Assembly (NCBI GenBank): GCA_016712475.1
Contig: JADJRA010000001.1
Span: forward strand, 1,413,414-1,477,413
DNA from: Deltaproteobacteria bacterium
Lineage (GTDB): Bacteria; Myxococcota_A; Polyangia; Nannocystales; Nannocystaceae
Direction of reading: 5' to 3'
DNA length: 64,000 bases
Translations under genes and position numbers: made by a program
The notes under the pieces: model-generated
Told to the model about the DNA's origin: nothing
Database searches by the model: none
The model's input: the letters and a program-made list of their open reading frames with translations, nothing else
Shown: piece after piece, positions 1-64,000 of the stretch
Layout: each line of letters begins with the position of its first letter
How positions within the stretch are numbered: position 1 is the stretch's first letter

Positions 1-3
1 GAG

Positions 4-675
4 GTGTTCGTCAGCGAGTTCCTGCTCGAGGACGCGCCGAGCAAGCGACTGCCGCTGGTCGACGCGGCGACCACGACGTGCACCGACATCGCCGGCGCCT
101 CGGCGCCCACCGGCGTGTTCCACTTCGTACTCGTCTGTGTGAAGTCCAGCGCGAGCACGCTGCTGCAGGCCACCAACCGTAGCGGCGACTGGAAGACCAA
201 CGAGCTGTCGGGGCTCGGCACCGCCATCCTCTCGCCGTCGATGGCACGGGGGGTCGCCGGCGTGCATCTGGTGTGGATCCAGAGCCTGCCGTGCGGCACC
301 GAGACCTGCGCCGAGGTCTTCCACGCCGCGACGAACGACGAGGTGTTCGGCTCACCGGTGCAGGTCACCGACGAGGTCAACCTCGACGAGCGTCGCCCGG
401 CGGTCGGCGTCGACCCGTGGGGTCGCGTGCTGGTGCTGCACCAGGCGTCGGTCGACGGCGTGGTCGGGGTCTATCTCTCGGTGTCCGAGGACGACGGCGC
501 GAGCTTCACCGCGCTCGGTCGCATCAGCCCCAGCGACACCGACGACGACTACCAGAGCCCGACCTCGATCGGCTTCGATGCCGACGGCAACCCGAGCTTC
601 GCGCTCGAGGTGCTCGAGACCGGCAGCGATCCGCTCAACGTCGACGTGCACGTCGCGCGCTTCGTGCCGGGCTGA
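4..675 (+). CDS. C-terminal part of a secreted BNR/Asp-box repeat protein (sialidase-like beta-propeller); 5' end lies outside the window
   Basis: Open frame from the window edge; translation is non-repetitive and contains an Asp-box-like SEDDGASF (S-x-D-x-G-x-S/T-F/W); Asp/Gly/Val-rich beta-propeller-like composition. Confidence 0.5.
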   Translation: MFVSEFLLEDAPSKRLPLVDAATTTCTDIAGASAPTGVFHFVLVCVKSSASTLLQATNRSGDWKTNELSGLGTAILSPSMARGVAGVHLVWIQSLPCGTETCAEVFHAATNDEVFGSPVQVTDEVNLDERRPAVGVDPWGRVLVLHQASVDGVVGVYLSVSEDDGASFTALGRISPSDTDDDYQSPTSIGFDADGNPSFALEVLETGSDPLNVDVHVARFVPG

Positions 676-770
676 GGGCGACACGCGCCGCGCCGTCGCG
701 ATCGCCCCGCGACGAGTCGTGGGACGCCCGTGGGAACCTCGCGCAGGGCCGGGCGAACCATGTTCGCGAC

Positions 771-2285
771 ATGTCCGCGCAGCGCCGTACCCACTCGATC
801 CTGCTGACGGCCCTCGGCCTCGCGCTGGGCGCATGCGACGACGGAGCCGGCCGCGGGCGCGAGCTCGGGCTCGGCCCCGCCGACGACGTCCGCGAGGTCG
901 TCGAGGGCGACTACGGCCCCATCGCGCAGTACCTCGTCGACAACGCCAACACCCCGGTGCCGAGCGGCCAGGGCGAGAGCGGCGGCAGCGATGGCGGTGT
1001 CGATCCGAGCGCGGGCGGCAGCGGCAGCGATGGCGGCGGCGACCCCAGCGGCGGCCTGGGCTGCAGCGGCTTCTCGTGCAACGACGGTCAGTGCATCGAC
1101 GCCAGCTGGCGGTGCGATGCGATCACCGACTGCAGCGGTGGCGAAGACGAGGCCAACTGCGGCAACGATGGCGGCAACGGCAGCGGCGGGGGCGGTGATT
1201 GCTCGGGCTTCGCATGCAACGACGGCAGCTGCATCGACGCGAGCTGGCAGTGCGATGGCTACTCCGACTGCAGCGGCGGCGAGGACGAGAGCGGCTGCGG
1301 CGGCAGCGGAGGCGATCCGTCCGGCGGCGATCCGTCTGGCGGCGATCCGTCCGGCGGCGACAGCTGCGACGGCTTTCGCTGCGACGACGGCCTATGTGTG
1401 GAGTGGTCGTGGGTTTGTGACGGCTACGCCGACTGTGCCGTCAGCGAGGACGAATCGGGCTGCAGCGTCGATGCCGACGCATCGCTCGGCCTGACGCAGC
1501 CGCCGCGCGTGCAAGAAGGCCCCGCGCTCGACTGCATCGCAAAGTGGACCGTCGGCGGCGGCGCGGCCGGAGCAGCGGCGGGCGAGGCCATCTCGAAGGC
1601 CTGCGAAGGCGGCGGCGTCGTGGTCGGGCTCGCCACCGGCGGTGGTGGTTTCGCAGCCGCGACCGTGTGCTTCGCGGGCGACGTCACGCAGATCGACGCG
1701 GTCGTCGGTGGCATCTTCGGCGCGGTCGCGGGCCTGGTCGGCGGCATCGCCAGCTGCGAGGGTGACGCGCTGGCCGAGGCGGGCTCAGCACTGCAGGCGG
1801 TGCTCTCGGTCGGCTCGATCCCGACCTACAAGGTCGAGGCCTCGGGCACCACCGAGACCAAGCGGTGCGGCATCCCGGTCGACGTGCCGCTGTCGGGCGA
1901 TCAGGCCGACTGCGACCAGCGCCACAGCACGATGAAGCAGTTCGAGCAGAACGAGCCCCACAGCTGCGACATCGACATCGGCAACGTCGGCAACGACGCG
2001 GCTTCGATCGCCGCGGCGTGCAGCGAGATCCGCAAGAACTTCGACAATGCCGCCAAGCTCGCCGACCTGCGGCTCGACGTCGGCCGTGCCTGCTATGAGA
2101 ACGGCGACAAGGGCCCAATGGGCAACTCCGACTTCGGCCACCAGTTCGCGTGGTGCTCGGTCCACAAGGCCATGCAGCGCTGCGTCACCCAGGCCAACCA
2201 CGCCAAGCTGAAGTGCGACCTGACGCAGACGATGGCGCAGCACTTCCTGCCCGCCGGCTGCGAGAACGTGCTCGCCTGTCAGTGA
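771..2285 (+). CDS. Lipoprotein with three LDL-receptor class A (LDLa) modules and a Gly/Ala-rich, Cys-containing C-terminal domain
   Basis: ATG at 771 is in frame with the ORF 273..2285; signal peptide plus lipobox MSAQRRTHSILLTALGLALGAC; three repeats CSGF(S/A)CNDG.CID.SW.CD...DCSGGEDE..C match the LDLa consensus including the Ca-binding D/E cluster; the Arg-rich upstream part of the ORF is treated as spurious. Confidence 0.6.
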   Translation: MSAQRRTHSILLTALGLALGACDDGAGRGRELGLGPADDVREVVEGDYGPIAQYLVDNANTPVPSGQGESGGSDGGVDPSAGGSGSDGGGDPSGGLGCSGFSCNDGQCIDASWRCDAITDCSGGEDEANCGNDGGNGSGGGGDCSGFACNDGSCIDASWQCDGYSDCSGGEDESGCGGSGGDPSGGDPSGGDPSGGDSCDGFRCDDGLCVEWSWVCDGYADCAVSEDESGCSVDADASLGLTQPPRVQEGPALDCIAKWTVGGGAAGAAAGEAISKACEGGGVVVGLATGGGGFAAATVCFAGDVTQIDAVVGGIFGAVAGLVGGIASCEGDALAEAGSALQAVLSVGSIPTYKVEASGTTETKRCGIPVDVPLSGDQADCDQRHSTMKQFEQNEPHSCDIDIGNVGNDAASIAAACSEIRKNFDNAAKLADLRLDVGRACYENGDKGPMGNSDFGHQFAWCSVHKAMQRCVTQANHAKLKCDLTQTMAQHFLPAGCENVLACQ

Positions 2286-2337
2286 CGATCGCGCGTGCCC
2301 GATCGATCCGACAGCGTTCGCGCCGATGGCCGCCGCC

Positions 2338-2982
2338 TCAGTCGACGTCGCGGAAGCTGAGCAGCTTGAAGCCACCGCTCGCGGGGTGTTCGATGATGGT
2401 GCCGAGCACCCCGAGGCGCAGCTCCTGTCCGTCGGCATCGCGCACGCGGAGCACGGGCTTCTTGTGGAAGACGAGGCCGTGGTGCGCCTCGGTGGCACGC
2501 ACTTCGACGGCGACGAACTCGAGCGGCTGACCGCCCAGGCGATCGAGCGTCTGTTGCAGGTGGCCGAAGCTCTCGCCGGCATGCATGTCCCACAACAGAT
2601 CGGGGCCCATCGCGAACGCCGATGGATGGCGAGCGATGGCCCCGAACAAGCGGGTCTTGTACTCGCTGGCGTCGATCGCCAGTGCGCTGAGCGCGACGCG
2701 ATCGTTGCTCGCGAGCGCCTGCACGACCGCGCGGCCGAGCGCCTCGGTCGAGGGCTGCGCACCCGCGAAGGGTGCATCGCCGACCTCGGTCTCGGTCTCG
2801 ACCGCGCGCGCGTCCGCGGGTGCGGCCGACGCTGCGACCGCGGGCTTCGCCGCGTTCGCGCGTGGGCTCGCCACGTCCGCCGACGCGACGACGACCGGCG
2901 CCGGGTCGCGCTCTCGTTGCTCGGCCACGCAACCTGCGAAGCACGTCAGCGAGAGCGAGAAGATCCAGCGCCGTCGTCCCAT
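2338..2982 (-). CDS. Hypothetical lipoprotein (214 aa)
   Basis: Internal ATG at 2982 gives MGRRRWIFSLSLTCFAGC (signal peptide plus lipobox) followed by a non-biased sequence; the longer upstream extension of the ORF is Arg/Ser/Thr junk; 19 nt downstream of the preceding minus-strand lipoprotein gene. Confidence 0.55.
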   Translation of the reverse strand: MGRRRWIFSLSLTCFAGCVAEQRERDPAPVVVASADVASPRANAAKPAVAASAAPADARAVETETEVGDAPFAGAQPSTEALGRAVVQALASNDRVALSALAIDASEYKTRLFGAIARHPSAFAMGPDLLWDMHAGESFGHLQQTLDRLGGQPLEFVAVEVRATEAHHGLVFHKKPVLRVRDADGQELRLGVLGTIIEHPASGGFKLLSFRDVD

Positions 2983-3001
2983 CGATTGCGTCCGCGTCGA
3001 C

Positions 3002-4513
3002 TCAGTCGATCGCCCAGTTGATCCAGCCGGCCTGCGTCCAGTCGTCGCCGTTGGGGTCGACGGCACCGACGTAGGTCGTGGCCTCGAGCGAGCCCGGCGT
3101 GACGCCAGCCCCGTCGGCGGGACCGCCGGCGGCGGGCTTGAGGTTCGGCGCCGTCCAGGTCCCGTCGAGCCCGAGGTCGACGTTGTCCTGCACGCCGTCC
3201 TGGCCCAGCAAGAAGTCGGCCCACTCGCCGTCGGTCCACGTGTACGGGCCCGAGCCCTGGTGGCCGAACGCGCCGTGGGTGCCCCACAGCACGCCCTCGT
3301 TGATGATGCCGCCGTCGGCGACATCGAGCGTGGCTTGATCCTGGAAGGTCGCGCCGGGGCCGGTGACGTTGGTGAAGTACGAGTTGTACACCGCCATCGT
3401 CGCGCCCTGCTTGATGTTGTAGCCGATGCTCTTCATCGCATTGCCGCCCTCGCCCTGACCGACGAAGGTGAGGTTCGCGATGGTCGGGCTGGTGAGCGGC
3501 TCGGCGGTGAAGTTGTCGGGGCCGTTCGACCACTCGAGGCCGTGGTTGCCATCGGGCTCGCCCGGATCCTGGTGGACCACGACGTACTGGAACGAACCCG
3601 TGAAGCCCAGGTCGACGTCGAGGGCGTCGTCGGCCATGCCCGAGAGGATCAGGTAGGTGGCATCGAACGCGCCGCCGAAGAATTCCATCGCATCGTCCGA
3701 GCCCATGTGGCTCTGCACGTGGTCGACGGTGGTGTCGGTGCCGCAGGTGTAGAACGTGATGCCGTTCAACTCGTTGTCCATGACGAGCTCGAAGCCGGCC
3801 CACTCGACGCGGACGTACTGCAGCGTGCCGCAGTCGTGCGCAGCGTCGCTGCCACCGTAGGTCGGCGGGTCGGCGAAGCCCTCGGCATCACCGACGCCGT
3901 TGGGCAGGTTGGTGACCGCCGTGCCGAGCAGCACGAGGCCGCCCCAGTCGGCGCGCTGACGCTCGCCCTTGGCCTGCGCCGAGGTCAGCACGATCGGCGC
4001 GTCGGCGGTGCCGGCGGCGTTGATCTGCGCATCGACGTCGATGACGAGCGCGCTGCCGTTGGCGCCGACCACGGTCGTGCCGGGCTCGAGCGTCAGGGTC
4101 GCGCCGCGCACGAAGGTCGCGGTCGTGAGCACCCAGACGGTGTCGCAGGTCAGCGTGGTGTCGGCGGTGATCTCGGCGGCGAGCTCCATGCGGGGCGCGT
4201 TCGGATCGTCGCCGTCGACGCAGCCCGGCGGGGGGCCGGTGTCGGTGTCGGTGTCGGTCGTGTCGACGCTCGTCGTCGTCATCGTCGCGGAGGCCGAGTC
4301 GGTCGCCGAGGCCGAAGCCGAATCGGTCGCCGAAGCGGACGCGCTGGCCGACGCCGAGGCCGAGGCCGAGGCCGAGTCGGTCGCCGAGGCCGAGCCGTCG
4401 GTGGTGTCGGCGCCGGTGTCGTCGGCATTGGTCTCGTTGTCGGTGTCCGACGGGCAGCCAGCCAGCCCCAGGGGGAGGGCGATGGCGACGCAGATCTTGC
4501 TGAGGCGCTGCAT
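3002..4513 (-). CDS. Hypothetical secreted lipoprotein with a D/S/A low-complexity linker and a large Gly/Thr/Asp-rich domain
   Basis: ATG at 4513 gives MQRLSKICVAIALPLGLAGC (lipobox); (DSASAS)n linker encoded around 4290-4390; long non-repetitive C-terminal domain; last gene of the tonB-exbBD-receptor gene string. Confidence 0.6.
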   Translation of the reverse strand: MQRLSKICVAIALPLGLAGCPSDTDNETNADDTGADTTDGSASATDSASASASASASASASATDSASASATDSASATMTTTSVDTTDTDTDTGPPPGCVDGDDPNAPRMELAAEITADTTLTCDTVWVLTTATFVRGATLTLEPGTTVVGANGSALVIDVDAQINAAGTADAPIVLTSAQAKGERQRADWGGLVLLGTAVTNLPNGVGDAEGFADPPTYGGSDAAHDCGTLQYVRVEWAGFELVMDNELNGITFYTCGTDTTVDHVQSHMGSDDAMEFFGGAFDATYLILSGMADDALDVDLGFTGSFQYVVVHQDPGEPDGNHGLEWSNGPDNFTAEPLTSPTIANLTFVGQGEGGNAMKSIGYNIKQGATMAVYNSYFTNVTGPGATFQDQATLDVADGGIINEGVLWGTHGAFGHQGSGPYTWTDGEWADFLLGQDGVQDNVDLGLDGTWTAPNLKPAAGGPADGAGVTPGSLEATTYVGAVDPNGDDWTQAGWINWAID

Positions 4514-4646
4514 GGAAAAGCTCCTGCGGGTGAAGAAGTGGTCCCGCTTCTCGGCCAGCGTTATGGCTGACCGAAGTGACCGTTCGAGTGCACGCAAGCG
4601 AACTCTCTGTCACGAAGCGGCCGAGCGATCGTCACGCCGCGGGGCG

Positions 4647-7600
4647 CTACAGCTCATACGAGATGCCGAACATGATCGTGGCACCCGGATACATGCGGTA
4701 GTTCAGCGCCTTCTGCGGGCCCTGTCGCCACACGATCGGCCAGTTGAGCATGTTGCCGACCTGCAGCAGGCCGGCGAGGTTCTTGTAGATGCGCTGCTTG
4801 CCGACGAAGTCGAGCTGGTGGATCGCCTGCTGGTAGATGTCGGGCAGCTTGTTGCCGCCGACGAACGCGAGGTTGCGGCCGACCATGTTGTAGAGCAGAC
4901 GCAGGCTGGTGCCGCTGCTCTTGTGCTCCCAGTCGAGGTAGGCGTTGGCCACGAACGGCGACTGCCCCTGTAGCGGCCGCACGCGCGAGGTCGAGACGTC
5001 CTTGGCGGCCTCGGGATCGCACAGCGGATCTTCGATCGCGCAGTTGTCGTTCAAACGTACGCGGGAGAACACGTACGCGAAGTTGGCGCCGACCGAGACC
5101 TCGCGCAGCTGCTTGGTGATGAACTCGAGGTTCTTGCGCAGCTCGAGCTCGGCGCCGACGTTGTAGGCATAGCGCGCGTTGCGGAACGAGACGTTGGGAT
5201 TGCTGGCGCCGGCCGACATCGTCCGCTCGATCGGATCGATGAAGTACTTGCCGAACAGCGACACCGCGACGACCTCTTCGGCGCTCGGGAACCACTCCCA
5301 GCGCAGATCGCCGTTCCAGATCTGCGCCGACTTCAGGCTCGGGTTGCCCAGCACCGTGATGCCGCCGGCGAAGTCCGAGAACAGAAATGGCGCCAGCTCG
5401 CGGAACTCGGGTCGCGCGACCGTCTGCGTGGCGCCGATGCGCACGTTCATCTTGTCGGTTGCCGGGAAGATGAACGACAGCGAGGGCAGCACGCTGTTGT
5501 TCTTGATCTTCGACGAGCGCATTGCGTCGGTCTGGCCGGTGAACTGATCGAACGGCTCGACCTTCTGACGGTTGGCCTCGAAGCGCACGCCGCCGGCGAT
5601 GCGGAACCACCGCACGATCGGGAGGTCCAGCATGCCGTAGGTGGCGTAGATCTGCTGCTCCGCACGGTAGCTGTCGTAGGGCTGCGTGGTCTCGGAGAGG
5701 TAGAACGGCTGCTGGCCACCGGCCGCAGGGCTCAGGCCGCCGCCGATGTACTTGTTGATGAGCAGGTTGCCGGTGCCGAGCGGCGCATCGATGCCGTTGA
5801 CGGTCTGGAAGGTGAAGCGTCGCACCGTGAAGGTGCGATCCTTGCCCTCGGCCCACACGCCGATCTTGGCCTTGCCATCGAGCTGTCGCCACTGCTTGAA
5901 CGGCAGCGTGAAGTCGACCGCGCCGCTACCGGTGTGGTCTTTCAGGTTCAAGAACATCACGCTGGCGCCCGACCCCGACAGCCGCCAGTCGCCGGCGCCG
6001 GGATCGGGCTGGTAGACCATGTCGCGGATGCTGGGATCGTCGCGCTGCGCCTGGGCGTAGGAGCCGAACCAGTCGATCGTGAGATCCTTCGCCTTGGGGA
6101 TCACGTGGTGACCACCCAGGCGCGTCAGCAAGATCGAACGCATGACGTAGCGGATGCGTGTGGTCAGCAGGTCGCCGTTCTCGGCCGGGCCGGTCAGCGA
6201 GCGGGCCTCGTTGTCGGCATCGCGCGAGTAGAACGCCAGCGCGCTGAGCTTGTTGTGCTCGTCGACGTCGTACTTGACCATCGCGACGGTCGACCACTGC
6301 GCGTTGGCGACGGTGCGGATGCCGCGGAAGTCGATGCGCGGCGCGGTGAGGTCGTAGTTGCCCGAGCCGGTCGGCTCCTCGACCACCGAGTACCACTTCC
6401 AGTTCTCGCGCAGCGTGCGACGCTGGTTGCGATAGCCGGCCGACACCAGGAAGCCGAGCTTGCTGGTGTTGGTGGGCTTGAAGCCGTAGCCGACCGTCGC
6501 TTGGCCGTTCAGATCCGGCAGCGCGACGCGACCGCGACGCACGCGGGTGTCGGTGTAGAGCGACTCGCCGAAGCGCTCGATCTGCTTCGCGGTCCACACC
6601 GGCTTGAGGTCGTCGCCGAGCGCGTTGCGGTTGGCGGGATGATCGTTGGGAATCGCGTCGGGGAGCCGGCGCGGCAGGTTGCCGAAGCCGAACGCATCGG
6701 GCCCTGGAAATCCGCCCTCGAAGGTGCGATCGCGGAACGTGGTCTGGGTGTTGCCGCCGGTGCGGAGGTTGAGCTCGAACAAGAGCTTGCGCGGGATCTC
6801 GCGGCTCTCGAGCTGCACCGAGCCGCCAGCGAAGTCGCCGGGCCGATCGGGCGTGAAGGTCTTCTGCACGTTGATGGCCGACAGCGCACCCGAGGGCACG
6901 ATGTCGAGTGGCACGGTGCGGATGTCGGGCTCGGGCGAGGGTAGGCGCGCGCCGTCGAAGAGCGTGTTGCCGTAGCGGTGGCCGAGGCCGCGCACGAACA
7001 GGTACTTGCCGTCGAGCACGGTCGCACCGACGATGCGCACCGCCACCGACGCGGTCGAGCCACCGCCCGACTTCGAGATGCTCTCGCGGCTGAGGATGTC
7101 GCGCGTTGCCGCCGACTCGCGCCGCTGCTGCAGCCGCGCGCCCTCGCTCTCCTTGTTCATCTCGGCCTTGACCGCGACGACCATGTTCGCGCCCGCCAGC
7201 TGGGTGAGCTCGCTGTTGATGGTCTCGTCGCTGCCCTTGCTGACGACCACGCCCGAGATGCGGCGCGGCTCGTTGGCGTCGCTGCGGATGCGCAGGTCGT
7301 AGGTGCCCGGCGGGAGCTCGAGCACGTAGTTGCCCTCGAGATCGCTCTTGGTCTTGTACTGGGTGCCGAGCGCCTCGACGTAGGCGCCGATGAGTGGCGC
7401 GCCGGTGGTCGCGTCCTTGAGCTTGCCGCGGATCGTGCCCGCATCGCCCTTGACCTCGACGGTCTTGACCTCGAGCTCCTTCGCGAGCGCTTCCTTGTCC
7501 TCGGTGAGATCGACGACCTCGAAGCCACCGTCCCAGCTCTCCTCCTCGGCGGGCGCGACCGGGCCGGTGGGCTTGGCGGGTGTCGGCGGCGTCTCGGCCG

Positions 7601-7868
7601 GCGGCGGCGTCTCGGCCGGCGGCGGCGTCTCGGCCGGCGGCGGCGTCTCGGCCGGCGGCGGCGTCTCGGCCGGCGGCGGCGTCGGGGCCGCGCCCGGTGG
7701 CGTCGACGGTGGTGTCGACGGCGGCGGCGTGGCGCTCGGTGGCGTCGGCGTCACCGCGCCCGGCCCCTGGTAGTCACGCGACGCCGGCGGCGCGGCGCGT
7801 GCCACCTGCGGAGCTGCGGATAGACCCATCGCGAGCAGGACCCGTTGGACCCGGCGAGACATCGTCAT
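4647..7868 (-). CDS. TonB-dependent outer-membrane receptor, Oar-like, with a CarboxypepD_reg-like N-terminal domain and a (PAETPP)n Pro-rich linker
   Basis: Signal peptide MTMSRRVQRVLLAMGLSAAPQVARA; GTIRGKLKDATTGAPLIGAYVEALG...GNYVLELPPGTYDLRI is a carboxypeptidase-regulatory-like fold; plug and barrel-like sequence of about 1000 aa; sits directly downstream of exbD in the tonB operon. Start taken at the first ATG (7868); the ORF opens at a TTG at 7883. Confidence 0.75.
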   Translation of the reverse strand: MTMSRRVQRVLLAMGLSAAPQVARAAPPASRDYQGPGAVTPTPPSATPPPSTPPSTPPGAAPTPPPAETPPPAETPPPAETPPPAETPPPAETPPTPAKPTGPVAPAEEESWDGGFEVVDLTEDKEALAKELEVKTVEVKGDAGTIRGKLKDATTGAPLIGAYVEALGTQYKTKSDLEGNYVLELPPGTYDLRIRSDANEPRRISGVVVSKGSDETINSELTQLAGANMVVAVKAEMNKESEGARLQQRRESAATRDILSRESISKSGGGSTASVAVRIVGATVLDGKYLFVRGLGHRYGNTLFDGARLPSPEPDIRTVPLDIVPSGALSAINVQKTFTPDRPGDFAGGSVQLESREIPRKLLFELNLRTGGNTQTTFRDRTFEGGFPGPDAFGFGNLPRRLPDAIPNDHPANRNALGDDLKPVWTAKQIERFGESLYTDTRVRRGRVALPDLNGQATVGYGFKPTNTSKLGFLVSAGYRNQRRTLRENWKWYSVVEEPTGSGNYDLTAPRIDFRGIRTVANAQWSTVAMVKYDVDEHNKLSALAFYSRDADNEARSLTGPAENGDLLTTRIRYVMRSILLTRLGGHHVIPKAKDLTIDWFGSYAQAQRDDPSIRDMVYQPDPGAGDWRLSGSGASVMFLNLKDHTGSGAVDFTLPFKQWRQLDGKAKIGVWAEGKDRTFTVRRFTFQTVNGIDAPLGTGNLLINKYIGGGLSPAAGGQQPFYLSETTQPYDSYRAEQQIYATYGMLDLPIVRWFRIAGGVRFEANRQKVEPFDQFTGQTDAMRSSKIKNNSVLPSLSFIFPATDKMNVRIGATQTVARPEFRELAPFLFSDFAGGITVLGNPSLKSAQIWNGDLRWEWFPSAEEVVAVSLFGKYFIDPIERTMSAGASNPNVSFRNARYAYNVGAELELRKNLEFITKQLREVSVGANFAYVFSRVRLNDNCAIEDPLCDPEAAKDVSTSRVRPLQGQSPFVANAYLDWEHKSSGTSLRLLYNMVGRNLAFVGGNKLPDIYQQAIHQLDFVGKQRIYKNLAGLLQVGNMLNWPIVWRQGPQKALNYRMYPGATIMFGISYEL
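7596..7690. repeat. 18-bp tandem repeat (about 5 copies of ggcggcggcgtctcggcc) encoding a (PAETPP)n linker inside the TonB-dependent receptor gene
   Basis: Direct reading of the sequence at 7590-7690; translated repeat PAETPPPAETPP... visible in the receptor ORF. Confidence 0.7.
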
Positions 7869-7903
7869 GTTGGCCTTCTGCAAGCGCGAGTGGATCGCGA
7901 TCG

Positions 7904-8332
7904 CTACTCGAGCTTCTTGGTGATCATCACCACCGGCGACGCAGCTCCACTGCGCGCCAGATCGACGGCACCGAGCACGGCGCCGTAGGGCGCCTCGTCG
8001 TCACCGTCGAGGTAGAGCACGTTGTCGGGGCGCGCATTGAACATGCGGCGCAGACGCTCCGGCAGCTCCTCGCGCGCGAGCGCGACGGTGTTCACCTCGA
8101 GCGAGCCATCGGCGAGCACGCTCAGCACCAGCGGCTTGTCGGCGTCGTTGACCTGATCGAGCTGCTCGTCGGTGTCGTCCTTGGGCGGCAGCCGCACGTT
8201 GAACGCCTCGGTCATCACCGGCGCCAGCGTCATGAAGATGATGAGCAACACCAACACCACGTCGACCAGTGGCGTGACGTTCATGTCGGGGCGGACCTTG
8301 GCCTTGAAGCCGGTGCCGATGCTCATGCCCAT
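7904..8332 (-). CDS. exbD: Biopolymer transport protein ExbD/TolR (second copy)
   Basis: 142 aa; N-terminal motif NVTPLVDVVLVLLIIFM (single TM helix) then a periplasmic domain; ATG at 8332. Confidence 0.8.
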   Translation of the reverse strand: MGMSIGTGFKAKVRPDMNVTPLVDVVLVLLIIFMTLAPVMTEAFNVRLPPKDDTDEQLDQVNDADKPLVLSVLADGSLEVNTVALAREELPERLRRMFNARPDNVLYLDGDDEAPYGAVLGAVDLARSGAASPVVMITKKLE

Positions 8333-8336
8333 GGTG

Positions 8337-8780
8337 CTAGCTCTCCTCCGACGACCACTCGCGACCCACGCCGACCGCCAGCGAGACCCCGGCGAAGCCG
8401 ATCTGCTGGGCCTCGTGGAAGTAGCCGCGCATCACTCGATACGGCAGCGTGGCGTCGCCGCGCAGCAACACGCGACGCCTTGGATTCTCCGACCAAGCCT
8501 GCCGCAGCGCGGCCATGCACTGGTCCTTGCTCATGTCGACCTTCTCGTAGGTGCAGACCTCGGCGCGATCGACCGTGAGCGTGATGGGCTCGTTCTCGGT
8601 GTCGACCTTGTCGGCCGCGGTCACCTTCAACAGCTCGATGGTCTTGCCATCCTGCATGTTGGGGATGACCACCATGAAGATGATGAGCAGCACCAACACC
8701 ACGTCGACCAACGGCGTGACGTTGATGTTGGGGGCGATGCCGCGCTTGCGGCCGCCACCAGCGTCAAGCTGAACGCCCAC
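8337..8780 (-). CDS. exbD: Biopolymer transport protein ExbD/TolR (first copy)
   Basis: 147 aa; NINVTPLVDVVLVLLIIFMVV motif; start appears to be GTG at 8780, overlapping the exbB 3' end by 17 nt. Confidence 0.75.
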   Translation of the reverse strand: MGVQLDAGGGRKRGIAPNINVTPLVDVVLVLLIIFMVVIPNMQDGKTIELLKVTAADKVDTENEPITLTVDRAEVCTYEKVDMSKDQCMAALRQAWSENPRRRVLLRGDATLPYRVMRGYFHEAQQIGFAGVSLAVGVGREWSSEES

Positions 8781-9438
8781 CGGCGCCCTCCAAGTAGTCC
8801 ACCAGCTCGCTGGCGGCGTGCTGCATGGTCATGTCGAACTTGTCGAAGCGCGCGGTGAGGTAGTTGAAGACCAACACCGCACCGATGGCGACCACGAGGC
8901 CCACCGCGGTCACGATGAGCGCCTCGGCGATACCGGCCGAGACCGCACCGATGCCACCACCACCCGAGGCAGCGATGCCCTGGAAGGCGGTGATGATGCC
9001 GATGACGGTGCCGAACAGGCCGATGAACGGCGCGGTCGAGCCGGTCGACGCGAGGATGCCCATGCCACGGCGGGCCTCGGCGGCGAGCTGCTCGAGGCGA
9101 CGCGCGAGCTCGCGACGCGACATCTCGACCGCACCCACGGCCTCGTCCTTGCGGTTGGCCTTGAAGCTCTCGAGGCCGAAGCGGATGAGCCGCGGCAGCG
9201 GTGCCTTGGCGTACTCGGCCCCGCGCGCCAGATCGAGCAACGTGTCGACGTCGCGATCCTCGAGCAGCGGCCGCGCCTTGGCGGCGAACGCCGACGACAG
9301 CGCGGTCGCGCGACGCAGCACCATGATGCGCTCGATGGCGACCACGAGGCTCGCGAAGCCCATCCCGACCAGCGAGATGGCGACGAGGCGGGCCATGAGG
9401 CCCATGGATTCCCAGATTTCGACGAGTGACAGCTCCAT
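8764..9438 (-). CDS. exbB: MotA/TolQ/ExbB proton-channel protein
   Basis: 224 aa; three TM segments; conserved C-terminal GLFGTVIGIITAF...AEALIVTAVGLVVAI signature of ExbB/TolQ; ATG at 9438. Confidence 0.8.
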   Translation of the reverse strand: MELSLVEIWESMGLMARLVAISLVGMGFASLVVAIERIMVLRRATALSSAFAAKARPLLEDRDVDTLLDLARGAEYAKAPLPRLIRFGLESFKANRKDEAVGAVEMSRRELARRLEQLAAEARRGMGILASTGSTAPFIGLFGTVIGIITAFQGIAASGGGGIGAVSAGIAEALIVTAVGLVVAIGAVLVFNYLTARFDKFDMTMQHAASELVDYLEGAGGRSA

Positions 9439-9470
9439 GACGATGACTCCTGGCGGACCGAAGCGGGCGT

Positions 9471-10331
9471 CTAGCCGCCGGTGAGAGAGAACGGAATGGT
9501 CGCTTGCTGCCAGACCGAGATCGGCTCGCCAGCGATGGTGGAGGGCGTGAACTTCCAGCTCTTGACCGCATCGATCGCGGCCTTGAGGAACAGCTTCTCC
9601 GCGGCGTCCTTCTCTTCCTCGGTGGCCGCGGTGCTGCGCTTGCGCAGGACCTTGGCGCCGCGGACGGTGCCGTCGCGGTGGATGTGCAGCTTGAGCACGA
9701 CCTCGCCGGTGATGCCCTGGTCGCGCAGCGACTCGGGATAGGCCGGCGACTTGTTGCCGGGATCGGGCTTGGCCGCGGTCGCGTTCTCGGGTCTGTCGAT
9801 CGGCTTGGTCGGATCGATCGGCTCGGCCTCGGGCTTCTTCGGCTTGGGCGGCGCTTCGACCTTGGGCTTGGGCGGTGCTTCGAGCTTCGGCTTGGCCGGC
9901 TTGGGCGGTGCGGTACCGGTGCCCGTGCCACCGGGCGTGCCACCACCGGCGGGCGCGTCGTAGGTCTTGCCGACGTTGGTCTCGGGCGCGACGTCCTGTG
10001 GCTTGGCCGGCGGCGGCTTGAGCTTCGGCTTGGGCTTCGGCTTGCTGGTGACCTGCACCTTCGCCTCGGGCGGCGGCGGCGGAGGTGGCTCCTCCTCGAC
10101 GACCGGTTCTTCTTCGACCGCGAAGTCCTTCAGCTCGGGCTCGAGCCCGACATCGACGATCTCCTCGTCGTGGTCACGCGTGAGCCCGTAGGCCAACGCG
10201 CCCGCGTAGATGGCGATCGCCGTCAGCAGCGCGCCGCCACGGCGTCGCTGGAAGAACAGCTTCTCGCTGCTGGGATCGAATCCGCCGAGCATGCGCAGCG
10301 GGACTATGGCCGCGCCCGGTATCCGACGCAT
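9471..10331 (-). CDS. tonB: Energy transducer TonB (N-terminal TM anchor, Pro/Lys-rich spacer, TonB C-terminal domain)
   Basis: 286 aa; PPPPPPPEAKVQVTSKPKPKPKLKPPPAKP spacer; C-terminal ...GEVVLKLHIHRDGTVRGAKVLR...AAIDAVKSWKFTP resembles the TonB C-terminal fold; first gene of the operon. Confidence 0.7.
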   Translation of the reverse strand: MRRIPGAAIVPLRMLGGFDPSSEKLFFQRRRGGALLTAIAIYAGALAYGLTRDHDEEIVDVGLEPELKDFAVEEEPVVEEEPPPPPPPEAKVQVTSKPKPKPKLKPPPAKPQDVAPETNVGKTYDAPAGGGTPGGTGTGTAPPKPAKPKLEAPPKPKVEAPPKPKKPEAEPIDPTKPIDRPENATAAKPDPGNKSPAYPESLRDQGITGEVVLKLHIHRDGTVRGAKVLRKRSTAATEEEKDAAEKLFLKAAIDAVKSWKFTPSTIAGEPISVWQQATIPFSLTGG

Positions 10332-10339
10332 GGCGGCGA

Positions 10340-10490
10340 TGTTTCAGGTGTGTCACGAACGCAGAGTGTCGTGGTGCCGTGATGTGACGTAACTGCGGCC
10401 CGCGTCACACAGGCGTGGCCCACGCGCGCCGATCGACGCGGACGCCCGACAATGGTTCGGTGGCGTCACCTGCCTGTGACGTGGGCACGC
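10340..10490. promoter_or_regulatory. Divergent tonB / response-regulator intergenic region with repeated TGTGACG...CGTCACA inverted repeats (candidate operator sites)
   Basis: Read directly: tgtgtcacg, tgtgacgtaac, cgcgtcacacagg, and cgtcac-ctgcc-tgtgacg about 15 nt upstream of the regulator ATG (10498); coordinates approximate. Confidence 0.4.
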
Positions 10491-10497
10491 GACGGTC

Positions 10498-11205
10498 ATG
10501 ATCCCGATGTCCACCACCATCCTCGTGGTCGATGACGAACAAGATCTCGTGGCGACGATGGAGCATGCTCTGCGTCGCGAGGGCTTCCGTACCGTCGCGG
10601 CTCACAACGGCCAGGATGCGCTCGCGCTGGCCTCCCGCGAGCCGCTGCCGGATCTCGTGCTCTTGGATCTGATGCTGCCTGATCTCTCGGGCACCGAGGT
10701 CTGCCGCGCACTGCGGGCACGCGACGCCACCCGCAACCTGCCCATCGTCATGGTGACCGCGCGCGACGAAGAGATCGATCGCGTGGTCGGCTTCGAGGTG
10801 GGCGCCGACGACTACATCGCAAAGCCGTTCAGCCTGCGCGAGCTGGTGCTGCGCGTGCGCGCGATCCTCCGACGCGCACAGAACCCCGAGCCCGAGTCGA
10901 GCGAGACGTTGATCGAGCTCGGCCCGGTGCGCATCGACGCGCTGGGGCACCGCGTATGGATCGGCGGCGAAGAGATCCAGCTGACCGCGCTCGAGTTCAA
11001 GCTGCTGCACACACTGGCCTCGCGACGTGGGCGCGTGCAGACCCGCGAGACCCTGCTGCACGATGTCTGGGGCCATCAGTCCGGCATTCCCACGCGCACG
11101 GTCGACACCCACGTGCAACGCCTGCGCAAGAAGATCGGTGAGGCGTCGGACTTCATCGAGACGCTGCGCGGGGTCGGCTATCGCTACCGCCCCAACGTCG
11201 AGTAG
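10498..11205 (+). CDS. OmpR/PhoB-family two-component response regulator (receiver plus winged-helix DNA-binding domain)
   Basis: 235 aa; ILVVDDEQDL...LDLMLPDLSG...DDYIAKPFS receiver motifs with the phospho-acceptor Asp; C-terminal LTALEFKLL...TVDTHVQRLRKKI...GVGYRY winged-helix domain. Confidence 0.85.
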   Translation: MIPMSTTILVVDDEQDLVATMEHALRREGFRTVAAHNGQDALALASREPLPDLVLLDLMLPDLSGTEVCRALRARDATRNLPIVMVTARDEEIDRVVGFEVGADDYIAKPFSLRELVLRVRAILRRAQNPEPESSETLIELGPVRIDALGHRVWIGGEEIQLTALEFKLLHTLASRRGRVQTRETLLHDVWGHQSGIPTRTVDTHVQRLRKKIGEASDFIETLRGVGYRYRPNVE

Positions 11206-11462
11206 GGGGAACCGCCCCGCGGCCGCCCCACCCCACACTCCCCCCCCCGCCTCAAATTCACGTGTAGGGCGCGACACCCACCGGCCACGTGACTCCGGCA
11301 CACGGGCCCGGGCTGCACACGGCTGCCCACCCAGCCCACCACCCCAGCGCACCCTGCCCACCAATCCCCCACGCGACCCACGCCTCGCGAACGTGGCCGG
11401 GCGCGGGCACGCCCACCACCACCCTCGAGCCCCCGCGACGGCGGTTGGAGGTCGACGGGGCG

Positions 11463-12335
11463 TCAACCCGCCGCGACGATCAACGCCTCGAGCTCGACCA
11501 CGTCGAGCGCGTGCGCGTACACGCGAAGGTCATCGAGCTCGCCGACGAAGAAGTCATCGAAGATGTTGCCGTTATCGTTGTCGGCGCCCAAGACCAGCGG
11601 CGCGTCCTGGTAGTCGATGCTGACCCCGTCGACGGTCGCGACCGCCACGGCGTCGCGGTACAGCGTGGCGGTCGCGCCATCGACCACCAACGCGACGTGG
11701 AACCAGGGCTGGTTGGGGTCGAAGGCATGGTCCGCGCCGAGCGTGTACGGCGTGGTTCCATCCGACACGGCGGCGAACAGCTGCCCCGAGTAGAACTCGA
11801 TCTCATAGCTCGCGAGGTTGCCATCGCCGACGAGTCGATTGAGGAAGACCCGGGTGCTCGTCGAGTTGGTCGTGTCGCGCACCCACAGCGCGATCGTGAA
11901 GGCGCCCGCGAGATCGAGCGGGCCCGTGCCCGCGACCGTCAGGTAGCTCGAGCCGGTGAAGCTGGCGGCGTCACCGATGCGGCCGGGCACCTTGGCCGGG
12001 CACCCGGGGCCGTCGCACACCACGGGCAGCTCCAACGGCCCGATGTCGGTCGCACCGGAGAGCGCCATGAAGTCATCGTCGAGCGGCAGGTGCAGCACGA
12101 GATCGGACTCGCCACCGCCACTGCTGCTGCTGTCTGCAGCCGCGCCCGTGCTCGAGTCGGTGGCACTCGTCTCGGGCTGGCACAGCCCGCCGTCGCACAT
12201 CAGACCGGGCAGGCACTGGGCCTCGATGCACGGGCAGCCCTGCGTCGCCGACACGCAATCGTCCGGGACGCACAACATGGTGGCGGGGTCGCAGACGAGC
12301 GAGTCGTTGCAGGTCGCGTTGGGGTAGCAATCCAT
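11463..12335 (-). CDS. Secreted Cys-rich / LamG (concanavalin A-like lectin) domain protein; probably N-terminally disrupted by a frameshift (see 12336-12508)
   Basis: 290 aa; Cys-rich N-terminus MDCYPNATCNDSLVCDPATMLCVPDDCVSATQGCPCIEAQC then a LamG-like beta-sandwich (FTIALWV...FHVALVVDGATATLYRDAV); no signal peptide in this frame. Confidence 0.6.
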   Translation of the reverse strand: MDCYPNATCNDSLVCDPATMLCVPDDCVSATQGCPCIEAQCLPGLMCDGGLCQPETSATDSSTGAAADSSSSGGGESDLVLHLPLDDDFMALSGATDIGPLELPVVCDGPGCPAKVPGRIGDAASFTGSSYLTVAGTGPLDLAGAFTIALWVRDTTNSTSTRVFLNRLVGDGNLASYEIEFYSGQLFAAVSDGTTPYTLGADHAFDPNQPWFHVALVVDGATATLYRDAVAVATVDGVSIDYQDAPLVLGADNDNGNIFDDFFVGELDDLRVYAHALDVVELEALIVAAG

Positions 12336-12490
12336 CCGGCGTCACCGGCCGCGCACGCCTGCGACGTACTGCCGACGCCCGTCTCCGAACCATGGGACTC
12401 GCCCTGCGCCGCCGTACCGGCGCTCGACGACGGGTTGAAGCACGCCGTCGCGAGCAACGAGCCGACGAGAGGCAGCCACTGCGCACGCAT
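12336..12490 (-). pseudogene. Out-of-frame lipoprotein signal-peptide ORF immediately upstream of, and overlapping, the LamG gene; a candidate frameshifted 5' end of 11463..12335
   Basis: The ORF 12200..12508 (different frame) encodes MRAQWLPLVGSLLATAC (signal plus lipobox) and overlaps the LamG ORF start by about 136 nt; the LamG frame has a stop 3 codons upstream of its first Met. Confidence 0.35.
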
Positions 12491-12568
12491 CGTCGGAGCG
12501 TAGCGCAACCGGGCCAGCGCATCACCTACCGCGGGGTCCCGCGGAATTCGCCGTTCACGCCGCGACCT

Positions 12569-13597
12569 TCACTGCGCCGCGAAGCGGCGCACGGGCACCA
12601 TCGCGCCCTCGCTGATCGTCACGAACGCGCTCCCGCCGGGGAGCACCGCGAGCGCCTCGCCATCGGCGTCGGGCAACGTCGGCAGCGGACAGGGCGGGCC
12701 CGCGAAGGCCTCCGCGAGGTCGACGCCCGTGGGTCGCCGCCACGCGAACGCGTGGGAGTAGGTGCGGACGATCGCAAGACTGCCGTCCTCGGCGATGTCG
12801 CCACCGGTCGCGAGCGGACTGCCCGGCAGTGGCTCGACCCCGAACGACAGCGTCGCGATCTCCTCCATCGTGGTCTTGCTCTCGACGTCGATCGGCGCGA
12901 CGGCTCGGAACACCCGCGAAGGCCCCGCGTCCTCCTTGGTCACGATCAGCAGATCGCCGGTCAGCGGGTCCGACAGCAGCGTCTCGGCGTTGTGCGGCCC
13001 ATCGGGGTACTTCAGATCGACAGGCACCACGCCGCCCAGCGGCAGGCCCTCGCCGCCGGCCGCATCGACGACGGGCTCAGGCACGCGGTAGACCGTCACG
13101 TAGCCGCGGATGGTTCCGTTGTCACCGATGTCCGCGAGGTAGAGATGGTCGACGCCGGCCTCGGGCCCGGGGCCCAGCGCCATGTCCTCCCAGTCGAGCG
13201 CGAACGCCCCTTCGAGCAGATAGCTCGCGATGGTCTCGCCCGTCGGTCGCACCGCGAACACGCGCGGCGTGTCACCCGAGTCGTTGTGCAGCCACAGCAC
13301 GTCGGGCTGGGTGCGGCTCGCGACCAGCCCCGAGGTCTCGACGATCGCCGGGTCGGTCAGCATCCCGATCGGCTCGCCGTCGGCGAAGCTCGGGCACGTC
13401 GGCAGCTCCGGCGCGCCCGTCGAGCTCTCCGCACTGCTACCGCTGGCCTCGCTCGACGAGGCGCCCGTGCCATCGCCGTGCGTCGAGCCCGAGCTACCCG
13501 CGGTCGAGCCTGCTTCGCTGTCGGTGGCGGCGGATCGATCGCCACAGGCGACGGTGAGCGAGCACAGCAGGGGGACGACACGCAAGGCAGTGGACAT
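12569..13597 (-). CDS. Hypothetical secreted lipoprotein (beta-propeller-like, about 340 aa)
   Basis: MSTALRVVPLLCSLTVACG signal plus lipobox; S/G/T-rich linker then a non-biased domain; ATG at 13597 fits the arithmetic. Confidence 0.55.
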   Translation of the reverse strand: MSTALRVVPLLCSLTVACGDRSAATDSEAGSTAGSSGSTHGDGTGASSSEASGSSAESSTGAPELPTCPSFADGEPIGMLTDPAIVETSGLVASRTQPDVLWLHNDSGDTPRVFAVRPTGETIASYLLEGAFALDWEDMALGPGPEAGVDHLYLADIGDNGTIRGYVTVYRVPEPVVDAAGGEGLPLGGVVPVDLKYPDGPHNAETLLSDPLTGDLLIVTKEDAGPSRVFRAVAPIDVESKTTMEEIATLSFGVEPLPGSPLATGGDIAEDGSLAIVRTYSHAFAWRRPTGVDLAEAFAGPPCPLPTLPDADGEALAVLPGGSAFVTISEGAMVPVRRFAAQ

Positions 13598-13643
13598 GGC
13601 AGCGGGCGCATCCCTCGACGCGCCCGCGCATCCTACTCCAGCT

Positions 13644-14138
13644 TCACACGAGGCGGCGCAGCATCACCCAGCCCAGGCCGATGAGCGCCGCGACGAAGCC
13701 CACCAGTCCGAGCACGCCGGTATGCACCAGCATGAACACGCGCATCGCCGACAGCAGCCAGTAGATCACCGCGAAGCCAATCACCATGATCGCGCCGCCG
13801 CGCACGCGCGCACGAATGGCTTCTTGGCGCCCGGGGTGGATGCGGTGCTCGATCATGATCGCCGCGCCGAGCATCCACACCGGCGCCAGCAGCCAGGTCA
13901 CGGGCACGTCCGTGACCGTGCTGGCACCGTGCTGCGAAATCCACACGAGCGAGCAGATCGCCAGCAGCACCGCGCCGAGGCCCACCGCAATGCCGAGGTT
14001 GGCGACCGATTGCGAGCCCCGTCGATGGCCGCCGCGCGCCAGCATCCACGCGGCCGCACCGAACATGAACGGCACTGCCACCAGGACCACGAGTGAACTC
14101 GCGCCGCCCCCCAGCAGTGCGCGCATCAGATCGGCCAT
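13644..14138 (-). CDS. Hypothetical integral membrane protein (4-5 TM helices, about 165 aa)
   Basis: Internal ATG at 14138 gives MADLMRALLGGGASSLVVLVAVPFMFGAAAWML... with several hydrophobic segments; the long upstream extension of the ORF is Arg-rich junk. Confidence 0.45.
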   Translation of the reverse strand: MADLMRALLGGGASSLVVLVAVPFMFGAAAWMLARGGHRRGSQSVANLGIAVGLGAVLLAICSLVWISQHGASTVTDVPVTWLLAPVWMLGAAIMIEHRIHPGRQEAIRARVRGGAIMVIGFAVIYWLLSAMRVFMLVHTGVLGLVGFVAALIGLGWVMLRRLV

Positions 14139-14427
14139 GCTCACGGTCGCGCGGTACCGTGGTCGGACCGCCAGCATTCCGCGGCCCGAGCACGCGAGGC
14201 GATGGCCCTGCTGCGTGGCCTCGCGGGTGTGAACCTGTGCGGCATGGATCTGGTCGAGGTCACGCCGATGCTCGATCACGCCGACGTGACGTGCTTGCTG
14301 GCGGCACACCTGCTGTACGAAGGCCTGGCCCTGGCCGCGCTGCCCCGCACGTAGCGCACGCGCGTCGACGCGCGTGCCGTCGGCCGTGCAAGCCCGGCCG
14401 GGTTCCGGCACACTCGCGGCCCCTCGC

Positions 14428-15748
14428 CGTGACCGCCCCCACTCCCCGCGTCGGCATCGACTTCGGCACCTCGAGCTCGGCGATCGCCATGGCCGACGCC
14501 GATGGTGCCGTGCGATTCGCCCAGTTCCCCGCCGGCGTCGATCCGACCGCCGCGGTCGCAACCGGCATGGGCCCGAGCTGGCGCACGCTGTTGTTCTTCG
14601 ACCCCGACGCGCAGAAGGTCGAGCTGCCGGTGCAGTACCACGCCGGCGCCGAGGCCATCGCCGCGTACCTCGAGGCCGCAGGCGAGGGTCGCCTGGTGCA
14701 GTCGTTCAAGACCCACCTCACCAGTGAGTCGCTCGGGCGCACGCAGATCGCCCACCACGCGCTCGGGCTCGAGGACATGATCGCGCTGTACCTGCTGCGG
14801 CTGCGTCAGCGCGCGGAGGCCGATCTCGGCTGCACCATCGAGCGCGCGCTCATCGGACGGCCGGTGCGCTTCGCCGGTGGCCGCAGCCCCGAGGACGACG
14901 CGCTCGCCGAGCGACGACTGCGGGCCGCGGCTGCGCTGGCGGGCTTCCACGAGGTCGAGCTCGAGCTCGAGCCGGTCGGCGCCGCGCACCACTACGCGCG
15001 CACGCTGACGCGTCCCGAGCTGGCGCTGGTGGCCGACTTCGGCGCCGGCACCACCGACTTCTGCGTGATGAAGGTCGGCCCGACCGGGCACGACACCGCA
15101 CCTGCGCGCGACATCGTGGCGATCGGCGGCGTGGCGGCGGCGGGCGACGATCTCGACGCCGCGCTCATCGATCACATCGTGTGCCCGCTCCTGGGCAAGG
15201 GCGACAGCTACGTCGAGATGGGCGGGCAACGCAAGGCCATCCCGAGCTCGTACTACTACAAGCTGGCGCGCTGGCATCACCTGTCGTTCTTGGGCGGCAC
15301 GCGGACGCGCACCGAGCTCGAGCGGCTGCGTCGGGGCGCCCAGCACCCCGAGCGCATCGCCGCGCTCATGCATATCATCGAGACCAACCAGGCCTTCCAC
15401 CTGCACAAGTCGGTCGAGCGCGTGAAGCTCGAGCTCTCACGCCACGAGCACGCCGCCTTCCACTTCACCGACGGGCCCATCGACATCCACGCCGAGGTCA
15501 CCCGCGCGGACTTCGAGCGCTGGATCGTCGACACCACCGACGCCATCGCGAAGGCGCTCGACGACACGCTCGCGCGGGCCAAGCTGGCCCCGCGAGCAAT
15601 CGACTGCGTCTTCATGACCGGCGGCACCGCGTTCGTGCCCGCGGTGCGGCGCCTGTTCGAGCAGCGCTTCGGCGCCGACAAGCTGCGCAGTGGCGACGAG
15701 CTGATGTCGATCGCCTCGGGCCTGGCGCTGCGTGCCAGCGGGTCGTGA
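14428..15748 (+). CDS. Hsp70/actin-fold ATPase-like protein (YegD-like atypical Hsp70)
   Basis: GTG at 14428 gives VTAPTPRVGIDFGTSSSAIAMAD (Hsp70 phosphate-1 motif); later DFGAGTTDFCVMKV (phosphate-2 / connect-1); about 440 aa with no substrate-binding lid. The 114 Arg/Pro-rich residues upstream in the ORF are treated as non-coding. Confidence 0.65.
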
Positions 15749-15801
15749 GTTGTCGATTCGGCCTCGACGGACGGGGTCGCGAGCGGGTATGCCAGCGGCC
15801 G

Positions 15802-16623
15802 ATGACGATTCGAGTCCACCACCTCGAGTGCGGCCGCATGACACCGATCGCGGGCCGTCTCGTGTTCGGTGCGGACGCGCGGCACCGCCACCTGCTGTGC
15901 CACTGCGTGCTGCTCGAGCTGCCCGATCGTCTGGTGCTGGTCGACAGCGGCTTCGGCCTGGCCGACATCGCCGACCCGCGCGGGCGTCTGGGTGGGCTGT
16001 TCCTCGGCGGCATTCGGCCGCAGCTCGACTCGCACGCGACCGCCGTGAGCCAGATCGAGGCCCTCGGGTTCGCGATGTCCGACGTCCGCGACATCGTGCT
16101 CACGCACATGGACGTGGATCACATCGGCGGCATCGCCGACTTCCCCCACGCCCGCATCCACGTGAGCCAGGCCGAGCTCGATCGCGCGACCACGCGGCCG
16201 ACCTTCGACGATCGTCTGCGCTATCACCCGGCGCAGTGGGCCCACGACGCGAAGTTCCGCACCTACGCGGCGCAAGGCGAGCCGTGGTTCGGCTTCGCCG
16301 CGGTGCGCTCGCTCGACGACCTGCCGCCCGAGCTGCTGCTGATCGAGCTCGCGGGCCACTCACGCGGGCATGTCGGTATCGCGATCGACACCGGCGCGCG
16401 CTGGCTGCTGCATTGTGGCGACGCGTACTTCCACCGCAACGAGGTCGCCGCCACACCGAGCTGCCCCGCCGGCCTGCGGTGGTTCCAGCGCTTCATGGCC
16501 CAGGACAACGCGCTGCGCGTGGCCAACCAGGCCCGCCTGCGCGAGCTCGCCGCGGAGCACCGGGCAGACGTGCGTCTGTTCTGCGCCCACGATGTCGACG
16601 AGTACGAGGCGCTGGCGCAGTGA
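15802..16623 (+). CDS. MBL-fold metallo-hydrolase (metallo-beta-lactamase superfamily)
   Basis: ATG at 15802 (MTIRVHHLECG); metal-binding motif VLTHMDVDHIGGIADF (HxHxDH) plus downstream His and Asp ligands; 273 aa. Confidence 0.75.
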   Translation: MTIRVHHLECGRMTPIAGRLVFGADARHRHLLCHCVLLELPDRLVLVDSGFGLADIADPRGRLGGLFLGGIRPQLDSHATAVSQIEALGFAMSDVRDIVLTHMDVDHIGGIADFPHARIHVSQAELDRATTRPTFDDRLRYHPAQWAHDAKFRTYAAQGEPWFGFAAVRSLDDLPPELLLIELAGHSRGHVGIAIDTGARWLLHCGDAYFHRNEVAATPSCPAGLRWFQRFMAQDNALRVANQARLRELAAEHRADVRLFCAHDVDEYEALAQ

Positions 16624-16634
16624 TGCGCGCCCGG

Positions 16635-18515
16635 TCAGAGCCGTACCTGCGACACCGGCTCGAGCCGCGGCGGATGACCGCGGCGCGCCGAGTGGACGCG
16701 GTAGCGACGGCGCAGGATCCAATCGCCCTGTAGGAAGTCGATGTCGACCTCGGCTGGCGCGTCGATCGGCTCGGCGACGAGCTCCATGCGGAGTGCGTGT
16801 CCCGACAGCGGCGTCACGCCCAGGCTCTTGCGCTTGTCGGCGTCGACCAGCTCGAGCTCGCCGCGCCGGAGGATCAGCAGCGTCTCGCTGGGGTGGCGCG
16901 TGAAGACCAGGCCGATCGCCGCGCCGTTGCCATCGAACTTGCGCAGCAGCTTGGCGGACTCGCTGTGCACGAGCTGCACCTCGCTGCCGATGCCGAGCGC
17001 GAGGTATCCGGCCGCCGCGGCGACGCCGTGGATGGCCTGCGCGCCGACGCGCTGCTGCCACGGCACCTCGCGCAGCTCTCGATCCCAACGCGTCACGGTG
17101 CCGTCGGCCTGGCCGACCAGCAGGTCGCCCTCGCGTGCGCGCGACAGCGATGTCACCAACGCGGGGCTCGGCAGCGGGCGCATCACGGTCTCGGCGTCGG
17201 CATCGGCCCAGTAGCTGAGGCCGCGCGCGTCGGCGCGGTACAGCGAGGTCCCGCTCTCGAGCACGAGCGCGCCCGGGGTCGCGAGCCCCTCGCGATAGCC
17301 CGCGCTGACGTCGGTGACGACCGGCACCGCGGCCGCCGAGCTCGCCGGCGCGGCGACCGGTTCGACGGCCTCGGCAGCGGACTTGGACCCCGCCTGCGAC
17401 GACGCCCACGCGAACGCGCCCGCAGTCGCCACACACGAGATCACCGACGCGACGATCCACGGCGTGGCACTACTGCGCCGCTGCACGACCGGCTCGATGG
17501 TGGTGACCTCGGCGGTGCGTTTGGGCTGGACCGACGTGCGCAGCGCGGCCCGCAGCGCGACCATGAGCGTGTGGGTGTCGCTGAAGCGGTCGCTCGGTGC
17601 CTTCGAGAGGCAGCGCTCCGCGACCGCTGCGACCGCGGGCGGCAGCTCGGGGCACAGCGTCGTCAACGGCGGCGGCGCGTCGTAGACGATCGCGTGCAGC
17701 AACGCCGGGGTCGACGGAGCGTCGAACGCCCGCCGCCCGCTCAGCAGCTCGTAGAGGATCGCACCGAGCGCGAACACGTCGGTGGTGGCGTCGACCGAGC
17801 TGGTGTTGCCGGAGGCCTGCTCGGGGCTCATGTAGTTCGGCGTGCCCATCACCACGTTGGTGCGGGTCATGGCCTCGGCAGCGCTCTTCATCTTGCTGAT
17901 GCCGAAGTCGAGCAGCTTCACGCCCATGCGCATGCCGGCCTCGGCGGTCTGCGTGCGAATCATGATGTTGCTGGGCTTCAGGTCGCGATGCACGATGCCG
18001 GCCGCGTGCGCGGCCGCGAGCGCCGAGCACAGCGGATCGAACAGCCGCAACACCTCGCGAGGCGTCGCGCGCCGCCCGTGCATCCAATCGTCGAGGGTCA
18101 CGCCATCGACGAACTCCATCACCATGTACGGGCTGCCGTCGACGTCGGTGTTGAAGTCGAACACCTGCACGATCGCGTCGTGATCGAGGCTCGCGGCGAT
18201 CTCGGCCTCTTGCCGAAAGCGGGCGTAGGCCTCGGCATCGCGGGCGAGGTGGTGCTCGAGGAACTTGATCGAGAAGCGCTGCTGCAGGCGTACGTGCACC
18301 GCCTCGTAGACGGTACCCATGCCGCCCGCGGCGATCGCTCGCGTGATGCGATAGGTGTCGGCGAGCAACGCACCGATGCGATTGTCGCCGGCCCGGCTTC
18401 CCGCCGCGCGCGCGGCCGCCATCCCCGGGTCGTCGGGCGGACCGCCCAGGAACGCGGTGCGCTGGTCCGCAGACACGACCGCGAGGCTCGAACGACCCGA
18501 CACGGATCCGGTCAT
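16635..18515 (-). CDS. Ser/Thr protein kinase with a C-terminal domain of unknown function
   Basis: ATG at 18515 (MTGSVSGRS...); Hanks motifs GAGGMGTVYEA, VHRDLKPSNIM, DFGISK, GTPNYMSPEQ; the 241 Ser/Arg/Ala-rich residues upstream in the ORF are rejected. Confidence 0.75.
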   Translation of the reverse strand: MTGSVSGRSSLAVVSADQRTAFLGGPPDDPGMAAARAAGSRAGDNRIGALLADTYRITRAIAAGGMGTVYEAVHVRLQQRFSIKFLEHHLARDAEAYARFRQEAEIAASLDHDAIVQVFDFNTDVDGSPYMVMEFVDGVTLDDWMHGRRATPREVLRLFDPLCSALAAAHAAGIVHRDLKPSNIMIRTQTAEAGMRMGVKLLDFGISKMKSAAEAMTRTNVVMGTPNYMSPEQASGNTSSVDATTDVFALGAILYELLSGRRAFDAPSTPALLHAIVYDAPPPLTTLCPELPPAVAAVAERCLSKAPSDRFSDTHTLMVALRAALRTSVQPKRTAEVTTIEPVVQRRSSATPWIVASVISCVATAGAFAWASSQAGSKSAAEAVEPVAAPASSAAAVPVVTDVSAGYREGLATPGALVLESGTSLYRADARGLSYWADADAETVMRPLPSPALVTSLSRAREGDLLVGQADGTVTRWDRELREVPWQQRVGAQAIHGVAAAAGYLALGIGSEVQLVHSESAKLLRKFDGNGAAIGLVFTRHPSETLLILRRGELELVDADKRKSLGVTPLSGHALRMELVAEPIDAPAEVDIDFLQGDWILRRRYRVHSARRGHPPRLEPVSQVRL

Positions 18516-18576
18516 CGGCGGCCATTCGGGCTGCTTGAGCGCGCCGCGGGCTTTGCGGCCGCGTGCCGGCAGGACG

Positions 18577-19944
18577 ATGGTTCGCCTGCACGCACACATT
18601 CGACCGACTATCCTCGACCAGGTGCAGTCAGGTGACGACGTGCGAACGAGCCTGTGGGTCGGCCCCGGCCCCGCGTGCGATCGCGTGCCGCGGATCCCGG
18701 GCAGCAAGAGCCTGACCAACCGCGCGCTGCTGCTGGCCGCGCTTGCGCGCGGTCGCTCGTCGATCAGCGGTTGGCTCGACGCCGACGACACGCGCCTGAT
18801 GGTGGCCGCGCTGCGGGCGCTCGACGTGTCCATCACCGGTGGCGACGACCCTGGGCAACCCTTGCAGATCGACGGGCGCGGCGGGCCGTTGCGCTGCGAC
18901 CACGCGCCGACGCTGCAGGTTGGCACCGCTGGCACGGTCGCGCGGTTCTTGCTGGCCGCGGTGGCCGCGAGCCCCGGCGTGTTCGTGCTCGACGGCAGCG
19001 CACGCATGCGCGAGCGACCGATGGGCGGACTCGTCGCAGCACTACGCGATCGCGGCGCGGTGCTGACCGCCCTCGAGCGCGCCGACGCGCTGCCGCTGCG
19101 CAGCGGCCCGCATCCGGCCGCTCTGCGCGGCGGCACCATCGTGCTCGAGCGACCCGCCAGCTCGCAGTTCGTCAGCGCGCTCGCGTTCGCGGGGCTGCTG
19201 GCCGACGCTCCGCTCGAGATCGTCCTGCGCGAGGGCACGCCCGCGCGGCCCTACGTCGACATGACGCTGGCGGTGATCCGCAGCTTCGGCGGCGAAGCGC
19301 GCTGGTCGGCCGCGGACCGCATCCTCGTCACCCCCACCGTGCTGACGGCGATGCCCTACCGCGTCGAGCCCGACGCGTCGGCGGCGACGTACTTTCTCGC
19401 GCAGGCGGCGATCTACGGCGGCAGCTGTCGCATCGACGCGCTCGGCCACGACAGCCTGCAGGGCGATGCGGCGTTCGTCCATGTGCTGGGGCGCATGGGT
19501 GCGCAGGTCGAGCAACGCGGTGATGTCACCGTGCTGCACGGCGGCGCGGCGCTGCAGGGCGGCACGTTCGCGCTCGACGACATGCCCGACACCGCGCTCA
19601 CGCTCGCGGTCGTGGCCCTGTTCGCGCGCGGGCCCACGCACATCACGGGGGTCGGCGTGCTGCGCCACCACGAGAGCGATCGGCTGGCGGCGGCGGCCTG
19701 CGAGCTGCGCAAGCTCGGTGCCGGCGTCGAGGTCTTCGACGATGGCCTACGCATCACACCGCCGAGCGCGCGCCCCGAGCAACCGGTCGCGATCGACACC
19801 TACGACGATCACCGCATGGCGATGGCGTTCAGCCTCGCGGGTGCCGTCGAGATCCGCGACCCCGCCTGCGTCGCCAAGACCTTCCCGGGCTACTTCGACG
19901 AGCTGGCCCGCCTGGGCGTGCCGGTGCAACGCACACCCGGATAG
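18577..19944 (+). CDS. aroA: 3-phosphoshikimate 1-carboxyvinyltransferase (EPSP synthase, class I)
   Basis: Collinear similarity to E. coli AroA: PGSKSLTNRALLLAALARG, GNAGTVARFL, RMRERPM, DHRMAMAFSL, CVAKTFPGYF. Start uncertain: ATG 18577, or GTG at 18622 or 18640. Confidence 0.8.
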   Translation: MVRLHAHIRPTILDQVQSGDDVRTSLWVGPGPACDRVPRIPGSKSLTNRALLLAALARGRSSISGWLDADDTRLMVAALRALDVSITGGDDPGQPLQIDGRGGPLRCDHAPTLQVGTAGTVARFLLAAVAASPGVFVLDGSARMRERPMGGLVAALRDRGAVLTALERADALPLRSGPHPAALRGGTIVLERPASSQFVSALAFAGLLADAPLEIVLREGTPARPYVDMTLAVIRSFGGEARWSAADRILVTPTVLTAMPYRVEPDASAATYFLAQAAIYGGSCRIDALGHDSLQGDAAFVHVLGRMGAQVEQRGDVTVLHGGAALQGGTFALDDMPDTALTLAVVALFARGPTHITGVGVLRHHESDRLAAAACELRKLGAGVEVFDDGLRITPPSARPEQPVAIDTYDDHRMAMAFSLAGAVEIRDPACVAKTFPGYFDELARLGVPVQRTPG

Positions 19945-20081
19945 CCCCGCGCCCGCGCCCGCGCGCAGGCGCCCGTGCGCCCGCGAAATCGCTGCCGATG
20001 GTCGCGCAGCCGCGTTCGACGTGATACTTCGGCGAATGGCACCCCGAGGTGAGTGGGTGCGGCTGCCGACCGAGACCTCGC

Positions 20082-21416
20082 ATGAAGCCTGGCGACACGC
20101 TGACCGTCATGGCCGAGACGCTGTCGAAGCACGGCGACGGCGTGGCCCGACAGGGCGGCATCGAGATCCACGTCGCGGGTCTGCTGCCGGGTGAGACGGG
20201 CGACGTCCAGATCGACTACGTCAGCCGCCAGAAGCCGCGCGCCCACGCCCGCGTGGTGCTGCGACGCAACACCCATCCCGGTCGTCGTCCGGCACCGTGC
20301 CGCCACCACGGACGCTGCAACGGCTGTGGTCTGATGGACATGGACCTGCCGAGCCAGCGCCAGCTCAAGCGCGTCGAGCTCGAGCGTACCTACGGCATCT
20401 TCATCGATCGCATGGTCGGCGAGACCCTCGACGGTCGCGGCTATCGCCACTCGAGCAAGCGCGTGTTCGCCGGCAGCCCCGGACACATCCGACTCGGCAG
20501 CTACATGCGGGGCACCCACAACGTCGCCGACATGGGCGGCTGCCTGGTCGATCATCCCGACATCGCGGCCTGTGCCGACGAGCTGGCGCAGGCCGCCGAT
20601 GCCGTGCACGCCGTGCCCTACGACGAGACCGACGGCGAGGGCGACCTTCGCTACGCCTGGTTCAAGGCCGACGGTCGGGGCCGCGTGCTGCTCGCGATCA
20701 TCACGGCCGAGCCGTGTCACACCGCGGTGCACGAGGTCGCCTCGCGGCTGACGATCCCGGTCGGCATCGCGTGGGGCGTCAACGCGCGCATGGGCAACGA
20801 CATGCGCGGCACCACACTACGACCGCTGCGTGGCCGCCAGAGCATCGAGATCGAGTTCGCCGATCCGCTGCGTGACGAGGCCATCGTCAGCCATGTCGGC
20901 GCGTTGGGCTTCCTGCAGCCGAACCCGCAGGTCGCGTCGTTGGCCTACCACGACTTGGTGCGGGTGCCGGCCGGTGGCGCCCTGCACGGCCGCACCGCGC
21001 TCGATCTCTACGCCGGCGCGGGCGTGACCACGCGCCTGCTGCGACGCCACTTCCAGATGGTCGCGCCGTGCGAGTCGTTCCCCGAGAGCGCGCGGGCGCT
21101 GGGCGCCGAGCCCGAGCTGGTCGAAGAGTTCCTGGCGCGCATCCTCGCCGATCCACACCACCTGCATCGCCACCCCGAGCTGGTGGTCGCCAACCCGCCG
21201 CGCGGTGGGCTCGGCCCCACCGTCTGCGAGCAGCTCAACACGCTGGCAGTTCCGCGCCTGCACATCATGAGCTGCTCGCCCGGATCCCTGGTCGAGGACC
21301 TCCGTCGCCTCACCGGCGAGCACGGCCGCTACAAGCTCATCGGTGCGCGAGCGTTCGACACCCTGCCCCAGACCAACCACATCGAGGTCGTGGTCTGGCT
21401 GGTCGGCCGAAGCTGA
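20082..21416 (+). CDS. 23S rRNA (uracil-C5)-methyltransferase, RumA/RlmD-like (TRAM domain, 4Cys cluster, SAM-dependent methyltransferase domain)
   Basis: ATG at 20082 (MKPGDTLTV...) begins a TRAM-like domain; Cys cluster CRHHGRCNGCGLMDM; methyltransferase fold with DLYAGAGV and a C-terminal nucleophile region. Confidence 0.7.
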   Translation: MKPGDTLTVMAETLSKHGDGVARQGGIEIHVAGLLPGETGDVQIDYVSRQKPRAHARVVLRRNTHPGRRPAPCRHHGRCNGCGLMDMDLPSQRQLKRVELERTYGIFIDRMVGETLDGRGYRHSSKRVFAGSPGHIRLGSYMRGTHNVADMGGCLVDHPDIAACADELAQAADAVHAVPYDETDGEGDLRYAWFKADGRGRVLLAIITAEPCHTAVHEVASRLTIPVGIAWGVNARMGNDMRGTTLRPLRGRQSIEIEFADPLRDEAIVSHVGALGFLQPNPQVASLAYHDLVRVPAGGALHGRTALDLYAGAGVTTRLLRRHFQMVAPCESFPESARALGAEPELVEEFLARILADPHHLHRHPELVVANPPRGGLGPTVCEQLNTLAVPRLHIMSCSPGSLVEDLRRLTGEHGRYKLIGARAFDTLPQTNHIEVVVWLVGRS

Positions 21417-21539
21417 TCCAGCGCTCGCCCGCACCGGTTGGTGCCGCGCCGACCGACGGTTCCGCGGCCGACCCGAACGAGGGTGCTTGCCGCCGCCGGG
21501 CGATTGGGGCGACAATCGAACGCACAGAAGAGGTGCCCG

Positions 21540-21968
21540 ATGGCGAACCCGCAGAACTTCATCTCCGAGGACACCACCATCAAGGGCAGCATCACGACCG
21601 CGTCTTCGCTGACGGTCGCGGGCGCGGTCGAAGGCGACATCAACGCCGGCGGTGACGTGACCATCCTCGCCGACGCGTCCGTCCGTGGCGACGTCTCCGG
21701 CCCCGCGGTCACGATCTCCGGCAAGGTCGAAGGCCGTGTGAACGCGTCCGGCCGCCTGCTCATCACCGCGCGCGGCTTCGTGCAGGGCGACATCGCGGTG
21801 CGCTCGCTCCACATCGAAGAGGGCGGGACCCTGCAGGGGCAGTGCAACATGGGCTCGGCGGCCCCTGCCGCGGCCAAGGCCGGCAACGGGCGCACGATCG
21901 CGCCGCCGTTGTCCTCGCTGACGCCTCCGCCCGCCTCGCCCGCGGCAGCGCGCCCGCCCGAGCGCTGA
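21540..21968 (+). CDS. Bactofilin (CcmA-like cytoskeletal protein, DUF583)
   Basis: ATG at 21540 preceded by gaagagg; MANPQNFISEDTTIKGSITT...GAVEGDINAGGDVTILADASVRGDVSGPAVTISGKVEGRV is the typical bactofilin beta-helical repeat; Pro/Ala-rich tail. Confidence 0.7.
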   Translation: MANPQNFISEDTTIKGSITTASSLTVAGAVEGDINAGGDVTILADASVRGDVSGPAVTISGKVEGRVNASGRLLITARGFVQGDIAVRSLHIEEGGTLQGQCNMGSAAPAAAKAGNGRTIAPPLSSLTPPPASPAAARPPER

Positions 21969-22089
21969 GATCGTCGTTCGTTCCCCGCCGACGCTGCGCG
22001 CGAGGCTGCGCACTCGGCCGCCGCGGGACCGCTTGCAACCCGGCGCGCGTGCGCCCGTCCAGACAACACAACCGGAGAGAACCACCACC

Positions 22090-22500
22090 ATGCCCCGCAA
22101 TCGAATCCTGTTCCTGCTGCTGGCCCCCGTCCTCGCGCTCTCGGCGTGCAAGAAGGACTCGGCCGTCCAAGAGACCATCGACCTGCTGGACAAGCACAGC
22201 AAGGAGATCAAGGCGAAGGTCACCGACGCCACCGACAAGAAGGCGGGCGTGGCCGAGGCGCAGAAGTACATCGACGCCAACAAGGACGACATCGCCAAGC
22301 GCATCAAGGAGATGGGCGAGCTGAAGGGCTTCCAGGTCAGCGAGGAGATGCAGTCCAAGATGGCCTCGTCGCTGGTCGACGCCGCCTTCATGTGCAGCAA
22401 GATTCAGGTCGACCTGATGTCCGCCACGATGGAGGACAAGGACCTCGACGCCTCGCTCGAGAAGCTCTGCAAGACCTGGGACGACGCCGTCAAGATCTGA
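22090..22500 (+). CDS. Small hypothetical lipoprotein (136 aa, Lys/Asp-rich helical)
   Basis: ATG at 22090 preceded by ggagaga; MPRNRILFLLLAPVLALSAC lipobox; charged helical remainder. Confidence 0.55.
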   Translation: MPRNRILFLLLAPVLALSACKKDSAVQETIDLLDKHSKEIKAKVTDATDKKAGVAEAQKYIDANKDDIAKRIKEMGELKGFQVSEEMQSKMASSLVDAAFMCSKIQVDLMSATMEDKDLDASLEKLCKTWDDAVKI

Positions 22501-22551
22501 CGCTCGACGCACAAGGACGCGCACGCGACCTGAGCCTTTCTCCGGTCCCGA

Positions 22552-22594
22552 GAGGCCCGACGGCTAACCCCCGCCGGGCCTTCTGCGTTGGTTG
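22552..22594 (+). terminator. Candidate intrinsic terminator downstream of the bactofilin-lipoprotein pair
   Basis: aggcccgacgg-ctaacccc-cgccgggcct hairpin (about 11-bp stem, one mismatch) followed by ttctgcgttggttg; coordinates approximate. Confidence 0.35.
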
Positions 22595-23435
22595 CTCAGC
22601 GATAGCTCATGTGCAGATCGCAGCGCGTCGGCGTGAACGAGGCCACGCGCACGCGGACGTCCTTCTCGCCGCCGAGCTCGAGCGCGGCCTGCACGGCGGT
22701 CGCGTAGCAGCGCGCGATGAGCTCGGGCACGAGGTGCGGCGGATAGTCGATGACCCAGAAGTCACCGTTAGGGCGTCGCTACGCCCGCGAGGTGATGCCA
22801 CGATGCATGCGCGCGAAGATGTCGCGCCCGCAGCTGCGACCTTCCCTGCCGACAGTCGCAGGAGAGACCGTCGAAGGACCTTGCGGTCGCAGCGACGCAG
22901 CTCGACCGGTCGATCGCGCGGGGCACCGCCGAGTTCCGCGACGCACTACGACATTCGGCCGCTGCGCTGCCCGCGGTCGTCGTGCTCGGCCTTAGCACGC
23001 TTGGCGGACACCCGAGAACAGACTACGGACCACGGGCGACAGCCCGCTTCATGACGCCGTCCAGCCCGTCCCACGTCACCGCAGCAGGCGCGCAACGCCC
23101 GAGATGCCGGCCTCGTTCAGCCAGTCGATCACGAGGCCTCGAAGATCATGGATTTGCGGCTCCCCGGGAGAATTCGTGGGTCGATCGCAGCGTTGCGTGA
23201 GGCCGAGTTGTCGGTCCTGCCCCCGTCGTCCCCCTGCACGGGACCCGAGCCGCGGGCCGATTGGCCAATCGTCAGACCACACGAGCGAGTACGATCTTTC
23301 CTCACGACTTACGGAAGAACCATCTACTCTCGACCTACGGCAGGCCGTTGTAGTCACCGTGTCCCCTCGCTCGGCCAAAAGGCCACTAGTCAGCAGCTTG
23401 CGCGTACGCTCGAATCGGAGCATTGAACGACCCAA

Positions 23436-23470
23436 TTGACTTGACGCAGTCCCAGAACCCCGCTAGATAT
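23436..23470 (+). promoter_or_regulatory. Candidate sigma70-type promoter upstream of the first island gene (TTGACG, 17 nt, TAGATAT)
   Basis: ttgacttgacg cagtcccagaaccccgc tagatat read directly about 70 nt upstream of the ATG at 23539; the -35 element is near consensus, the -10 is weak. Confidence 0.3.
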
Positions 23471-23538
23471 GCACTACGCATGTGGCTCAGGCAGCAAGGA
23501 CATCCCACGCAATGCGCAAACCAACCCTGGGCGGCCAT

Positions 23539-24000
23539 ATGAATCGCAGATCGTGTATAGCCATTCTGTTTGTTGCTGGGTCGGGACTAGGCCTTGCGCT
23601 TCACCCTACGACTTGGTCGTTTGCGATGGCTGAAACCCCGCGCAATTCGCCCGTCCCGGCCCCCTATTCGAAGAGCGGGGAAGCAGAGGTCTCGCGCGCA
23701 AGCGCAACTGACACGCTGAGCTCGTGCACATGGGAAACCTTCAGCAGCACAACATCGGCTCTCGTCAATGCGGCGTGTCCGATACCTGCCAAGCGCGTAA
23801 TCTCCGGCGGCTGCATCAGTAGCGCCTCGGGGCGCAAACTGATTTGGATGCACCCATACGAGGAGGCCGCAATTGGGTCGCTTCCACTGCCCGACAACGG
23901 AGAGTGGTGGCACGCAACCGACGGCAACACAGGCTGGTCGTGCAACTTCTCCTCGTCTGGGACTACGAATACCGCGCTGGCGCTTTGTTGCGGCACCTAG
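23539..24000 (+). CDS. Small secreted Cys-rich protein, family A paralog 1 (C-terminal ...GWSC...LCCG motif)
   Basis: ATG at 23539 gives MNRRSCIAILFVAGSGLGLALHP (signal peptide); the about 110-aa mature domain shares C.W, CP, ISGGC, TGWSC and LCCG landmarks with the next two ORFs; lower-GC context. Confidence 0.6.
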   Translation: MNRRSCIAILFVAGSGLGLALHPTTWSFAMAETPRNSPVPAPYSKSGEAEVSRASATDTLSSCTWETFSSTTSALVNAACPIPAKRVISGGCISSASGRKLIWMHPYEEAAIGSLPLPDNGEWWHATDGNTGWSCNFSSSGTTNTALALCCGT

Positions 24001-24067
24001 TTGCAATCAGCGTAGTCAGCCACTACGGATCGCGTCTGCCAGAAGGCGCTGAAAGACGATCAGCACA

Positions 24068-24649
24068 GTGAACACACGGACAACAATGAGTCTTGTAGCC
24101 GGCGCCGGGCTTGCGTTGTTTCTGCTAGTCGGAGCAGGAGTGGCGGGCGCTCAGGCCGAGATCACGAACTCTGCCGACAACTATTCACCCCGTCTCAATG
24201 ACGGGACTGTTGGGGATGGCCGCGATGGCCGCAGCAGCAACACGCCAGCGGCCAACACCGACGAACTTCGCAGCGATGCAGTCGCGGTGCTCGCAGACTC
24301 GACTGACCATCTAAACAGTTGCGGCTGGCGTACGACCAGCGCATCGTGTGACTGCATCACGAATGATTGCGGAGCACTTCCGAATCACTGTGGGTACACG
24401 GTTGCATGCCCGGTTGGAGAGGCGGCAATCTCCGGCGGCTGCCGAATTTCGGGCGACTCAAGCGTCGAACTTCTTTCAAGTCGTGTGTATTCAAACTCGT
24501 CACCACTTCAGCTACTATATGCGACTGTTTGGTGGGGAGTGAGCGCAAATACTGGCTGGAGCTGCGAATTTGACAACGTAGACACGATGCCTTCCGGTTG
24601 GCCGCCAGTGTTTCCTACGATTGAAGTCACGGCGCTTTGCTGTGGATAG
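24068..24649 (+). CDS. Small secreted Cys-rich protein, family A paralog 2
   Basis: Signal peptide ...MSLVAGAGLALFLLVGAGVAGAQA (start GTG at 24068 or ATG at 24086); conserved SCGW, ACP, ISGGC, TGWSCEF, ALCCG; ends 38 nt before paralog 3. Confidence 0.6.
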   Translation: MNTRTTMSLVAGAGLALFLLVGAGVAGAQAEITNSADNYSPRLNDGTVGDGRDGRSSNTPAANTDELRSDAVAVLADSTDHLNSCGWRTTSASCDCITNDCGALPNHCGYTVACPVGEAAISGGCRISGDSSVELLSSRVYSNSSPLQLLYATVWWGVSANTGWSCEFDNVDTMPSGWPPVFPTIEVTALCCG

Positions 24650-24687
24650 CACGTCCAAGGTCCTCATCGCGAATAGGCATATACGTC

Positions 24688-25170
24688 ATGGCACCAGTGC
24701 ATCTTTCCAAAGGCCGGCCAGGTCGGGGACACCACTTTCAGCTTGTCTTGCTGTTCCTGTGCTCCGCAAGTTGCTCTTCGTTGGACCAAGGCGACGATAA
24801 GCCTATTCCGGCGACCCCGAACGATGACGACGGAGATAGCGAATCGGCCGACGACGATGAAGCCGTGGAACGGGCAGGGGCGTCCGATGAATTGGACACT
24901 TGCTGGTGGGTAGCATCACCGAATGGTGGCACGTCGGTCGGCACCGACTTTACGGTGAACTGCCCGGCGTCAAGACGGCCAATTGCAGGCCATTGCATGC
25001 ACACCGGCTCCGCGCAGCTAACGGATTCACACCCGTTCGAAGCGAGCAATGCATCGAATCTCCCAGAAGCTGGGGAGTCCTGGTACTCGACTAGTAGCAC
25101 GGCGGGATGGCGCTGCGCTTACGACGCTTCGGTGTCAGCACAGATCGGCGTACTTTGTTGCGGATCATAG
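24688..25170 (+). CDS. Small secreted Cys-rich (lipo)protein, family A paralog 3
   Basis: ATG at 24688 gives MAPVHLSKGRPGRGHHFQLVLLFLCSASC (signal plus possible lipobox); conserved TCWW, NCP, IAGHC, AGWRCAY, VLCCGS. Confidence 0.6.
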   Translation: MAPVHLSKGRPGRGHHFQLVLLFLCSASCSSLDQGDDKPIPATPNDDDGDSESADDDEAVERAGASDELDTCWWVASPNGGTSVGTDFTVNCPASRRPIAGHCMHTGSAQLTDSHPFEASNASNLPEAGESWYSTSSTAGWRCAYDASVSAQIGVLCCGS

Positions 25171-25642
25171 AAGGCTCGCTGTCCTGACTCTGGCGTTCGC
25201 AGGAACACATGATTTTGCGTTGGCGGGCGTCCGTGATACGCTTGCCGTGACGCGCCGCGCGGGTGACTATGTGGCACGGGATCTCGTCCAGGCAGAGGTG
25301 CTCTGGATCGTCGGTGTGTTCGCGATCAGCGAACTGTGATTGAGGCGGAGGTCGTCTCGTTCGTTCGCTCCCGGGTCGACTCCGCGGCTCCGCCATCGCG
25401 AACTCGCGGGTGTGCACGTTGGTGCGGTTGCCAGGTCGGGTCCACCTGGATCGACTTCGTGTGCTGATTCAGAGATTCGCGGGAGAAGCCGCTGCGCGCG
25501 CAATGCGCGAGCAGTGGTGCGCGATGGAGGCGAGGATGTCGTCGGCGCTCTTGGTCCAGGCGGACGGCTTCGGCTCGTCGTTGGTGCAGTGTCCGTGCGC
25601 CGGACCGCGTGCGTGGTTGAAGCAGCCGCGGGGCTTCCCGGT

Positions 25643-27249
25643 TCAGCCGCGCGCAGACTTCCAGCTCGCCGGCAGTAGATCTGCCGCGTCGGCCTCGCGG
25701 ACGCGCCGCGAGAGCCGAGCGAGCACGTCGGTGAGGTACGCGACCGGGTCGACGTCGGCGAGCATGCAGCAGCCGAGGATCGTGTACACCGCCGCAGCTC
25801 GGACGCCGCCGGCATCCGAGCCCGCGAAGAGGAAGTTCTTGCGGGTGAGTGCGACGCGGACATGCATGCGTTCGACGGCACCGTTGTCGAGCGGGATGTC
25901 TGGATCGTCGAGGAACCGGAGCAGCGCGTCTTGGTGGTTGAGCACGTATCGGATCCCACCGCCCATCGGTGACTTCGGCGGTTCGAAGGGTTGGTGCGTC
26001 TCGCACCAGCGGATCAGTTCGCCGCAGACTGCCGCGCTCTTCGTGGCGCGCTCGGCGTGCCGCGCTTCGCGATCGAGACCGCGGATCTCGTCTTCGATCT
26101 GGTACAGCACCTTGTACGCCGAGACCGGCAGCGAGGCGCGATCGTCTCCGGCCTCGAGCGCGGCGACGAACTTCCGACGTGCGTGCATGTTGCACCCGCA
26201 CTCGATGATGTCGTCGCGCGCGAAGCTCTTGTCGAAGAGCGTCGCAGCGTCCGCGACCGTATAGCCCTTGCGCAGCCTCAACAGATCCTCGGGACCGATC
26301 TCGCCTTCGCGCTGCCCGACCTTCTTGCCGGTGCTCGCGTAGAAGTAGAACGCCGAGTCGTCGCCGACGCAGCCCCACAGCGAGCCGATTCGCTTGCCCG
26401 TGCCGACGCGCTTGTTGGTGCCATCGCGGTCGAGCACCGGCAGACCTGTGCCGTCGATATGCATGATCTTCGCCGCGAGCGTGCGCTCCTTCGCGGCGCG
26501 CACGAGCGGTGCCAGCAGCTCCGTCGCCCACGTCACCTGATCGGCGAGCGTCGACACCGACAGCTCGACACCGAGACGCCCGAAGCGATCGCGCTGCCGA
26601 TGCAGCGGCAGGCCATCGCGGTACTTCTCGACGAGCAGATTGGCGACGAGCGCACAGCCCATCCGTCCGCCCTGGACCACCTTGTCGCCCAGCGGCGCGC
26701 GCACGACCTCGGCCTCGCAGTCGTCGCACGCCAGCTTCTCGCGGCTGTCGACGCGTATACGATCACCTCGGCCGGGATCAAGTCGAGGATCTCGGTCGTG
26801 TCGTGCCCGATGCACCGCCGCTCCTTGCCGCATCGCGGGCACGGCCGAGCAGCGGTCGGCACGACGATCGGGTTCGGAATCCGCCGCAAGTTCGCCGGCA
26901 GCGGGCGGCGAAGCGGCGGCTGAGGAGGCGCCGGCGTGCCTCCGCGCGCCGCAGGTGCGACCTCCTCGCTGGTCTCGCGCAGCTTCTGATCCGCTGCGTC
27001 GCGGGTCGCGTCGCCGGTGCTCGCGAGGCTCTCGAGCAGCAACGCGAGCTGAGCCGTCGACACGCCCTCGTTCGTGCGACGAGGTGAGCGAAGCTCGGCG
27101 AGCTTGCGTTCGAGCTCGCTGTTGCGGGCAACGAGCTTCGACACGAGCTCGAGCACCGTGTCGAGCTGGCCCTTGTCGAGCAGCTCGCGAAGCACCTCGA
27201 GCACGGGGGCGCGCTTCGTCGTCGTGCTTGCCGATCCCGTCTTGCTCAT
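25643..27249 (-). pseudogene. tnpC: IS66 transposase TnpC, disrupted by a frameshift near 26745-26757
   Basis: The N-terminal leucine-zipper and Zn-finger part (MSKTGSAS...CPRCGKERRCIGHDTTEILDLIPAEVIVY) is in the frame of ORF 26533..27387. The DDE catalytic part (REKLACDDCEAEVVRAPLG...LPLHRQ...HIDGTG...CNMHARRKF...) is in the frame of ORF 25643..27289. Both read through the same stretch gatcgtatacgcgtcgac in different frames. Confidence 0.7.
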
Positions 27250-27337
27250 GCCGACGTCGACACCATAGCGGCGTCCGGCGCCGCGGCAACCGAAAATCAT
27301 CGCACGCCCGCGTGTGGTTGCGCGCGGTCGCCCGGCA

Positions 27338-27706
27338 TCACGCGCGTGCGTGCATCGGCGGCTCCCATCGACGTGACGCGCGAGCACGTGTGATGTCGAT
27401 GCCCTCGAGTAGCATCGAGAGCTCGTGCACGTCGATCTCGACCGTCGACACCTCTTCGGCCACGCGCTGTGGAAACGTGAAAGTGCCCCGCTCGAGCCGC
27501 TTGTGCACGATCGTGAAGCCGCCGCGCGTGTACACCAGAAGCTTCACCTGGGTCTTGCGCCGGTTGAGGAAGACGAAGACGTGCCCGCTCAGCGGATCTT
27601 GCGCGAGCACGCTGCGAACGTCGGCACTCAGCCCGTCGAACGATCGCCTCAAGCTCACCGGCGACGTCGCGACGTACACCTTCACTGCCCGCAGCAGCAG
27701 GATCAC
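27338..27706 (-). CDS. tnpB: IS66 Orf2 (TnpB)
   Basis: ...VKVYVATSPVSLRRSFDGLSADVRSVLAQDPLSGHVFVFLNRRKTQVKLLVYTRGGFTIVHKRLERGTF matches the IS66 Orf2 consensus (DMRK(S/G)FDGL); GTG start at 27706 overlaps the tnpA stop (GTGA). Confidence 0.7.
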   Translation of the reverse strand: MILLLRAVKVYVATSPVSLRRSFDGLSADVRSVLAQDPLSGHVFVFLNRRKTQVKLLVYTRGGFTIVHKRLERGTFTFPQRVAEEVSTVEIDVHELSMLLEGIDITRARASRRWEPPMHARA

Positions 27707-28053
27707 GTCTTCGGCCTCAAGGTGATCATCTCCGAGACGAGTTGAGCGAGCCACTGTGCCGACACACGATCGGCGCGCACCTCGATCTCGACCTCGCCGA
27801 CGTGCACCACGACCTCGGCCACCACCGCCGGCTCGGACGCCAGCATCGGGACGAACTTGACCGCGCCGCGCGTGCCCTCCGTCGCGACGCGCCGCTTCCA
27901 CCACCGCAGCCTCCCGCTGCCGAGCTCATGCCGCCGCTCGAACTCCGCGAGCGTCAAACCACTGCGCTTCCACGCGCGAACTGCTGCGCGGCCATCGGCC
28001 GTCGTCCATCGCACCCCGCTCGCCGGCGCCGTCCACTCGCTCCCGCGTGACAT
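27703..28053 (-). CDS. tnpA: IS66 Orf1 (TnpA, HTH protein)
   Basis: 116 aa; ...AWKRSGLTLAEFERRHELGSGRLRWWKRRV... is typical of IS66 orf1; first gene inside the IR-bounded element. Confidence 0.7.
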   Translation of the reverse strand: MSRGSEWTAPASGVRWTTADGRAAVRAWKRSGLTLAEFERRHELGSGRLRWWKRRVATEGTRGAVKFVPMLASEPAVVAEVVVHVGEVEIEVRADRVSAQWLAQLVSEMITLRPKT

Positions 28054-28182
28054 GCCCGCGAGCGTGCACGATCACTGGGCGGCCACGCGGGTGCGCTCGG
28101 GCGGACGGACACCTCCCGCGTGACATGCCCGCGAGCGTGCACGATCACTGGCGGCCACGCGGGTGCGCTCGGGCGGACGGAC
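28037..28182. repeat. About 73-bp tandem duplication (2 copies) near the tnpA-proximal end of the IS66 element
   Basis: ctcccgcgtgacatgcccgcgagcgtgcacgatcactgg(g)cggccacgcgggtgcgctcgggcggacggacac occurs twice in a row (read directly; coordinates approximate). Confidence 0.6.
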
Positions 28183-28400
28183 ACGCGCGTGGCTGAACCG
28201 GGAAGCCCCGCGGCTGCGTCAACCACGCACGCGGTCCGGCGGACGGACACCCACGGTCGTCGAGCACGAGCGCGGTCGGTCGAGATGGTCGCGCTTCAGG
28301 GTTGTCGGTGGGCGGCCCAAAGCGGCGCGCGCCCAACGCGGCCGGCGTGCTATGAGCATGCTGGCTCGCGTGGGCGCGTCTCCGGGGTCAAGCGGCAGCG

Positions 28401-28811
28401 TCAGATTTGCTCGAGGCAGGAGGCCGGCGGAGAGAGTCTCTCGAACCCGAGCTCGCCACGTGCAGAGGTCAGCTCAGCCACGATGGTTGAGTGTGGGACT
28501 TGCGCCATGCGCCCTACCATAAAGCCACGGTAGTTACGCACAGCTTCACGTGGGGTCAGTTGGCCGAGAGTGCCGGACGAGACCCACTCCGCCGTGAGGA
28601 CGTCGATCGCGAGCGCGGTGGCCTCCGACTTCGGCGGCGCAGGCACGTACTGCGATCGGATCTCAGCCACGCGTCGGGCGTCGAGAGTGTAGGTGCCGAC
28701 TCGAGCGACTGAGCAGTCCTCGCCCTCAGACGGACCGGGCGCCGGACCAGGAACCGGGCCTTTGCACGCCGGGCAGATCACGATCAGCAAGGTGAGGAAG
28801 TAGCGTTGCAT
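28401..28811 (-). CDS. Small hypothetical lipoprotein (136 aa), co-transcribed downstream of the island subtilisin
   Basis: ATG at 28811 with a strong AGGAGG RBS (revcomp of 28812-28830); MQRYFLTLLIVICPAC lipobox; lower-GC codon usage. Confidence 0.55.
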   Translation of the reverse strand: MQRYFLTLLIVICPACKGPVPGPAPGPSEGEDCSVARVGTYTLDARRVAEIRSQYVPAPPKSEATALAIDVLTAEWVSSGTLGQLTPREAVRNYRGFMVGRMAQVPHSTIVAELTSARGELGFERLSPPASCLEQI

Positions 28812-28820
28812 GACATCCTC

Positions 28821-31307
28821 CTAATCACCGCCGCCATCAGGCTCATTGTCCACTTCAGACGTGGCCATGCAGAAGACATGAACAACCGCAGACCCCGAAC
28901 TACTCACCCATTCTTTGTCGACGGTCACCTCGACGCACGTGTCCTCCACGTTGACCAGCGAGTCCTCGAACGCTACCATTTTCTTGTGATCGTGATCAGC
29001 GTTGATGCGCGTGTAGCTAGGAGTACCGTAGCCGACCGCGCAGGTGCCATTCCCCTGCTTCGGGCGCAGGCGCAGCTCGAGATCGATGCGACTGATGTTG
29101 TCCTTTCCGGACATGTCCTCGATCGCCATCATGACGCACTTGACCTCTTCGGTGCCCGTTGCAACAGGGCCACCAAAGGCGATGTATTGCTGGTCTGCGG
29201 TACCACTGGTGAATGTGTAGGTGTTGTACGAGAGCGCACCTCCCGCAAAGCTCGGCGAGCCGTTCGAAAGCAAGCGGAGCTTCGCTCGTCCGAGACCAAA
29301 GAGGTTGTCCGCACCCACGACGTTCTTCGTTCCCGAGCTGTTGCCCCGGTCACCCATGCCGAGCATCACCGTGTGCAAGCGTCCCACGTTCGAGATCCAC
29401 GTTTGGCCATCGTTCAGACCCCAGTCCTTGACGAGAGCCGCCATCCCGGCAACAGCCGGCGCGGCAAAACTCGTACCGACCCACTGCCCGGTGCTCACGC
29501 AGCCGTTGGTGCCGGAGCCCGAGGTTACGTAGTTCACGTAGGCAGATGGCGCCGCGAGGTCTGCCATGGACAACGCCCCGCCCACCGTCGTTCCGTCCGG
29601 CGACTGGATAGACCCACCGCCGCGACTCGCGTAGGTGTCGTCGATATCCATGACCGAGTACAACGTGTCGTCCGTGCTGAGCCCGTTGACCGAGAAGGTC
29701 TTGGGAATGTCCGCAGGGCTGGACATGTTGCACGACGATCCCGTCGTGCCGTTGTTCCCCGCCGATACCGCGATGAAGATGCCGTCGTCGAACGCGCCCT
29801 CGTAGGCGTCCTCGAGATCATAGCTCGAAGTCGCGTCACAGGTGGCGTTCGGATACGAATCACCATCATTCCAGCCGTTGCTACTGCTGATGATGCTCGT
29901 GAGATAGCAACTACCCGGACCGGATGGCGTGAGCTCAATGTCGATGCCCTGAAGGCAACTCGTTGACATCACGTGACGGCTCATCAGGGTGCTACCCTGG
30001 TGATCGAAGAACTGAACGACCGCCTCCTTTCCGTAGCCGCTCGCCGAGTTCTCCCACGAGGCACTGTGGTTCGTGGTGCTGTCGCAAACCGTCAAGCCTT
30101 GAGCCTGATCCTGGGTGTAGTCGCCGACAGCGATGGAGGACACGACGGTGCCGTGGTTGACGTTCGAGGCCTCCGAGTAGTTGGCTTGTGAGTAGCTCTC
30201 ACAGTACTCAACCCAACACTTCCACCGGCCAAGGAGCCGTTCAGTCTCGCATCCACTGTCGTCGTCAAAGAAGCACGCTTCGTCATTGAAGTGCCACTGC
30301 TCTTGGATGCCGATCGTGATTTGTCCCGCACCGTTTTCAGCGTTGAATCCGGCGTCGATGTACGTCTGAGCGTCAGTGTAGGAGCGCGAATCTCGATGGA
30401 TTCCGATCGCGCGGCTGCCGTGCGACTGAAGACCAACGTCGTCGAGATCGATCTTCGTGATGTCTTCGCGCGCCTGCAGCTCCTCCAACAGGCCCTTCGA
30501 GACAGAAGCGCCTAGCCACCCCGTGGTCCAGTGATAGACGCGGATCGTTCCGCCGCTTTCCACGATCTGTGCTGCCAATGACGACGACCGCTCCAAAAAT
30601 GCTTCCTCTCGCTCGGCCAGCGCGACTTCGCGCTGTTCGACCGCGGCAGCATACGTCTCTGCGCTCCACATCCCCACCTCAGGAAGTAGCGGAACATCCC
30701 AATCGGGGGCACCCCGCAACTTGATCAGCACGTCGAGGGAGTCATCCGGTCCAGCTTCCTCGGCCGCAGCGAGGAGGGTAGGACGCACCACGAGAGGCGC
30801 ATCGTCGGATGGTTCCGCAGGCGGGTCGACGTTTGGAACTCGAGTCACCCGATAGGTGTCGGTGCGCGTGCCTTCCGCGTCCACGACCGACGTTACCGTC
30901 TCTTCGTACAGGTACTCGTCCTGTAGGTGCGTATAGGGACGCGAGACCTTCCGCCAGGTCTCAAGGTCCAGCTCACCGACCTCCGTTGACGAGACCATCT
31001 CGCCACTTTCGTTCTCTACGAGAACCTTCTCGTACACCAACTCGCGTCCAGCATTAGCTGCGTCCGGATCTCGTACTTCGGTCTCGACATCGCCAGCACC
31101 GCCCGAGCTCCCTTCCTCAATCTCATCCGCGGGGAGGACTTCCGAGCGTGGGCTATGCAGCCCTCCCTCGGCACTGTCGACGGGCGCTCGGTCATCGCAG
31201 GCGGGCGCGAGAGCCAATGTGGATAGAGCCCACATGCGACGCAGGCACGTCCAGCGGTTCGCACGGGAATTGCCAATCGCAACAAGCTTCTTCGCCGAGG
31301 TTGACAT
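28821..31307 (-). CDS. Subtilisin-like serine protease (peptidase S8) with a long N-terminal pro-region and a C-terminal extension
   Basis: Catalytic motifs NHGTVVSSIAVGD (His), GTSFAAPAVAGMAALV (Ser) and a DAG Asp region; start taken at the ATG at 31307 (MSTSAKKLVAIGNSRANRWTCLRRMWALSTLALAPAC, a long K/R-rich n-region plus LAPAC lipobox-like end). The ORF opens at a TTG at 31445; an ATG near 31235 is an alternative. Confidence 0.7.
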   Translation of the reverse strand: MSTSAKKLVAIGNSRANRWTCLRRMWALSTLALAPACDDRAPVDSAEGGLHSPRSEVLPADEIEEGSSGGAGDVETEVRDPDAANAGRELVYEKVLVENESGEMVSSTEVGELDLETWRKVSRPYTHLQDEYLYEETVTSVVDAEGTRTDTYRVTRVPNVDPPAEPSDDAPLVVRPTLLAAAEEAGPDDSLDVLIKLRGAPDWDVPLLPEVGMWSAETYAAAVEQREVALAEREEAFLERSSSLAAQIVESGGTIRVYHWTTGWLGASVSKGLLEELQAREDITKIDLDDVGLQSHGSRAIGIHRDSRSYTDAQTYIDAGFNAENGAGQITIGIQEQWHFNDEACFFDDDSGCETERLLGRWKCWVEYCESYSQANYSEASNVNHGTVVSSIAVGDYTQDQAQGLTVCDSTTNHSASWENSASGYGKEAVVQFFDHQGSTLMSRHVMSTSCLQGIDIELTPSGPGSCYLTSIISSSNGWNDGDSYPNATCDATSSYDLEDAYEGAFDDGIFIAVSAGNNGTTGSSCNMSSPADIPKTFSVNGLSTDDTLYSVMDIDDTYASRGGGSIQSPDGTTVGGALSMADLAAPSAYVNYVTSGSGTNGCVSTGQWVGTSFAAPAVAGMAALVKDWGLNDGQTWISNVGRLHTVMLGMGDRGNSSGTKNVVGADNLFGLGRAKLRLLSNGSPSFAGGALSYNTYTFTSGTADQQYIAFGGPVATGTEEVKCVMMAIEDMSGKDNISRIDLELRLRPKQGNGTCAVGYGTPSYTRINADHDHKKMVAFEDSLVNVEDTCVEVTVDKEWVSSSGSAVVHVFCMATSEVDNEPDGGGD

Positions 31308-32147
31308 GCACAATTCTCCAGACCGGTGTTTCGGTCGGTTCGTCGGTACAGATCGTTGCCACGCCGCGCACATGTCCGCGCGCGGTGGCCCAGATTGGCC
31401 AAAACTCTGCGGCCGAGCATACGGCCGATTGGGCAGATGTGTCAACCGATGATTTTGCGTCAGAAGTATGAGTTCTTTACTCGGCGTCTAGCCGGGTCTA
31501 GCCGGACAATTTGCGGCGTCGGCAATGCAACACGGTTGGCATCGTTGGGTGTCAAAGTGACGCTCTCCGGGAGAATAGTCGCGCGGTTTCCGTACGCTGC
31601 GCACCTTCGCCAGCGCTGAACCAAGGCGAGGTAAGGAAGAGACCAGCGTGATGCTTCAATAATTCGCCGGCGGCCGGGGAGCGAGCGCCACCGACCTTTC
31701 AGCTCCTGTGGCACGCTACGTCCGAAGTGGGATGGCAACGTCGCAGACGTCGTGGACGACACCAGGCGGCTCACCGCGATCGCGATTGCCCCCCTCGTCT
31801 CTCGGCCGGTGCGCATTCACTGGTTGTGCAGCTCGGCAGGAAGTCAGTCAGAAGGAAGACAGCGAGCGCTCCGTGTAGAAGCTCACAAGTGGCCATTGGA
31901 TCACTCGGCTTGGACCTCAACACCGGTTACCGGGGGCCTTGAGCTACTGCTCGTCTTGCCGTGGAGGCCGTTCCCCTGGGAGAGAGTTCGTGGGCGGTCG
32001 GGTAGATCGTCGAGTAGCGACATGAGGACCGAGGGCGCGCAGCCACCCGTGTCGATGTCGCGAATCTGTGACAGGCGCACCAAGCGCAGCGCTTCGCTGC
32101 GCTTGGCATACCTGGACATGACGTGGCGGTGGTGGCATGCTCAGCGC

Positions 32148-32663
32148 ATGGCAAGATTGTGGTCGCATCCAGCGACTTCGTTTGTTTGTCTCCTATCACT
32201 GAGCTGTTCGGACCGGAAAGGCGGCGATGAGGGCGTGGCGTCTAACACCGCCTCAAGCTCGGACGGGGATGGCGAGAACGGGAACTCCGAGGGTTCTTCC
32301 ACGACGAGCGAAGCACTCGGGGTCGAGGATTGCGAAGGTCTCCTTGTCGAGGCCGACTGCAACAACGCCATGCTCGCCGATGTTGGCCAATGCATGTGGG
32401 TCCCGAGATACGCACCGGCGCCCGGCGTGACAAGCTGCGGAGCACAAGACGCAACGGAGGCGTGCGTTGGAATCATCGGTAGTCAGCAGGGATGCGGGCT
32501 GTATTCTTGTCCTGGCGATGAAGGCGTCAATATCTACTATCGACAAGCAGATGGCGGAATTGAACTGTTCGTCAGCCCTCTGTGCGGCCCGGAACCTGTC
32601 GGGGGGTGGATGGCGTGCCAGGCAAACATCCCCGAGTGTTCTTGTCCCTGCTCTGCTAATTAG
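32148..32663 (+). CDS. Secreted Cys-rich lipoprotein, family B paralog 1
   Basis: ATG at 32148 gives MARLWSHPATSFVCLLSLSCSDRKGG (lipobox); mature domain with about 14 Cys (EDCEGLLVEADC...CVGIIGSQQGCGLYSCPGDEG...LCGPEPVGGWMACQ...ECSCPCS) collinear with the next ORF. Confidence 0.6.
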   Translation: MARLWSHPATSFVCLLSLSCSDRKGGDEGVASNTASSSDGDGENGNSEGSSTTSEALGVEDCEGLLVEADCNNAMLADVGQCMWVPRYAPAPGVTSCGAQDATEACVGIIGSQQGCGLYSCPGDEGVNIYYRQADGGIELFVSPLCGPEPVGGWMACQANIPECSCPCSAN

Positions 32664-32670
32664 GAGGCAT

Positions 32671-33105
32671 ATGAAGCGCGCATGCCTGATCCTGCATGTT
32701 ACCTTGCTGGGAGTGACAGCCTGCACCCAGACTGAGCTTGAAGACTGCGAGAAGATTCAGCACGAGTCAAAATGTGAAGATGCCGATGTTGATGGCGCGG
32801 GTGCCTGTCATTGGGTCGAGGCCTATCGGCCGTCTGTGTCGGAAACCGCATGCGAAGTGGGCGAGCCGACCGGCTTGTGCGTCGGCATCGGAGGCACCCA
32901 ACAGGGCTGCGGTCTCTTTGGGTGCGAGCCAGGGTCCGAAGATGAATCGGCGAACCTCTACTTCCGCCATGATGGCCCGCAGGTCGAAGTGTTCGGCAGC
33001 CCAGAGTGCGGCCCCGAGCCAGTCGGCGATTGGACCGCTTGCTCGAGCGCCGACGCGCCGGCCGAGTGTAGTTGTCTGTGCGGCGTCGCAGAGCCGCCCT
33101 CGTAG
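32671..33105 (+). CDS. Secreted Cys-rich lipoprotein, family B paralog 2
   Basis: ATG at 32671 preceded by taggaggcat (AGGAGG RBS); MKRACLILHVTLLGVTAC lipobox; EDCEKIQHESKC...CVGIGGTQQGCGLFGCEPGSED...ECGPEPVGDWTACS...ECSCLCG matches paralog 1 motif for motif. Confidence 0.65.
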   Translation: MKRACLILHVTLLGVTACTQTELEDCEKIQHESKCEDADVDGAGACHWVEAYRPSVSETACEVGEPTGLCVGIGGTQQGCGLFGCEPGSEDESANLYFRHDGPQVEVFGSPECGPEPVGDWTACSSADAPAECSCLCGVAEPPS

Positions 33106-33169
33106 GGCCGGCGCCGCTAACTTACGATGCGGCATGTGTCAACGAGAATGAGATTTTTGGGTTGAGAGT

Positions 33170-34183
33170 TTAGTGAAGTCCGAGCTCGCTCTCCGAGCGA
33201 TTCTCGGGTGGGTTGATCCAGACTGCCTTGGGGAGCGTGGGCACCTGCGGTGGGCCTGCGACGAAGCGCTCTGGGTTCTTCGCGAAGGCTTCGTTCATCA
33301 CGAGCTGGCGCTGCGCGAGGACCTCGGTGGCGCGCCCGAAGAAGACGTCGGCGGGAGTGAGGCGAGCGATGCCGGAGTGCCGGTGCTCGTCGTTGTACCA
33401 GGCGAAGAAGCGCCGGCAGAAGTCGCGCGCGTGGTCGAAGCTCTCGAAGCGCTCCGGGAAATCTGGGTGCGACTTGAGGGTGTGGAACTCGGACTCGGAG
33501 TGCGGGTTGTCGTTGCTGACGCGCGGTCGGCTGAACGACGCCGTGATCTCGAGGTCGCGCAGCAGCTGCTTCACAGTCTTGCCCCTGGGCACGGGCCCGC
33601 GGTCGGCGTGCAGCTTGAGCGTGCCCGGTTCGATCCCGTGGCGGTTGCACGCCTCGCGGATCAGCTTCGCCGCGAGCTCGCCGCTCTCCTCGTGGGCGAG
33701 CATCCAGCCCGGGTTGTAGCGGCTGAAGAGATCGATGATCACGTACAGCGGGTAGTAGGTGTACTTCACCGGACCGCGCAGCCACGTCACGTCCCACGTC
33801 CAGACCTGGTTGGGTGCCGTGGCGATCAGTTCGGGTCGCGCGTACTTTGGGTGCCGGGCTTGATCGCGGCGCTCGCGGATCTCGTCCTGCAGCGCCAGAA
33901 TCCGATACATCGTGCGGGGATGGCAGAGGTAGTGCTGCTCGTCGAGCAACGTGGCGTGCACGGTCGCCGGCGCCTTGTCGACGAAGCGCTCGGAGTGGAG
34001 CACCTCAAGCACGTTGGTCCGCTCGGCTTCGGAGAGCGCGCGTGAAGGTCGTCGACGTGGTCGGCGGGGGCCATGCAGGGCCGGCTGCCGCCAGCGGTAC
34101 GCAGTGCTCCGCGGCACGCCGAGCGCCTCGCAGGCGACCGCCACGCCGAGCTGGTCCGCGAGTTCGTCGACCGCTGCCTTCAC
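33170..34183 (-). CDS. IS3-family transposase OrfB (DDE integrase core; expressed as an OrfAB fusion by -1 frameshift)
   Basis: ...WTWDVTWLRG...YPLYVIIDLFSRYNPGWML...HADRGP...YNDEHRHSGI... is the rve/DDE core; the frame is open upstream of the first Met into the orfA 3' end. Confidence 0.75.
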   Translation of the reverse strand: MKAAVDELADQLGVAVACEALGVPRSTAYRWRQPALHGPRRPRRRPSRALSEAERTNVLEVLHSERFVDKAPATVHATLLDEQHYLCHPRTMYRILALQDEIRERRDQARHPKYARPELIATAPNQVWTWDVTWLRGPVKYTYYPLYVIIDLFSRYNPGWMLAHEESGELAAKLIREACNRHGIEPGTLKLHADRGPVPRGKTVKQLLRDLEITASFSRPRVSNDNPHSESEFHTLKSHPDFPERFESFDHARDFCRRFFAWYNDEHRHSGIARLTPADVFFGRATEVLAQRQLVMNEAFAKNPERFVAGPPQVPTLPKAVWINPPENRSESELGLH

Positions 34184-34587
34184 GTCGGCTCCTCGGTGTC
34201 GTCGCTGTCCAGCCCCAACACCTCCGAGAGTTTTTTTTGGACCTCGATGATCTTCTCGGCCTTGCGCAGCTTCTCGCGCAGGCGCTCGTTGTCACGCCGC
34301 AGCTTCTCCAGCTCGGCCTGCTCCGCCGTCTGCTTCGGCTTGGGTCCGCGTTTGCGCTCCAACGCCTTCAACGTACCCTCGAGCCTCTGCCCGCGCCAGC
34401 TCGTGAGGTGCGACGAGTACAGGCCCTCTCGCCGCAGCAGTGCGCCCACTTCGCCCGGCTTCGTGCAGGCGTCGGCATCCTGCAGCACGCGCAGCTTGTA
34501 CTCCTTCGTGAAGCGCCGCCGATGCGCTCTCTCTCGGGTCTCCGTCTCGACCTTCCGTGGGTTCGCGCTCGATGTCATTTCGTACAT
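34180..34587 (-). CDS. IS3-family transposase OrfA (HTH / leucine zipper)
   Basis: 135 aa ...RRRFTKEYKLRVLQDADACTKPGEVGALLRREGLYSSHLTSWRGQ...; ends with QKKL encoded by CAA AAA AAA CTC; the A-AAA-AAA heptamer (minus strand, + coordinates about 34231-34237) is a canonical -1 slippery site into the orfB frame. Confidence 0.75.
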   Translation of the reverse strand: MYEMTSSANPRKVETETRERAHRRRFTKEYKLRVLQDADACTKPGEVGALLRREGLYSSHLTSWRGQRLEGTLKALERKRGPKPKQTAEQAELEKLRRDNERLREKLRKAEKIIEVQKKLSEVLGLDSDDTEEPT

Positions 34588-35169
34588 GGTCCCTCGCGCC
34601 CCTCAGTAAATTCCGGCTCGGCAGTGTCTCATCCCTCGTTGGCACAGGGGCGCGCTGCTCGACTGGGTACGCGCCGGGGCTCCGGACGCAATGAAGGAGC
34701 GTGAGGTCGAGCAGGCCGCGGTTCTGCTCGAGCGCGTCCTCAACCAAGAGACCGAGCCCGAGCCCGGCCGACCAAGACGAGTACAGACCCGCAGGGGCGT
34801 CGCTGGCGTCGCTGAACACCGCGTCTGCGACCCGAACATGCGCCACGGCCGAAAAATGCCGCTCACACGCCTTCAACGGCTACAAGCGCTAGATCGCGAC
34901 TTCGATCGACGCGCCGCTCGTGCTCGCAGCCGAAGCGCGACCCGCCAACCAACCCGAACGCGGGGTGAACCCTCGCTCGTTGACCAAGTAGCGCCGTACG
35001 GCGAGTTCCACGAGTTCTTCATCGACCACGGCTTTCTTGCACATGCCGAGATCGCCGCGCTGGATCGAGACGGCGTGAAAGTCCGCCGTCGTCCCTGGCG
35101 CGACCAGACCAAGCATGAAGGCTTCGGCAACAGCGCCTTCAAGATCGGCCTTCGCCGACGATTAAGTGG

Positions 35170-37083
35170 CTACTCTCTTCGCGGACGTCGCAGAGACCAA
35201 CCGAGCGCCAGCCCACCGAGCGCGAGAACGAGGCCCTCACGACCCTCGCCGGGCTGGTTGCACGCGCAGCCGGCCGGCGAGTCCATGTTGATGCTCGGAT
35301 CGCCCGTGCTCGACTCGTCGGCGTCGCCGCCCGAGCTGTCCGACGGCGTGCCGGTCGGATCAGTCGTGGTGCCGCCTTCGCCACCCGACGTGTCGGCGCT
35401 CTCGACGTGCTTGATTTCGACAACGATAGGGTCGCTATACGCGTCGTTTGGGCCGTCGAACACCCTCGCGCCGAAGATGTACGTGCCCTCGGGGATGTTC
35501 GTGACGTCGTAGTCGTACGGCGCCTCGAACAGCTTGAAGTACGGCTTGGGCTGATCGTCGACACCGACCACCTGCACGTAGAGCTCGACCTCGGTCACCA
35601 GGCGATCGTCCATCGCCTCGACGTTGATCGTGAAGTCGCTGCCGGGCTCGAAGATCGCACCGTCCTCCGGGTAGGTGATCGCCGCGGTCGGCGGCGAGAT
35701 GTCGAGCGGCCACGGCTCGGCCGAGCACTCGAGCGAGCCGATGTTGCCATCGGCCATCTCGGGCGAACCGCCGTCGCGGCAGGTCGGCGAGCCGCTGCCA
35801 CCGTCGGGGAACTGCACGTCGATGACCGCGTGGGTGCCGAGCATGTCGACGACGGTGAACGACACGTTGCCGGTCGGGTCGGTGTACGAGTCGCCCGGCT
35901 GCATGAAGTAGCCACCGTCGCTGGCGGCCTCGAGGATGTACGGCGACGGCGAGTAGTCGTAGCTGCTCGACAGGTGCAGGAACACGCCGTCGAGACCAGC
36001 GTCGACGCCGATCGACTGACGGTACTCGAGGTAGTAGAAGCGACCGTCGCCGGAGGCGAACTCGAGCGCCTGGGTGCCGTTGCACGGCAGCTCGGTCGGC
36101 AGCAAGTTGAAGGTGCCGCTGGTCTCGGTGTTGACGACGTTGCAGCCCTCGAGCCAGCCCATGTAGGCCTTCTGCGCCACGTTCATGTGATCGCAGCCGC
36201 CGCCCATCGGGTCGTGCGGATCGCCGTACTCGACGTGCTCGCACTCGCCGTCCATGGTCGGCGCGATCACGCCGGCGGGGCAGTCGTACGAGTGCGAGTG
36301 GCCCATGCCGTAGTTGTGGCCGATCTCCTGCGCACGCACGACGCAGCCGAGGTTGCCGTTGTACCAGCTGTTGCGCGCCGGGGCCTCGACCGAGCCGAGG
36401 GTGGCAAGCCCGCCCCAGCCGCACGGCAGGCTGGGATAGAAGGCCCACATGTACTGCTTGTACTCGTCGGGATCGTGGCCGTGGTCGACGAACGCCTGCA
36501 GGCCGCGATCGGCGATCACGTCGGCGTAGCAGTCACCGGGGTCGTCGATCTGGTAGGGGCCGAACACGTCGCCCGCGATGGTCTCCTTGCCGTAGGAGTT
36601 CTCGCCGTAGAACACGTTGGTCGAGTCGCCGGCGATGAACATGTCCTGGGTGACGGTGCCGTTGTTGGGACCTTGGTTGGCCGGGTTCCAGAACAGCAGC
36701 ACGGTCGCGATGCGACGGTAGGTGTACTTCTCGGGATCGATGAGCGGCTGCGGCGGCAGTGCCAGCACCTCGAGCTCGTCGATCTCGTAGGTCCGCTCGT
36801 CGAGCGGCTCGCCCCACACGCGCACGAAGGTCTCGTAGGCGAGGTCTTGCTCGACCTCGCCGGCGAGCTCGAAGACGCCGTCGGGCGTCTGCACGTGATG
36901 GGTGATGCGCGCAGTGCCGTCGTCCATCGACGCGATCCGCTTCTCGTACTTGCCCTCGATCGACCCGGCCGTGATGATGCCCGAGCGCGACAGCAGCTCG
37001 TCGCCGGGGCTGTCGCCTTGCTGGCATGCGGGCAGGACCAGGGCCGTGAGGGACAGTGCAGGGAGCAGGCGGCGAAGGGACAT
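35170..37083 (-). CDS. Secreted zinc metalloprotease lipoprotein (HxxGxxH-type zincin) with a C-terminal MYXO-CTERM-like sorting tail
   Basis: ATG at 37083 with a gggaggg RBS; MSLRRLLPALSLTALVLPAC lipobox; AQEIGHNYGMGHSHS metal-binding motif; the C-terminus ...SPAGCACNQPGEGREGLVLALGGLALGWSLRRPRRE has the Cys, hydrophobic segment and Arg-rich tail typical of MYXO-CTERM. The 142 Arg/Ala-rich residues upstream in the ORF are rejected. Confidence 0.65.
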   Translation of the reverse strand: MSLRRLLPALSLTALVLPACQQGDSPGDELLSRSGIITAGSIEGKYEKRIASMDDGTARITHHVQTPDGVFELAGEVEQDLAYETFVRVWGEPLDERTYEIDELEVLALPPQPLIDPEKYTYRRIATVLLFWNPANQGPNNGTVTQDMFIAGDSTNVFYGENSYGKETIAGDVFGPYQIDDPGDCYADVIADRGLQAFVDHGHDPDEYKQYMWAFYPSLPCGWGGLATLGSVEAPARNSWYNGNLGCVVRAQEIGHNYGMGHSHSYDCPAGVIAPTMDGECEHVEYGDPHDPMGGGCDHMNVAQKAYMGWLEGCNVVNTETSGTFNLLPTELPCNGTQALEFASGDGRFYYLEYRQSIGVDAGLDGVFLHLSSSYDYSPSPYILEAASDGGYFMQPGDSYTDPTGNVSFTVVDMLGTHAVIDVQFPDGGSGSPTCRDGGSPEMADGNIGSLECSAEPWPLDISPPTAAITYPEDGAIFEPGSDFTINVEAMDDRLVTEVELYVQVVGVDDQPKPYFKLFEAPYDYDVTNIPEGTYIFGARVFDGPNDAYSDPIVVEIKHVESADTSGGEGGTTTDPTGTPSDSSGGDADESSTGDPSINMDSPAGCACNQPGEGREGLVLALGGLALGWSLRRPRRE

Positions 37084-37475
37084 GCTCCCTCCCCATATCA
37101 TCCTTTGCGGGCGCTCGCAGCGGCTTTGGGCGGGCGTGGCGAGGACAGGCTTTGTCGCCGCGCGCAAGCGGGTCCGCGCGTGGGTGCACGCACGATCGAG
37201 CGTCCGGAGAGCGCACGCCTCGTCGTCGGACCCGAGCGTCGCGGACCGACGGCGCGCGCCTGCATGCCGTGCGACAGCACACGATTGCCGCACGCGCGAG
37301 CCCGACCCACGCGTGCCGTGCTCGCGCCCGCCGATGCTGTGCGCTGCGGTCTCGCGGCTCCACGCGTGTGAGCCGATCGCGACGATCACACGCGCAGCCG
37401 TGCGGCTCCACACTCGCGACGTGACACGCGCGATGTCTTCGCGCGCGAGGTTCCTTGCTAGCTTCTTCGACGACG

Positions 37476-39161
37476 ATGCACGACGTTGCCAAAGGTGCAG
37501 TGCTCGCACCTGTAGAGTTCGAAGTCGAGCCCAGCCACTACCACCACTGGAAGGTCAGCTACGACGGTGCGATCGCACGCGTGGCGATGGCCGTCGATCC
37601 GGCGGCGCCACTTCGCGACGGCTACGAGCTGAAGCTCAACTCGTACGACCTCGGCGTCGACATCGAGCTGGCCGACATCGTGCGTCGCATGCGATTCGAG
37701 CACCCCGAGGTGCGCGCGGTGGTGCTGACCTCGGGTAACGACCGGGTGTTCTGCGCCGGTGCCAACATCAACATGCTCGGGCTCTCGAGCCACGCGTGGA
37801 AGGTGAACTTCTGCAAGTTCACCAACGAGACCCGCTGCGAGATCGAGGATGCGACCGACGCGAGCGCGCAGGTGTGGCTGGCCGCATGCAACGGCACCAC
37901 CGCCGGCGGCGGCTACGAGCTCGCGCTGGCCTGCAACGAGATCTATCTGCAGGATGACGGCAACTCGGCGGTCAGCCTGCCGGAGGTGCCGCTGCTGGGC
38001 GTGCTGCCCGGCACCGGCGGACTCACGCGGCTGGTCGACAAGCGCAAGGTCCGTCGCGACCGCGCCGACGTGTTCTCGACCACCGCCGAGGGCGTGCGCG
38101 GCAAGAAGGCCGTGCAGTGGAACCTGGTCGACGCGGTGTTCCCCCGCTCCAAGTTCGACGAGAAGGTGCTCGAGCGCGCCAAGGCCGTCGCCGACAAGGC
38201 CGCGGTCGGGCTCGCGCCGGGCGAGCGCAAGGGCGTCGCGCTCGGCAAGCTCGCACCCGAGATCACCGACAACGGCCGCCGCTATCGCCACGTCGCGCTC
38301 GAGTGGGACGACACCACCCGCGTGGCCAAGCTGACCGTCGCAGGCCCCACCGCCGACGACGTCGCGGTGGTCGAGCGCGGCGGCGAGGCCATGCGCACGG
38401 CCGGCAGCGATCTGTGGTCGCTGCGTGCGTGGCGGGAGCTCGACGACGCGCTGCTGCACCTGCGCGTCAATCACATGCAGGTCGGGCTGGTGATCGTGCG
38501 GACCACCGGCGACCTGCAGCAGACGCTCGCCCACGACGCCGCGCTGGTGAAGGCACGCGAGCACTGGTTTGCGCGCGAGGTGCTGCTGCACATGGGCCGC
38601 GTGCTGCGGCGCTTCGACAACACCAGCCGCTCGTTCTTCGCGTTCGGCGACGCCGGCACCTGCTTCGCCGGCTGTCTGCTCGAGCTCGCGCTGGCCTCCG
38701 ATCGCTTCTACATGCTCGAAGACGAGGACCACCCGGTGCACGTCGCGGTCTCGGAGCTCGAGGAGGGCGCGCTGCCGATGCACACCGGCCTCACGCGGCT
38801 GCAGACGCGCTTGCTAGGCACGCCTGCGCAGCTCGAGGAGCTGGTCGGCAACCGCAGTCCGCTCGACGCCGAGGCGGCCGACGACGCGGGCCTGGTGACC
38901 GTGCGACTCGACGGCATCGACTGGGACGACGACACCCGCATCGCCATCGAAGAGCGCGCGAGTTTGTCGCCCGACGCGCTCACCGGCATGGAACAGAACC
39001 TTCGATTCCCCGGTCCCGAGACGCCCGACAGCAAGATCTACGCGCGCCTCACCGCGTGGCAGAACTGGATCTTCATCCGTCCCAACGCGACCGGCCCGGC
39101 CGGCGCACTCACCCTCTACGGGCGCCCGGAACGGCCCCAATTCGACTGGCAGCGCGTGTAG
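37476..39161 (+). CDS. boxC: Benzoyl-CoA-dihydrodiol lyase / 2,3-epoxybenzoyl-CoA dihydrolase (crotonase superfamily, double domain)
   Basis: About 560 aa, the characteristic BoxC length; N-terminal enoyl-CoA hydratase-like VVLTSGNDRVFCAGANINML; located directly upstream of boxB. Start taken at the ATG at 37476 (the ORF opens at a TTG at 37455). Confidence 0.7.
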   Translation: MHDVAKGAVLAPVEFEVEPSHYHHWKVSYDGAIARVAMAVDPAAPLRDGYELKLNSYDLGVDIELADIVRRMRFEHPEVRAVVLTSGNDRVFCAGANINMLGLSSHAWKVNFCKFTNETRCEIEDATDASAQVWLAACNGTTAGGGYELALACNEIYLQDDGNSAVSLPEVPLLGVLPGTGGLTRLVDKRKVRRDRADVFSTTAEGVRGKKAVQWNLVDAVFPRSKFDEKVLERAKAVADKAAVGLAPGERKGVALGKLAPEITDNGRRYRHVALEWDDTTRVAKLTVAGPTADDVAVVERGGEAMRTAGSDLWSLRAWRELDDALLHLRVNHMQVGLVIVRTTGDLQQTLAHDAALVKAREHWFAREVLLHMGRVLRRFDNTSRSFFAFGDAGTCFAGCLLELALASDRFYMLEDEDHPVHVAVSELEEGALPMHTGLTRLQTRLLGTPAQLEELVGNRSPLDAEAADDAGLVTVRLDGIDWDDDTRIAIEERASLSPDALTGMEQNLRFPGPETPDSKIYARLTAWQNWIFIRPNATGPAGALTLYGRPERPQFDWQRV

Positions 39162-39218
39162 TCGACCCACGGTCGGACCACACCAAGTGCACGCTCACAA
39201 GGAAGAGACCCGCACACC

Positions 39219-40640
39219 ATGACGACTCCGAATGTCGATCTCGATGGCAAGATCCCCAACAACGTGGGGCTCGCCGACGATGTGAAGCTCCGCCGCGCGC
39301 TCGAGACCTGGCTGCCGCAGTACCTCGAGTGGTGGAACGACATGGGCCCCAGCGACTTCGCCGACAAGCCGGTGTTCCTGCGCACCGCCGTGTCGGTCGA
39401 GCCCGGCGGCTGGGCGCACTACGACTACGTGAAGATGCCCGACTACCGGTGGGGCATCTTCCTCGACCCGAGCCCCGAGGCCGCGCTCATCAAGTGCGGC
39501 GACGACACCGGCAAGCCCGCATGGGCCGACGTGCCGGGCGAGCACCGCAACACCCTGCGCCGCATCATCGTCACGCAGGCCGACACCGAGCCGGCCAGCG
39601 TCGAGCAGCAGCGCATGCTCGGGCACATCGCACCCAGCCTCTACGACCTGCGCAACCTGTTCCAGGTCAACGTCGAGGAGGGCCGTCACCTGTGGGCGAT
39701 GGTCTACCTACTGCACAAGTTCTTCGGCCGCGACGGTCGCGACGAGGCCGACGAGCTGCTGCTGCGGCGCTCGGGCAACCCCGACAAGCCGCGCATCTTG
39801 GGCGCGTTCAACCAGCCCTGCGACCACTGGCTGTCGTTCTTCGCGTTCACGATGTTCACCGACCGCGACGGCAAGTACCAGCTCGCGGCGCTCTCGGAGA
39901 GCGGCTTCGATCCGCTCGCCCGCACCACGCAGTTCATGCTCACCGAGGAGGCCCACCACCTCTTCGTCGGTGAGACCGGCATGGACCGCATCGTGAAGCG
40001 CTCGGCCGAGCTGCAGAAGCTCGACAAGAACGGCGACGTCCGCAACCAGGGCGGCATCGACTTCGACCTCATCCAGCGCACGATCAACTACTGGTACACG
40101 TACAGCCTCGACCTGTTCGGCGGCGAGATCTCGAGCAACGCCTCGACCTTCTTCGCCACCGGCTTGAAGGGTCGCTACCGCGAGGACCAGTACTCCGATC
40201 ACCGCGCCATCGACGGCAGCTACCGCATGCCGGTGGTCGAAAGCGGCAAGCTCATCGAGCAGGACGTGCCGGTGCGCAACGCGATGAACGAGGTCTTGCG
40301 CGACGCCTACGTCGCCGATTGCGAGCGAGCGCTGCGCAAGTGGAACAAGACCCTCGAGGCCGCCGGCTCGCCCACGCGCCTGTCGCTGCCCAGCCGTCGC
40401 TTCCACCGTCACCAGGGCATCTACGCCGAGAGCAGCTTCGATCCCGCGGGCAACCTCATCAGCCGCGAGGAGTACGAGGCCAACAAGCACAAGTGGATCC
40501 TGGTGCCCGAGGACAACGCGTACCTCTTGTCGATCATGAAGCCCTGCTACGAGCCGGGGAAGTTCGCCAACTGGATCGCCGCGCCGAACAAGGGCATCGA
40601 GGGCAAGCCGGTCGAGTTCGAGTACGTCCGCCTCGACTAG
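39219..40640 (+). CDS. boxB: Benzoyl-CoA 2,3-epoxidase (benzoyl-CoA oxygenase) component B, diiron enzyme
   Basis: 473 aa (the BoxB length); N-terminus MTTPNVDLDGKIPNNVGLADDVKLRRALETWLPQYLEWWNDMGP resembles characterised BoxB proteins; conserved ...LTEEAHHLFVGETG... diiron-ligand region. Confidence 0.75.
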   Translation: MTTPNVDLDGKIPNNVGLADDVKLRRALETWLPQYLEWWNDMGPSDFADKPVFLRTAVSVEPGGWAHYDYVKMPDYRWGIFLDPSPEAALIKCGDDTGKPAWADVPGEHRNTLRRIIVTQADTEPASVEQQRMLGHIAPSLYDLRNLFQVNVEEGRHLWAMVYLLHKFFGRDGRDEADELLLRRSGNPDKPRILGAFNQPCDHWLSFFAFTMFTDRDGKYQLAALSESGFDPLARTTQFMLTEEAHHLFVGETGMDRIVKRSAELQKLDKNGDVRNQGGIDFDLIQRTINYWYTYSLDLFGGEISSNASTFFATGLKGRYREDQYSDHRAIDGSYRMPVVESGKLIEQDVPVRNAMNEVLRDAYVADCERALRKWNKTLEAAGSPTRLSLPSRRFHRHQGIYAESSFDPAGNLISREEYEANKHKWILVPEDNAYLLSIMKPCYEPGKFANWIAAPNKGIEGKPVEFEYVRLD

Positions 40641-40851
40641 CGCCACCTCCCCGGCGCGCCGCCGCGCAGACACCCCGCCGGTCGCCGCTCGCGACCCGCG
40701 GGGTGTTTCGTTTCATGAGGTTCGGCGCGCGCGGTTGCACGCGCCCGAGGGGTTCGCCGCGTCATGCCTGGTGGCGCAAGCTCCCACCGAACTTCGGGTC
40801 GGCCCGCACGAGCGCGACGCCGCGCGCGAAACCGTGGCATTCCAGTTCGCA

Positions 40852-42276
40852 ATGACTTCACGCCACGCGTTCTCCTTGGGTTTGCTCAGCTTCGTCGTCG
40901 TTGCCTGCGGCGGTGACGACGGCACCACCACCACGACCAACGCCGGCTCGGACAGCAGCAGCGGCAGCGCCGACTCGAGCAGCGGCAGCGTCACGATGAC
41001 GAGCACGACGGTGGCCGACTCGAGCACCAGCGACTCGACCACGATGACGTCGACCACCGCTGCCACCACCGGTGACGAGTCGAGCTCCGGCGGCTCCGAG
41101 TCGGGCGGTTCGAGCTCGGGTGGCTCGGACTCGTCGGGCGGCTCGAGCTCCGGCGGCTCCGAGTCGAGCTCGGGTGGCGCAGTGCTCGATGCCGACGGCG
41201 ACACCATCCTCGACGACACCGACAACTGCGTCGTGATCTTCAACCCCGATCAGAGCGACATCGATCTCGACGGCGTCGGCGACTTCTGCGACGACGAGAT
41301 GATCGACGACGGAGTCACGCTGTACATCCCCGTCGATGCGGTCGTCGATCTCGGCGGGCTGCTCTGCTACGAGCAGGTGCAGATCAACGGCACGCTGCAT
41401 GTGCTCGAGATGGCCGACGGCGGCGTTGGCACGCTGGTGATCGTCGCGGACCGCGTGGCGCTGGCCGACGGTGGCGTGATCGATGCCGAAGGTGCCGGTC
41501 CGGTCGGTGGTCAACCCAGCCAAGGCGTGACGCTGGGCGGCTTCGTGGGCGACGGCGTCGGTGGCTCGTGCGGCGGTGGGCCCGGCAACTCGGTGGGTCA
41601 GGGCGGCACCGGCGGAACCTACGGTGGCATCGGCGGGGCGCCGGGCGACACGTATGCCGTGGGCAACGCCTGTGATCTCTGCAGCGAGGCGACGATTGCC
41701 CACTGCGAGGGCGCGGCGGGATCGATCTACGACAGCGATGACGGCATCGACGTCAGCGTCGGCTCCGGCGGCGGCGCGGGCGGCAACTCGGCGGGTTGCA
41801 GCGGCGCCGGTGGCCGTGGTGGCAATGGCGGCGGCGGCGTGGCGATCGTGGCCAACGAGTGGGCGCACATCGACGGCGTCGTGCTCGTCGGCGGCGAGAC
41901 CCCACCTGGCGACGAGAGCCCGTGTGGCTATCGCCCCGGTGGTGGCGGTGGCTCGGGCGGCGGCTTGCTGATCGCTGCGCCCGAGATCGCCGGTGCGGCC
42001 AGCGGCGTCCTCAATGCCCACGGTGGCAACGGCGGCGACAGCCCCGGTGACGTCGGCGCCACGTGGGGCTGGGGTGGCGGTGGCGGAGGCGGCGGGCGCG
42101 TGAAGCTGTTCGCCGACACCAACACCTTCGCCGGCGTGATCGACGTGGGTGGCGGCGCGGGTGGCGAAGCACCCGGCGACTCCAACAGTGCCGTGGGGCT
42201 GCCCGGTGACGACGGCGTCGCCGGTGGCGACAGCTCGGTGCCGCCCGAGTTCATGGGCTTGGTCTGCCCCGCCTAG
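40852..42276 (+). CDS. Secreted lipoprotein with an S/G/T-rich linker, thrombospondin type 3-like Ca-binding repeats and a Gly-rich beta-helix-like domain
   Basis: ATG at 40852 gives MTSRHAFSLGLLSFVVVACGG lipobox; DADGDTILDDTDNCVVIFNPDQSDIDLDGVGDFCDDE fits the TSP3 pattern (DxDxDGxxDxxDNC..NPDQxDxDxDGxGDxCD); downstream GGxGxxG-rich segment. Confidence 0.6.
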   Translation: MTSRHAFSLGLLSFVVVACGGDDGTTTTTNAGSDSSSGSADSSSGSVTMTSTTVADSSTSDSTTMTSTTAATTGDESSSGGSESGGSSSGGSDSSGGSSSGGSESSSGGAVLDADGDTILDDTDNCVVIFNPDQSDIDLDGVGDFCDDEMIDDGVTLYIPVDAVVDLGGLLCYEQVQINGTLHVLEMADGGVGTLVIVADRVALADGGVIDAEGAGPVGGQPSQGVTLGGFVGDGVGGSCGGGPGNSVGQGGTGGTYGGIGGAPGDTYAVGNACDLCSEATIAHCEGAAGSIYDSDDGIDVSVGSGGGAGGNSAGCSGAGGRGGNGGGGVAIVANEWAHIDGVVLVGGETPPGDESPCGYRPGGGGGSGGGLLIAAPEIAGAASGVLNAHGGNGGDSPGDVGATWGWGGGGGGGGRVKLFADTNTFAGVIDVGGGAGGEAPGDSNSAVGLPGDDGVAGGDSSVPPEFMGLVCPA

Positions 42277-42338
42277 CTCGTCGTCGTCGACGGGGCGCCG
42301 CGTCCATCGACGGGGCGCTCCGCAGCGTGGACGCCCTG

Positions 42339-42426
42339 CGCCCGAGCGCTACTTCACCCGCGCCCGAGCGCTACTTCACCCGCGCCCGAGCGCTACTTCA
42401 CCCGCGCCCGAGCGCTACTTCAGCTG
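42339..42426. repeat. 22-bp tandem repeat (cgcccgagcgctacttcacccg, about 4 copies) in the convergent region between the TSP3 lipoprotein and bfr; the last copy overlaps the bfr stop codon
   Basis: Read directly at 42330-42430; the final copy diverges to ...ctacttcagctg, which is the reverse complement of the bfr C-terminal codons plus stop. Confidence 0.6.
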
Positions 42427-42882
42427 CTGCGCGAGGTAGTGCTTGGTGCCGATCTGTTCGATCAGCTGCAGCTGGGTCTCGAGCCAGTCGACGTGGGTCT
42501 CCTCCGACGCCAGCATCGTCTCGAGCAGATCGGCGCTGGTGATGTCGCCCTCTTCGCGGCACAGCTTCACGCCCTTGCGGAAGCGATCGACGGCGTCGTA
42601 CTCCATCTTGAGATCGAGCTCGAGCTGCTCCTGCACCGTCTCGCCGACGGTGATCTTGTGATAGCGCTGCACGTTCGGCACGCCCTCGAGGAAGAGGATG
42701 CGCTCGATGAGCGCGTCGGCGTGCTTCATCTCGTCGATGGACTCGGCGCGGATGTGGCTCGCCAGGACGTTGAAGCCCCAGTTCTGGCACATCTTGGCGT
42801 GGATGAAGTACTGGTTCACCGCCGTCAGCTCGGCGGTCAGCACTTCGTTGAGGACGTCGATGACGTTGGCGGAGCCCTTCAC
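42415..42882 (-). CDS. bfr: Bacterioferritin
   Basis: 155 aa MKGSANVIDVLNEVLTAELTAVNQYFIHAKMCQNWGF...EMKHADALIERILFLEG...EETHVDWLETQLQLI with ferroxidase-centre Glu/His ligands and a heme-binding Met in conserved positions. Confidence 0.85.
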   Translation of the reverse strand: MKGSANVIDVLNEVLTAELTAVNQYFIHAKMCQNWGFNVLASHIRAESIDEMKHADALIERILFLEGVPNVQRYHKITVGETVQEQLELDLKMEYDAVDRFRKGVKLCREEGDITSADLLETMLASEETHVDWLETQLQLIEQIGTKHYLAQQLK

Positions 42883-42994
42883 GGCCGCGAACGTAGCACG
42901 CGCGCGCAGTGGCTGACGATCGGGCGCGGGCGCATGCCCCTTCGCGGCAATCGAGAACGAAAGTCGAAGTCGCTCCCGGCCGAGCGCGCGTCGT

Positions 42995-43195
42995 TCAACG
43001 CTTGAGCGGAACGTCGCTCTGACCGCGTGCGGTGCCGGCGGACCCTTGGATCAGCTCGCGGATCTGCTGCACGCACGCGCCACACCCCGTGCCCGCCTGA
43101 CACGCGGTGGCGATGCCCTTCACCGTGCAGTTGCCACGGCGGATCTCCGCTTGGATGGTGCGGCTCGAGACCGCCTTGCACAGGCACACGATCAT
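42995..43195 (-). CDS. bfd: Bacterioferritin-associated ferredoxin (BFD-like [2Fe-2S] protein)
   Basis: ATG at 43195; MIVCLCKAVSSRTIQAEIRRGNCTVKGIATACQAGTGCGACV contains the 4-Cys BFD motif (C-x-C ... C-x2-C); 66 aa; 112 nt upstream of bfr on the same strand. Confidence 0.7.
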   Translation of the reverse strand: MIVCLCKAVSSRTIQAEIRRGNCTVKGIATACQAGTGCGACVQQIRELIQGSAGTARGQSDVPLKR

Positions 43196-43240
43196 GATCG
43201 CGAATCCGGGTCGAAGCAGCGGCCGCGAGGCCGGGCGGTC

Positions 43241-43257
43241 TTGAAAGTGATTTTCAA
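43241..43257. promoter_or_regulatory. AT-rich 17-bp palindrome TTGAAAGTGATTTTCAA about 45-60 nt upstream of bfd; candidate iron-responsive (Fur-type) operator overlapping the promoter
   Basis: Perfect inverted repeat TTGAAA-N5-TTTCAA in a locally AT-rich patch (followed by cactcaatatgtaac) within a 70% GC genome, immediately 5' of an iron-storage operon; coordinates approximate. Confidence 0.4.
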
Positions 43258-43400
43258 AACCACTCAATATGTAACGCGAGGGCCCGCGCGGCGCAAGCCG
43301 ATCGATGTGGATCGATGGGCTCGAACCTGCGGGCCCGCCGTGAGGCTGCCCCCGACCCCGGCCAGCTGCCCGGCCGGGGGCTCCCCGAGGGCCGCGCGGC

Positions 43401-45305
43401 CTAGGAGGCGTCCGGCGACGTGCCGCCGACCCGACCGACGCGACGGGCCAGGGCCCACGCGAGCACGCCGTTGCCGAGCAGCCACGCGCGGTCGACCCAC
43501 GCGCCACCGGGGAGTGCCGTCACCAGGGTCGGCAGCACGAAGGCGCCGTGCAGCAGCATCGCGGCGGTGCCGAGGCCGAGCCCCACGAGCGCCGGTCGCA
43601 GCGCGCGGACCTTGAGCAACGCGACGCTCGCGGCGAGCGGCAGCGCGGCCGAGAACCACAGCGGCGAGCCAAAGCCGAGCCAACCATCACCGCCGCCGGC
43701 GAGCGACGCGGCCTGGTACGCCATCGGCGTGGTGCCCAGCGCACCGCTCGTCCATGCCACCGCACCGGCGAAGCCGGCCGCGCCGAGCCAACGCGCGCGG
43801 CCACGCAGCTGCGCGAGGCCGAGCCCACCGATCGCGGCGATGAAGAGCAGCCCGGTGAAGCCGGCGCGCTCGGGCGCGTAGTCCCGCTGCGCCGACACGG
43901 CCGCTTGCGCATCGACGATGCCGGCGCCGAATCGATCGTCCCACTTCACCTTCTTCGGGTGTACCGCGGTCGCCTTCATCACGCGCTCGACCTCGTCGGG
44001 ATTGGTGACGCCGCTCGAGACGATGAGCGCCGCGACGCCAGCGGCGTGCGGCGAGGCCATCGAGGTGCCCTGGAACCACAGATAGTCGTTCTCCATCGGG
44101 CGACCGATGCGGATCGTGTTCTGCAGGACGCCGTCGGGCTGACCGTCGCCGTTCTTGTCGGCGCGCGTGTCACCGCCGGGCGCGGCCACGTCGATGTCGC
44201 TGCCCCAGTTGCTGTAGTGGGTCAGCTCGCGGCCGTAGTCGGTCGCCGAGACGGCGATCGAGAACTTGTTGGCGGCGGGGTAGCCCACGCGAGAGCGGCG
44301 CTCGTTGCCCGCCGCGCACACCGTGACGACGCCCTTCTTGTGCGCGTACTCGATGGCCTTGGCCAGCACGCGCGAGGGTAGCGGGCCGCCGAGGCTCATG
44401 TTGATCACGTGGGCGCCGTGATCGGCGGCGTAGCGGATCGCGTTGGCAATGCCCGGCACCGCACCGCGGCCGTCCTTCGACAGCACCTTGAGCGGCATGA
44501 TCTTCGCGCCGAAGGCCACACCGGTGACGCCGATGCCGTTGTTGGTGCTCTGCGCGATGGTGCCGGCGACGTGGCTGCCGTGGGCGTGATCATCGAGGCC
44601 CTTGGGCAGGCCATCGATGAAGCTCTCGCCCTCGACGAAGCCGGTGTTGTTCAGATCCGGCAGGCCGCGCACGCCGTCGGCGTCCTTGTACGCGACGCCG
44701 GTGTCGATGACCGCGACCACCGTGCCCTCGCCGCGGGTCGTCGTCCACGCCTCGGGCGCGTGGATCTGTTCCATGTGCCACTGCAGCTTGAACATCGGGT
44801 CGTCGACCGGCAGTCGCGTGCCCTTGTTCGCCTCGAGCTCGTCGTCGACCGCGGGCGCGGCGTCGATGTCGTCGAGGCCGTACATGATCTCGGGCTCGAA
44901 GCCCTCGACGATGCCGTCGGCCAGCGCCTCGGCAAGATCGGGGCGCGTGGCGCCCTCGGCCTCGAGCACGAAGAGGTGCTCGCCCTCGCTGTAGAAGCCG
45001 GCCGACTGCACGCGCACGTCGGGGCGCGCGTCGAGGGCCGCGACCCACGCGGCGATCTCGTCTTCGGAGGCACCCTCGCCCTCCTGCGGGTCCACGAGGT
45101 CGAGCACGAGGCGCCCGGTGGTGGCCTCGGAGCCCACGCCGAGCTCGGCCGCGAGCGCCGTCACGGACTCGGGCGTGATGTCCTCGGCGGCAAGCCCCGC
45201 ATCGCTGCGATCGTGGCTGACGAACAACACGCCGCCGAGCGCGGCGAGGGACATGCCCGCGACGACGGCGCGTGCGCGGCGGTGCAGAGTCGGGAGCTTG
45301 GACAT
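43401..45305 (-). CDS. Subtilisin-like serine protease (S8) with a C-terminal polytopic membrane domain
   Basis: ATG at 45305 (MSKLPTLHRRARAVVAGMSLAALGGVLFV); catalytic motifs VAVIDTGV (Asp), HGSHVAGTIA (His), GTSMASPHAAGVAALI (Ser); last about 150 aa form 4-5 hydrophobic helices. Confidence 0.75.
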   Translation of the reverse strand: MSKLPTLHRRARAVVAGMSLAALGGVLFVSHDRSDAGLAAEDITPESVTALAAELGVGSEATTGRLVLDLVDPQEGEGASEDEIAAWVAALDARPDVRVQSAGFYSEGEHLFVLEAEGATRPDLAEALADGIVEGFEPEIMYGLDDIDAAPAVDDELEANKGTRLPVDDPMFKLQWHMEQIHAPEAWTTTRGEGTVVAVIDTGVAYKDADGVRGLPDLNNTGFVEGESFIDGLPKGLDDHAHGSHVAGTIAQSTNNGIGVTGVAFGAKIMPLKVLSKDGRGAVPGIANAIRYAADHGAHVINMSLGGPLPSRVLAKAIEYAHKKGVVTVCAAGNERRSRVGYPAANKFSIAVSATDYGRELTHYSNWGSDIDVAAPGGDTRADKNGDGQPDGVLQNTIRIGRPMENDYLWFQGTSMASPHAAGVAALIVSSGVTNPDEVERVMKATAVHPKKVKWDDRFGAGIVDAQAAVSAQRDYAPERAGFTGLLFIAAIGGLGLAQLRGRARWLGAAGFAGAVAWTSGALGTTPMAYQAASLAGGGDGWLGFGSPLWFSAALPLAASVALLKVRALRPALVGLGLGTAAMLLHGAFVLPTLVTALPGGAWVDRAWLLGNGVLAWALARRVGRVGGTSPDAS

Positions 45306-45549
45306 CGGTGTTCCCCTGCGAAGCCCCGGCGCGTGCGACAGGGGCGGTCTTGGCGGTCGCGGTGCAGAGTGCGCCGCGATCGCATCCGAGAATAGCAGGC
45401 GCACGGGTGCGAAGCTGCCAGGGCGCAGGCGTACAGCATCGCGGGGTGCCGCGGTGGGCCGCTGCGGGCGCGATCGGCGGCCCTACGACGACGATCCCGA
45501 GACGAGCGCGCAGATCCCCGCTTCGCGAAGGACTCGCCGCGACGGCACC

Positions 45550-46326
45550 ATGCATCGACGTCGATTCGTGATGGGTGTGCATGGGCCGAGCCGGTGCGAA
45601 ACTGCGACGCGCACGTCGTCGTCGCGCCATCGCGCCGCGCGATGCTCCCGTCGCGTGTCTTCGACTGTGCCAGCGTCCCTCGTCGTCCTCGCAGGTCTTG
45701 CGGGCCTCGTCGTCGTGGCGAGCGCGTGCGAGGTGGTCGGCTCGATCGGCGGCGTCGACGACCTCGCCGCTGGCGGCAGCGACTCGGCCACCTCGACGGG
45801 TGGCACCGAGAAGCGACCCGACGGGCCGGAGCGCCCCCGCGACACCGACGACGACCTCGCGACCTCGAGCGCGGGCGCCGGCATGCCGACCGACGCATCG
45901 AGCAGCTCGGACGGGGCCGACACGCCGTACAAGCTCGACGTCGGCACTGGCAACGGTACCGGCAACGACACCGATACGGATACCGTCGGCACCTTGGACG
46001 CGGTGTGCTGCAGCGCCAGCATCGAGCCCGGCTGCGCGCAGGACTCCGAGCTCGAGGCCTGCGTCTGCGGCTTCGATGCCTACTGCTGCGAGACCGCCTG
46101 GGACGACACCTGCGTGGGCATCGCAACGTGGGGCGAGTGTGGCGGCGGCTGCAGCGGCCCCGAGATCCCGCCGACCGACTGCTGTCTCGCCTCCGAGCGC
46201 GCCGGCTGCATCGACGCCCAGGTATCGGCCTGCGTCTGCGACCACGACCCCTACTGCTGCGACGTCGCCTGGGACGACGTCTGCGTCGGCGACGTCGCGC
46301 TGCACGAGTGCGGCCTCTGCCCGTGA
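45550..46326 (+). CDS. Secreted Cys-rich protein with an internal tandem duplication of a 6-Cys module (CVCxxDxYCCxxAWDDxCVG)
   Basis: ATG at 45550 or 45571; signal ...VPASLVVLAGLAGLVVVASAC; T/S/D-rich linker; repeat CVCGFDAYCCETAWDDTCVGIATWGECGG then CVCDHDPYCCDVAWDDVCVGDVALHECG. Confidence 0.5.
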   Translation: MHRRRFVMGVHGPSRCETATRTSSSRHRAARCSRRVSSTVPASLVVLAGLAGLVVVASACEVVGSIGGVDDLAAGGSDSATSTGGTEKRPDGPERPRDTDDDLATSSAGAGMPTDASSSSDGADTPYKLDVGTGNGTGNDTDTDTVGTLDAVCCSASIEPGCAQDSELEACVCGFDAYCCETAWDDTCVGIATWGECGGGCSGPEIPPTDCCLASERAGCIDAQVSACVCDHDPYCCDVAWDDVCVGDVALHECGLCP

Positions 46327-46393
46327 CGCGTCGCCCCCGCGCGCCCGCGCGGTTGCTGCCGTCGCGGGTCGCTGATAGGCTCCCGCCCACAAC

Positions 46394-46467
46394 GCGCTCG
46401 TAGCTCAGCTGGATAGAGCATCAGGCTTCGAACCTGAGGGCCGGGAGTTCGAATCTCTCCGGGCGCA
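46394..46467 (+). tRNA. tRNA-Arg (anticodon UCG)
   Basis: Cloverleaf read directly: acceptor gcgctcg/cgggcgc (one G-U), D-arm gctc-agctggata-gagc, anticodon stem tcagg/cctga with loop cTTCGAa (U33, anticodon TCG, A37), T-arm gggag-ttcgaat-ctctc, discriminator A; no encoded CCA; coordinates within 1-2 nt. Confidence 0.8.
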
Positions 46468-46539
46468 CTGGGTGGGCGACGCAGCTTCGTAGCCCCGGTC
46501 GTGACGTCGTACGGGAGCGTCGAGCGGGACGCGGGGCGG

Positions 46540-48111
46540 ATGGCTTCCGTCCTGATGCGGTGCGGCGACGACACGACACACCGCGCGGCGGTCCGTGCGA
46601 ACCTGGCGTGCGTGCGCCCTGCTCTGCCGCTGTTCGCGTGCGTCGTCGCCCTCGCTTGCGGTCGCGTAGCGCCGGACGCGAGCCCGTCGCCGGGCGCGTC
46701 CGGCGACCCGGTGACGCCACCGACCGATGCATCGCCCACGCCCGCGACGCCCGTCGACGCGGCGAGCACCGCGGCGGCGCCCCCCGCTGCACCGCACGCG
46801 GACGCGCCGCGGTTGGAGGTGACGCCCGCCGACGCGCCTGCGGGCGAGGTCGCGGCGAGCGCAGCGATCGCGGGCGCGTTGCGTTCGCCGCTGCCACCCG
46901 GTCCGATCGCTGCGTTCGCGATCGTGGGGCCCGATCAGACAATCGTCGCGCCCATCGATCCTGCGATCGCGCCGCTGCGCGTCGCCGGCATCTGGGTGCT
47001 CGACGACGCGACGGCAACTCCGAAGGTGTCGTTCCACGCGGGCGTCGGCGCGGCGATCCCAACCTGCGCCTGCGATCGCAATGACGCGTGTGGCGAAGAG
47101 GTGAGCGATGCCGTGGGCGAGGGCCCGATCTGCAGCTGCCGCGCGCCGGGCCCGGTCGACGACGGCGTCGACGAGGGTGGCGAGTGCGAGTTCATGGACC
47201 CTCGTCCGGCAGCGCTGGTCGGCGGCGTGCTGTACATGCAGGTCGACACGCACAACACGTGCGAAGGCATGAACCTCTACGGCGAAGACTGGTACCCGCT
47301 GACGATGGTCGCGTCACCGACCAAGCACAGCGGCAAGGGGCTGAAGCCGCGCGGCTGCGACCCCGGCGTCGCGACCGGCGTGGACGTGCTCGCGCCACGA
47401 CCCGATCCACCGCCCTGCGGCCCGCGGGAGACCGATGGCGGCTGCGACGTCTGCGACGCGATGAGCCCCAATCTCGAGGTCTTCGCGATCCAGCGCGGCG
47501 AGCTCGTGCACCTCGAGGAAGACGCGGACACCGTCGGTGGCGGCGTGCGGCGCTGGTCGTCGCGCGCGCTCACACCGAAGACTTGCCCGAGCACCGCGGA
47601 CACCTGCGGCAGCACCACGGCGTTTCCGCAGGTCGAGCGCGCCGACGGCTGGTGGGTCGCGAACGACGGCGCCCATGCACTCACGCAGCAGCGCGACGGT
47701 GCGCTCGCCATCGTCAGCGCCAGCGGCACCATACCCGTGGGCAAACACGACGATGACATCCTGGGCGTGCGCTACCACGCCGATGCGCGAGCGCTCATCA
47801 CCACCATGGCCACGCGAGCACCCAGCGGCACGACCACGTGCGAGGTGGGTGATGCCCCGGTCTCGTGGGGCACGCAGTGCGTCGAGCACATGCGTGCGGG
47901 TCGGCTCGAGGACGCGCGTGCGGCCTGCGAGCACGGGCTCGACGAGACCACGAAGCCCGCCGCGCGTGGGGCCCTGCTGTACAACCTCGGCGTGATCGCG
48001 CAGCGCTCCGGTGACACCGCAGCCGCGCGCAAACACTTCGAGGCCTCGCTCGCCGCCCGCCCCGGCAACGCCGCCGTACGCAAGGCCCTCGCCGCGCTCG
48101 GCCCCGGCTGA
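46540..48111 (+). CDS. Hypothetical secreted lipoprotein with a Pro/Ala-rich linker, a Cys-containing domain and a C-terminal TPR-like helix pair
   Basis: Signal ...VRPALPLFACVVALACG; non-biased central domain with several conserved-looking Cys pairs; C-terminal ...ALLYNLGVIAQRSGDTAAARKHFEASLAARPGNAAVRKALAAL. Start uncertain (the ORF opens at a GTG at 46501; ATG at 46540). Confidence 0.5.
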   Translation: MASVLMRCGDDTTHRAAVRANLACVRPALPLFACVVALACGRVAPDASPSPGASGDPVTPPTDASPTPATPVDAASTAAAPPAAPHADAPRLEVTPADAPAGEVAASAAIAGALRSPLPPGPIAAFAIVGPDQTIVAPIDPAIAPLRVAGIWVLDDATATPKVSFHAGVGAAIPTCACDRNDACGEEVSDAVGEGPICSCRAPGPVDDGVDEGGECEFMDPRPAALVGGVLYMQVDTHNTCEGMNLYGEDWYPLTMVASPTKHSGKGLKPRGCDPGVATGVDVLAPRPDPPPCGPRETDGGCDVCDAMSPNLEVFAIQRGELVHLEEDADTVGGGVRRWSSRALTPKTCPSTADTCGSTTAFPQVERADGWWVANDGAHALTQQRDGALAIVSASGTIPVGKHDDDILGVRYHADARALITTMATRAPSGTTTCEVGDAPVSWGTQCVEHMRAGRLEDARAACEHGLDETTKPAARGALLYNLGVIAQRSGDTAAARKHFEASLAARPGNAAVRKALAALGPG

Positions 48112-48644
48112 GCGCGACGGGTCCGCCGCCTGAAGCACCCCCTCGAGCTCGGCGACCGCGAGCCGGCACGTGGCGCCCGAGGTCCGGCAAGGGCTCGCGG
48201 CGTTCACCGGGACGAGCCCGGCTCCGATGGTGAACGAACGCGGCGCGCCCGATCGCGCTCGCGCCCGTCGACGACCGCGAGCCCTGCGGACGCGTGATGC
48301 AGCGAGCATGCGGCGACGTGCAGCGCGGTCGCGGCCGATGCCACGCGATCGCACGAGCTCGCCAGGGCCTCGCTCGCGAGGCGCAGCCGCGGTGTCGCTC
48401 CGCTCCCTGCATCGCCGTCCTGCGATCCACCCACGCGCACGTGGGCCCGCTGGTCGGCCCGGGTGCGGGCCCACTTGCAGGCCGGCCCCGACGCGCAGCC
48501 ACGACGCGGACAGCCCCTCCCCGCGGGTGGAGGACGGGCGCCCACGCAGGCGCCCGAATTCGCCGGCCTCGCAGATTGCTCGATCCGATCGGCGCCGGCG
48601 CGACACAGGCAGCTCGAAGAGGCCGCGACGTCCGCGGGAGACCC

Positions 48645-51600
48645 ATGCCACGACTGCTCGAGCGCCTGCGATTGACGCCTGTCCGAAGCGACTCCTACCC
48701 TGGAAAGGTGGCGGGGTCGGTCGAGCAGGCGGACACGGTCGACGCCGCCGCGATCGAACGCGCACCCGCCCAGCCCGCAACGCCCGGCGACGATCTCGGG
48801 CTGGCCCCCGACACGATCTCGGTCGAGCGGGTGCGCGCCGCCGTTCACCGACGGGTGTTCGGCGAGGTGGTGGAGCCGGTGCGGATCGGTCGCTACACCG
48901 TGCTGAAGCGACTCGGCGCCGGTGGCATGGGCGTGGTCTATGCCGCCTACGACACCGCGCTCGACCGCAAGGTCGCGCTCAAGCTCCTGAACGCCGACAC
49001 GCTCGACCCCGCGCGCGAGGCCTCGCGCCGTGCACGGCTGGTCCGCGAGGCCAAGGCGCTCGCGCGCCTGTCCCATCCCAGCATCGTGCAGGTGTTCGAG
49101 GTCGGCACCCACGAGGAGCAGCTCTTCATCGCGATGGAGTTCGTCGACGGCGTCACGCTGGGCACGTGGGTGCGTGAACGCAGCCGTGGCTGGCGCGCGA
49201 TCACGGCGATGTACGTCGCGGCCGGCCGCGGCCTCGCAGCTGCCCACGCGGCGGGCCTCGTGCACCGCGACGTCAAGCCCGACAACATGCTGGTGGGACA
49301 CGACGGTCGCGTCCGCGTGCTCGACTTCGGCCTCGCGGGCGACATGGCATCGTCGTCGGATGGCGACGTCGAGGATGGGAGTGCCCCGCAGCCGGCGCTC
49401 GGCCCCGCAGCGCCGCTCACCAGGACCGGCATGGTGCTCGGCACGCCGGCGTACATGGCTCCGGAGCAGCACCTGGCGCGACGCGCCGACGCCCAGAGCG
49501 ATCAGTTCGGCTTCTGCGTCGCGCTGTGGGAGGGGCTGTTCGGCGAGCGGCCGTTCGTGGGCGAGAGCCTCGCGGAGCTCTCGGCCGCGGTGATCCAATC
49601 GCGACTGCACGAGCCCAGCCACGGCGCGCAGGTGCCCCGTGCACTGCGACGTTGTCTGCTGCGCGGGCTCGCGCGAGAGCCCGCACAGCGCCACGCGTCG
49701 ATGGACGCGCTGCTCGGGCAGCTCGAGAGCATCCTGCGCTCGAACGCCCGTCGCGTCGCGGCCGCCGGCGCGGTCGTGAGCGGGCTGCTGCTGCTGGGCG
49801 GCGTGGGGATGTTCATGCAGCGCGAGCAGACCCACGACGCCCGCGCGGAGGCGTTGAGCAGCGAGGTCGTGGATCAGCGCTCCCGCGCCGACGAGGCCGA
49901 GCTGGCGCTGCGCGCCCGCGAAGAAGCGGTCATCGTCGCCGAGTCGCGGCTGTTGTTGCCCACCGATCCGACACGTGCGTTGGCCTCGCTGCGCCGACTG
50001 CCCGAGGCCGCGGCCGCGTGGTCGGCCCCCAGCGCTCGCATGCTCGCCGCAGAGGCGATCGAGGCCGGTGTCGCCGTGCGGATCGCCGAGCTGCCCCCGA
50101 CCACGAGCGCGCGCGTGCTGTCACCCGGCGGCCGCTGGGCCTGGCACACGCAGGACGAAGGCGGCGCGTACGTGCTCATCGAGCTCGCGAGCGGCCGCCG
50201 CGTCGTGCTCGACGCGGGACCTCCCGACGTGTTCCCCGAGCTGACCTTCTCGCGTGACGAGACCCAAGTCGTGACCGCGCAGGCGGGCGCAATCCGGCTG
50301 TGGGACCTCGCGCGCGGCGACGCCCGCGAGCTCGGCAAGCTGGCGGGATTCGCGGGCGCGCGCCGCTTCGCCGACGATGGCTCGCGCGTGACGGTCATCG
50401 AACACGGTGATACGACCGTCGCGATCGTGACGCCGCTGGCGGATGACGTCGCGCCGCTTCGTCGCACGCTATCCGAGGTCGAGTGGGCACCGGTGATCAA
50501 CCGCGACGGCACCAAGGTGGTCGGGGGCAACGGCATCGATCGACTGTGGGTGCACGATCTCGTTGGCGATCGCCGACGAACCCTCGCAGGTGCGGTGCGC
50601 TCGGGGCCGCAGCTGTCGCCGGACGGCCGCTGGACCGCAGCGCTCGCGGCGGACGGTCTGGCCGTGTGGCACGACGGCGCCACGACGCCGACGCTGCTCC
50701 CGATTCCCGCGGGACTGCGGGGCGACACAATCGCGTTCGATCCCGCTGGCACCACCGTCGCGCTCGCGAGCGCTGCGGGTCCGATCGTCGCGTGGGATCT
50801 CGCGAGCCGACGCTCGCGGACCATGAACACCGGCGCACGCGCGCAGCGACTGTGGGTCATGGTTGACGGCCGCGTGGTTGGCCTGCGCGAAGACGGCAGC
50901 AGCACGCTGTTCGATCGCACCGGCCACGATCAGCGAACGCTTCGCAGTGAGCCCGGCATCACCGACCTCGCGATCGTCCCCGATCTCGACGGCGCCCCGG
51001 CGATCGTGACGGTCGGTGAGGGCACCGAGGCGCGCTGGTGGCGATGGCCCGACGGCGCCGTGCTCGAGCGCGGCGCCGGCCCTGCCGGTGACGTGGCAAT
51101 CGACGCGGACACGACGACACTGCTGTCGAGCGGTGACGACGGTGCGGTGCGTCGCACCGACACCCATGGCAGCGTCGTGATCGTGCAGGGGAGCGCCGGC
51201 GTCGCGCCTTCGCTGGCACTGTCGCGCGACGCAGCGCGGCTGGCCGTCGGCAGCGGTGACGCAATCACCATCCGCGGCCCCGACGGTGTCGAGATCGCAC
51301 GGCTGGGCGACCTGCACGGTACCGACGAGCTCCGCTTCCTCGCCGACGACCAGACCGTGGCATGGCGCGGCGTCGACGGTGTGCAGCGGTGGCGGCCGGG
51401 TGGCGACGCGGTGATGTTGCGCGCGGGCTCGTGGCATGCGAGTGCGGTCAGCCCCGACGGGCGCAGCGTGGTCACACTCGGGAGCGAGCTGGCGCGCTTC
51501 GACGAGGGCGCCCAGGCACCGAGTTGGCGCGTCGACGTCGAGCCTGCCTGGCGCCACGTCATCGTCGACCGCAGCGGCGAGCGCGTGCTGGCAGCCGGGG

Positions 51601-51965
51601 TCTCACCGACGATGACGATCTTCGACGCCGTCACCGGCGAGTCGCGGACCATCACCACCGCAGTCGTGGGCCTCGAGGACGTCGCGTTCGGTGCCGACAC
51701 CGACACGTTGTTCGCGGTCGGCCAGCAGGCCTATGTCATCGACGCCCGCGATGGCACCACGCTCGCGTACGCGATTCCCACCGGCACGACCACGCTGGGC
51801 GATCGGAGCGTGGCCGTCGGCGCCGATGGTCGTCACTTCGCCTACGCCGGCGCCGACGGGCTGCTGTGGCGGCGCCACTTCGACGCACCGGTGCCGGCCG
51901 CGGCGTTACAGGCGTGGGTCGCCGGCGCCGTCGCGCGCACCGATGCCCCCGAGGGCGCGCGATGA
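48645..51965 (+). CDS. Ser/Thr protein kinase with a single TM segment and a large beta-propeller/WD40-like C-terminal sensor region
   Basis: ATG at 48645; Hanks motifs LGAGGMGVVYAAYD, ALKLL, HRDVKPDNML, DFGLA, GTPAYMAPEQ; hydrophobic segment VAAAGAVVSGLLLLGGVGMF; about 650 aa of repetitive beta-strand-like sequence; the stop overlaps the ECF sigma start. Confidence 0.75.
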   Translation: MPRLLERLRLTPVRSDSYPGKVAGSVEQADTVDAAAIERAPAQPATPGDDLGLAPDTISVERVRAAVHRRVFGEVVEPVRIGRYTVLKRLGAGGMGVVYAAYDTALDRKVALKLLNADTLDPAREASRRARLVREAKALARLSHPSIVQVFEVGTHEEQLFIAMEFVDGVTLGTWVRERSRGWRAITAMYVAAGRGLAAAHAAGLVHRDVKPDNMLVGHDGRVRVLDFGLAGDMASSSDGDVEDGSAPQPALGPAAPLTRTGMVLGTPAYMAPEQHLARRADAQSDQFGFCVALWEGLFGERPFVGESLAELSAAVIQSRLHEPSHGAQVPRALRRCLLRGLAREPAQRHASMDALLGQLESILRSNARRVAAAGAVVSGLLLLGGVGMFMQREQTHDARAEALSSEVVDQRSRADEAELALRAREEAVIVAESRLLLPTDPTRALASLRRLPEAAAAWSAPSARMLAAEAIEAGVAVRIAELPPTTSARVLSPGGRWAWHTQDEGGAYVLIELASGRRVVLDAGPPDVFPELTFSRDETQVVTAQAGAIRLWDLARGDARELGKLAGFAGARRFADDGSRVTVIEHGDTTVAIVTPLADDVAPLRRTLSEVEWAPVINRDGTKVVGGNGIDRLWVHDLVGDRRRTLAGAVRSGPQLSPDGRWTAALAADGLAVWHDGATTPTLLPIPAGLRGDTIAFDPAGTTVALASAAGPIVAWDLASRRSRTMNTGARAQRLWVMVDGRVVGLREDGSSTLFDRTGHDQRTLRSEPGITDLAIVPDLDGAPAIVTVGEGTEARWWRWPDGAVLERGAGPAGDVAIDADTTTLLSSGDDGAVRRTDTHGSVVIVQGSAGVAPSLALSRDAARLAVGSGDAITIRGPDGVEIARLGDLHGTDELRFLADDQTVAWRGVDGVQRWRPGGDAVMLRAGSWHASAVSPDGRSVVTLGSELARFDEGAQAPSWRVDVEPAWRHVIVDRSGERVLAAGVSPTMTIFDAVTGESRTITTAVVGLEDVAFGADTDTLFAVGQQAYVIDARDGTTLAYAIPTGTTTLGDRSVAVGADGRHFAYAGADGLLWRRHFDAPVPAAALQAWVAGAVARTDAPEGAR

Positions 51966-52588
51966 GCAGCGACGAAGAGCTCTACGCGGCCTGGACCGCC
52001 GGTGATCGGGCCGCCGGCGGCCGACTCGTCGATCGACACCTGCGCTCGATCGCTCGCTTCTTCGCCAACAAGATCTGGGACGGCGACGACGCCGAGGAGC
52101 TGGTCGGCACCACCTTCGAGCTGTGTGCCCGCACCCTGGGCAGCTTCCGCGGCGAGAGCAGCTTTCGAACCTTCCTGTTCGGCCTCGCCCACAACGTGTT
52201 GCGCAACCACATCCGCAGGCGCCGGCCCGAGATCGGCGAGATCGATCTCGAGAGCAGTGCGGTGCGTGACCTCGGGCCATCCCCGCGCACCGCCGCGGCG
52301 CGCCGACGCGAGCAGGCCTTGCTACTGCAGGCGCTGCGCGCGATCCCCCTCGAGCATCAGATCGTGCTCGAGCTGGTCTACTTCGAGGGCCTCTCGCGCA
52401 CCGAGATCGCCGCCGCGCTCGAGCTGCCGGCGGGCACGGTCGCCAGTCGGCTGCGCCGCGCCGATGAGCTCTTGCGGCAGCAGCTGCGACGCCAGGCCCA
52501 CGACGCCGCCCACTTCCACGCGACCCACGACGGGCTGGCGCAGTGGGCCGAGCAGCTCCGCGAGCAGCTCGGCCGCGCCGACGGCTGA
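51962..52588 (+). CDS. ECF-family RNA polymerase sigma factor (sigma-70 regions 2 and 4)
   Basis: ATG at 51962 overlaps the kinase stop (ATGA); region 2 ...RLVDRHLRSIARFFANKI...TTFELCARTLGSFRGESSFRTFLFGLAHNVLRNHIRRR; region 4 ...LELVYFEGLSRTEIAAALELPAGTVASRLRRA. Confidence 0.8.
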   Translation: MSSDEELYAAWTAGDRAAGGRLVDRHLRSIARFFANKIWDGDDAEELVGTTFELCARTLGSFRGESSFRTFLFGLAHNVLRNHIRRRRPEIGEIDLESSAVRDLGPSPRTAAARRREQALLLQALRAIPLEHQIVLELVYFEGLSRTEIAAALELPAGTVASRLRRADELLRQQLRRQAHDAAHFHATHDGLAQWAEQLREQLGRADG

Positions 52589-52751
52589 GCAGGGTTTGCC
52601 GGCCGGGCTGCGAGCGGCGCCCGCATGCGCGACGTCGCGCGACGCCGCTGCGGTGGACTCCGCGTCGGGCCGACCAACCTGCGCAACCGCACGCGGCATC
52701 GCGGGAACCTTTGGCGCGCAGCGAACCACGCCGGCGCGGGGGAACTCGCGG

Positions 52752-53858
52752 ATGGATGTCGGATCAACCGTGCGACGCGCGGTGCTCATGGGGCTCATCG
52801 CACTGCCATGCGCATGCAACGACGTGCGCAGCGATCGGGGCGCGGAGGGTGGCGCGGTCGCGACGATCGCGAGCGCGGCCGACGACTCCGGCGTCGCCCA
52901 GGGCACGCTGGGTGGCGACGGCGACGGCGACGCAGGCCCGGACAGCGGCGCCGATGACGGTCCGCTGGATGGCACGGGCGCGAGCGTGTTCGACGTCGGC
53001 GGCCCCTCGGGCGGCGGTGAGACCGGCCCCGTCATCAACGACGACGAGTGCCAGAAGATCGACTTCCTGTTCGTGATCGACAACTCGGGTTCGATGTTCA
53101 ACGAGCAGCAAGCGCTGGTGTCGAGCTTCCCCGGGTTCATCGCTGCGATCCAGCAGAAGGTCAACGCACAGAACTACCAGATCATGGTGGTCGACACGGA
53201 TGCGGCCCACGCAAACCTCTGCACCGACGTGTGCATGACGCTGCCCAACTGCTTCGGCACGCCGTGCAACAGCATCCCGACACCCACCGTCTGCGACGAG
53301 ACCCTGGGCGCCGGCGTGACCAAGAGCAGCGCCGGCCTCGAGTGCGGCGTGACGGCACCGGATCGCTTCATGGTGGACGCGCAGCCGGATGTCGGCGGGA
53401 CGTTCGCGTGCATGGGCAAGGTCGGCATCACCGGGCAAGACGTGGAGCGCCCGATGGACGCGATGGTCGAGGCCGTGACCAGCCAGGCCGAGCCCGGCGC
53501 CTGCAACCAAGGCTTCCTGCGCGACGACGCAATCTTGGTGGTCACGTTCATCACCGACGAAGAGGACGACGGCGACTCGCTGGGCGACCCCGCCAGCTGG
53601 AAGCAGGCCCTGGTCGCGGCCAAGGCCGGCAACGAGGCGGCCGTGGTGGTGCTCGGCCTGGTCGGCGATCCCGACGTGATGGGTGGCACGTGCGGGCCGC
53701 TCGGGCTCGCCGAGCCTTCACCGCGCCTGCGCACCTTCGCGGAGTCGCTGCAGTTCGGCAGCTGGGGCTCGATCTGCGCGGTCGACTACGCGCCGTTCTT
53801 CGCCGACGCGGTCGAGGTCATCGACTCGGCGTGCGAGCAGTTCGATCCCGAAGGCTGA
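52752..53858 (+). CDS. Secreted lipoprotein with a von Willebrand factor A (VWA/MIDAS) domain
   Basis: ATG at 52752 gives MDVGSTVRRAVLMGLIALPCAC lipobox; MIDAS motif FLFVIDNSGSM (DxSxS); downstream Thr/Asp ligand region. Confidence 0.65.
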   Translation: MDVGSTVRRAVLMGLIALPCACNDVRSDRGAEGGAVATIASAADDSGVAQGTLGGDGDGDAGPDSGADDGPLDGTGASVFDVGGPSGGGETGPVINDDECQKIDFLFVIDNSGSMFNEQQALVSSFPGFIAAIQQKVNAQNYQIMVVDTDAAHANLCTDVCMTLPNCFGTPCNSIPTPTVCDETLGAGVTKSSAGLECGVTAPDRFMVDAQPDVGGTFACMGKVGITGQDVERPMDAMVEAVTSQAEPGACNQGFLRDDAILVVTFITDEEDDGDSLGDPASWKQALVAAKAGNEAAVVVLGLVGDPDVMGGTCGPLGLAEPSPRLRTFAESLQFGSWGSICAVDYAPFFADAVEVIDSACEQFDPEG

Positions 53859-53903
53859 CGCCGCGCTGCCACGCCGCGGCCCCTGGTGCAGGGCCCTCGC
53901 ACG

Positions 53904-56504
53904 TCAGCGACGAGCGTGCGCACGACGACGCGGCTCGTGCATGGGGGCGGGCGCGGAGAAGCGACCCCGCCGTGGTGGGCGTGGCCGCGCGATCCAACGC
54001 TGCAGCGGTCGCTTGACCGCCTCGATCGTGATCGCGTAGCCGAGCGCGATCGCGGCGAGCGCGAGCCACTGCACCGTCGGGAGCGGGACGAAGCCGAGCA
54101 GCGACCCGGCCGGCGACATCGGGATCGCGAACGCAGCCACTGCCACCACCAGGGTCGAACCCCACAACGCCGCGTGGGGCCGCGAGCTCCAGCAGCGACG
54201 CTGCGTTCGCAACACCAGCAGCACCAACAGCTCCGTCAGCAGCGACTCGACAAACCACGCGGTGTGGAACGCCGCCGGCGAGACGCGGAACCACATCGTG
54301 AGCAACACGAAGGTCAGCCCGTCGAAGGCCGCGCTGAGCAGGCCGAAGACGATCATGAAGCGGCGAATGAAGCCGAGGTCCCAGCCACGGGGCTGCTGCA
54401 GCATCTCGTCGTCGACACGATCGGTCGACAGCGTGGTCGAAGGAATGTCCGACAGGAAGTTGTTGAGCAGCACCTGGTGGGCGAGCAGCGGCAAGAACGG
54501 CAGGAACAACGCCGCGGCCGCCATGCTGAGCATGTTGCCGAGGTTCGCGCTCTCGGTCGTGAGCACGTACTTCATGGTGTTGGCGAAGGTCTTGCGCCCC
54601 TCGAGCACGCCCTCTCGCACGCTGTCGAGGCCGCGCTGCAGCAGCACGAAGTCGGCGGCCTCGCGTGCGACGTCGACGGCGCCCTCGACCGAGATCCCGA
54701 CGTCGGCGGCGTGCAGCGCCGGCGCGTCGTTGATGCCGTCGCCCATGAAGCCAACCACGTGGCCGCCGTGCGAGAGCGCCACGAGGATGCGCTCCTTGTC
54801 CATCGGATCGACCTCCGCGAACATGTCGGCGCGCTCGACCACGTGCCACAGCGCGGTGTCGACCAGCTGCGCGAGCTCGGCCCCGGTGACGACCTCGTCG
54901 CGCACAAAGCCCAGCCGTGCACCGACGTGGCGCACGACCTCGCGGTGATCGCCACTCACGATCTTCACGCGCACGCCGAGCGCACGCAGGCCGTCGATGG
55001 CCTCTGCCGCGCCGGCCTTCGGCGGGTCGCGGAAGCACAGGAAGCCCTCGAACACCAGCTCCGCCTCGGCCCCGCGCGCGACGGTGGTGTCGGGCCACGC
55101 TCGCGAGGCGACCGCGATCACGCGCATGCCCTCGCGGCTCCAGGCCCCGGCCCGCGCGCGGATCGCCGCGAGCGCGGCGTCGTCCAGCGGCACCACACCC
55201 GCGTGCTCGCGCACCGCCGTGCACACGGCGAGCACGGACTCGAACGCGCCCTTGGTCACCAGCAACGGCGACGCACCACCGCGATCCATCAAGACGCTGA
55301 GGCGCTTGCGCGTGAAGTCGAAGGGGATCTCATCGAGCTTGCGTGGCAGCGGTGCGGCCTGGTCGACGGCAGCGGCCACGATCGCGCGATCGATCGGGTT
55401 CACGATGCCGGCCTGCAGGGCCGCGTTGTCCCGGGCCAGCCGCAAGACCTCCGGCGCGGGCACGCCTGCCGCGTCGGTGCTCGACGCCAGCCGCACCTCG
55501 CCCTCGGTGAGGGTGCCGGTCTTGTCGGTGCACAGCACGTCCATGTTGCCGAGGTTCTCGATCGCCTCGAGCCGCCGCACCAACACGCCGCGCTTCGCCA
55601 TCCGCCGCGCGCCACCCGACAGCATCGTCGCCAGCACCGCCGGCAGCATCTCCGGCGCGAGCCCGACCGCGAGCGCCAGCGCGAACAAGAGCGCCTCGAT
55701 CGGCGCGTGACCACGAATCGCACTCGCGGCGAACACCACGAACACCAGCGCCAGCATCGCCCGCAGCAACAGGTAGCCGAAGTGACGCAGACCCAGCTCG
55801 AAGTCGGTCGCCGGGGATCGATGCGCGAGCTGCTTGGCGACCTGGCCGAACGCCGTCGCGCCACCGGTGGCGACCACCAAGGCGTGACCACTGCCGCTGC
55901 GCACGCTGGTGCCCATGTGCACGACGTTGGTGCGGCCCGCCAGCGGCGTGTCGGCGGCCACCGGGCCCGCGTGCTTGTCGACCGGGAACGGCTCGCCGGT
56001 GAGCAGCGACTCGCCGACGATGAGCTCGCGGGTCTCGAGCACCACGGCGTCGGCCGGAATCAGGCTGCCGGCCGCGAGCACGAGCACGTCGCCGGTGACG
56101 ACCGCGGTCGCGGCCACCTCGAGCGGTGCACCGTCGCGGAGCACGGTCGACCGCATCGCCGTGCGTGCCCGCAGCCGCTCGAGCGCATGCCCGGCCCGCA
56201 CGTCCTGCAGCAGCGAGATCGCGGTGCCGAACACGAGGATCGCCGCGACCACGATCGCGTCGGTGACCTCGCCGACGCCGACGCTGATCGCCGCCGCCAC
56301 CAGCAGCAGCCACAGCAGCGGGTTGCGTGCCTGCGAGCCCAGCGCGGCCGCCCACGGCCCGTGATGCCCGGCGTCGACGCGGTTGGGACCGGCGATCCGC
56401 AGTCGCTGCGCGGCCTCGGTGGCGCCGAGGCCCGTGGTGCGGGCTTCGAGCGCCGCGAGCAGCGTCGCGGCATCGAGCGACCAGTACTGCGGCGGTGTCG
56501 ACAC
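53904..56504 (-). CDS. P-type ATPase, MgtA-like magnesium-translocating / cation-transporting
   Basis: 866 aa; phosphorylation motif DKTGTLTEG, TGES-like LLTGEP, hinge GDGINDAPAL, about 10 TM helices; GTG start at 56504. Confidence 0.8.
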   Translation of the reverse strand: MSTPPQYWSLDAATLLAALEARTTGLGATEAAQRLRIAGPNRVDAGHHGPWAAALGSQARNPLLWLLLVAAAISVGVGEVTDAIVVAAILVFGTAISLLQDVRAGHALERLRARTAMRSTVLRDGAPLEVAATAVVTGDVLVLAAGSLIPADAVVLETRELIVGESLLTGEPFPVDKHAGPVAADTPLAGRTNVVHMGTSVRSGSGHALVVATGGATAFGQVAKQLAHRSPATDFELGLRHFGYLLLRAMLALVFVVFAASAIRGHAPIEALLFALALAVGLAPEMLPAVLATMLSGGARRMAKRGVLVRRLEAIENLGNMDVLCTDKTGTLTEGEVRLASSTDAAGVPAPEVLRLARDNAALQAGIVNPIDRAIVAAAVDQAAPLPRKLDEIPFDFTRKRLSVLMDRGGASPLLVTKGAFESVLAVCTAVREHAGVVPLDDAALAAIRARAGAWSREGMRVIAVASRAWPDTTVARGAEAELVFEGFLCFRDPPKAGAAEAIDGLRALGVRVKIVSGDHREVVRHVGARLGFVRDEVVTGAELAQLVDTALWHVVERADMFAEVDPMDKERILVALSHGGHVVGFMGDGINDAPALHAADVGISVEGAVDVAREAADFVLLQRGLDSVREGVLEGRKTFANTMKYVLTTESANLGNMLSMAAAALFLPFLPLLAHQVLLNNFLSDIPSTTLSTDRVDDEMLQQPRGWDLGFIRRFMIVFGLLSAAFDGLTFVLLTMWFRVSPAAFHTAWFVESLLTELLVLLVLRTQRRCWSSRPHAALWGSTLVVAVAAFAIPMSPAGSLLGFVPLPTVQWLALAAIALGYAITIEAVKRPLQRWIARPRPPRRGRFSAPAPMHEPRRRAHARR

Positions 56505-56709
56505 GCCGCCGGCGAATGTACACGAGGGCGCGAGCCTGCGATGCCGGGCGCGCCGTCGCAGCGTGCAACGCGACGCGACGCGGCAGCAAGCCCTCGACGT
56601 GCTCGATGCGGCGGCGATCGACGCGGGCGACGGTCTCGCGGGCGACGCTCTCGCGCAGGCCCAACAGTGGCGCCGACCCCCGGACCCGCACGTCGACGCG
56701 TACCCGTGG

Positions 56710-57267
56710 TCACACCGGCTGCGCGTGCAGCAGCTTCATCAGCACCGTGTGATCGGTGTGATCGCGAACACCCGGGAGATGCAGCAGGCGCCCGAGCTTG
56801 CCGAGCCCATGGTTGTTGAGCAGCTCGAGCGAGTGCATCACGATGCCGCCGGGGTGCTGCGGGTTGCCGACGTCGATGTCGACCTCGATGGTCTCGCCCT
56901 CGGCCCAGCCGATCTGGACCGACATCACGGCGGTGGTCTGTCGCACCGCGTCGGTGATGCCGTGGTGCCGCGCGAAGCTGTCCCACTTGAAGGCATGCGT
57001 GCCCCGATCGGTGTTGTCGCGCACCGCCGCCACGAACTCGGCGCTGTAGTCGAAGAAGAGCCGGTCGTCGCGGATGCCCCCCACGCCGTCCCGCAGGCGC
57101 AGCATCGCGACGCCCAGCTGCGCCCGCAGGACCAGCGCGAACGTGATGTCGAAGAACGCCGCGCGGCGATGCTTGGAGAGGCCATCGAACGCGGCGCCCG
57201 AGATGCCCGAGTTGGAGAGGATCTGTCGCTGCCGCGGCCCGAGGCCGTCGAAGTTCGCGTGCGCCAT
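56710..57267 (-). CDS. Conserved hypothetical protein (about 185 aa), function unknown
   Basis: ATG at 57267 gives MAHANFDGLGPRQRQILSNSGISGAAFDGL...; non-biased, His-rich C-terminus (HLPGVRDHTDHTVLMKLLH); the upstream extension of the ORF is Arg/Ala junk. Confidence 0.4.
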   Translation of the reverse strand: MAHANFDGLGPRQRQILSNSGISGAAFDGLSKHRRAAFFDITFALVLRAQLGVAMLRLRDGVGGIRDDRLFFDYSAEFVAAVRDNTDRGTHAFKWDSFARHHGITDAVRQTTAVMSVQIGWAEGETIEVDIDVGNPQHPGGIVMHSLELLNNHGLGKLGRLLHLPGVRDHTDHTVLMKLLHAQPV

Positions 57268-57419
57268 CGTGATCGAGCTCCCGAGGGTATGTGCCGCGCA
57301 GCGGCTGCGGTTCCCGGCGAGGTGCAGAATTTCCGCCGCCGGCGCGCCTGCACCAGCTCGAACCCCCGCCTGGGGTGGCGCGAGCTGGCGGGGCCGGCGT
57401 GCGGCGCCCGATGGGGCGC

Positions 57420-60400
57420 CTAGCGGCGACGAGTCGCGCGCCGCTCGATCTCCGCCACGACGTCGGCACGGCGGCGCGACCAGGTCGCCGCATCGACGTG
57501 CATCACATCCCATCCCCGCAGCCGCAGCACCGCAGGTCGGTGGAGATGGCGTTCGAAGGCGTCGGCTGCATCGGCGCCCTCGTCGGTGAGCACCGCGAGT
57601 ACGAAGTCCGGCGTGTCGGCGGCGCCGATCGCCAGCGGTATGCGGAACTCCGACGCGCCCAGGCCCAGCTCGCAGCGCAGGCCGGTGCGCTCGAGCGCCA
57701 GCGCGATCTGGACCGCGAGCGGCACGTGCCCCTCGAACGAGGCACGCTCGCGCTCGCCCGCGGCGTTGCGTCGGCGCCCGCGCACGTCGTCGAGCACCTG
57801 CTGCGCCTGCAGACGCTGCCCCTTGCCGAGCAGGAATGCGAACTCGAGGTAGGCCTTGAACAGTCGCGGGCCATCGTGGGTGGCGTCACCGACGTGCAGC
57901 AACTCGGGGTCGAACGAGGCGACCACGTAGCACTCGGCCTTGGCGCGGGAGATCGCGACGTTGAGGCGCCGCTCGCCGCCACGTTGCCCGAGCGGACCGA
58001 AGCGCGCCGGCACGTAGCGCTCGCTCGCGCCGCCCTTGCGGGTGCGCTCGACCGGCGCGTGGCCGAGCGAGAACACGATGACGTCGCGCTCGTCGCCCTG
58101 CACCGACTCGAGGTTCTTCACGAACGGTCGTCGATCGATGGCATCGACGGTGGTGGCAGCCCGCCACGCCGCGGCGAATCCGTCGTCGGCGGCGACGCGG
58201 GCCTCGACCGCGTCGAGCACGGTCTGACGCTGGCGGAGGTTGAACGTCACGACGCCGATGGTCGGCGGCTCGCTGCGCGACAGCAGCTCGGCGATGAGCG
58301 CCACGACGCGCTCGGCCTCGGGGCGATTGAGCCCGGCGTCGTACTGCCCGCCCTCCACCGCGATCCACCGCAGGGCCGGCGGCGCGGTGGGCCCCTGCGT
58401 CGAGGGGATGGTGAGCAGCTCGCCGTCGTACATCGCGTGGTTGGAGAACGCGATCAACGACTCGTCGCGGCAGCGGTAGTGCCACTGCAGGCCCGCGTGG
58501 GGACAGCGCGCGCGCGCCAGCGCCAGCAACGACTCGGCCGCGAACACGTCGCGCACCGCGAGTTCCTCGGCCGAGCGATCTTCGTCGTCGGTGCTGCTGG
58601 TGCCGAGTTCGAAGTACGACGACGGCGGCATCTGCTTCTCGTCGCCAGCGATGACCACCCGCTGCGCCCGCAGCATCACCGGCAGACCCGACTCGACGGT
58701 GCACTGCGAGGCCTCGTCGAAGATCACGAGGTCGAACAGCGGCTCGCGCGGGAACAGCACCGTCATGGTCTCGGGCGACAGCAACCAGCACGGCATCACA
58801 TCGAGCAGGCCGACGTCGGCGAACTCGCGGACGAAGCGGCGCAGTGGCATCAAGCGGCTCTTCTTGCCGACCTCCTTGAGCAGCGACTCCTTGGCGCGCT
58901 GCGGGTCGCTCCGGCGCGCGCGATAGCCCGCGTTCGGCGTCTGCAGCAGCTCGGCCTGGTCGGCCCGGGCGACGATGGCGGCAACCTCGAGCGCTGCGAT
59001 CTCCGGCTCGAGCCGCGTCATCGTCTCGATCGCACGGTCCGCGCGCTGGGCGGTCGCGATCGTGCCGAGATCGTCGATGCGTGGCTGCAGGTTGCGGGCG
59101 CGCTCCAGCTGCGCCGCCGCCCATGCCCGCGCGATCGACTCGCGCCAGTCGGTGAAGGGGCGACCCGCGAGCGCCGCGGCCACGCGATCGAGCAACGCCG
59201 GCGCGGCCGTCATCGTCTCGCACGCCAGCGCGGTCCAGCCGTCGAGCTCGCGCAGCCGCGTCGCGTCGCGGGCGAGCCGGTCCGCGAGCTCGCGTAGTGC
59301 GGTGGCGTCGTCGCGCAGGACCCACGGGAACACCCCTGCGATGGCCGCCAGCGCCTGCAGCAGCCGCTGTTGCGCCTCGGACTGCGCGAGACGGTGCGCC
59401 GCCCACTCGTCGGTGGCGGCGCGCTCGAGCGAGATGCCGATCGCCGCCAGCGTCGTGGCCGCGGCACGCACCGGGGCCGCGAGTCCGGCCAGCAGCTGCA
59501 AGCGCTCGATCGCCGCGCCCGCGCTGGCGGCATCACCTTGCGCCCGCGCCGACAGTCCGAGCCGCTCGAACAGCGCCCGCGCTTGCGCCCACGCGCGCGC
59601 GGCGTGCAGCCGCGATTGCAGCCGCGCGAGAAACTCGGCATCGAAGCCGGCCGCCGCCTGCTCGGGCCACAGTCGCACCAGCGACGCGCGCACCTCGGCC
59701 CGCGTGCGCCACCACAGCGGCGAGACGATCCGCGCCCAGCGACCGGCGAACGACTGCAGCACCGTCACCGCGCGCTCGGCGGGATCGTCGACCACGAGCC
59801 CGCCGGGGCTCCACTGCGCCAGCGCCTGCGACTCGCCACGCCAGCGCTCCACGAGCGACGCGACACCGTCGTCGCCGTGCAGGCACAGCGCGGTCAGCAA
59901 CGCGATGTCGTCGGGGCCCTGGCAGGCCGCACGCGCGGCGTGCAGCGCGAGCAGACCCTCGCGTGCGCGCGCCAACGCGTCGCGATCGACCGGCGCCGGC
60001 GCCAGCGCAGCGTCGAAGGCGTCCGCGTGGGCGATGGCGTCGCGCAGCTGCACGCGCATCGCCGTGAGCGCCGCGTCGTCGTACCCGCGCAGCGAGCCGC
60101 GCGCGAGCCCCCGCTGGCGCCACCACGCGCTCGGAGCCCACAGGTCCTGGTGCGGATGCAGCCGCTCGACCAGCTCGAGCAGTCGCAGCAAGCGTTCGCG
60201 ATCGATACCCGCGAGCGCGGGATCGACGACGTGGGGCTCGCCGCTGGCGACCATCGTGATGAGCTGGCCGACGCACAGGCCGGCGTCGTCGATCCGCTGC
60301 GCGAGCAGGCTGCGATCGGCCTCGAGCGCGGCCTTGGCCTGCTCGTACTCCATGCGCAGCAGCTCGAGGCGGCCCGGCGGCGAGGCCGAAGGTCGCTTGG

Positions 60401-63152
60401 CCTCGAGGCGCACCCGCACCCGCTCGAACAACGGCTTGCGGTCCTCGTGCACGTCGTGCACCACCGCGAGGTACTGTCCGAGGCCCCGAACCTCGAGTCG
60501 CTGCCCGACCACGTCGAGCGCCGCACGCTTCTCGGCGACCACCGCCACCCGCTCGCCGCGACGCAGCGCGTCGGCCACCAGATTGACGATGAGCTGGCTC
60601 TTGCCGGTCCCCGGCGGGCCATCGACGACCGTCACGCGGTGGCTGCGACACTGCGCCAGCACGGCGCGCTGGCTGGGATCGGCCGCGACCACCGGCCAGC
60701 CCGGCGCACCCGCGTCGGTCACCGCGGGCTCACCGACCACGCCGGTCGTGGCGGGCAGCAACGCGGCCGCCGAGGCCAGCACGGTGGCGGGCTCCTTCGC
60801 GAGGTCGGCGAGCTCGCGCAGCAGCGCGTCGTAGTCTTGCAGGAGATCGGAGCTCGACTGGGGGAACAACCCCAACAGCGCGCACTCCTCGATCGACAGC
60901 CGCGGCGGGGCCTGATCGAGGTCGCGGTCGCGATCGCCAAACGGCACCAATGCGGTCGACTCCACCGCCACCGGCACGCCGATCTCGCGCAGCTTCGCGA
61001 GCATGGCTTCGACCCCGCGCGCGGGGTCGGCCACAATGTCGTCGAGCTCGCGTCCGAGTTCGTCGGGGAAGGCGAGCGCGGCCTTGTTGAAGAGCAGGCG
61101 CAACAGCGACTGGTTTGCGATCGGCTCCTCGTCGCTGCGCCGGCGCAGCGAGAAGCCCCGCGCACCGCGACCGTCACGCTCGAGCTCGACCGGGAACAGC
61201 ACCAGCGGTGCTCGCACGCCGTAGCCGACCTCGGTCACGCCGCGCGGCGCGATGTTGCCGACCAACACGGGATAGCCCACGTACAGCTCGTTGGCGCCGG
61301 TCTCCTCGATGCGATCACGGACCTCGCGGTGCAGCTCTCGCAGCTGCGCGGAGCAGGCCTCCGCGGCGTCGTGTCGGCCGGCGTCGTCGGCGGTCACCAA
61401 CACCGCCTCACGGCCGCCGCGCACCAAGGTCAGCGTGCGCTCGGCGGTGCCGGGGCGGATCGCATCGAGCGCGACGAGATCGAAGCAGCGCCCGCGCACG
61501 AGCCGACGCAGCCGCACCGAGGGACTGCGTCCGTCGCCGGAGATCAGCTCGTCGCGCAGCCGCGTGATGGCGTCCGTCAGCGCCCGCCTCGAGGCGTCGA
61601 TCGGCGCCGCCGCGGCCGATGGCGGCTGACGGGTCGCCACCAGCCGCACCGGCTGGTCGAGCGGCGCACCGTGCAGTGGCGGGCTGACCTCGATGCCGCG
61701 ATCACGGAACAGCTGCGCGAGGGGTGCGAGGGCCTCGGGCGTGGTCGCCTGCACGCCGGCGAGCCGCAGCAGACGACGCGGTGCGATCGACGACTCACCG
61801 CGACGCTCGACGCTGTCGCACAGCGCGGCGAGGGCGTCGGCAACCTCGTGCTTGCGCACCGGCAGCGGGATCGCGACCTGCTCGAGCAGCTCGAGCTCGA
61901 GCGGCGACTGCATCGCGGCGATCGCAGGGCGGATCCAGCGGCGGAACTCGCCGCCGTGCCCGAGCGCCTCACCGATCGCGAGGATCGTCTGCACCTCGCG
62001 CGCGTCGACCACGTCGTCGGCACCCATCACGTGGGTGAGCAGCAAGAACAGGCTGCGCACGAGATCCGGCCCGCCGGCACGGACCATGCCGCCGGTCTCG
62101 TAGAAGCGGGCGAGCGCGACCTCGGGATCGAGCAGCTCCGACCAGCCGGGGATGGTGCGACCGAAGGCGTCCTCGATCGCGTCGAGCTCCTCGGGCGAGA
62201 TCACGCCATCGGCGGCGGCGACCAACACCGCGCACGCGAGCGCGCACTCGCCCAGGAACGCCGGCGGCTCGTCGCGCGGGTCGAAGTCGACGTCGACGCG
62301 GCTCGAACCCAGCGCGCGCGCGATCACGGCATCGACCTCGGCGAGGCTGCGCGTGCTCGCGCCGCGCCCCGTGAGTCGCTGGTACACATCGCTCTCCGAG
62401 AACAGCCACAGCGCCCAGGCGCGCAGGCTGTGCTCGGGGTGCGTGGTCGCGAGCGCGGCTTCACCGGCCGCCAGCGTGCGATCCATGAGCTCTCGCGCCT
62501 GCTCGAGGTAGGCCGCGGTGTCCCACGTCAACGCGTCGCCGGGCAGGCCCGTGGTCGCGATCATCTCGAGCCGCAGCGCTGCGTCGAGATCCTGGCACGC
62601 GAGCAGGCCGAAGCGATCGGCCGTGATCTCGCGCGCGACCGCGAGTCGACGCGCGGCCTCGGCCTGGGCGCTCGGCAACACCCCCGCCTCGGCCAGCTGC
62701 AGCCCCGCCAGCGCGGTGGCCCCGAGCTCCGTCCAAGGCCCGTGCGCCAGCCAGTGACCCAGCTCGTGCCCGAACAACGCCACGGCGGCACCGTCGTCGA
62801 GCAGCGTCAGCATGCGCCCTTGGATCTCGAGCAGGATCGGCGACTGCACGAAGTGCAGCGCCGCGTTCTCGCGGCCGCTCGACTGGTAGAGCTCGAGCGC
62901 GCCATCGATCGCCAGGGCCGCTCGCGCCGCCTCGGCCTGGGCATGGGCGGCGGGTGCCATCGTCGGCGACAGCGCGAGCGCGTCGGCGTGCAGGCGGCGA
63001 CGAATCGCCTCGGCATCACGCGGCACCAGCGAGGCCCGCTGCACCGCGAAGCCGGGGAAGCCGTCGAGCGCGGCGGCCAGCTGCCGCTCCAGCGAGAACC
63101 GCACCGCCTCGACGTCGAGACCGACCAAGCTCGTGCGCGTCGTGGCCGTCAC
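57420..63152 (-). CDS. Giant multidomain protein (1910 aa): N-terminal M48-like Zn-metallopeptidase domain, TerB-like domain, DUF4011-like region, Upf1-like SF1 helicase (AAA_11/AAA_12), C-terminal restriction-endonuclease-like (DUF3320/DUF559-type) domain
   Basis: LLDDGAAVALFGHELGHWLAHG (HExxH, M48-type); AAADGVISPEELDAIEDAFG (TerB-like); LYVGYPVLVG...RAPLVLFPVELER (DUF4011 signature); VDGPPGTGKSQLIVNL (Walker A), VIFDEASQ (motif II), VIAGDEKQMPP, WHYRCRDESLIAFSN, QGDERDVIVFSL, RRLNVAISRAKAE (SF1/Upf1-like motifs); C-terminal ...RLRGWDVMHVDAATW... REase-like; GTG start overlaps the upstream gene stop (GTGA). Confidence 0.75.
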   Translation of the reverse strand: MTATTRTSLVGLDVEAVRFSLERQLAAALDGFPGFAVQRASLVPRDAEAIRRRLHADALALSPTMAPAAHAQAEAARAALAIDGALELYQSSGRENAALHFVQSPILLEIQGRMLTLLDDGAAVALFGHELGHWLAHGPWTELGATALAGLQLAEAGVLPSAQAEAARRLAVAREITADRFGLLACQDLDAALRLEMIATTGLPGDALTWDTAAYLEQARELMDRTLAAGEAALATTHPEHSLRAWALWLFSESDVYQRLTGRGASTRSLAEVDAVIARALGSSRVDVDFDPRDEPPAFLGECALACAVLVAAADGVISPEELDAIEDAFGRTIPGWSELLDPEVALARFYETGGMVRAGGPDLVRSLFLLLTHVMGADDVVDAREVQTILAIGEALGHGGEFRRWIRPAIAAMQSPLELELLEQVAIPLPVRKHEVADALAALCDSVERRGESSIAPRRLLRLAGVQATTPEALAPLAQLFRDRGIEVSPPLHGAPLDQPVRLVATRQPPSAAAAPIDASRRALTDAITRLRDELISGDGRSPSVRLRRLVRGRCFDLVALDAIRPGTAERTLTLVRGGREAVLVTADDAGRHDAAEACSAQLRELHREVRDRIEETGANELYVGYPVLVGNIAPRGVTEVGYGVRAPLVLFPVELERDGRGARGFSLRRRSDEEPIANQSLLRLLFNKAALAFPDELGRELDDIVADPARGVEAMLAKLREIGVPVAVESTALVPFGDRDRDLDQAPPRLSIEECALLGLFPQSSSDLLQDYDALLRELADLAKEPATVLASAAALLPATTGVVGEPAVTDAGAPGWPVVAADPSQRAVLAQCRSHRVTVVDGPPGTGKSQLIVNLVADALRRGERVAVVAEKRAALDVVGQRLEVRGLGQYLAVVHDVHEDRKPLFERVRVRLEAKRPSASPPGRLELLRMEYEQAKAALEADRSLLAQRIDDAGLCVGQLITMVASGEPHVVDPALAGIDRERLLRLLELVERLHPHQDLWAPSAWWRQRGLARGSLRGYDDAALTAMRVQLRDAIAHADAFDAALAPAPVDRDALARAREGLLALHAARAACQGPDDIALLTALCLHGDDGVASLVERWRGESQALAQWSPGGLVVDDPAERAVTVLQSFAGRWARIVSPLWWRTRAEVRASLVRLWPEQAAAGFDAEFLARLQSRLHAARAWAQARALFERLGLSARAQGDAASAGAAIERLQLLAGLAAPVRAAATTLAAIGISLERAATDEWAAHRLAQSEAQQRLLQALAAIAGVFPWVLRDDATALRELADRLARDATRLRELDGWTALACETMTAAPALLDRVAAALAGRPFTDWRESIARAWAAAQLERARNLQPRIDDLGTIATAQRADRAIETMTRLEPEIAALEVAAIVARADQAELLQTPNAGYRARRSDPQRAKESLLKEVGKKSRLMPLRRFVREFADVGLLDVMPCWLLSPETMTVLFPREPLFDLVIFDEASQCTVESGLPVMLRAQRVVIAGDEKQMPPSSYFELGTSSTDDEDRSAEELAVRDVFAAESLLALARARCPHAGLQWHYRCRDESLIAFSNHAMYDGELLTIPSTQGPTAPPALRWIAVEGGQYDAGLNRPEAERVVALIAELLSRSEPPTIGVVTFNLRQRQTVLDAVEARVAADDGFAAAWRAATTVDAIDRRPFVKNLESVQGDERDVIVFSLGHAPVERTRKGGASERYVPARFGPLGQRGGERRLNVAISRAKAECYVVASFDPELLHVGDATHDGPRLFKAYLEFAFLLGKGQRLQAQQVLDDVRGRRRNAAGERERASFEGHVPLAVQIALALERTGLRCELGLGASEFRIPLAIGAADTPDFVLAVLTDEGADAADAFERHLHRPAVLRLRGWDVMHVDAATWSRRRADVVAEIERRATRRR

Positions 63153-64000
63153 AGGATCACTCGTACGCCGCCGAGGGTCTCGATCTGATGCGGGAAGCGG
63201 TCGCCCGGCGTGCTGATGAACATGTAGTTCTTCGGCACCGACAAGGTCTGCGACAGCACCTCGATCATCTCGGGCGTGAAGGTGCCCTCCACCGCCACGA
63301 AGTCGATGCGGATCTGCGGATACAGGTGATCGATGCGCGCGAGGTCCTCGCCGAGGTTGGGCGGTGGCTCACCGCCGGGCGCGAAGACGTGCACCACGAT
63401 CATGCGCGTGGTCTGCTCGTTCTCCAGCACGTACTGCACCGCACGGTTGAGCTGCGCGGGGCTGTCGCCCTTGGTGAAGTAGATGATCGATCGACTGTTG
63501 ATGTGATCGATCGCGCCACGCACGCTGGTGCCGACCCACTCGTTCAGCCGCCGTAGGCCGTCGATCAACGAGCGCGTGGCCGACAGCGCCGCACGCATCA
63601 GCACGACCCGCAGGAACATCACGGCCACGATGCCCGCGGCCGAGAAGAAGTAGATCGCGAACACTCGGATGTTCTCGGGCGACAGCAACAGGTTGCCGAG
63701 CAAGCCCACCAGCACGGCGATGAGCGCGACGCTCACCGCCAGCCAACTCGCCCGGATGTCGCGCGGCAGGCGTGCGCGCTTGCTCTTGAGCAACATGTTG
63801 CCGATGGCGAACAGCGCCATCACGCACAGGAACGAGATCGTGTAGACACCGGCCAGCACCTCCACGTCGCCCGCAGTTGCCGCGAGGATCGAGCAACACA
63901 CCGCGCAGAAGCCGATGATGATCCAGTGGTTGGTCTTGCGCAGCTCGTTCTCCCGCAGCAACACCTGCGGTAGGCAGCGATCGAGGCTCATCCGCCGCAC
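63149..64000 (-). CDS. Polytopic membrane protein with a C-terminal cytoplasmic domain; N-terminus beyond the window; translationally coupled to the giant helicase gene
   Basis: Open to the window edge; about 4 TM helices (WIIIGFCAVCCSILAATAG..., LAVSVALIAVLVGLLGNLLL...) then a soluble domain ...IIYFTKGDSPAQLNRAVQYVLENEQTTRMIVVHVF...; stop TGA at 63149-63151 overlaps the GTG of 57420..63152. Confidence 0.5.
   Translation of the reverse strand: MRRMSLDRCLPQVLLRENELRKTNHWIIIGFCAVCCSILAATAGDVEVLAGVYTISFLCVMALFAIGNMLLKSKRARLPRDIRASWLAVSVALIAVLVGLLGNLLLSPENIRVFAIYFFSAAGIVAVMFLRVVLMRAALSATRSLIDGLRRLNEWVGTSVRGAIDHINSRSIIYFTKGDSPAQLNRAVQYVLENEQTTRMIVVHVFAPGGEPPPNLGEDLARIDHLYPQIRIDFVAVEGTFTPEMIEVLSQTLSVPKNYMFISTPGDRFPHQIETLGGVRVIL

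Follow-up and report, generated by a model that had tools for sequence, protein, structure and literature searches.

The 64,000-nt stretch of DNA analyzed here (the window) comes from a metagenome-assembled genome (MAG) of the Nannocystaceae (Myxococcota), and between positions 22501 and 35200 it contains an inserted block, a genomic island to which no strand is assigned, delimited by blastn and tblastn comparison with two other Nannocystaceae MAGs (L009 and L011). This extent follows because the genes that flank the island, a lipoprotein gene (22033–22500) and a convergent M11 peptidase gene (35170–37509), adjoin each other without the block in both related genomes, where a terminator hairpin common to both is all that separates them; the flanking proteins are 78–95% identical between the window and the two MAGs. 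The right limit lies somewhere between 35200 and 35248. The original prediction had placed the island at 23200–34700, about 700 nt short on the left and 500 nt short on the right, and its expectation that synteny with relatives would reveal an insertion is borne out.

The flanks have a GC content of 0.70–0.72, as compared with 0.592 at 23200–25300 and 0.613 at 28400–33100, and the tetranucleotide distances of these two cargo blocks from the flanks correspond to z = 10.4 and 11.5. The interior of an IS66-family element has a GC content of 0.69, and there are therefore two low-GC blocks rather than the single region described at first. The dip against flanks of about 70% was correctly seen, while the 50–58% given for the cargo is too low: block means are 59–61%, and the lowest GC in any 500-nt window is 0.556. 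Codon usage is likewise distinguishable from that of the flanks, as had been supposed, with a GC3 of 0.57–0.74 in cargo genes versus 0.88–0.96 in flanking genes. Because the flanks adjoin in two MAGs and the composition of the cargo is foreign, horizontal acquisition of the island, also proposed earlier, is well supported.

No integrase was found among the ORFs scanned with Pfam, no repeat of 11 nt or more is common to the two junctions, and no tRNA was found near the island, the sole tRNA being at 46394. The absence of integrase and attachment repeats would suit a block that is ancestral and was lost in relatives, with its low GC3 reflecting gene-specific codon usage, for example of genes with low or stage-specific expression, as would the lowered GC3 of both cargo gene sets in other high-GC hosts. 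We consider this highly improbable given that the block is missing from three related genomes, two of which have a clean shared-terminator junction, that tetranucleotide usage deviates as well as GC3, and that the cargo families are extremely rare and patchy in their occurrence.

Two complete insertion sequences, both on the minus strand and both recognized in the original prediction, lie within the block. The IS66-family element (25589–28250), identified by Pfam and NCBIfam gene matches and inverted repeats, comprises tnpA (27703–28053), tnpB (27338–27706) and a DDE tnpC (25643–27289), which score 38, 92.7 and 258.8 bits against the NCBIfam IS66 TnpA, IS66_TnpB and transpos_IS66 models, respectively. 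Its 66-nt terminal inverted repeats (25589–25654 and 28185–28250) show 95% complementarity, and a perfect 72/73-nt tandem duplication is positioned at 28040–28184. The IS3-family element at the right end (33135–34646) has the overlapping genes orfA (34180–34587; Pfam HTH_Tnp_1) and orfB (33170–34183; DDE, Pfam rve and rve_3) and is bounded by inverted repeats of the TG...CA type, TGTGTCAACGAGAATGAGA and TGTGCCAACGAGGGATGAGA, at 33135 and 34646, ends that agree with contig breaks. No 8-bp target-site duplication borders the IS66 element (flanks TTGGTGCA and CCACGGTC), and none was found on searching around the IS3 element. The two belong to different families and therefore do not form a composite transposon, and because their composition is host-like they probably entered the foreign DNA later.

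The left end of the island, where local GC is about 0.69, has a 60-codon open frame (22596–22778, minus strand) without a Pfam match; its translation resembles what is left of the C-terminal part of a gene. The right-edge segment (34647–35200, no strand assigned; about 550 nt) contains no recognizable gene, and its 75-codon ORF (34889–35116, minus strand) has no family match. The foreign DNA proper would amount to about 8.5 kb seated between two convergent chromosomal genes, or 12.7 kb with the IS66 and IS3 elements. Like other IS-decorated myxobacterial islands, the block is deviant in composition, absent from relatives and equipped with accessory exported proteins and IS elements, but it lacks an integrase, a tRNA target and direct repeats, and its IS elements are host-like and of two families. 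The island as such is ordinary; its cargo is not.

Gene content and conservation of the cargo

The first cargo gene set is composed of three plus-strand paralogs of one family (family A), A1 (23512–24000; 162 aa, P0002; alternative start at 23539), A2 (24086–24649; 187 aa, P0003; alternative GTG start at 24068) and A3 (24688–25170; 160 aa, with P0001 as a near-identical database form). They share 30–41% identity across a module with six conserved Cys, in agreement with the three small Cys-rich paralogs first noted. A1 is laid out as a signal peptide, a linker and a six-Cys module with the terminal sequence ALCCGT; A2 has a signal peptide with the end AQA/E and a four-Cys insert (CDC..C..C) in its module; and A3, a probable lipoprotein, has an acidic linker followed by a module with an SHPFE...NLPE.GE.WY loop. 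The region between leader and module reads as acidic, Pro/Gly/Ser-rich and variable in length, and the modules are acidic as well (pI 4.1–5.0). Signal peptides or lipoboxes that can be read directly indicate that the small cargo proteins are plausibly exported, as had been thought, and one or two members of each family A trio look lipid-anchored.

Among 1.84 billion proteins, family A has 115 representatives at E ≤ 1e-3; neither Pfam nor NCBIfam has a model for it, and it is missing from the gene tables of three public MAG contigs. One module is present in 98 of these representatives, two in 6, three in 11 and more than three in none (one of the 11 had scored as four, its first module having been split), and in three of the three-module proteins the modules stand behind M64 or Trypsin_2 peptidase domains. 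A second locus (L007) repeats the gene order of the window, from type 1 through type 2 to type 3, with 60% (A1), 45% (A2) and 57% (A3) identity by position, and its A2 ortholog keeps the four-Cys insert. Judged by this gene order and identity, A1-A2-A3 is an old, ordered three-gene cassette. Unlike the tandem duplicates of the original prediction, the trio does not stem from a recent duplication, same-position identity being 45–60% versus 30–41% between paralogs. Other occurrences include a second trio (L018), three tandem genes on a JGI contig (163, 180 and 127+ aa), where confirmation as family A covers the first gene alone (P0004), a tandem pair interrupted by a contig end (L017), and the singleton P0015, so that at least one member lies outside any trio.

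The second gene set includes an S8 (subtilase) lipoprotein gene (28821–31307, minus strand; 828 aa, P0119) and, 9 nt downstream on the same strand, a gene for a 136-aa lipoprotein (28401–28811) with an AGGAGG ribosome-binding site and no family match, the subtilisin and lipoprotein pair of the earlier description. The S8 protein matches PF00082 at 41.5 bits (cutoff 21.8) and has the His (HGT), Asn (SAGNNG) and Ser (GTSFAAP) motifs when aligned to subtilisin BPN'; the catalytic Asp motif is not recognized, with IGIQEQ at the expected D[ST]G site here and in the only close homolog. It thus shares with other S8 subtilases an above-threshold Pfam domain, these three motifs and a lipoprotein leader, and differs from them in its unrecognizable Asp motif, in its strong divergence (a word-indexed search gave a single relative at E ≤ 1e-10) and in its linkage to two orphan lipoprotein families. 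The set also contains two plus-strand copies of a second family (family B), B1 (32148–32663; P0010), a 12-Cys acidic protein that in databases starts at 32022 and has 213 aa, and B2 (32671–33105; 144 aa, P0009), with the lipobox VTAC and an AGGAGG ribosome-binding site. As anticipated, these are Cys-rich paralogs, with 48% identity and 12 Cys; family B has four known members only. Searches with the family HMMs revealed no further family A or B copies in the window and no family A module in the S8 protein.

At a single locus (L012), homologs of the S8 protein (58% identity), the lipoprotein (37%, E 1e-19) and family B (43%, E 1e-31) are encoded on one strand without family A. There the lipoprotein gene follows the S8 gene, the family B homolog, whose 43% identity is to B2, is the third gene of the module, and the set has a low GC3 inside a high-GC host. 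The trios of L007 and of the 15-kb L018, in turn, have no S8 gene, and no tie between the trio and the S8 set was found. Because each set is kept elsewhere alone and never together with the other, the cargo is, by these co-occurrences, two independent conserved modules and not the one combined module originally proposed. The whole island could instead be one system with a split PCSK9 architecture, in which the resistin-like trio (see below) would provide detachable targeting subunits for the S8 peptidase and family B would be the substrate. An S8 gene and three modules like those of the PCSK9 Cys/His-rich domain (CHRD) do lie within one island, and bacterial relatives fuse peptidase domains to three modules. 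This arrangement is nevertheless disfavored by the co-occurrence pattern, by the convergent and separate positions of the S8 set and the trio in the window, even with the IS66 element removed, and by the M64 or trypsin-like rather than S8 domains of the fused relatives, and we regard it as very unlikely.

Structural model and remote homology of family A

An AlphaFold2 model of A1, built from eight sequences, has six strands (pLDDT 79.7, pTM 0.72), and its predicted fold is similar to that of RELM-beta. A Foldseek search with this model ranked PCSK9 at the top, with a match that is not significant (E 0.4). Structure prediction, which the earlier work had put forward, was less informative for family B, where the model is not usable (pLDDT 44). 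The three-module relatives, clearly homologous to family A by profile alignment (hhalign, 99%, E 4e-18), align with PCSK9 M3 at E 0.0025 with four Cys in register and with resistin at E 0.0036; taken singly, the profile comparisons with resistin and PCSK9 range over E 0.0025–0.18, with HH probabilities below 12%. The Pfam Resistin model (PF06954) does not match the window proteins even at E ≤ 10, its matches to the relatives P0115 and P0075 (E 0.081 and 1.4) are below the 25-bit cutoff, and the PCSK9_C model likewise stays under its threshold. Sequences taken by themselves lend weak support to the link with resistin; on the predicted structure, family A most probably shares the fold of the animal hormone resistin and of the C-terminal modules of PCSK9, a regulator of cholesterol. 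The original statement that the five small proteins belong to no nameable family stands for Pfam and NCBIfam, where none has a match, and most probably falls for family A.

The modules M1–M3 of the PCSK9 CHRD each have six strands and three Cys pairs (1-6, 2-5 and 3-4) and are described as resembling the trimer of resistin (PMC9113161); the A1 model is predicted to form the same six-stranded β-sandwich. The Cys order in family A, C..C..C..C..CC with LCCG at the protein end, is the same in number and order as the PCSK9 motif C-x17-19-C-x8-9-C-x18-25-C-x11-23-CC, with similar spacings of 13–16 (C1–C2), 10–11 (C2–C3) and 13–24 (C4–C5). The C3–C4 spacing is about 42, in contrast to 18–25 in PCSK9 and about 22–25 in the three-module relatives, and this loop, roughly double the PCSK9 length in family A, carries a conserved acidic/aromatic motif. 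PCSK9 also differs in having its three modules in one chain, fused behind an S8 catalytic domain and rich in His, whereas the window has three stand-alone genes, unfused to the S8 gene, for modules that are not His-rich, and no significant sequence similarity was found between the two. Resistin/RELM proteins (PF06954) have 10–11 Cys with a CxCxC motif and the end CC-x3-6, as compared with six Cys, no CxCxC and CC-x1-2 in family A, so that at this end the terminal CC alone is in common. They have an N-terminal trimerizing coiled coil where family A has an acidic linker, presumed disordered from its sequence, and they are cationic homotrimers where family A is acidic and a trio of distinct paralogs.

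Family A might also be an unrelated orphan family that converged on a small disulfide-stapled β-sandwich; its members, evolutionarily separate from the animal fold, could then serve as lectins, as bacteriocins or as structural proteins of the surface. We consider this possible, if rather doubtful. Tentatively, we suggest instead that bacteria may hold the first recognized prokaryotic homologs of the resistin/PCSK9 module, with an ancestral three-module unit that is often attached to secreted peptidases. The bacterial forms would then be three: M64 or trypsin-like peptidases followed by three modules in tandem, stand-alone three-module proteins, and the three-gene heterotrimer cassette. In the literature found, no bacterial relatives of resistin or the PCSK9 CHRD are reported, and the reviews consulted on the CHRD do not address its evolutionary origin.

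Proposed roles of the two modules

Taking insertion, composition, paralogy, conserved gene order and family rarity as the observations to be explained, we lean slightly toward a foreign island with two unrelated modules, a resistin/PCSK9-like heterotrimer trio and a surface protease unit; trimer assembly, the way the disulfides pair and all functions, like the fold homology drawn from predicted structure, are our reading of these data. Each of A1, A2 and A3 would be exported by its signal peptide or lipobox and would present, beyond an acidic low-complexity linker, one six-strand β-sandwich of about 100 residues held by three predicted disulfides, a module most probably related by distant homology to the head of resistin and to PCSK9 M1–M3. 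Resistin works as a homotrimer and the PCSK9 tail as a three-module pseudo-trimer. Because of these animal trimers, the multi-module relatives with mostly three and never more modules, and the conserved ordered trio, we infer that A1, A2 and A3 may form one heterotrimeric extracellular head for a ligand or surface, with the conserved, family-specific loop SHP[FY]E..NLPEDGE.WY as a candidate binding site.

The trio could also be made up of antibacterial proteins that, like RELM-beta and resistin, would bind the lipids of other bacteria and permeabilize their membranes, used for predation by this myxobacterium. The host's order, within the Myxococcota, is predatory, the trio genes are accessory and horizontally acquired, and the predicted similarity to RELM-beta points the same way. 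So does the killing of bacteria by RELM proteins through multimeric pores formed by their C-terminal domain, an activity that requires positive charge for the binding of acidic lipids (PMC8253364). The family A modules and linkers, however, are acidic, some members look anchored and not released, there is no evident immunity gene, and in relatives the module is appended to the C-terminus of peptidases, for which a binding role fits better; antibacterial activity is therefore unlikely.

Under the preferred heterotrimer explanation, the second module would be a protease unit at the cell surface, with the small lipoprotein as a putative partner or regulator and family B as a putative partner or substrate, the role of family B being a guess because its model is unusable and its members are only four. 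Module 2 adds a further orphan gene set, consisting of an S8 lipoprotein, a small lipoprotein and a 12-Cys lipoprotein. If the fold of family A holds, a small bacterial family would connect the animal proteins with a prokaryotic module that follows their rule of three per unit and has become joined to secreted peptidases more than once, and trimer formation and ligand binding would be testable in a simple system. If true, the resistin hormones and the puzzling tail of PCSK9 would have their origin in bacteria and could be studied there in a tractable model, and the trio would represent a new exported protein complex in the myxobacterial accessory repertoire.

Limits and composition of the island

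Every gene of the original prediction is present in the window where it had been placed, and the island that carries them is real, foreign and wider than had been proposed. Three NCBI MAGs (GCA_016709225.1, GCA_017996215.1 and GCA_020051655.1) match the window at 99.86–99.97% identity. A search with a flanking gene brought up Nannocystaceae MAGs as the nearest species representatives; their methyltransferase is 78–86% identical, and other flanking proteins reach 95%. The block is absent from both related Nannocystaceae genomes compared for synteny (L009 and L011), where a kinase, aroA, the methyltransferase and a 155-aa lipoprotein are directly followed by a convergent M11/Big_7 peptidase and then by an enoyl-CoA hydratase and a protein resembling PaaA/PaaC with a PaaA_PaaC domain. 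The nucleotide alignment to these genomes ends at window position 22500, the lipoprotein stop codon, and restarts at 35201–35248, and at the empty site all that separates their convergent genes is one GC-rich hairpin with a T-run behind it, so that the window genome carries about 12.7 kb of additional DNA. The adjacency of the flanking genes in both relatives bears out the predicted insertion, while its extent has to be enlarged to run from 22501 to 35201–35248. Next to the left edge of the island, the genes for the methyltransferase and the 155-aa lipoprotein enclose a bactofilin gene (21438–21968; Pfam 1.3e-24). The junctions show no tRNA gene (the sole one in the window is at 46394), no integrase and no direct repeat of 11 nt or longer. 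The left 700 nt of the island contain a 60-codon frame on the minus strand (22596–22778, ending in VRVRVASFTPTRCDLHMSYR and a stop codon), which matches no family and whose sequence resembles the terminal part of a degraded gene.

The low GC of the block had been estimated at 50–58% over a single stretch; the dip itself was confirmed, at a measured 59–61% and in two blocks separated by a host-like IS66 element. GC content is 0.70–0.72 in the flanks, 0.592 at 23200–25300 and 0.613 at 28400–33100, with a minimum of 0.556 among 500-nt windows, and it is 0.69 in the IS66 interior and 0.66 in the IS3 element. GC3 is 0.57–0.74 for the cargo genes, 0.76–0.88 for the insertion sequence genes and 0.88–0.96 for the flanking genes. 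The tetranucleotide distance to the flank profile gives z = 10.4 and 11.5 for the two cargo blocks, above every flank chunk of the same size, 1.8 for IS66 (inside the flank range) and 3.3 for IS3 (mildly outside it), and the cargo is thus numerically distinct from its surroundings. A promoter and terminator scan gave no enrichment over shuffled sequence.

The IS66 element encodes tnpA, tnpB and tnpC, each above the cutoff for its NCBIfam equivalog, and is bounded by inverted repeats of 66 nt (25589–25654 and 28185–28250), with no 8-bp target duplication at its flanks. A perfect 72/73-nt tandem duplication at 28040–28184 spans the tnpA start codon and its upstream region, and the end motif CGGACGGACAC occurs three times, at 28102, 28174 and 28240. 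The IS3 element, in which orfA and orfB with rve domains were found and no target duplication was seen, has ends at 33135 and 34646 that coincide with break or divergence points of short-read contigs. In one ENA contig (ERZ22666027, 2078–2536), IS3 is followed by a flank unlike that of the window, with a 75-aa ORF (MACGDGDRTVLV...), which reflects either a structural variant or a different IS3 copy that the assembler linked in. Given their host-like composition, both elements would have entered the island after its arrival; the cargo without them amounts to about 8.5 kb.

The family A trio and its relatives

The three predicted paralogs of family A (A1, A2 and A3; 23512–25170, plus strand) were recovered, each with six invariant cysteines and a C-terminal LCCG, and the predicted pair of family B (B1 and B2; 32148–33105, plus strand) was likewise found, with 48% identity and 12 cysteines. 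Profile HMMs of both families run on the six-frame translation of the window detected no further copies, and a relationship between the two families was ruled out by profile comparison. Scans against Pfam, NCBIfam and PADLOC returned no match for the five small proteins or for the 136-aa lipoprotein of the island. A word-indexed search of 5.8 billion proteins yielded eight members of family A, three of them the window's own; among 1.84 billion cluster representatives searched exhaustively with HMMER, 115 were hits at E<=1e-3 (42 at E<=1e-10), none of which matches a Pfam family via the module itself. Most members, of 120–250 aa, begin with a signal peptide or lipobox and end in the module, with an acidic linker between the two. 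A scan of GTDB species representatives found no family A gene of type 1 (the A1 type), a scan of JGI metagenomes for type 3 (the A3 type) turned up one short contig, and neither family was found in the viral contigs scanned. For the region equivalent to window 23500–25200, the gene tables consulted for three NCBI MAG contigs (L013, L014 and L015) list no product for the trio, and that of L013 also lacks B1, B2 and IS3; gene calls from Logan and ENA are the sole source of these proteins.

Contig L007 carries a tandem trio whose genes match their counterparts in order, at 60% (A1), 45% (A2) and 57% (A3) identity, with the four-Cys insert of A2 kept in its ortholog; the paralogs share 30–41%. By these comparisons, the gene order is conserved and the trio did not arise by recent duplication on the spot. 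Another trio, again with lowered GC3 within high-GC surroundings, is present on contig L018, and three genes in tandem on a JGI contig encode 163, 180 and at least 127 aa; reading confirmed family A membership for the first alone, P0004. On L017 a second family A gene begins 3 nt past the first before the contig ends, and P0015 is a singleton.

The L018 trio is 6 kb from an M11/Big_7 peptidase (11152–13053) that is 52% identical to the one bordering the island (window 35170–37509), and the start of that contig (2–598) holds a further M11-like fragment (FVHEIGHTQG). The combination of trio and M11 peptidase is possibly a recurring neighbourhood. In an organism of 46% GC (L019, 1555–9257), the two-module family A protein P0014 has a PPC-domain protein on one side and, on the other, a 1689-aa lysyl-endopeptidase/trypsin-like protein with CBM_4_9, a further association of family A with secreted peptidases. 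Single genes of the P0013 type (L020, 2401–3674; L030, 47–1290) each adjoin a divergent ECF sigma-factor gene.

Comparison of family A with resistin and PCSK9

The AlphaFold2 model of family A, built from an eight-sequence alignment, has six strands (pLDDT 79.7, pTM 0.72), and in a Foldseek search with it PCSK9 ranked first, at a non-significant level (E 0.4, probability 0.84). PCSK9 has three C-terminal modules, each six-stranded with six cysteines paired 1-6, 2-5 and 3-4, which jointly resemble the resistin homotrimer (PMC9113161), and the resistin head is a trimerising six-strand jelly-roll (PMC8253364). The PCSK9 module and family A agree in the number and order of their cysteines, down to the CC pair close to the C-terminal end. 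The family A profile matched no PDB sequence, and when 102 family A modules were compared by hhalign with resistin or with individual PCSK9 modules, the matches were short and local and fell in the expected places (E 0.008–0.18). Three-module bacterial relatives, in which the long C3–C4 loop is missing and whose homology to family A is clear (hhalign 99%, E 4e-18), align with the third PCSK9 module over 57 columns with four cysteines in register (E 0.0025) and with resistin over 39 columns (E 0.0036), and two of them gave sub-threshold matches to Pfam Resistin (E 0.081 and 1.4). A PDB search confirmed residues 452–692 of the PCSK9 query as identical; the human resistin query, which may not be exact, had only mouse resistin and RELM-beta chains as high-significance PDB matches. 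Taking the predicted model, good though shallow, and the concordant weak sequence signals together, we consider it reasonably probable that family A is homologous to the resistin and PCSK9 modules.

The iterated family HMM counted one module in 98 representatives, two in 6, three in 11 and more than three in none, with one of the 11 three-module proteins having been split into four pieces by the HMM; by direct reading, at least two of the 6 two-module proteins look incomplete or have a degenerate third module. The modules follow a peptidase domain in three of the three-module proteins (M64 in P0055, Trypsin_2 in P0083 and P0088), an arrangement like that of PCSK9, itself a peptidase with three modules, and one protein combines RTX repeats with three family A-type modules. 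The three chains of resistin match the count of three per unit in these relatives. Gene order and module counts, with the PCSK9 and resistin parallel, suggest that A1, A2 and A3 may assemble as a single heterotrimeric head, and the trio is probably a bacterial split-gene version of the resistin/PCSK9-tail trimer. Since its modules occur as secreted-peptidase appendages, carry export leaders and share a strongly conserved loop (SHP[FY]E..NLPEDGE.WY), we favour a binding or targeting function. Membrane attack of the RELM type is less likely, because that activity requires positive charge (PMC8253364), whereas the family A modules are acidic (pI 4.1–5.0).

Module 2 and its relation to the trio

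The S8 peptidase of module 2 is strongly divergent (Pfam 41.5 bits), with subtilisin BPN' as its best PDB matches (E 1e-3, over the Asn155 and Ser221 regions) and a single relative at E<=1e-10 in the word-indexed search, P0120, at 58% identity. Pfam, NCBIfam and PADLOC scans returned only generic subtilase or IetS-like sub-threshold matches, and thus indicate no defence system. A D[ST]G catalytic-Asp motif is not recognisable in window 29900–30300 (around ITIGIQEQWHFNDE), where MAFFT alignment of the N-terminal part to subtilisin BPN' is unreliable; where its spacing ahead of the HGT motif would place it, both this protein and P0120 have IGIQEQ. The S8 protein may either have Glu in place of the catalytic Asp or be an atypical enzyme.

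The P0120 gene is the first of three on one strand of contig L012: next come a lipoprotein sharing 37% identity with the 136-aa protein of the window (E 1e-19) and a family B protein sharing 43% with B2 (E 1e-31). GC3 is 0.59–0.66 in the three genes and 0.84–0.94 in their neighbours. From this synteny and low GC3, the peptidase, lipoprotein and family B genes appear to constitute a unit that is both conserved and mobile. The window has two copies of family B, divergent in orientation from the S8 gene. Four members of family B are known; it has no family or structure match (the PDB profile search reached only chance level, E 0.029), a JGI metagenome scan found no gene, and its AlphaFold2 model, from three sequences, has a pLDDT of 44 and was left out of the fold search. 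Direct reading finds lipobox-like leaders on the S8, lipoprotein and family B proteins; the lipobox is canonical in B2, P0011 and the L012 proteins. Module 2 would thus be a surface-anchored protease unit, the roles assigned to the partners being guesses.

The cargo had been taken as a single module, which its co-occurrence contradicts: the trio and module 2 are independent, found together only in the window's own species and in no other locus, and they are convergent in the window. One integrated system of S8, family A and family B was rejected because the modules do not co-occur elsewhere, and a split PCSK9, with the S8 protein and three CHRD-like subunits, is unsupported on the same ground and by the convergent orientation. 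Lowered GC3 relative to neighbours was seen for both modules in other high-GC hosts (module 2, L012 1510–5087; the trio, L018 4223–5625), and both seem to move as cassettes or else to retain their own codon usage. The island combines, as a mosaic, two mutually independent orphan modules with two host insertion sequences, and its interest lies in the trio of family A, probably a split-gene form, in bacteria, of the resistin/PCSK9-tail trimer.

Follow-up and report, generated by a model that had tools for sequence, protein, structure and literature searches.

The window analysed here, a 64,000-nucleotide stretch of a myxobacterial genome, contains three consecutive genes for small, exported, cysteine-rich proteins that each end in an LCCG motif. 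A sequence-only reading of this locus had described them as tandem paralogs with a cysteine pattern not recognised as any known fold, whose divergence was considered consistent with diversifying selection after a local duplication. The question raised by this locus is which domain these proteins share, and why it is encoded three times, side by side.

Three adjacent genes encode paralogous, exported six-Cys domains

The features of the three genes, referred to as A, B and C (together, the triad), are as follows.

23436..23469, + strand: proposed promoter stretch, with tandem TTGAC-TTGAC, a 17-nt spacer and TAGATA
23512..24000, + strand: gene A, 162 aa from ATG 23512 (the alternative ATG 23539 gives 153 aa); the product has an SPase I-type cleavable signal peptide without lipobox, a short linker and a six-Cys domain (23698-23997)
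24068..24649, + strand: gene B, 193 aa from GTG 24068 (ATG 24086, the choice of the gene callers, gives 187 aa); the product has a signal peptide ending in AQA/E, a linker of ~50 aa and a six-Cys domain (24293-24646)
24688..25170, + strand: gene C, 160 aa from ATG 24688; the product has a signal peptide, an acidic linker and a six-Cys domain (24874-25167)
~24751-24774, + strand: near-canonical lipobox of gene C, LLFLCSASC

In the ORF list, the three reading frames extend from 23482, 23512 or 23539 to 24000, from 24068 to 24649, and from 24637 or 24688 to 25170, all on the + strand. The start of the first gene had been placed at 23539, but the ATG at 23512 is the most likely one, as it has an AAGGA sequence 11 nt upstream and is also the start of the public protein P0002. 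A near-consensus promoter had been proposed ahead of this gene; its -35 element, TTGACG (23441-23446), matches at 5/6 positions, its -10 element, TAGATA, at just 3/6, and a promoter scan of 22400-25700 reported no site; a sigma-70 promoter is not supported here. The intergenic gaps are short, being 67 and 38 nt in the window and 36 and 10 nt in the related locus L001, and therefore fit with a single transcript.

The translations of A, B and C are collinear when aligned, as the sequence-only reading had claimed, and share the invariant motifs SC.W (with Cys1), CP (Cys2) and I(S/A)G.C (Cys3), an internal W, GW.C (Cys4) and LCCG (Cys5 and Cys6). The paralogy is far beyond chance, as shown by the pairwise BLASTP E-values of 2e-11 (A-B), 1e-14 (A-C) and 2e-8 (B-C). 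The B domain differs by having four additional cysteines in an insert between Cys1 and Cys2 (~24344-24397, SCDCITNDCGALPNHCG) and by a second insert ahead of the last strand.

Hydrophobic N-terminal export signals are visible by eye in all three proteins. On inspection, the signal peptides of A, of B and of their orthologs are of the ordinary cleavable kind, and a lipobox is seen only in the C-type proteins, where it is canonical (LLAC, IGAC) or near-canonical (LANC, and SASC in the window). Contigs from at least six sequencing runs contain the triad locus again, with 99.95-100% identity. The possibility that A, B and C are spurious ORFs is ruled out by this recurrence, by their conservation and by dN/dS values below 1 (see below).

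The predicted fold and the cysteine framework

Structure models were predicted for the A and C domains, each including the last few preceding residues, and the alignments used were shallow (9 and 13 sequences). Both models point to the fold of resistin and of the C-terminal modules of PCSK9: the predicted domain is a six-stranded β-sandwich of the PCSK9-module type, and it equally resembles the head domain of resistin and the RELM proteins. A Foldseek search with the predicted fold, a check that the sequence-only reading had suggested, gives a divided answer, as there is no match at E <= 0.001, whereas the highest probability (0.98, with a TM-score of 0.52) is obtained for the C-terminal domain of PCSK9. 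As judged from the models, the six-Cys domain very probably adopts the resistin/PCSK9 C-terminal-module fold.

The C-terminal domain of PCSK9 consists of three tightly packed modules, which are structurally homologous to the resistin homotrimer; each module has the motif C-x17-19-C-x8-9-C-x18-25-C-x11-23-CC, in which the cysteines are paired 1-6, 2-5 and 3-4 (PMC9113161). The cysteine spacings are 16, 11, 42, 14 and 0 in A and 19, 10, 39, 13 and 0 in C, and the family medians are 16, 10, 39, 15 and 0. When compared with the published motif, the number and order of the cysteines and the terminal CC are the same, and three of the four intervals are within the range or deviate from it by <=2 residues. 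The Cys3-Cys4 interval is well outside the PCSK9 range, the loop being 15-20 residues longer, and it is here that the A model has its lowest confidence (pLDDT ~51-71). In view of these spacings, the six-Cys framework resembles that of the PCSK9 module, apart from the longer Cys3-Cys4 loop. Given the two models and this resemblance, the earlier view of an unrecognisable fold is not supported.

By analogy with PCSK9, disulfide bridges may be expected between Cys1 and Cys2 and the terminal vicinal cysteines, and between Cys3 and Cys4. The LCCG motif is then most simply seen as a vicinal cysteine pair, and the other landmarks of the sequence-only reading correspond to the remaining cysteines of the Cys1 to Cys6 series and the strands around them. 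Since Cys1 and Cys2 would pair with it, LCCG would be a structural staple of the last strand and not a signal for sorting or lipidation. A prenylation-like or sorting function of the C-terminal CCG(S/T) is ruled out, as Sec signals are present and the CC is in register with the CC that forms disulfides in the PCSK9 modules.

The agreement in fold is not matched at the level of sequence. In a comparison with PDB sequences, the HMM built from 73 family sequences finds neither resistin nor PCSK9, its chance matches being mitochondrial uL18 and a capsid protein. The hhalign comparisons with the PCSK9 modules (P 0.007-0.025, probabilities 2-6%) and with resistin (P 0.018 and 0.0028, probabilities 2.5-11%) are not significant. 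The registers of the alignments are nevertheless sensible: resistin is aligned over the CP.G..V.G.C stretch only, and the short bacterial repeats described below align Cys2 to Cys5. Because these sequence and profile comparisons are not significant, common ancestry of the six-Cys family with resistin or PCSK9 is unproven, and on the basis of the models the domain is placed in the fold class of these proteins, with a comparable cysteine framework, but is not shown to belong to either of the two vertebrate families.

An uncurated family of bacterial proteins

Searches of curated libraries with A, B and C (Pfam at E <= 10, which is assumed to contain a resistin model, NCBIfam, PHROGs and PDB sequences) give no match, in agreement with the earlier statement that the family is unrecognised. 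A word-indexed search of 5.8 billion proteins finds just eight proteins, three of which are the window's own or near-identical, and further word-index protein searches add few members. The domain-profile HMMER search of 1.84 billion cluster representatives is far more productive, finding 114 representatives at E <= 1e-3, of which 42 reach E <= 1e-10. These searches delimit an uncurated family, referred to here as the 'SC.W ... LCC' six-Cys family. The consensus of 100 domains is sC.W...Cp.g..viSGGC...S.P.E...nlPeDGe.w...tGW.C...A.ALCCg, and in these domains the six Cys columns are conserved at 99-100%. The A, B and C domains score 96, 63 and 86 bits, respectively, with the family HMM, and have the six cysteines and the C.W, SGGC, GW.C and ALCC motifs of its members.

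Every relative bearing a source name is from the Myxococcota (Archangium sp. and Myxococcota MAGs). A myxobacterial host also fits with the exact matches of two neighbouring proteins of the window to NCBI MAG proteins labelled 'Deltaproteobacteria bacterium', an older name under which myxobacteria were included. These relatives are annotated as 'hypothetical protein', except for one 'collagen-like protein'. The A, B and C proteins themselves are not in the NCBI protein sets that were searched, and pattern scans of 185,579 GTDB species-representative genomes, of JGI metagenome contigs and of viral contigs find no relatives. In the full-text literature search, no description of a bacterial resistin-like or PCSK9-like domain family was found.

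The three genes are a conserved set

In locus L001, the three genes are found in the same order, as P0005 (A-type), P0045 (B-type) and P0006 (C-type), which are 60%, 46% and 57% identical to A, B and C of the window, respectively. The B-type orthologs P0045, P0050 and P0058 share the insert with the extra cysteines. In the JGI contig that encodes P0004, an A-type and a B-type gene (P0050) are followed by a third gene, which is cut by the contig end and whose sequence is unread. A more distant array, L005, also has three genes in a row, of which the middle one is damaged, in a frameshift-prone contig; three tandem genes are thus seen in the window, in L001 and in L005. Pairs occur in L004, L012 and L014, and L015 and L016 are probable singletons.

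The orthologs are more similar to each other (46-60% identity) than are the paralogs within the window (31-43%). Since the types and their order recur elsewhere, and since the orthologs are more alike than the paralogs, a recent local duplication is not supported as the origin of the triad; as judged from these comparisons, A-B-C is an old conserved set of orthologous types that have kept the same order across lineages.

The strain of locus L013 is 94.35% identical and retains every cysteine. When compared with this strain, the B domain has a dN/dS of 0.41 and the C domain one of 0.16, whereas the linkers range from 0.44 to 0.97; all of these values are from small counts. The retention of the cysteines and the two domain values mark the genes as genuine and constrained. 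Selection on the domains is purifying, and the linkers are relaxed, with no indication of positive selection. The strong divergence of the linkers is confirmed in so far as they outpace the domains, whereas the diversifying selection with which it had been considered consistent is not borne out by the values below 1.

Relatives built in threes

In at least 11/114 representatives, three tandem modules are present on one chain. In P0077 and P0089, the modules follow a trypsin-like peptidase, and in P0052 they follow an M64 peptidase. The tandem modules of these relatives are ~70 residues long, which is close to the size of the PCSK9 module. The short tandem modules are, by profile comparison, clearly homologous to the triad family (hhalign probability 98.4%, E 6e-15), the main difference being a 19-residue loop. 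Fusions of long-form domains are also found, with three domains in P0024 and two in P0011 and P0019.

Two neighbouring lipoproteins of the family, encoded in a Myxococcota MAG, have ~11 collagen-like G-X-Y triplets between the lipid-modified cysteine and the domain; the triple helix is the obligate form of collagen repeats. Resistin and the M1-M2-M3 pack of PCSK9 are likewise both threefold assemblies (PMC9113161).

Genomic surroundings of the triad

Downstream of gene C, the following features are found.

25589..28250, - strand: IS66-family element of 2662 bp, with 66-nt terminal inverted repeats (Pfam DDE_Tnp_IS66 and TnpB_IS66)
28821..31307, - strand: S8 subtilase lipoprotein, 828 aa from ATG 31307 (Pfam Peptidase_S8; exact match to NCBI MBK6922331.1, 'S8 family serine peptidase')
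33170-34183: rve-type integrase gene (Pfam)

The genes preceding the triad encode, according to Pfam, an EPSP synthase, a tRNA methyltransferase-like protein, a bactofilin and a lipoprotein. The IS66 element separates the triad from the S8 gene, at a distance of 419 nt from the end of gene C, and is considered to be context and not part of the system. The GC content is 58.6% for the triad and 60.6% for the S8 gene, compared with 69.4% for the window. Because of the low GC content of both, the IS66 element and the nearby integrase gene, the triad is probably within an acquired island. The S8 gene is in the same low-GC island and convergent to the triad, and this adjacency is not conserved: in L013 the similarity ends 33 nt after gene C, and different genes follow. 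The right-hand neighbourhood of the triad is thus not conserved, which weakens the link with the S8 gene. No conserved partner gene was found near the triads or pairs when considering the neighbours of the window and of the L005, L012 and L013 relatives.

A proposed three-chain assembly and its alternatives

The reading preferred here, whose chances are judged to be about even, is that of an old three-chain operon for a ligand-binding, resistin-like head, in which A, B and C form a heterotrimer that is tethered by the lipid of C. The three genes would then be one old, conserved operon for the three chains of a single exported β-sandwich domain stapled by disulfide bridges. Once exported by the Sec route and oxidatively folded, A and B would be soluble and C would be lipid-anchored. 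The most likely arrangement of the three heads would be a 1:1:1 packing about a pseudo-threefold axis, comparable to that of the heads in homotrimeric resistin and of modules M1-M2-M3 in PCSK9, and the resulting membrane-tethered head, on its flexible linkers, may bind a ligand and thereby act as an envelope recognition or adhesion module. We infer the A:B:C heterotrimer, its location and its binding function from the properties described above. A three-chain stoichiometry is unlikely to be universal in the family, as relatives are also found in pairs or singly (L012, L014 and L015).

It is possible, although rather doubtful, that A, B and C act singly or as homo-oligomers, being related binding proteins or adhesins that differ in specificity or location. 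A, B and C are each made with an export signal and a linker of their own, resistin is a homotrimer (PMC9113161), some relatives are paired and others are probably single, and the relatives with collagen stalks could homotrimerise, all of which is compatible with independent action. Separate lineages have, however, retained the three orthologous types in an unchanged order, three is very often the exact number of modules in the single-chain relatives and the lipid anchor is on just one type; these properties are easier to fit with a single A-B-C assembly. The triad may also be considered as a 'split PCSK9', a detached targeting or regulatory part that would associate with the S8 lipoprotein (28821-31307, - strand) and direct it to a substrate or surface. 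PCSK9 itself is a subtilase followed by three modules (PMC9113161), bacterial relatives have three modules fused behind trypsin-like and M64 peptidases, and the S8 gene, in the same island, was the adjoining gene before the IS66 insertion. Nonetheless, the two are convergent and not co-oriented, the L013 strain has other genes in place of this neighbourhood, and no peptidase is called beside the L005 and L012 arrays or found in the Pfam scans of three neighbours, L001 being too short for this comparison; a functional link with the S8 lipoprotein is accordingly considered very unlikely.

RELM-β and resistin are also bactericidal, membrane-permeabilising proteins. By analogy, A, B and C could be secreted antibacterial effectors that attack membranes during predation or competition. 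This is equally improbable: the Pfam scans of the surroundings reveal neither immunity nor secretion-system genes and no toxin domain, one of the chains is a lipoprotein of the producer itself, no amphipathic or pore-forming feature was identified and the likeness to RELM-β is at the level of the fold only. A bolder version of the three-chain assembly seems unlikely, though less so than the split-PCSK9 and antibacterial explanations. It holds that the Myxobacteria contain a hitherto undescribed superfamily that shares a genuine common ancestry with the resistin head and the CHRD modules of PCSK9, in which the protease-plus-three-module proteins prefigure PCSK9 and the operon encodes an obligate, lipid-tethered, co-evolving A:B:C heterotrimer in the style of C1q. 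If this were so, a fold that has been regarded as limited to vertebrate hormones and PCSK9 would have a prokaryotic origin or reservoir, together with a tractable bacterial model.

Comparison with known systems

To our knowledge, the resistin/PCSK9-CHRD fold has so far been discussed as a vertebrate feature. There is still no agreement on the binding partner of the PCSK9 tail. An evolutionary context for this fold would be provided by a sizeable bacterial family that is predicted to share it, together with a comparable cysteine framework. Such a family, which spans protease-plus-three-module proteins, fibre tips, collagen-stalked lipoproteins and the conserved three-gene set, would also offer simple systems in which to study how three modules pack and what they bind. 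If the binding role is correct, its members would be a new class of myxobacterial envelope or secreted recognition proteins.

The resistin family is known to us from vertebrates. Resistin has an invariant signature of 10-11 cysteines, and its N-terminal coiled coil drives the formation of trimers and hexamers. This signature is absent from the triad family, which has six conserved cysteines only, and in place of the coiled coil the domains of the triad are preceded by what appear, from their composition, to be low-complexity, acidic or Pro/Gly-rich linkers. The CHRD modules of PCSK9 are described in Pfam by models that we take to be PCSK9_C1, C2 and C3. Unlike these modules, the triad domains are not His-rich. 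In PCSK9, the three modules follow the subtilase in tandem on one chain (PMC9113161), whereas in the triad they are encoded by three genes with their own export signals and are not fused to a subtilase, one of the products being putatively lipidated, as judged from its lipobox.

The trimeric MAT fibre proteins of Bdellovibrio recognise their targets with variable tips (PMC10769870). Similarly, the distant relatives P0062, P0063, P0100 and P0108 are long repeat proteins that end with a six-Cys domain. A resistin-like tip is not described for the MAT fibres (PMC10769870), and the proteins of the window have no fibre shaft. When compared with solved structures, including MAT fibres, and with informative phage families, the fibre-like relatives have no significant match, and their likeness to MAT fibres is only a resemblance.

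A parallel in organisation is provided by C1q, whose A, B and C chains are encoded by three clustered genes and form a collagen stalk and a heterotrimeric globular head. The triad likewise has three paralogous chains, adjacent genes and a proposed heterotrimeric head, and some members of the family have G-X-Y stalks. In terms of its predicted fold, the myxobacterial triad is a bacterial version of a known fold class, in an unusual form that is split over three genes.

Public annotation and variation of the triad locus

The TTGAC-TTGAC tandem direct repeat (window 23436-23446), ~65-75 nt before the probable start codon of gene A, the first of the three triad genes, could be a site for a regulator or an alternative sigma factor, and not a sigma-70 -35 box. 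When window 22090-31307 is compared with NCBI accessions MBK6922326 to MBK6922331, the accession numbers of the upstream lipoprotein and of the S8 peptidase differ by only five in four NCBI MAGs. The public proteins matching A and B exactly (P0002 and P0003) have no NCBI source, and for P0001, a 95%-identical variant of C, the only source listed is Logan. Together, this indicates that the three triad genes may be missing from the deposited annotations.

In a close strain (contig L013), positions 1-999 align with window 24195-25203 at 94.35% identity, having B (partial) and C in common. A 9-nt deletion in this strain (window 24215-23) shortens the GDGRDGR stretch in the linker of B by three residues. 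Similarity is wholly lost 33 nt past the C stop codon, where other genes follow.

Mobile element and low-GC region downstream of the triad

The IS66-family element beside the triad (window 25589-28250, 2662 bp) is complete, and its 66-nt terminal inverted repeats show 95% complementarity. An IS66_C fragment is also present just 3' of the C-type gene on another family contig, L002. The features of the element and of the region beyond it are as follows.

25643-27289, minus strand: tnpC, within the IS66 element
27338-27904, minus strand: tnpB, within the IS66 element
27703-28071, minus strand: small upstream ORF, within the IS66 element
28821-31445, minus strand: S8 subtilase lipoprotein, lipobox LAPAC
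31752-32663: ORF without family match, in the low-GC stretch
33170-34183, minus strand: rve-type integrase gene, in the low-GC stretch

The GC content of the S8 gene is 60.6%, which is triad-like, and low GC (~61%) continues beyond this gene (window 31446-34300). This continuation, together with the rve-type integrase gene, suggests that the triad and the S8 gene both belong to one larger island, mobile or acquired.

Relatives of the triad proteins

In a Myxococcota MAG (GCA_039815665.1, contig L012, 6001-6976), two adjacent genes, preceded by that of an FG-GAP-repeat protein, encode family lipoproteins, in each of which a collagen-like run of ~11 G-X-Y triplets separates the lipobox cysteine from the six-Cys domain; NCBI names one of the two 'collagen-like protein'. 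Around the distant three-gene array of contig L005 (7493-9665), an oppositely oriented gene of the MbnB/TglH/ChrH family (DUF692) lies on the 5' side, as does a YHS-domain gene, and the genes on the 3' side encode a coiled-coil protein and a membrane ATPase (AAA_16/AAA_22). The MbnB/TglH/ChrH family is known to modify cysteines in peptides. The neighbors on both sides of this array show no sign of conservation.

A version of the domain with four cysteines, shorter at ~70 residues (P0052, P0077, P0089, P0112 and P0069) and likewise without Pfam coverage, occurs as three tandem C-terminal copies on M64 and trypsin-like peptidases and on Archangium proteins.

Comparison with PCSK9

The S8 protein, which is identical to MBK6922331.1, has long N- and C-terminal regions, both without annotation. 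Because PCSK9 is itself a subtilase with three resistin-like modules (PMC9113161), the proximity of the S8 gene to the triad is suggestive, but it is not preserved in L013.

Follow-up and report, generated by a model that had tools for sequence, protein, structure and literature searches.

At the end of the window, by which we mean the whole 64,000-nucleotide stretch of DNA analysed, lie two genes on the reverse strand, the strand of every feature given below. The larger (57420..63152, including the stop codon) encodes a 1910-aa protein that combines an M48 peptidase, a TerB domain, a DUF4011 region, an SF1 helicase and a degenerate REase fold. An earlier sequence-only reading had described this ORF and its GTG start, and both the ORF list and the translation bear it out; all the motifs then quoted are present in the translation (LLDDGAAVALFGHELGHWLAHG, YVGYPVLVG...RAPLVLFPVELER, GPPGTGKSQ, DEASQ, GDEKQMPP, QGDERDV, ISRAK and RLRGWDVMHVD). 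The homology search listed 120 homologues, most of which span 97-100% of the query at 40-99% identity; since most are near full length, the 1910-aa ORF is a true gene and not a chance reading frame in high-GC DNA. A 99%-identical protein, also of 1910 aa, is deposited as 'DUF4011 domain-containing protein [Deltaproteobacteria bacterium]', and the alignment supports the GTG start, as the homologues begin at an equivalent N-terminal position. Neither a transmembrane segment nor a signal peptide is evident by eye in the translation. The second gene, the upstream neighbour (63149..64000), runs off the window and is the 3' part of an amino-acid permease gene (AA_permease_2, E 4.6e-7). Its polytopic product, 624 aa long in a near-identical contig (L081), matches the C-terminal part of AA_permease_2, and its stop codon overlaps the GTG of the giant gene by 4 nt (GTGA), an overlap reported earlier and visible in the sequence.

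The front of the giant protein is an M48-type zinc peptidase domain (residues about 10-285; 62298..63125), recognized by an HExxH motif (H129, E130 and H133; nt 62754-62768), an ExxADR motif (E175-x-x-A-D179-R) and an HPxxxxR motif (T-H238-P-E-H-x-x-R244). Its sequence similarity to the Pfam M48 model is marginal (21.5 bits, cut-off 20.3); the same profile matches 16 of 20 family members, with a best E-value of 5.6e-8, and fold comparison finds the M48 fold, with M48 proteins and minigluzincins as the top matches. Profile and fold thus agree with the peptidase call made from the letters alone. HExxH is kept in 119, ExxADR in all and HPxxxxR in 117 of the 120 family members, and the protein is predicted to be a zinc peptidase with an active site complete by motif. 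Membership of the SPRTN/Wss1 type was considered and rejected, since the giant protein has no match to the SprT or WLM Pfam families and the fold is that of M48; an analogous function is a separate matter. The TerB domain follows (residues about 297-415; 61908..62264), as had been suggested: PF05099 is matched above the Pfam gathering cut-off, the TerB helical fold is present, and the domain carries two acidic 'ADG..x..E' motifs, with D315, E322, E327, D379 and E386 invariant. A small alpha/beta linker domain (residues 416-520; 61593..61907), seen in AF2 secondary structure, has no Pfam match and, with a mean identity of 35%, belongs to the most weakly conserved parts of the protein.

The DUF4011 region (residues about 521-700; 61053..61592) is defined by a PF13195 match and by invariant columns. 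Its N-terminal part carries the invariant SGDGRSPSVRLR motif (residues about 538-549), and PF13195 is matched at residues 597-687 with 48.2 bits (cut-off 22.2), over the second half of the model only. The first part of helicase RecA1 (residues about 821-905; 60438..60692) contains the Walker A motif GPPGTGKSQ, matches AAA_30, AAA_19 and AAA_11, and has a mean identity of 74%, with the columns G845-Q853 invariant. An all-helical insertion of about 500 residues (about 906-1410; 58923..60437) separates helicase motifs I and II, and the second part of RecA1 together with RecA2 (residues about 1411-1760; 57873..58922) supplies DEASQ, GDEKQMPP, QGDERD and RRLNVAISRA. The helicase scores 59.8 bits with AAA_11 and 55.4 bits with AAA_12, the residues of motifs I-VI are invariant in alignments of 20 and 42 sequences, and the core has PDB sequence matches to IGHMBP2, Sen1, DNA2 and Upf1. 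The DUF4011 and Upf1-like SF1 helicase assignments are therefore confirmed by profiles (PF13195, AAA_11/AAA_12) and by fold comparison. With DUF4011 preceding an Upf1-like SF1 core, the protein can be assigned to the DUF4011 helicase superfamily, and its predicted SF1 motor has every ATPase motif intact.

The rear of the protein adopts a REase_MTES_1575 (Vsr/DUF559-like) fold (residues about 1811-1900; 57453..57722), identified with PF18741 and alignments. The giant protein itself scores 35.8 bits, below the PF18741 cut-off of 38.2, and each of 20 family members gives a match at E<0.01, the best being 1.1e-16. In the motifs, RIDL has become RIPL and ECDG has become LTDEG (the Glu being Leu), YH is deleted and ARDRD reads AFERH. 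These losses extend through the family. Of 119 members, 110 carry Pro at the position of the canonical Asp, 118 a hydrophobic residue at that of the Glu, and 110 have lost the His by deletion; 59-76 of 76 other DUF4011 helicases retain these residues. At the Asp of ECDG, 107 of 119 members still have an acidic residue (D or E), the REase-like domain is present in most full-length members (52% mean identity), and H1871, R1879 and W1881 are newly conserved. One orthologue adds a DEDDh exonuclease matching PDC-S48. Of the C-terminal endonuclease postulated earlier, the fold stands and the working nuclease does not, its catalytic Asp, Glu and His being replaced or deleted family-wide, and the nuclease fold appears degenerate across the family.

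Judged by its profile scores, the protein represents a separate full-length family of about 1900-2300 aa that is neither Hhe nor ProA, because it reaches only 352 bits on the Hhe model (cut-off 2000) and 552 bits on that of ProA (cut-off 1500). The family occurs in many lineages of the Myxococcota, in Proteobacteria and in Verrucomicrobia, with a patchy distribution across phyla; its members are annotated only as "DUF4011", and none was found among 72,556 plasmids and 50,697 phage records. Carriers in culture include Polyangium fumosum, Nannocystis sp. ILAH1, Denitratisoma oestradiolicum and Endothiovibrio diazotrophicus. Our literature search found no publication on an M48-TerB-DUF4011 helicase family. 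The earlier remark that the architecture was not known as described thus holds for the literature searched, but not for the databases, where the family is populous and no one-off fusion. The peptidase module also occurs on its own: in one genome a stand-alone paralogue lies directly after dnaX-ybaB-recR, and two other stand-alone paralogues have no comparable dnaX-ybaB-recR adjacency.

The gene neighbourhood is not conserved. Orthologues at 87%, 69%, 64%, 60% identity and below have differing neighbours, and at the 87%-identity locus about 620 nt separate the gene from a divergently oriented upstream neighbour. One orthologue sits between rplO and secY and another adjoins AbiEii; a defence-type neighbour was found at one of the nine loci examined, and the surroundings are mostly housekeeping-like and not defence islands. 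The permease overlap recurs in the 99%-identical contig and there only, and at none of the seven further orthologous loci, which range from 87% to 43-44% identity, is the upstream gene related to the permease. By the criterion of pair conservation that the sequence-only reading had itself named, this refutes its suggested two-gene module with a membrane protein. The permease link is accidental and the giant gene is stand-alone, because the pairing is limited to the 99%-identical contig.

We tentatively propose, with a little less than even confidence, that the giant protein is a one-protein nucleic-acid-sensing helicase whose output is a protease and not a nuclease, and which probably serves in defence against phages or mobile DNA without a partner gene. 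The helicase would load onto and track along nucleic acid, the likeliest being invading or abnormal DNA, and this ATP-driven engagement would turn on the N-terminal protease as the output domain. The protease may act on a DNA-bound or phage-derived protein, on a host target (abortive infection) or on the giant protein itself; TerB could be a regulatory or a ligand- or metal-sensing lid, and the dead nuclease fold may be retained as a DNA-binding or assembly domain. The choice of the protease as output, like that of its target, is purely our inference. We also put forward, as possible but rather unlikely, a 'tracking protease', in which the SF1 helicase would carry the M48 protease along nucleic acid with proteolysis as the effector; it would derive from an Hhe/ProA-like ancestor whose nuclease was inactivated and which gained a protease-TerB head, and in immunity it would target DNA-bound proteins of phage or host, in repair trapped proteins.

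Observations can be listed on both sides of a defence role. For it speak the retention of the peptidase motifs in 117-120 of 120 members, the invariant helicase motifs and the loss of nuclease residues in 110-118 of 119; the closest profiles, moreover, are defence or candidate-defence models, and TerB domains accompany helicases in Shango, a validated system, as well as in Bunzi. A one-gene form of defence is favoured by the lack of a conserved neighbour and by a location that differs already at 87% identity. Against defence, the role is carried over from distant paralogues only, with scores that miss the Hhe and ProA cut-offs by a wide margin, the surroundings are housekeeping-like (one of nine loci with a defence-type neighbour), and the plasmids and phages searched held no member. 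In P. aeruginosa a related giant DUF4011 gene belongs to the core genes (PMC10250203), and proteins of the superfamily are therefore not always accessory.

Genome maintenance offers a different, distinctly unlikely explanation, in which a helicase-coupled protease, a functional analogue of SPRTN/Wss1 and not an immune protein, would digest trapped or tightly bound proteins on DNA (crosslinks, stalled complexes). It accords with an intact protease and an intact DNA/RNA motor in one protein whose nuclease is dead, with the mostly housekeeping-like neighbours and the absence from the plasmids and phages searched, with the presence of the gene in many Myxococcota lineages and with the core status of the P. 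aeruginosa relative. The stand-alone peptidase paralogue behind dnaX-ybaB-recR points the same way, but this adjacency is a single case, the two other stand-alone paralogues having no similar context. The M48 fold, which is not SprT/WLM, the unstable gene position already at 87% identity, the patchiness across phyla and the closest characterized relatives, which are defence proteins, all argue against it. Still less probable is an Hhe-like nuclease that would cut DNA through a rearranged site in the REase fold (built, for example, from the Asp/Glu that 'TDEG' retains and the conserved His in 'RHxHRP'), with the peptidase in a purely regulatory or self-processing role. The maintenance of the domain, the acidic residue at the ECDG Asp position and the new conserved H1871, R1879 and W1881 would suit such a site, whereas the first metal-binding Asp turned to Pro, the hydrophobic Glu position and the deleted His would not; the giant protein also falls below the Pfam cut-off for the domain, and one lineage carries an additional, separate DEDDh exonuclease, as though to make up for a lack of nuclease activity. 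A translationally coupled, membrane-linked surveillance module of permease and giant protein can be set aside as extremely improbable: the GTGA overlap in the window and the 99%-identical contig and the membrane ties of TerB proteins in other systems are outweighed by an upstream gene that is an ordinary APC-type amino-acid permease, by its absence upstream in all seven other orthologous loci and by a giant protein in which the eye finds no transmembrane segment or signal peptide.

We found no account in the literature of the mechanism of the giant DUF4011 helicases (Hhe, ProA, PDC-S37), which are named anti-phage. The M48-TerB branch amounts to a natural experiment, in which the motor appears retained, the nuclease that Hhe requires appears dead, and a conserved putative zinc protease and TerB have been added. 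Should the output be the protease, this helicase scaffold is able to power effectors of different kinds, and mutants of HExxH versus Walker A would provide a clean handle on what such motors sense. A soluble M48 domain and TerB would also be found in a nucleic-acid setting, which is uncommon for either domain; we know of no established biochemical role for TerB. If the protein clears proteins off DNA, it becomes a candidate among the poorly known bacterial DNA-protein-crosslink proteases, and a tracking protease, if true, would be a mechanism so far undescribed for bacterial helicase-based defence or repair proteins.

Among defence profiles, the best matches are PADLOC PDC-S37 (E 6e-158) and Hhe (1e-74), and NCBIfam ProA (3e-165) and Hhe. 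The link to defence suggested earlier thus survives insofar as these are defence or candidate-defence models, but the scores lie far below the Hhe and ProA cut-offs. ProA (NF058533, 'anti-phage protein ProA'; Pseudomonas L064 and L041) is likewise one giant polypeptide, about 1900-2200 aa long, with DUF4011 followed by an insertion-split Upf1-like SF1 helicase and a REase_MTES_1575 fold, and is 35-37% identical to the giant protein over the helicase parts; our literature search found no paper behind the name. The giant protein scores 552 bits on NF058533, over model positions 647-1703 only (cut-off 1500), whereas true members reach 2316 bits (L064) and 2173 bits (L041). ProA carries DUF3320 at its C-terminus, for which the giant protein has no Pfam match, and has an intact RIDL/ECDG/YH/ARDRD nuclease site, which the family of the giant protein is without. 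The M48-TerB module has no relationship to the N-terminal domain of ProA, which is about 400 residues long (hhalign probability 0.15%), and phmmer with this N-terminus matched 43 DUF4011 helicases and no member of the giant protein's family. Because of this unrelated N-terminus and of the orthologue with the extra DEDDh exonuclease, N-terminal modules appear to be exchanged within the superfamily.

Hhe, a single-gene defence protein (Gao et al. 2020; NF042953, PDLC02194; Klebsiella plasmid L088), shares DUF4011, the SF1 helicase and a Vsr/REase-like C-terminus with the giant protein (28-32% identity over the helicase parts) but has no M48 or TerB domain. The giant protein scores 352.5 bits on NF042953 (cut-off 2000) and 249.8 bits on the PADLOC Hhe model, against 2444 for true Hhe. 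The Klebsiella Hhe is plasmid-borne, whereas the M48-TerB family was not found among the 72,556 plasmids. Hhe retains an IECDG...YH...ARDRD site, whose catalytic residues this family has lost. The substitution E1731A in the Vsr-like domain abolishes Hhe defence (bioRxiv 10.1101/2022.06.16.496414), and we infer that E1731 is the ECDG Glu (E1719 in the Klebsiella copy); with that Glu lost, the M48-TerB family would therefore be unable to act in the Hhe way. PDC-S37, the best PADLOC match (residues 821-1904), is a generic DUF4011 helicase model that starts at DUF4011, has no N-terminal effector domain and is a candidate defence model only, on which our literature search found no publication; on this model the giant protein reaches 526 bits, ProA and Hhe about 1200-1290.

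Shango (TerB-like SngA, ATPase SngB and helicase SngC) and Bunzi also combine a TerB-type domain with a helicase or ATPase in an anti-phage setting. Shango consists of an operon of three genes whose helicase is of the DEAD/DEAH type, whereas here TerB lies inside a single SF1 helicase protein, beside a protease, and the PADLOC Sng and Bunzi models gave no match to it at E<0.1. The M48 peptidases HtpX, Ste24/ZMPSTE24, BepA and Geobacter Q74D82 (3c37) have in common with it HExxH, the downstream Glu in ExxAD and (S/T)HP...R. Known M48 members are membrane-embedded or periplasmic enzymes of quality control or processing, whereas the M48 domain of the giant protein is presumably soluble, cytoplasmic and fused to a nucleic-acid motor.

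The giant gene (63152 to 57420, minus strand, GTG start) encodes a 1910-aa protein, and all of the motifs quoted in the sequence-only reading are present in its translation. GC content across the window is 61-74%, so long spurious ORFs are common, and a 1272-aa ORF lies on the opposite strand. Despite the high GC, the minus-strand frame is, judged by its conservation, a real gene, since 120 homologues occur among the matches listed, the majority 40-99% identical over 97-100% of the query, and a 99%-identical protein, also 1910 aa long, is deposited under the title 'DUF4011 domain-containing protein [Deltaproteobacteria bacterium]' and comes from long MAG contigs. The GTG start is sound, because the homologues have equivalent starts and the family alignment shows conserved N-terminal residues.

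A Pfam scan of the full-length protein matched Peptidase_M48 (residues 114-247, 21.5 bits against a cut-off of 20.3), DUF4011 (597-687, 48.2 bits), AAA_30 and AAA_19 in the Walker A region (825-888, 31.2 and 26.6 bits), AAA_11 (best stretch 1472-1510, 59.8 bits), AAA_12 (1550-1746, 55.4 bits) and REase_MTES_1575 (1815-1903, 35.8 bits, slightly below the cut-off of 38.2). TerB had no match in the full-length scan; segment 290-425 alone matched PF05099 (E 1.7e-5, 25.5 bits, above the cut-off of 24.4). Among 20 diverse members of the window family, the full-length homologues sharing the M48-TerB head, Pfam matched M48 in 16 (best E 5.6e-8), TerB in 11 (best E 2.3e-6) and REase_MTES_1575 in all 20. 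For residues 1-600, AlphaFold2 with a 42-sequence alignment gave a model of mean pLDDT 86, and the fold-comparison matches include the M48 peptidases 3c37 (8.8), BepA (8.5), Ste24 (8.2), ZMPSTE24 (8.0) and HtpX (7.8). The solved structures nearest to the helicase are the Upf1-like enzymes IGHMBP2, Sen1, DNA2 and Upf1. By profiles and fold comparison, all five domain calls (M48, TerB, DUF4011, Upf1-like SF1 helicase and REase-like fold) stand.

HExxH is found in 119 of the 120 full-length family members, the M48 third-ligand motif E-x-x-A-D-R in 120/120 and HP-x4-R in 117/120. In the family alignment the TerB acidic residues D315, E322, E327, D379 and E386 are invariant, as are helicase motifs I, II, III, V and VI. 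Mean identity to the window protein is 67-74% for the helicase cores, 57% for DUF4011, 55% for M48, 53% for TerB, 52% for the REase-like part and 32% for the helical insertion. By sequence, motor, zinc-protease site and TerB acidic site are all intact. One Nannocystales-like orthologue, P0031, has lost HExxH (GRALGL, residues ~128-140) and the HP motif, with the remainder kept, and is by its sequence a natural protease-dead variant.

The C-terminal domain had been taken for a working endonuclease, which was not borne out. Other DUF4011 helicases carry the pattern fRIDL...(I/V)ECDGxxYH...ARDRD...GW...R(I/V)WStDW, whose counterpart in the window family is fRIPL...(L/M)xDEG...(gap)...AFERHxH...GW...V.a..W. 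Column counts compared 119 family members with 76 other DUF4011 helicases: the Asp of RIDL (Asp in 75/76 others) is Pro in 110/119, the Glu of ECDG (59/76) is L/M/F/V/I in 118 and Thr in one, with Glu in none, and the His of YH (40/76) is deleted in 110/119. The fold is present, but with its catalytic Asp, Glu and His substituted or deleted across the family it has lost its active site, and residual nuclease activity is very improbable. Defence by Hhe, a named anti-phage giant DUF4011 helicase, is abolished by E1731A in the Vsr-like domain (preprint, bioRxiv 10.1101/2022.06.16.496414); the IECDG Glu of the Klebsiella plasmid Hhe is E1719, which we infer to be the same residue. One orthologue, P0061 (Nannocystis sp. 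ILAH1, 2239 aa), has an additional DEDDh/RNase_T exonuclease (residues 9-316) before the M48-TerB-helicase body, matching the PADLOC candidate PDC-S48 (E 8.8e-91) and suggestive of a regained nuclease.

The GTGA overlap is real, the TGA stop of the upstream ORF (63149-64000, minus strand, extending past the window edge) overlapping the GTG start. That ORF encodes an APC-type amino-acid permease, whose C-terminal ~150 residues (63149-63600, minus strand) form a soluble domain without a Pfam match. The proposed coupled module with this membrane protein did not survive a check of gene-pair conservation: the permease, with the same overlap, recurs only in the 99%-identical contig L081, and the other seven orthologue loci differ. 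Upstream lie a divergent 453-aa gene ~620 nt away (P0002, 87% identity), a 209-aa protein without a Pfam match (P0003, 69%), a 42-aa ORF (P0012, 60%), an acetyltransferase (P0029, 53%), a 295-aa protein without a Pfam match (P0081, 44%) and an acyl-CoA synthetase (P0089 of Denitratisoma, 43%, with an AbiEii/DUF6088 pair downstream); P0006 (64%) lies between rplO and secY. No neighbour recurs across these loci (87% down to 43% identity), which argues that the giant gene works alone and that the overlap is incidental. Neighbourhoods are mostly housekeeping-like, the AbiE pair being the sole defence-related neighbour. The genes rplO and secY usually lie side by side among the ribosomal-protein genes; in one MAG (L093, 6001-16807) P0006 and three other genes separate them, which suggests insertion of acquired DNA. 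The order in Denitratisoma oestradiolicum (L085, 14187-17494), giant DUF4011 gene, AbiEii/DUF6088 pair and MiaB-like radical SAM gene, recalls the right flank of P. aeruginosa cDHS1, a 'large DUF4011 gene plus radical SAM gene' (PMC10250203).

Downstream of the giant gene are a 185-aa ORF without a Pfam match and a P-type ATPase. About 25 kb away, 22000-34000 (GC 0.61-0.64 against ~0.70 elsewhere) resembles acquired DNA or a segment rich in insertion sequences, with an IS66-family transposase (25643-27289), an S8 subtilase (28821-31445) and an rve-type integrase with HTH (33170-34183), all on the minus strand. The plus strand carries the sole tRNA of the window, tRNA-Arg (anticodon TCG, 46394-46468), and an ORF (48294-51965) whose 1223-aa product has a Ser/Thr protein kinase domain and weakly matches a beta-propeller. 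Kinase-TPR genes lie near orthologues at four loci (L082, L084, L087 and L092), probably reflecting the abundance of such kinases in Myxococcota.

Residues 1-520, searched against 1.84 billion cluster representatives, matched 108 proteins at E<=1e-30, ~40 of them 1850-2350 aa long; the search also found many stand-alone 300-490-aa proteins that match the peptidase module alone (40-47% identity, M48 by Pfam). Carriers include Nannocystales, Sandaracinaceae, Kofleriaceae, Polyangium fumosum, Nannocystis sp. ILAH1, Denitratisoma oestradiolicum, Endothiovibrio diazotrophicus, Cognaticolwellia, Gammaproteobacteria MAGs and one Verrucomicrobiaceae MAG. The N-terminal part was found on none of 72,556 plasmid records; the 513 plasmid matches all begin near residue 556-608 and are all DUF3320 or Hhe proteins. 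The phage collection gave one partial match. No paper on the family was found, and databases label it 'DUF4011/AAA domain-containing protein', nothing more specific.

We propose that the helicase would engage nucleic acid and, coupled to ATP hydrolysis, activate or deliver the protease; the protease would be the effector in place of a nuclease, with TerB as its regulator and the REase remnant serving DNA binding or assembly. By analogy we tentatively favour a defence role, because the closest relatives with a name are anti-phage proteins, members of the superfamily exchange N-terminal modules (such swapping is typical for immune proteins), TerB domains are present in Bunzi and, alongside helicases, in Shango, the ter operon has an old link to phage inhibition, and the position of the giant gene is unstable. 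However, it does not lie in defence islands, the plasmids and phages searched lack the family, and a related giant DUF4011 gene in P. aeruginosa belongs to the core genome and flanks a defence hotspot (PMC10250203). The main rival is repair, the motor bringing the protease to proteins trapped on DNA. A 380-aa stand-alone M48-module paralogue (P0169, 44% identical to residues 1-290) directly follows dnaX-ybaB-recR, starting 14 nt after recR (L090, 8001-9143), which may tie the peptidase module to DNA metabolism; this adjacency is a single case, however, and we consider a repair role unlikely. The family offers clear, testable predictions; its putative function is carried over from distant relatives.

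The window protein scores 552 bits against NCBIfam ProA (cut-off 1500) and 352 against NCBIfam Hhe (cut-off 2000), whereas two Pseudomonas proteins (L064, 2316 bits; L041, 2173 bits) are true ProA. With PADLOC it reaches 526 bits for PDC-S37 (E 6e-158; ProA and Hhe ~1200-1290) and 249.8 bits for Hhe (E 1e-74; Klebsiella Hhe 2444). ProA consists of a ~400-aa N-terminal domain without a Pfam match, a complete DUF4011, the helicase, an intact MTES_1575 and DUF3320; 43 of the generic DUF4011 helicases share its N-terminal domain, no window-family member has it, and a profile-profile comparison shows no relation to the N-terminus of the family (probability 0.15%). In BLASTP, ProA and Hhe are 28-37% identical to the window protein, within residues ~602-940 and 1423-1900 alone. 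The scores below cut-off, the unrelated ProA N-terminus and the identity confined to helicase and C-terminal parts place the window protein, at the sequence level, in the DUF4011 helicase superfamily on a branch separate from ProA and Hhe, defined by the M48-TerB head, a dead REase and no DUF3320. The family is not a new kind of system but a variation on Hhe/ProA-type giant helicases, relative to which the effector appears to have switched from nuclease to protease and TerB to have been added.
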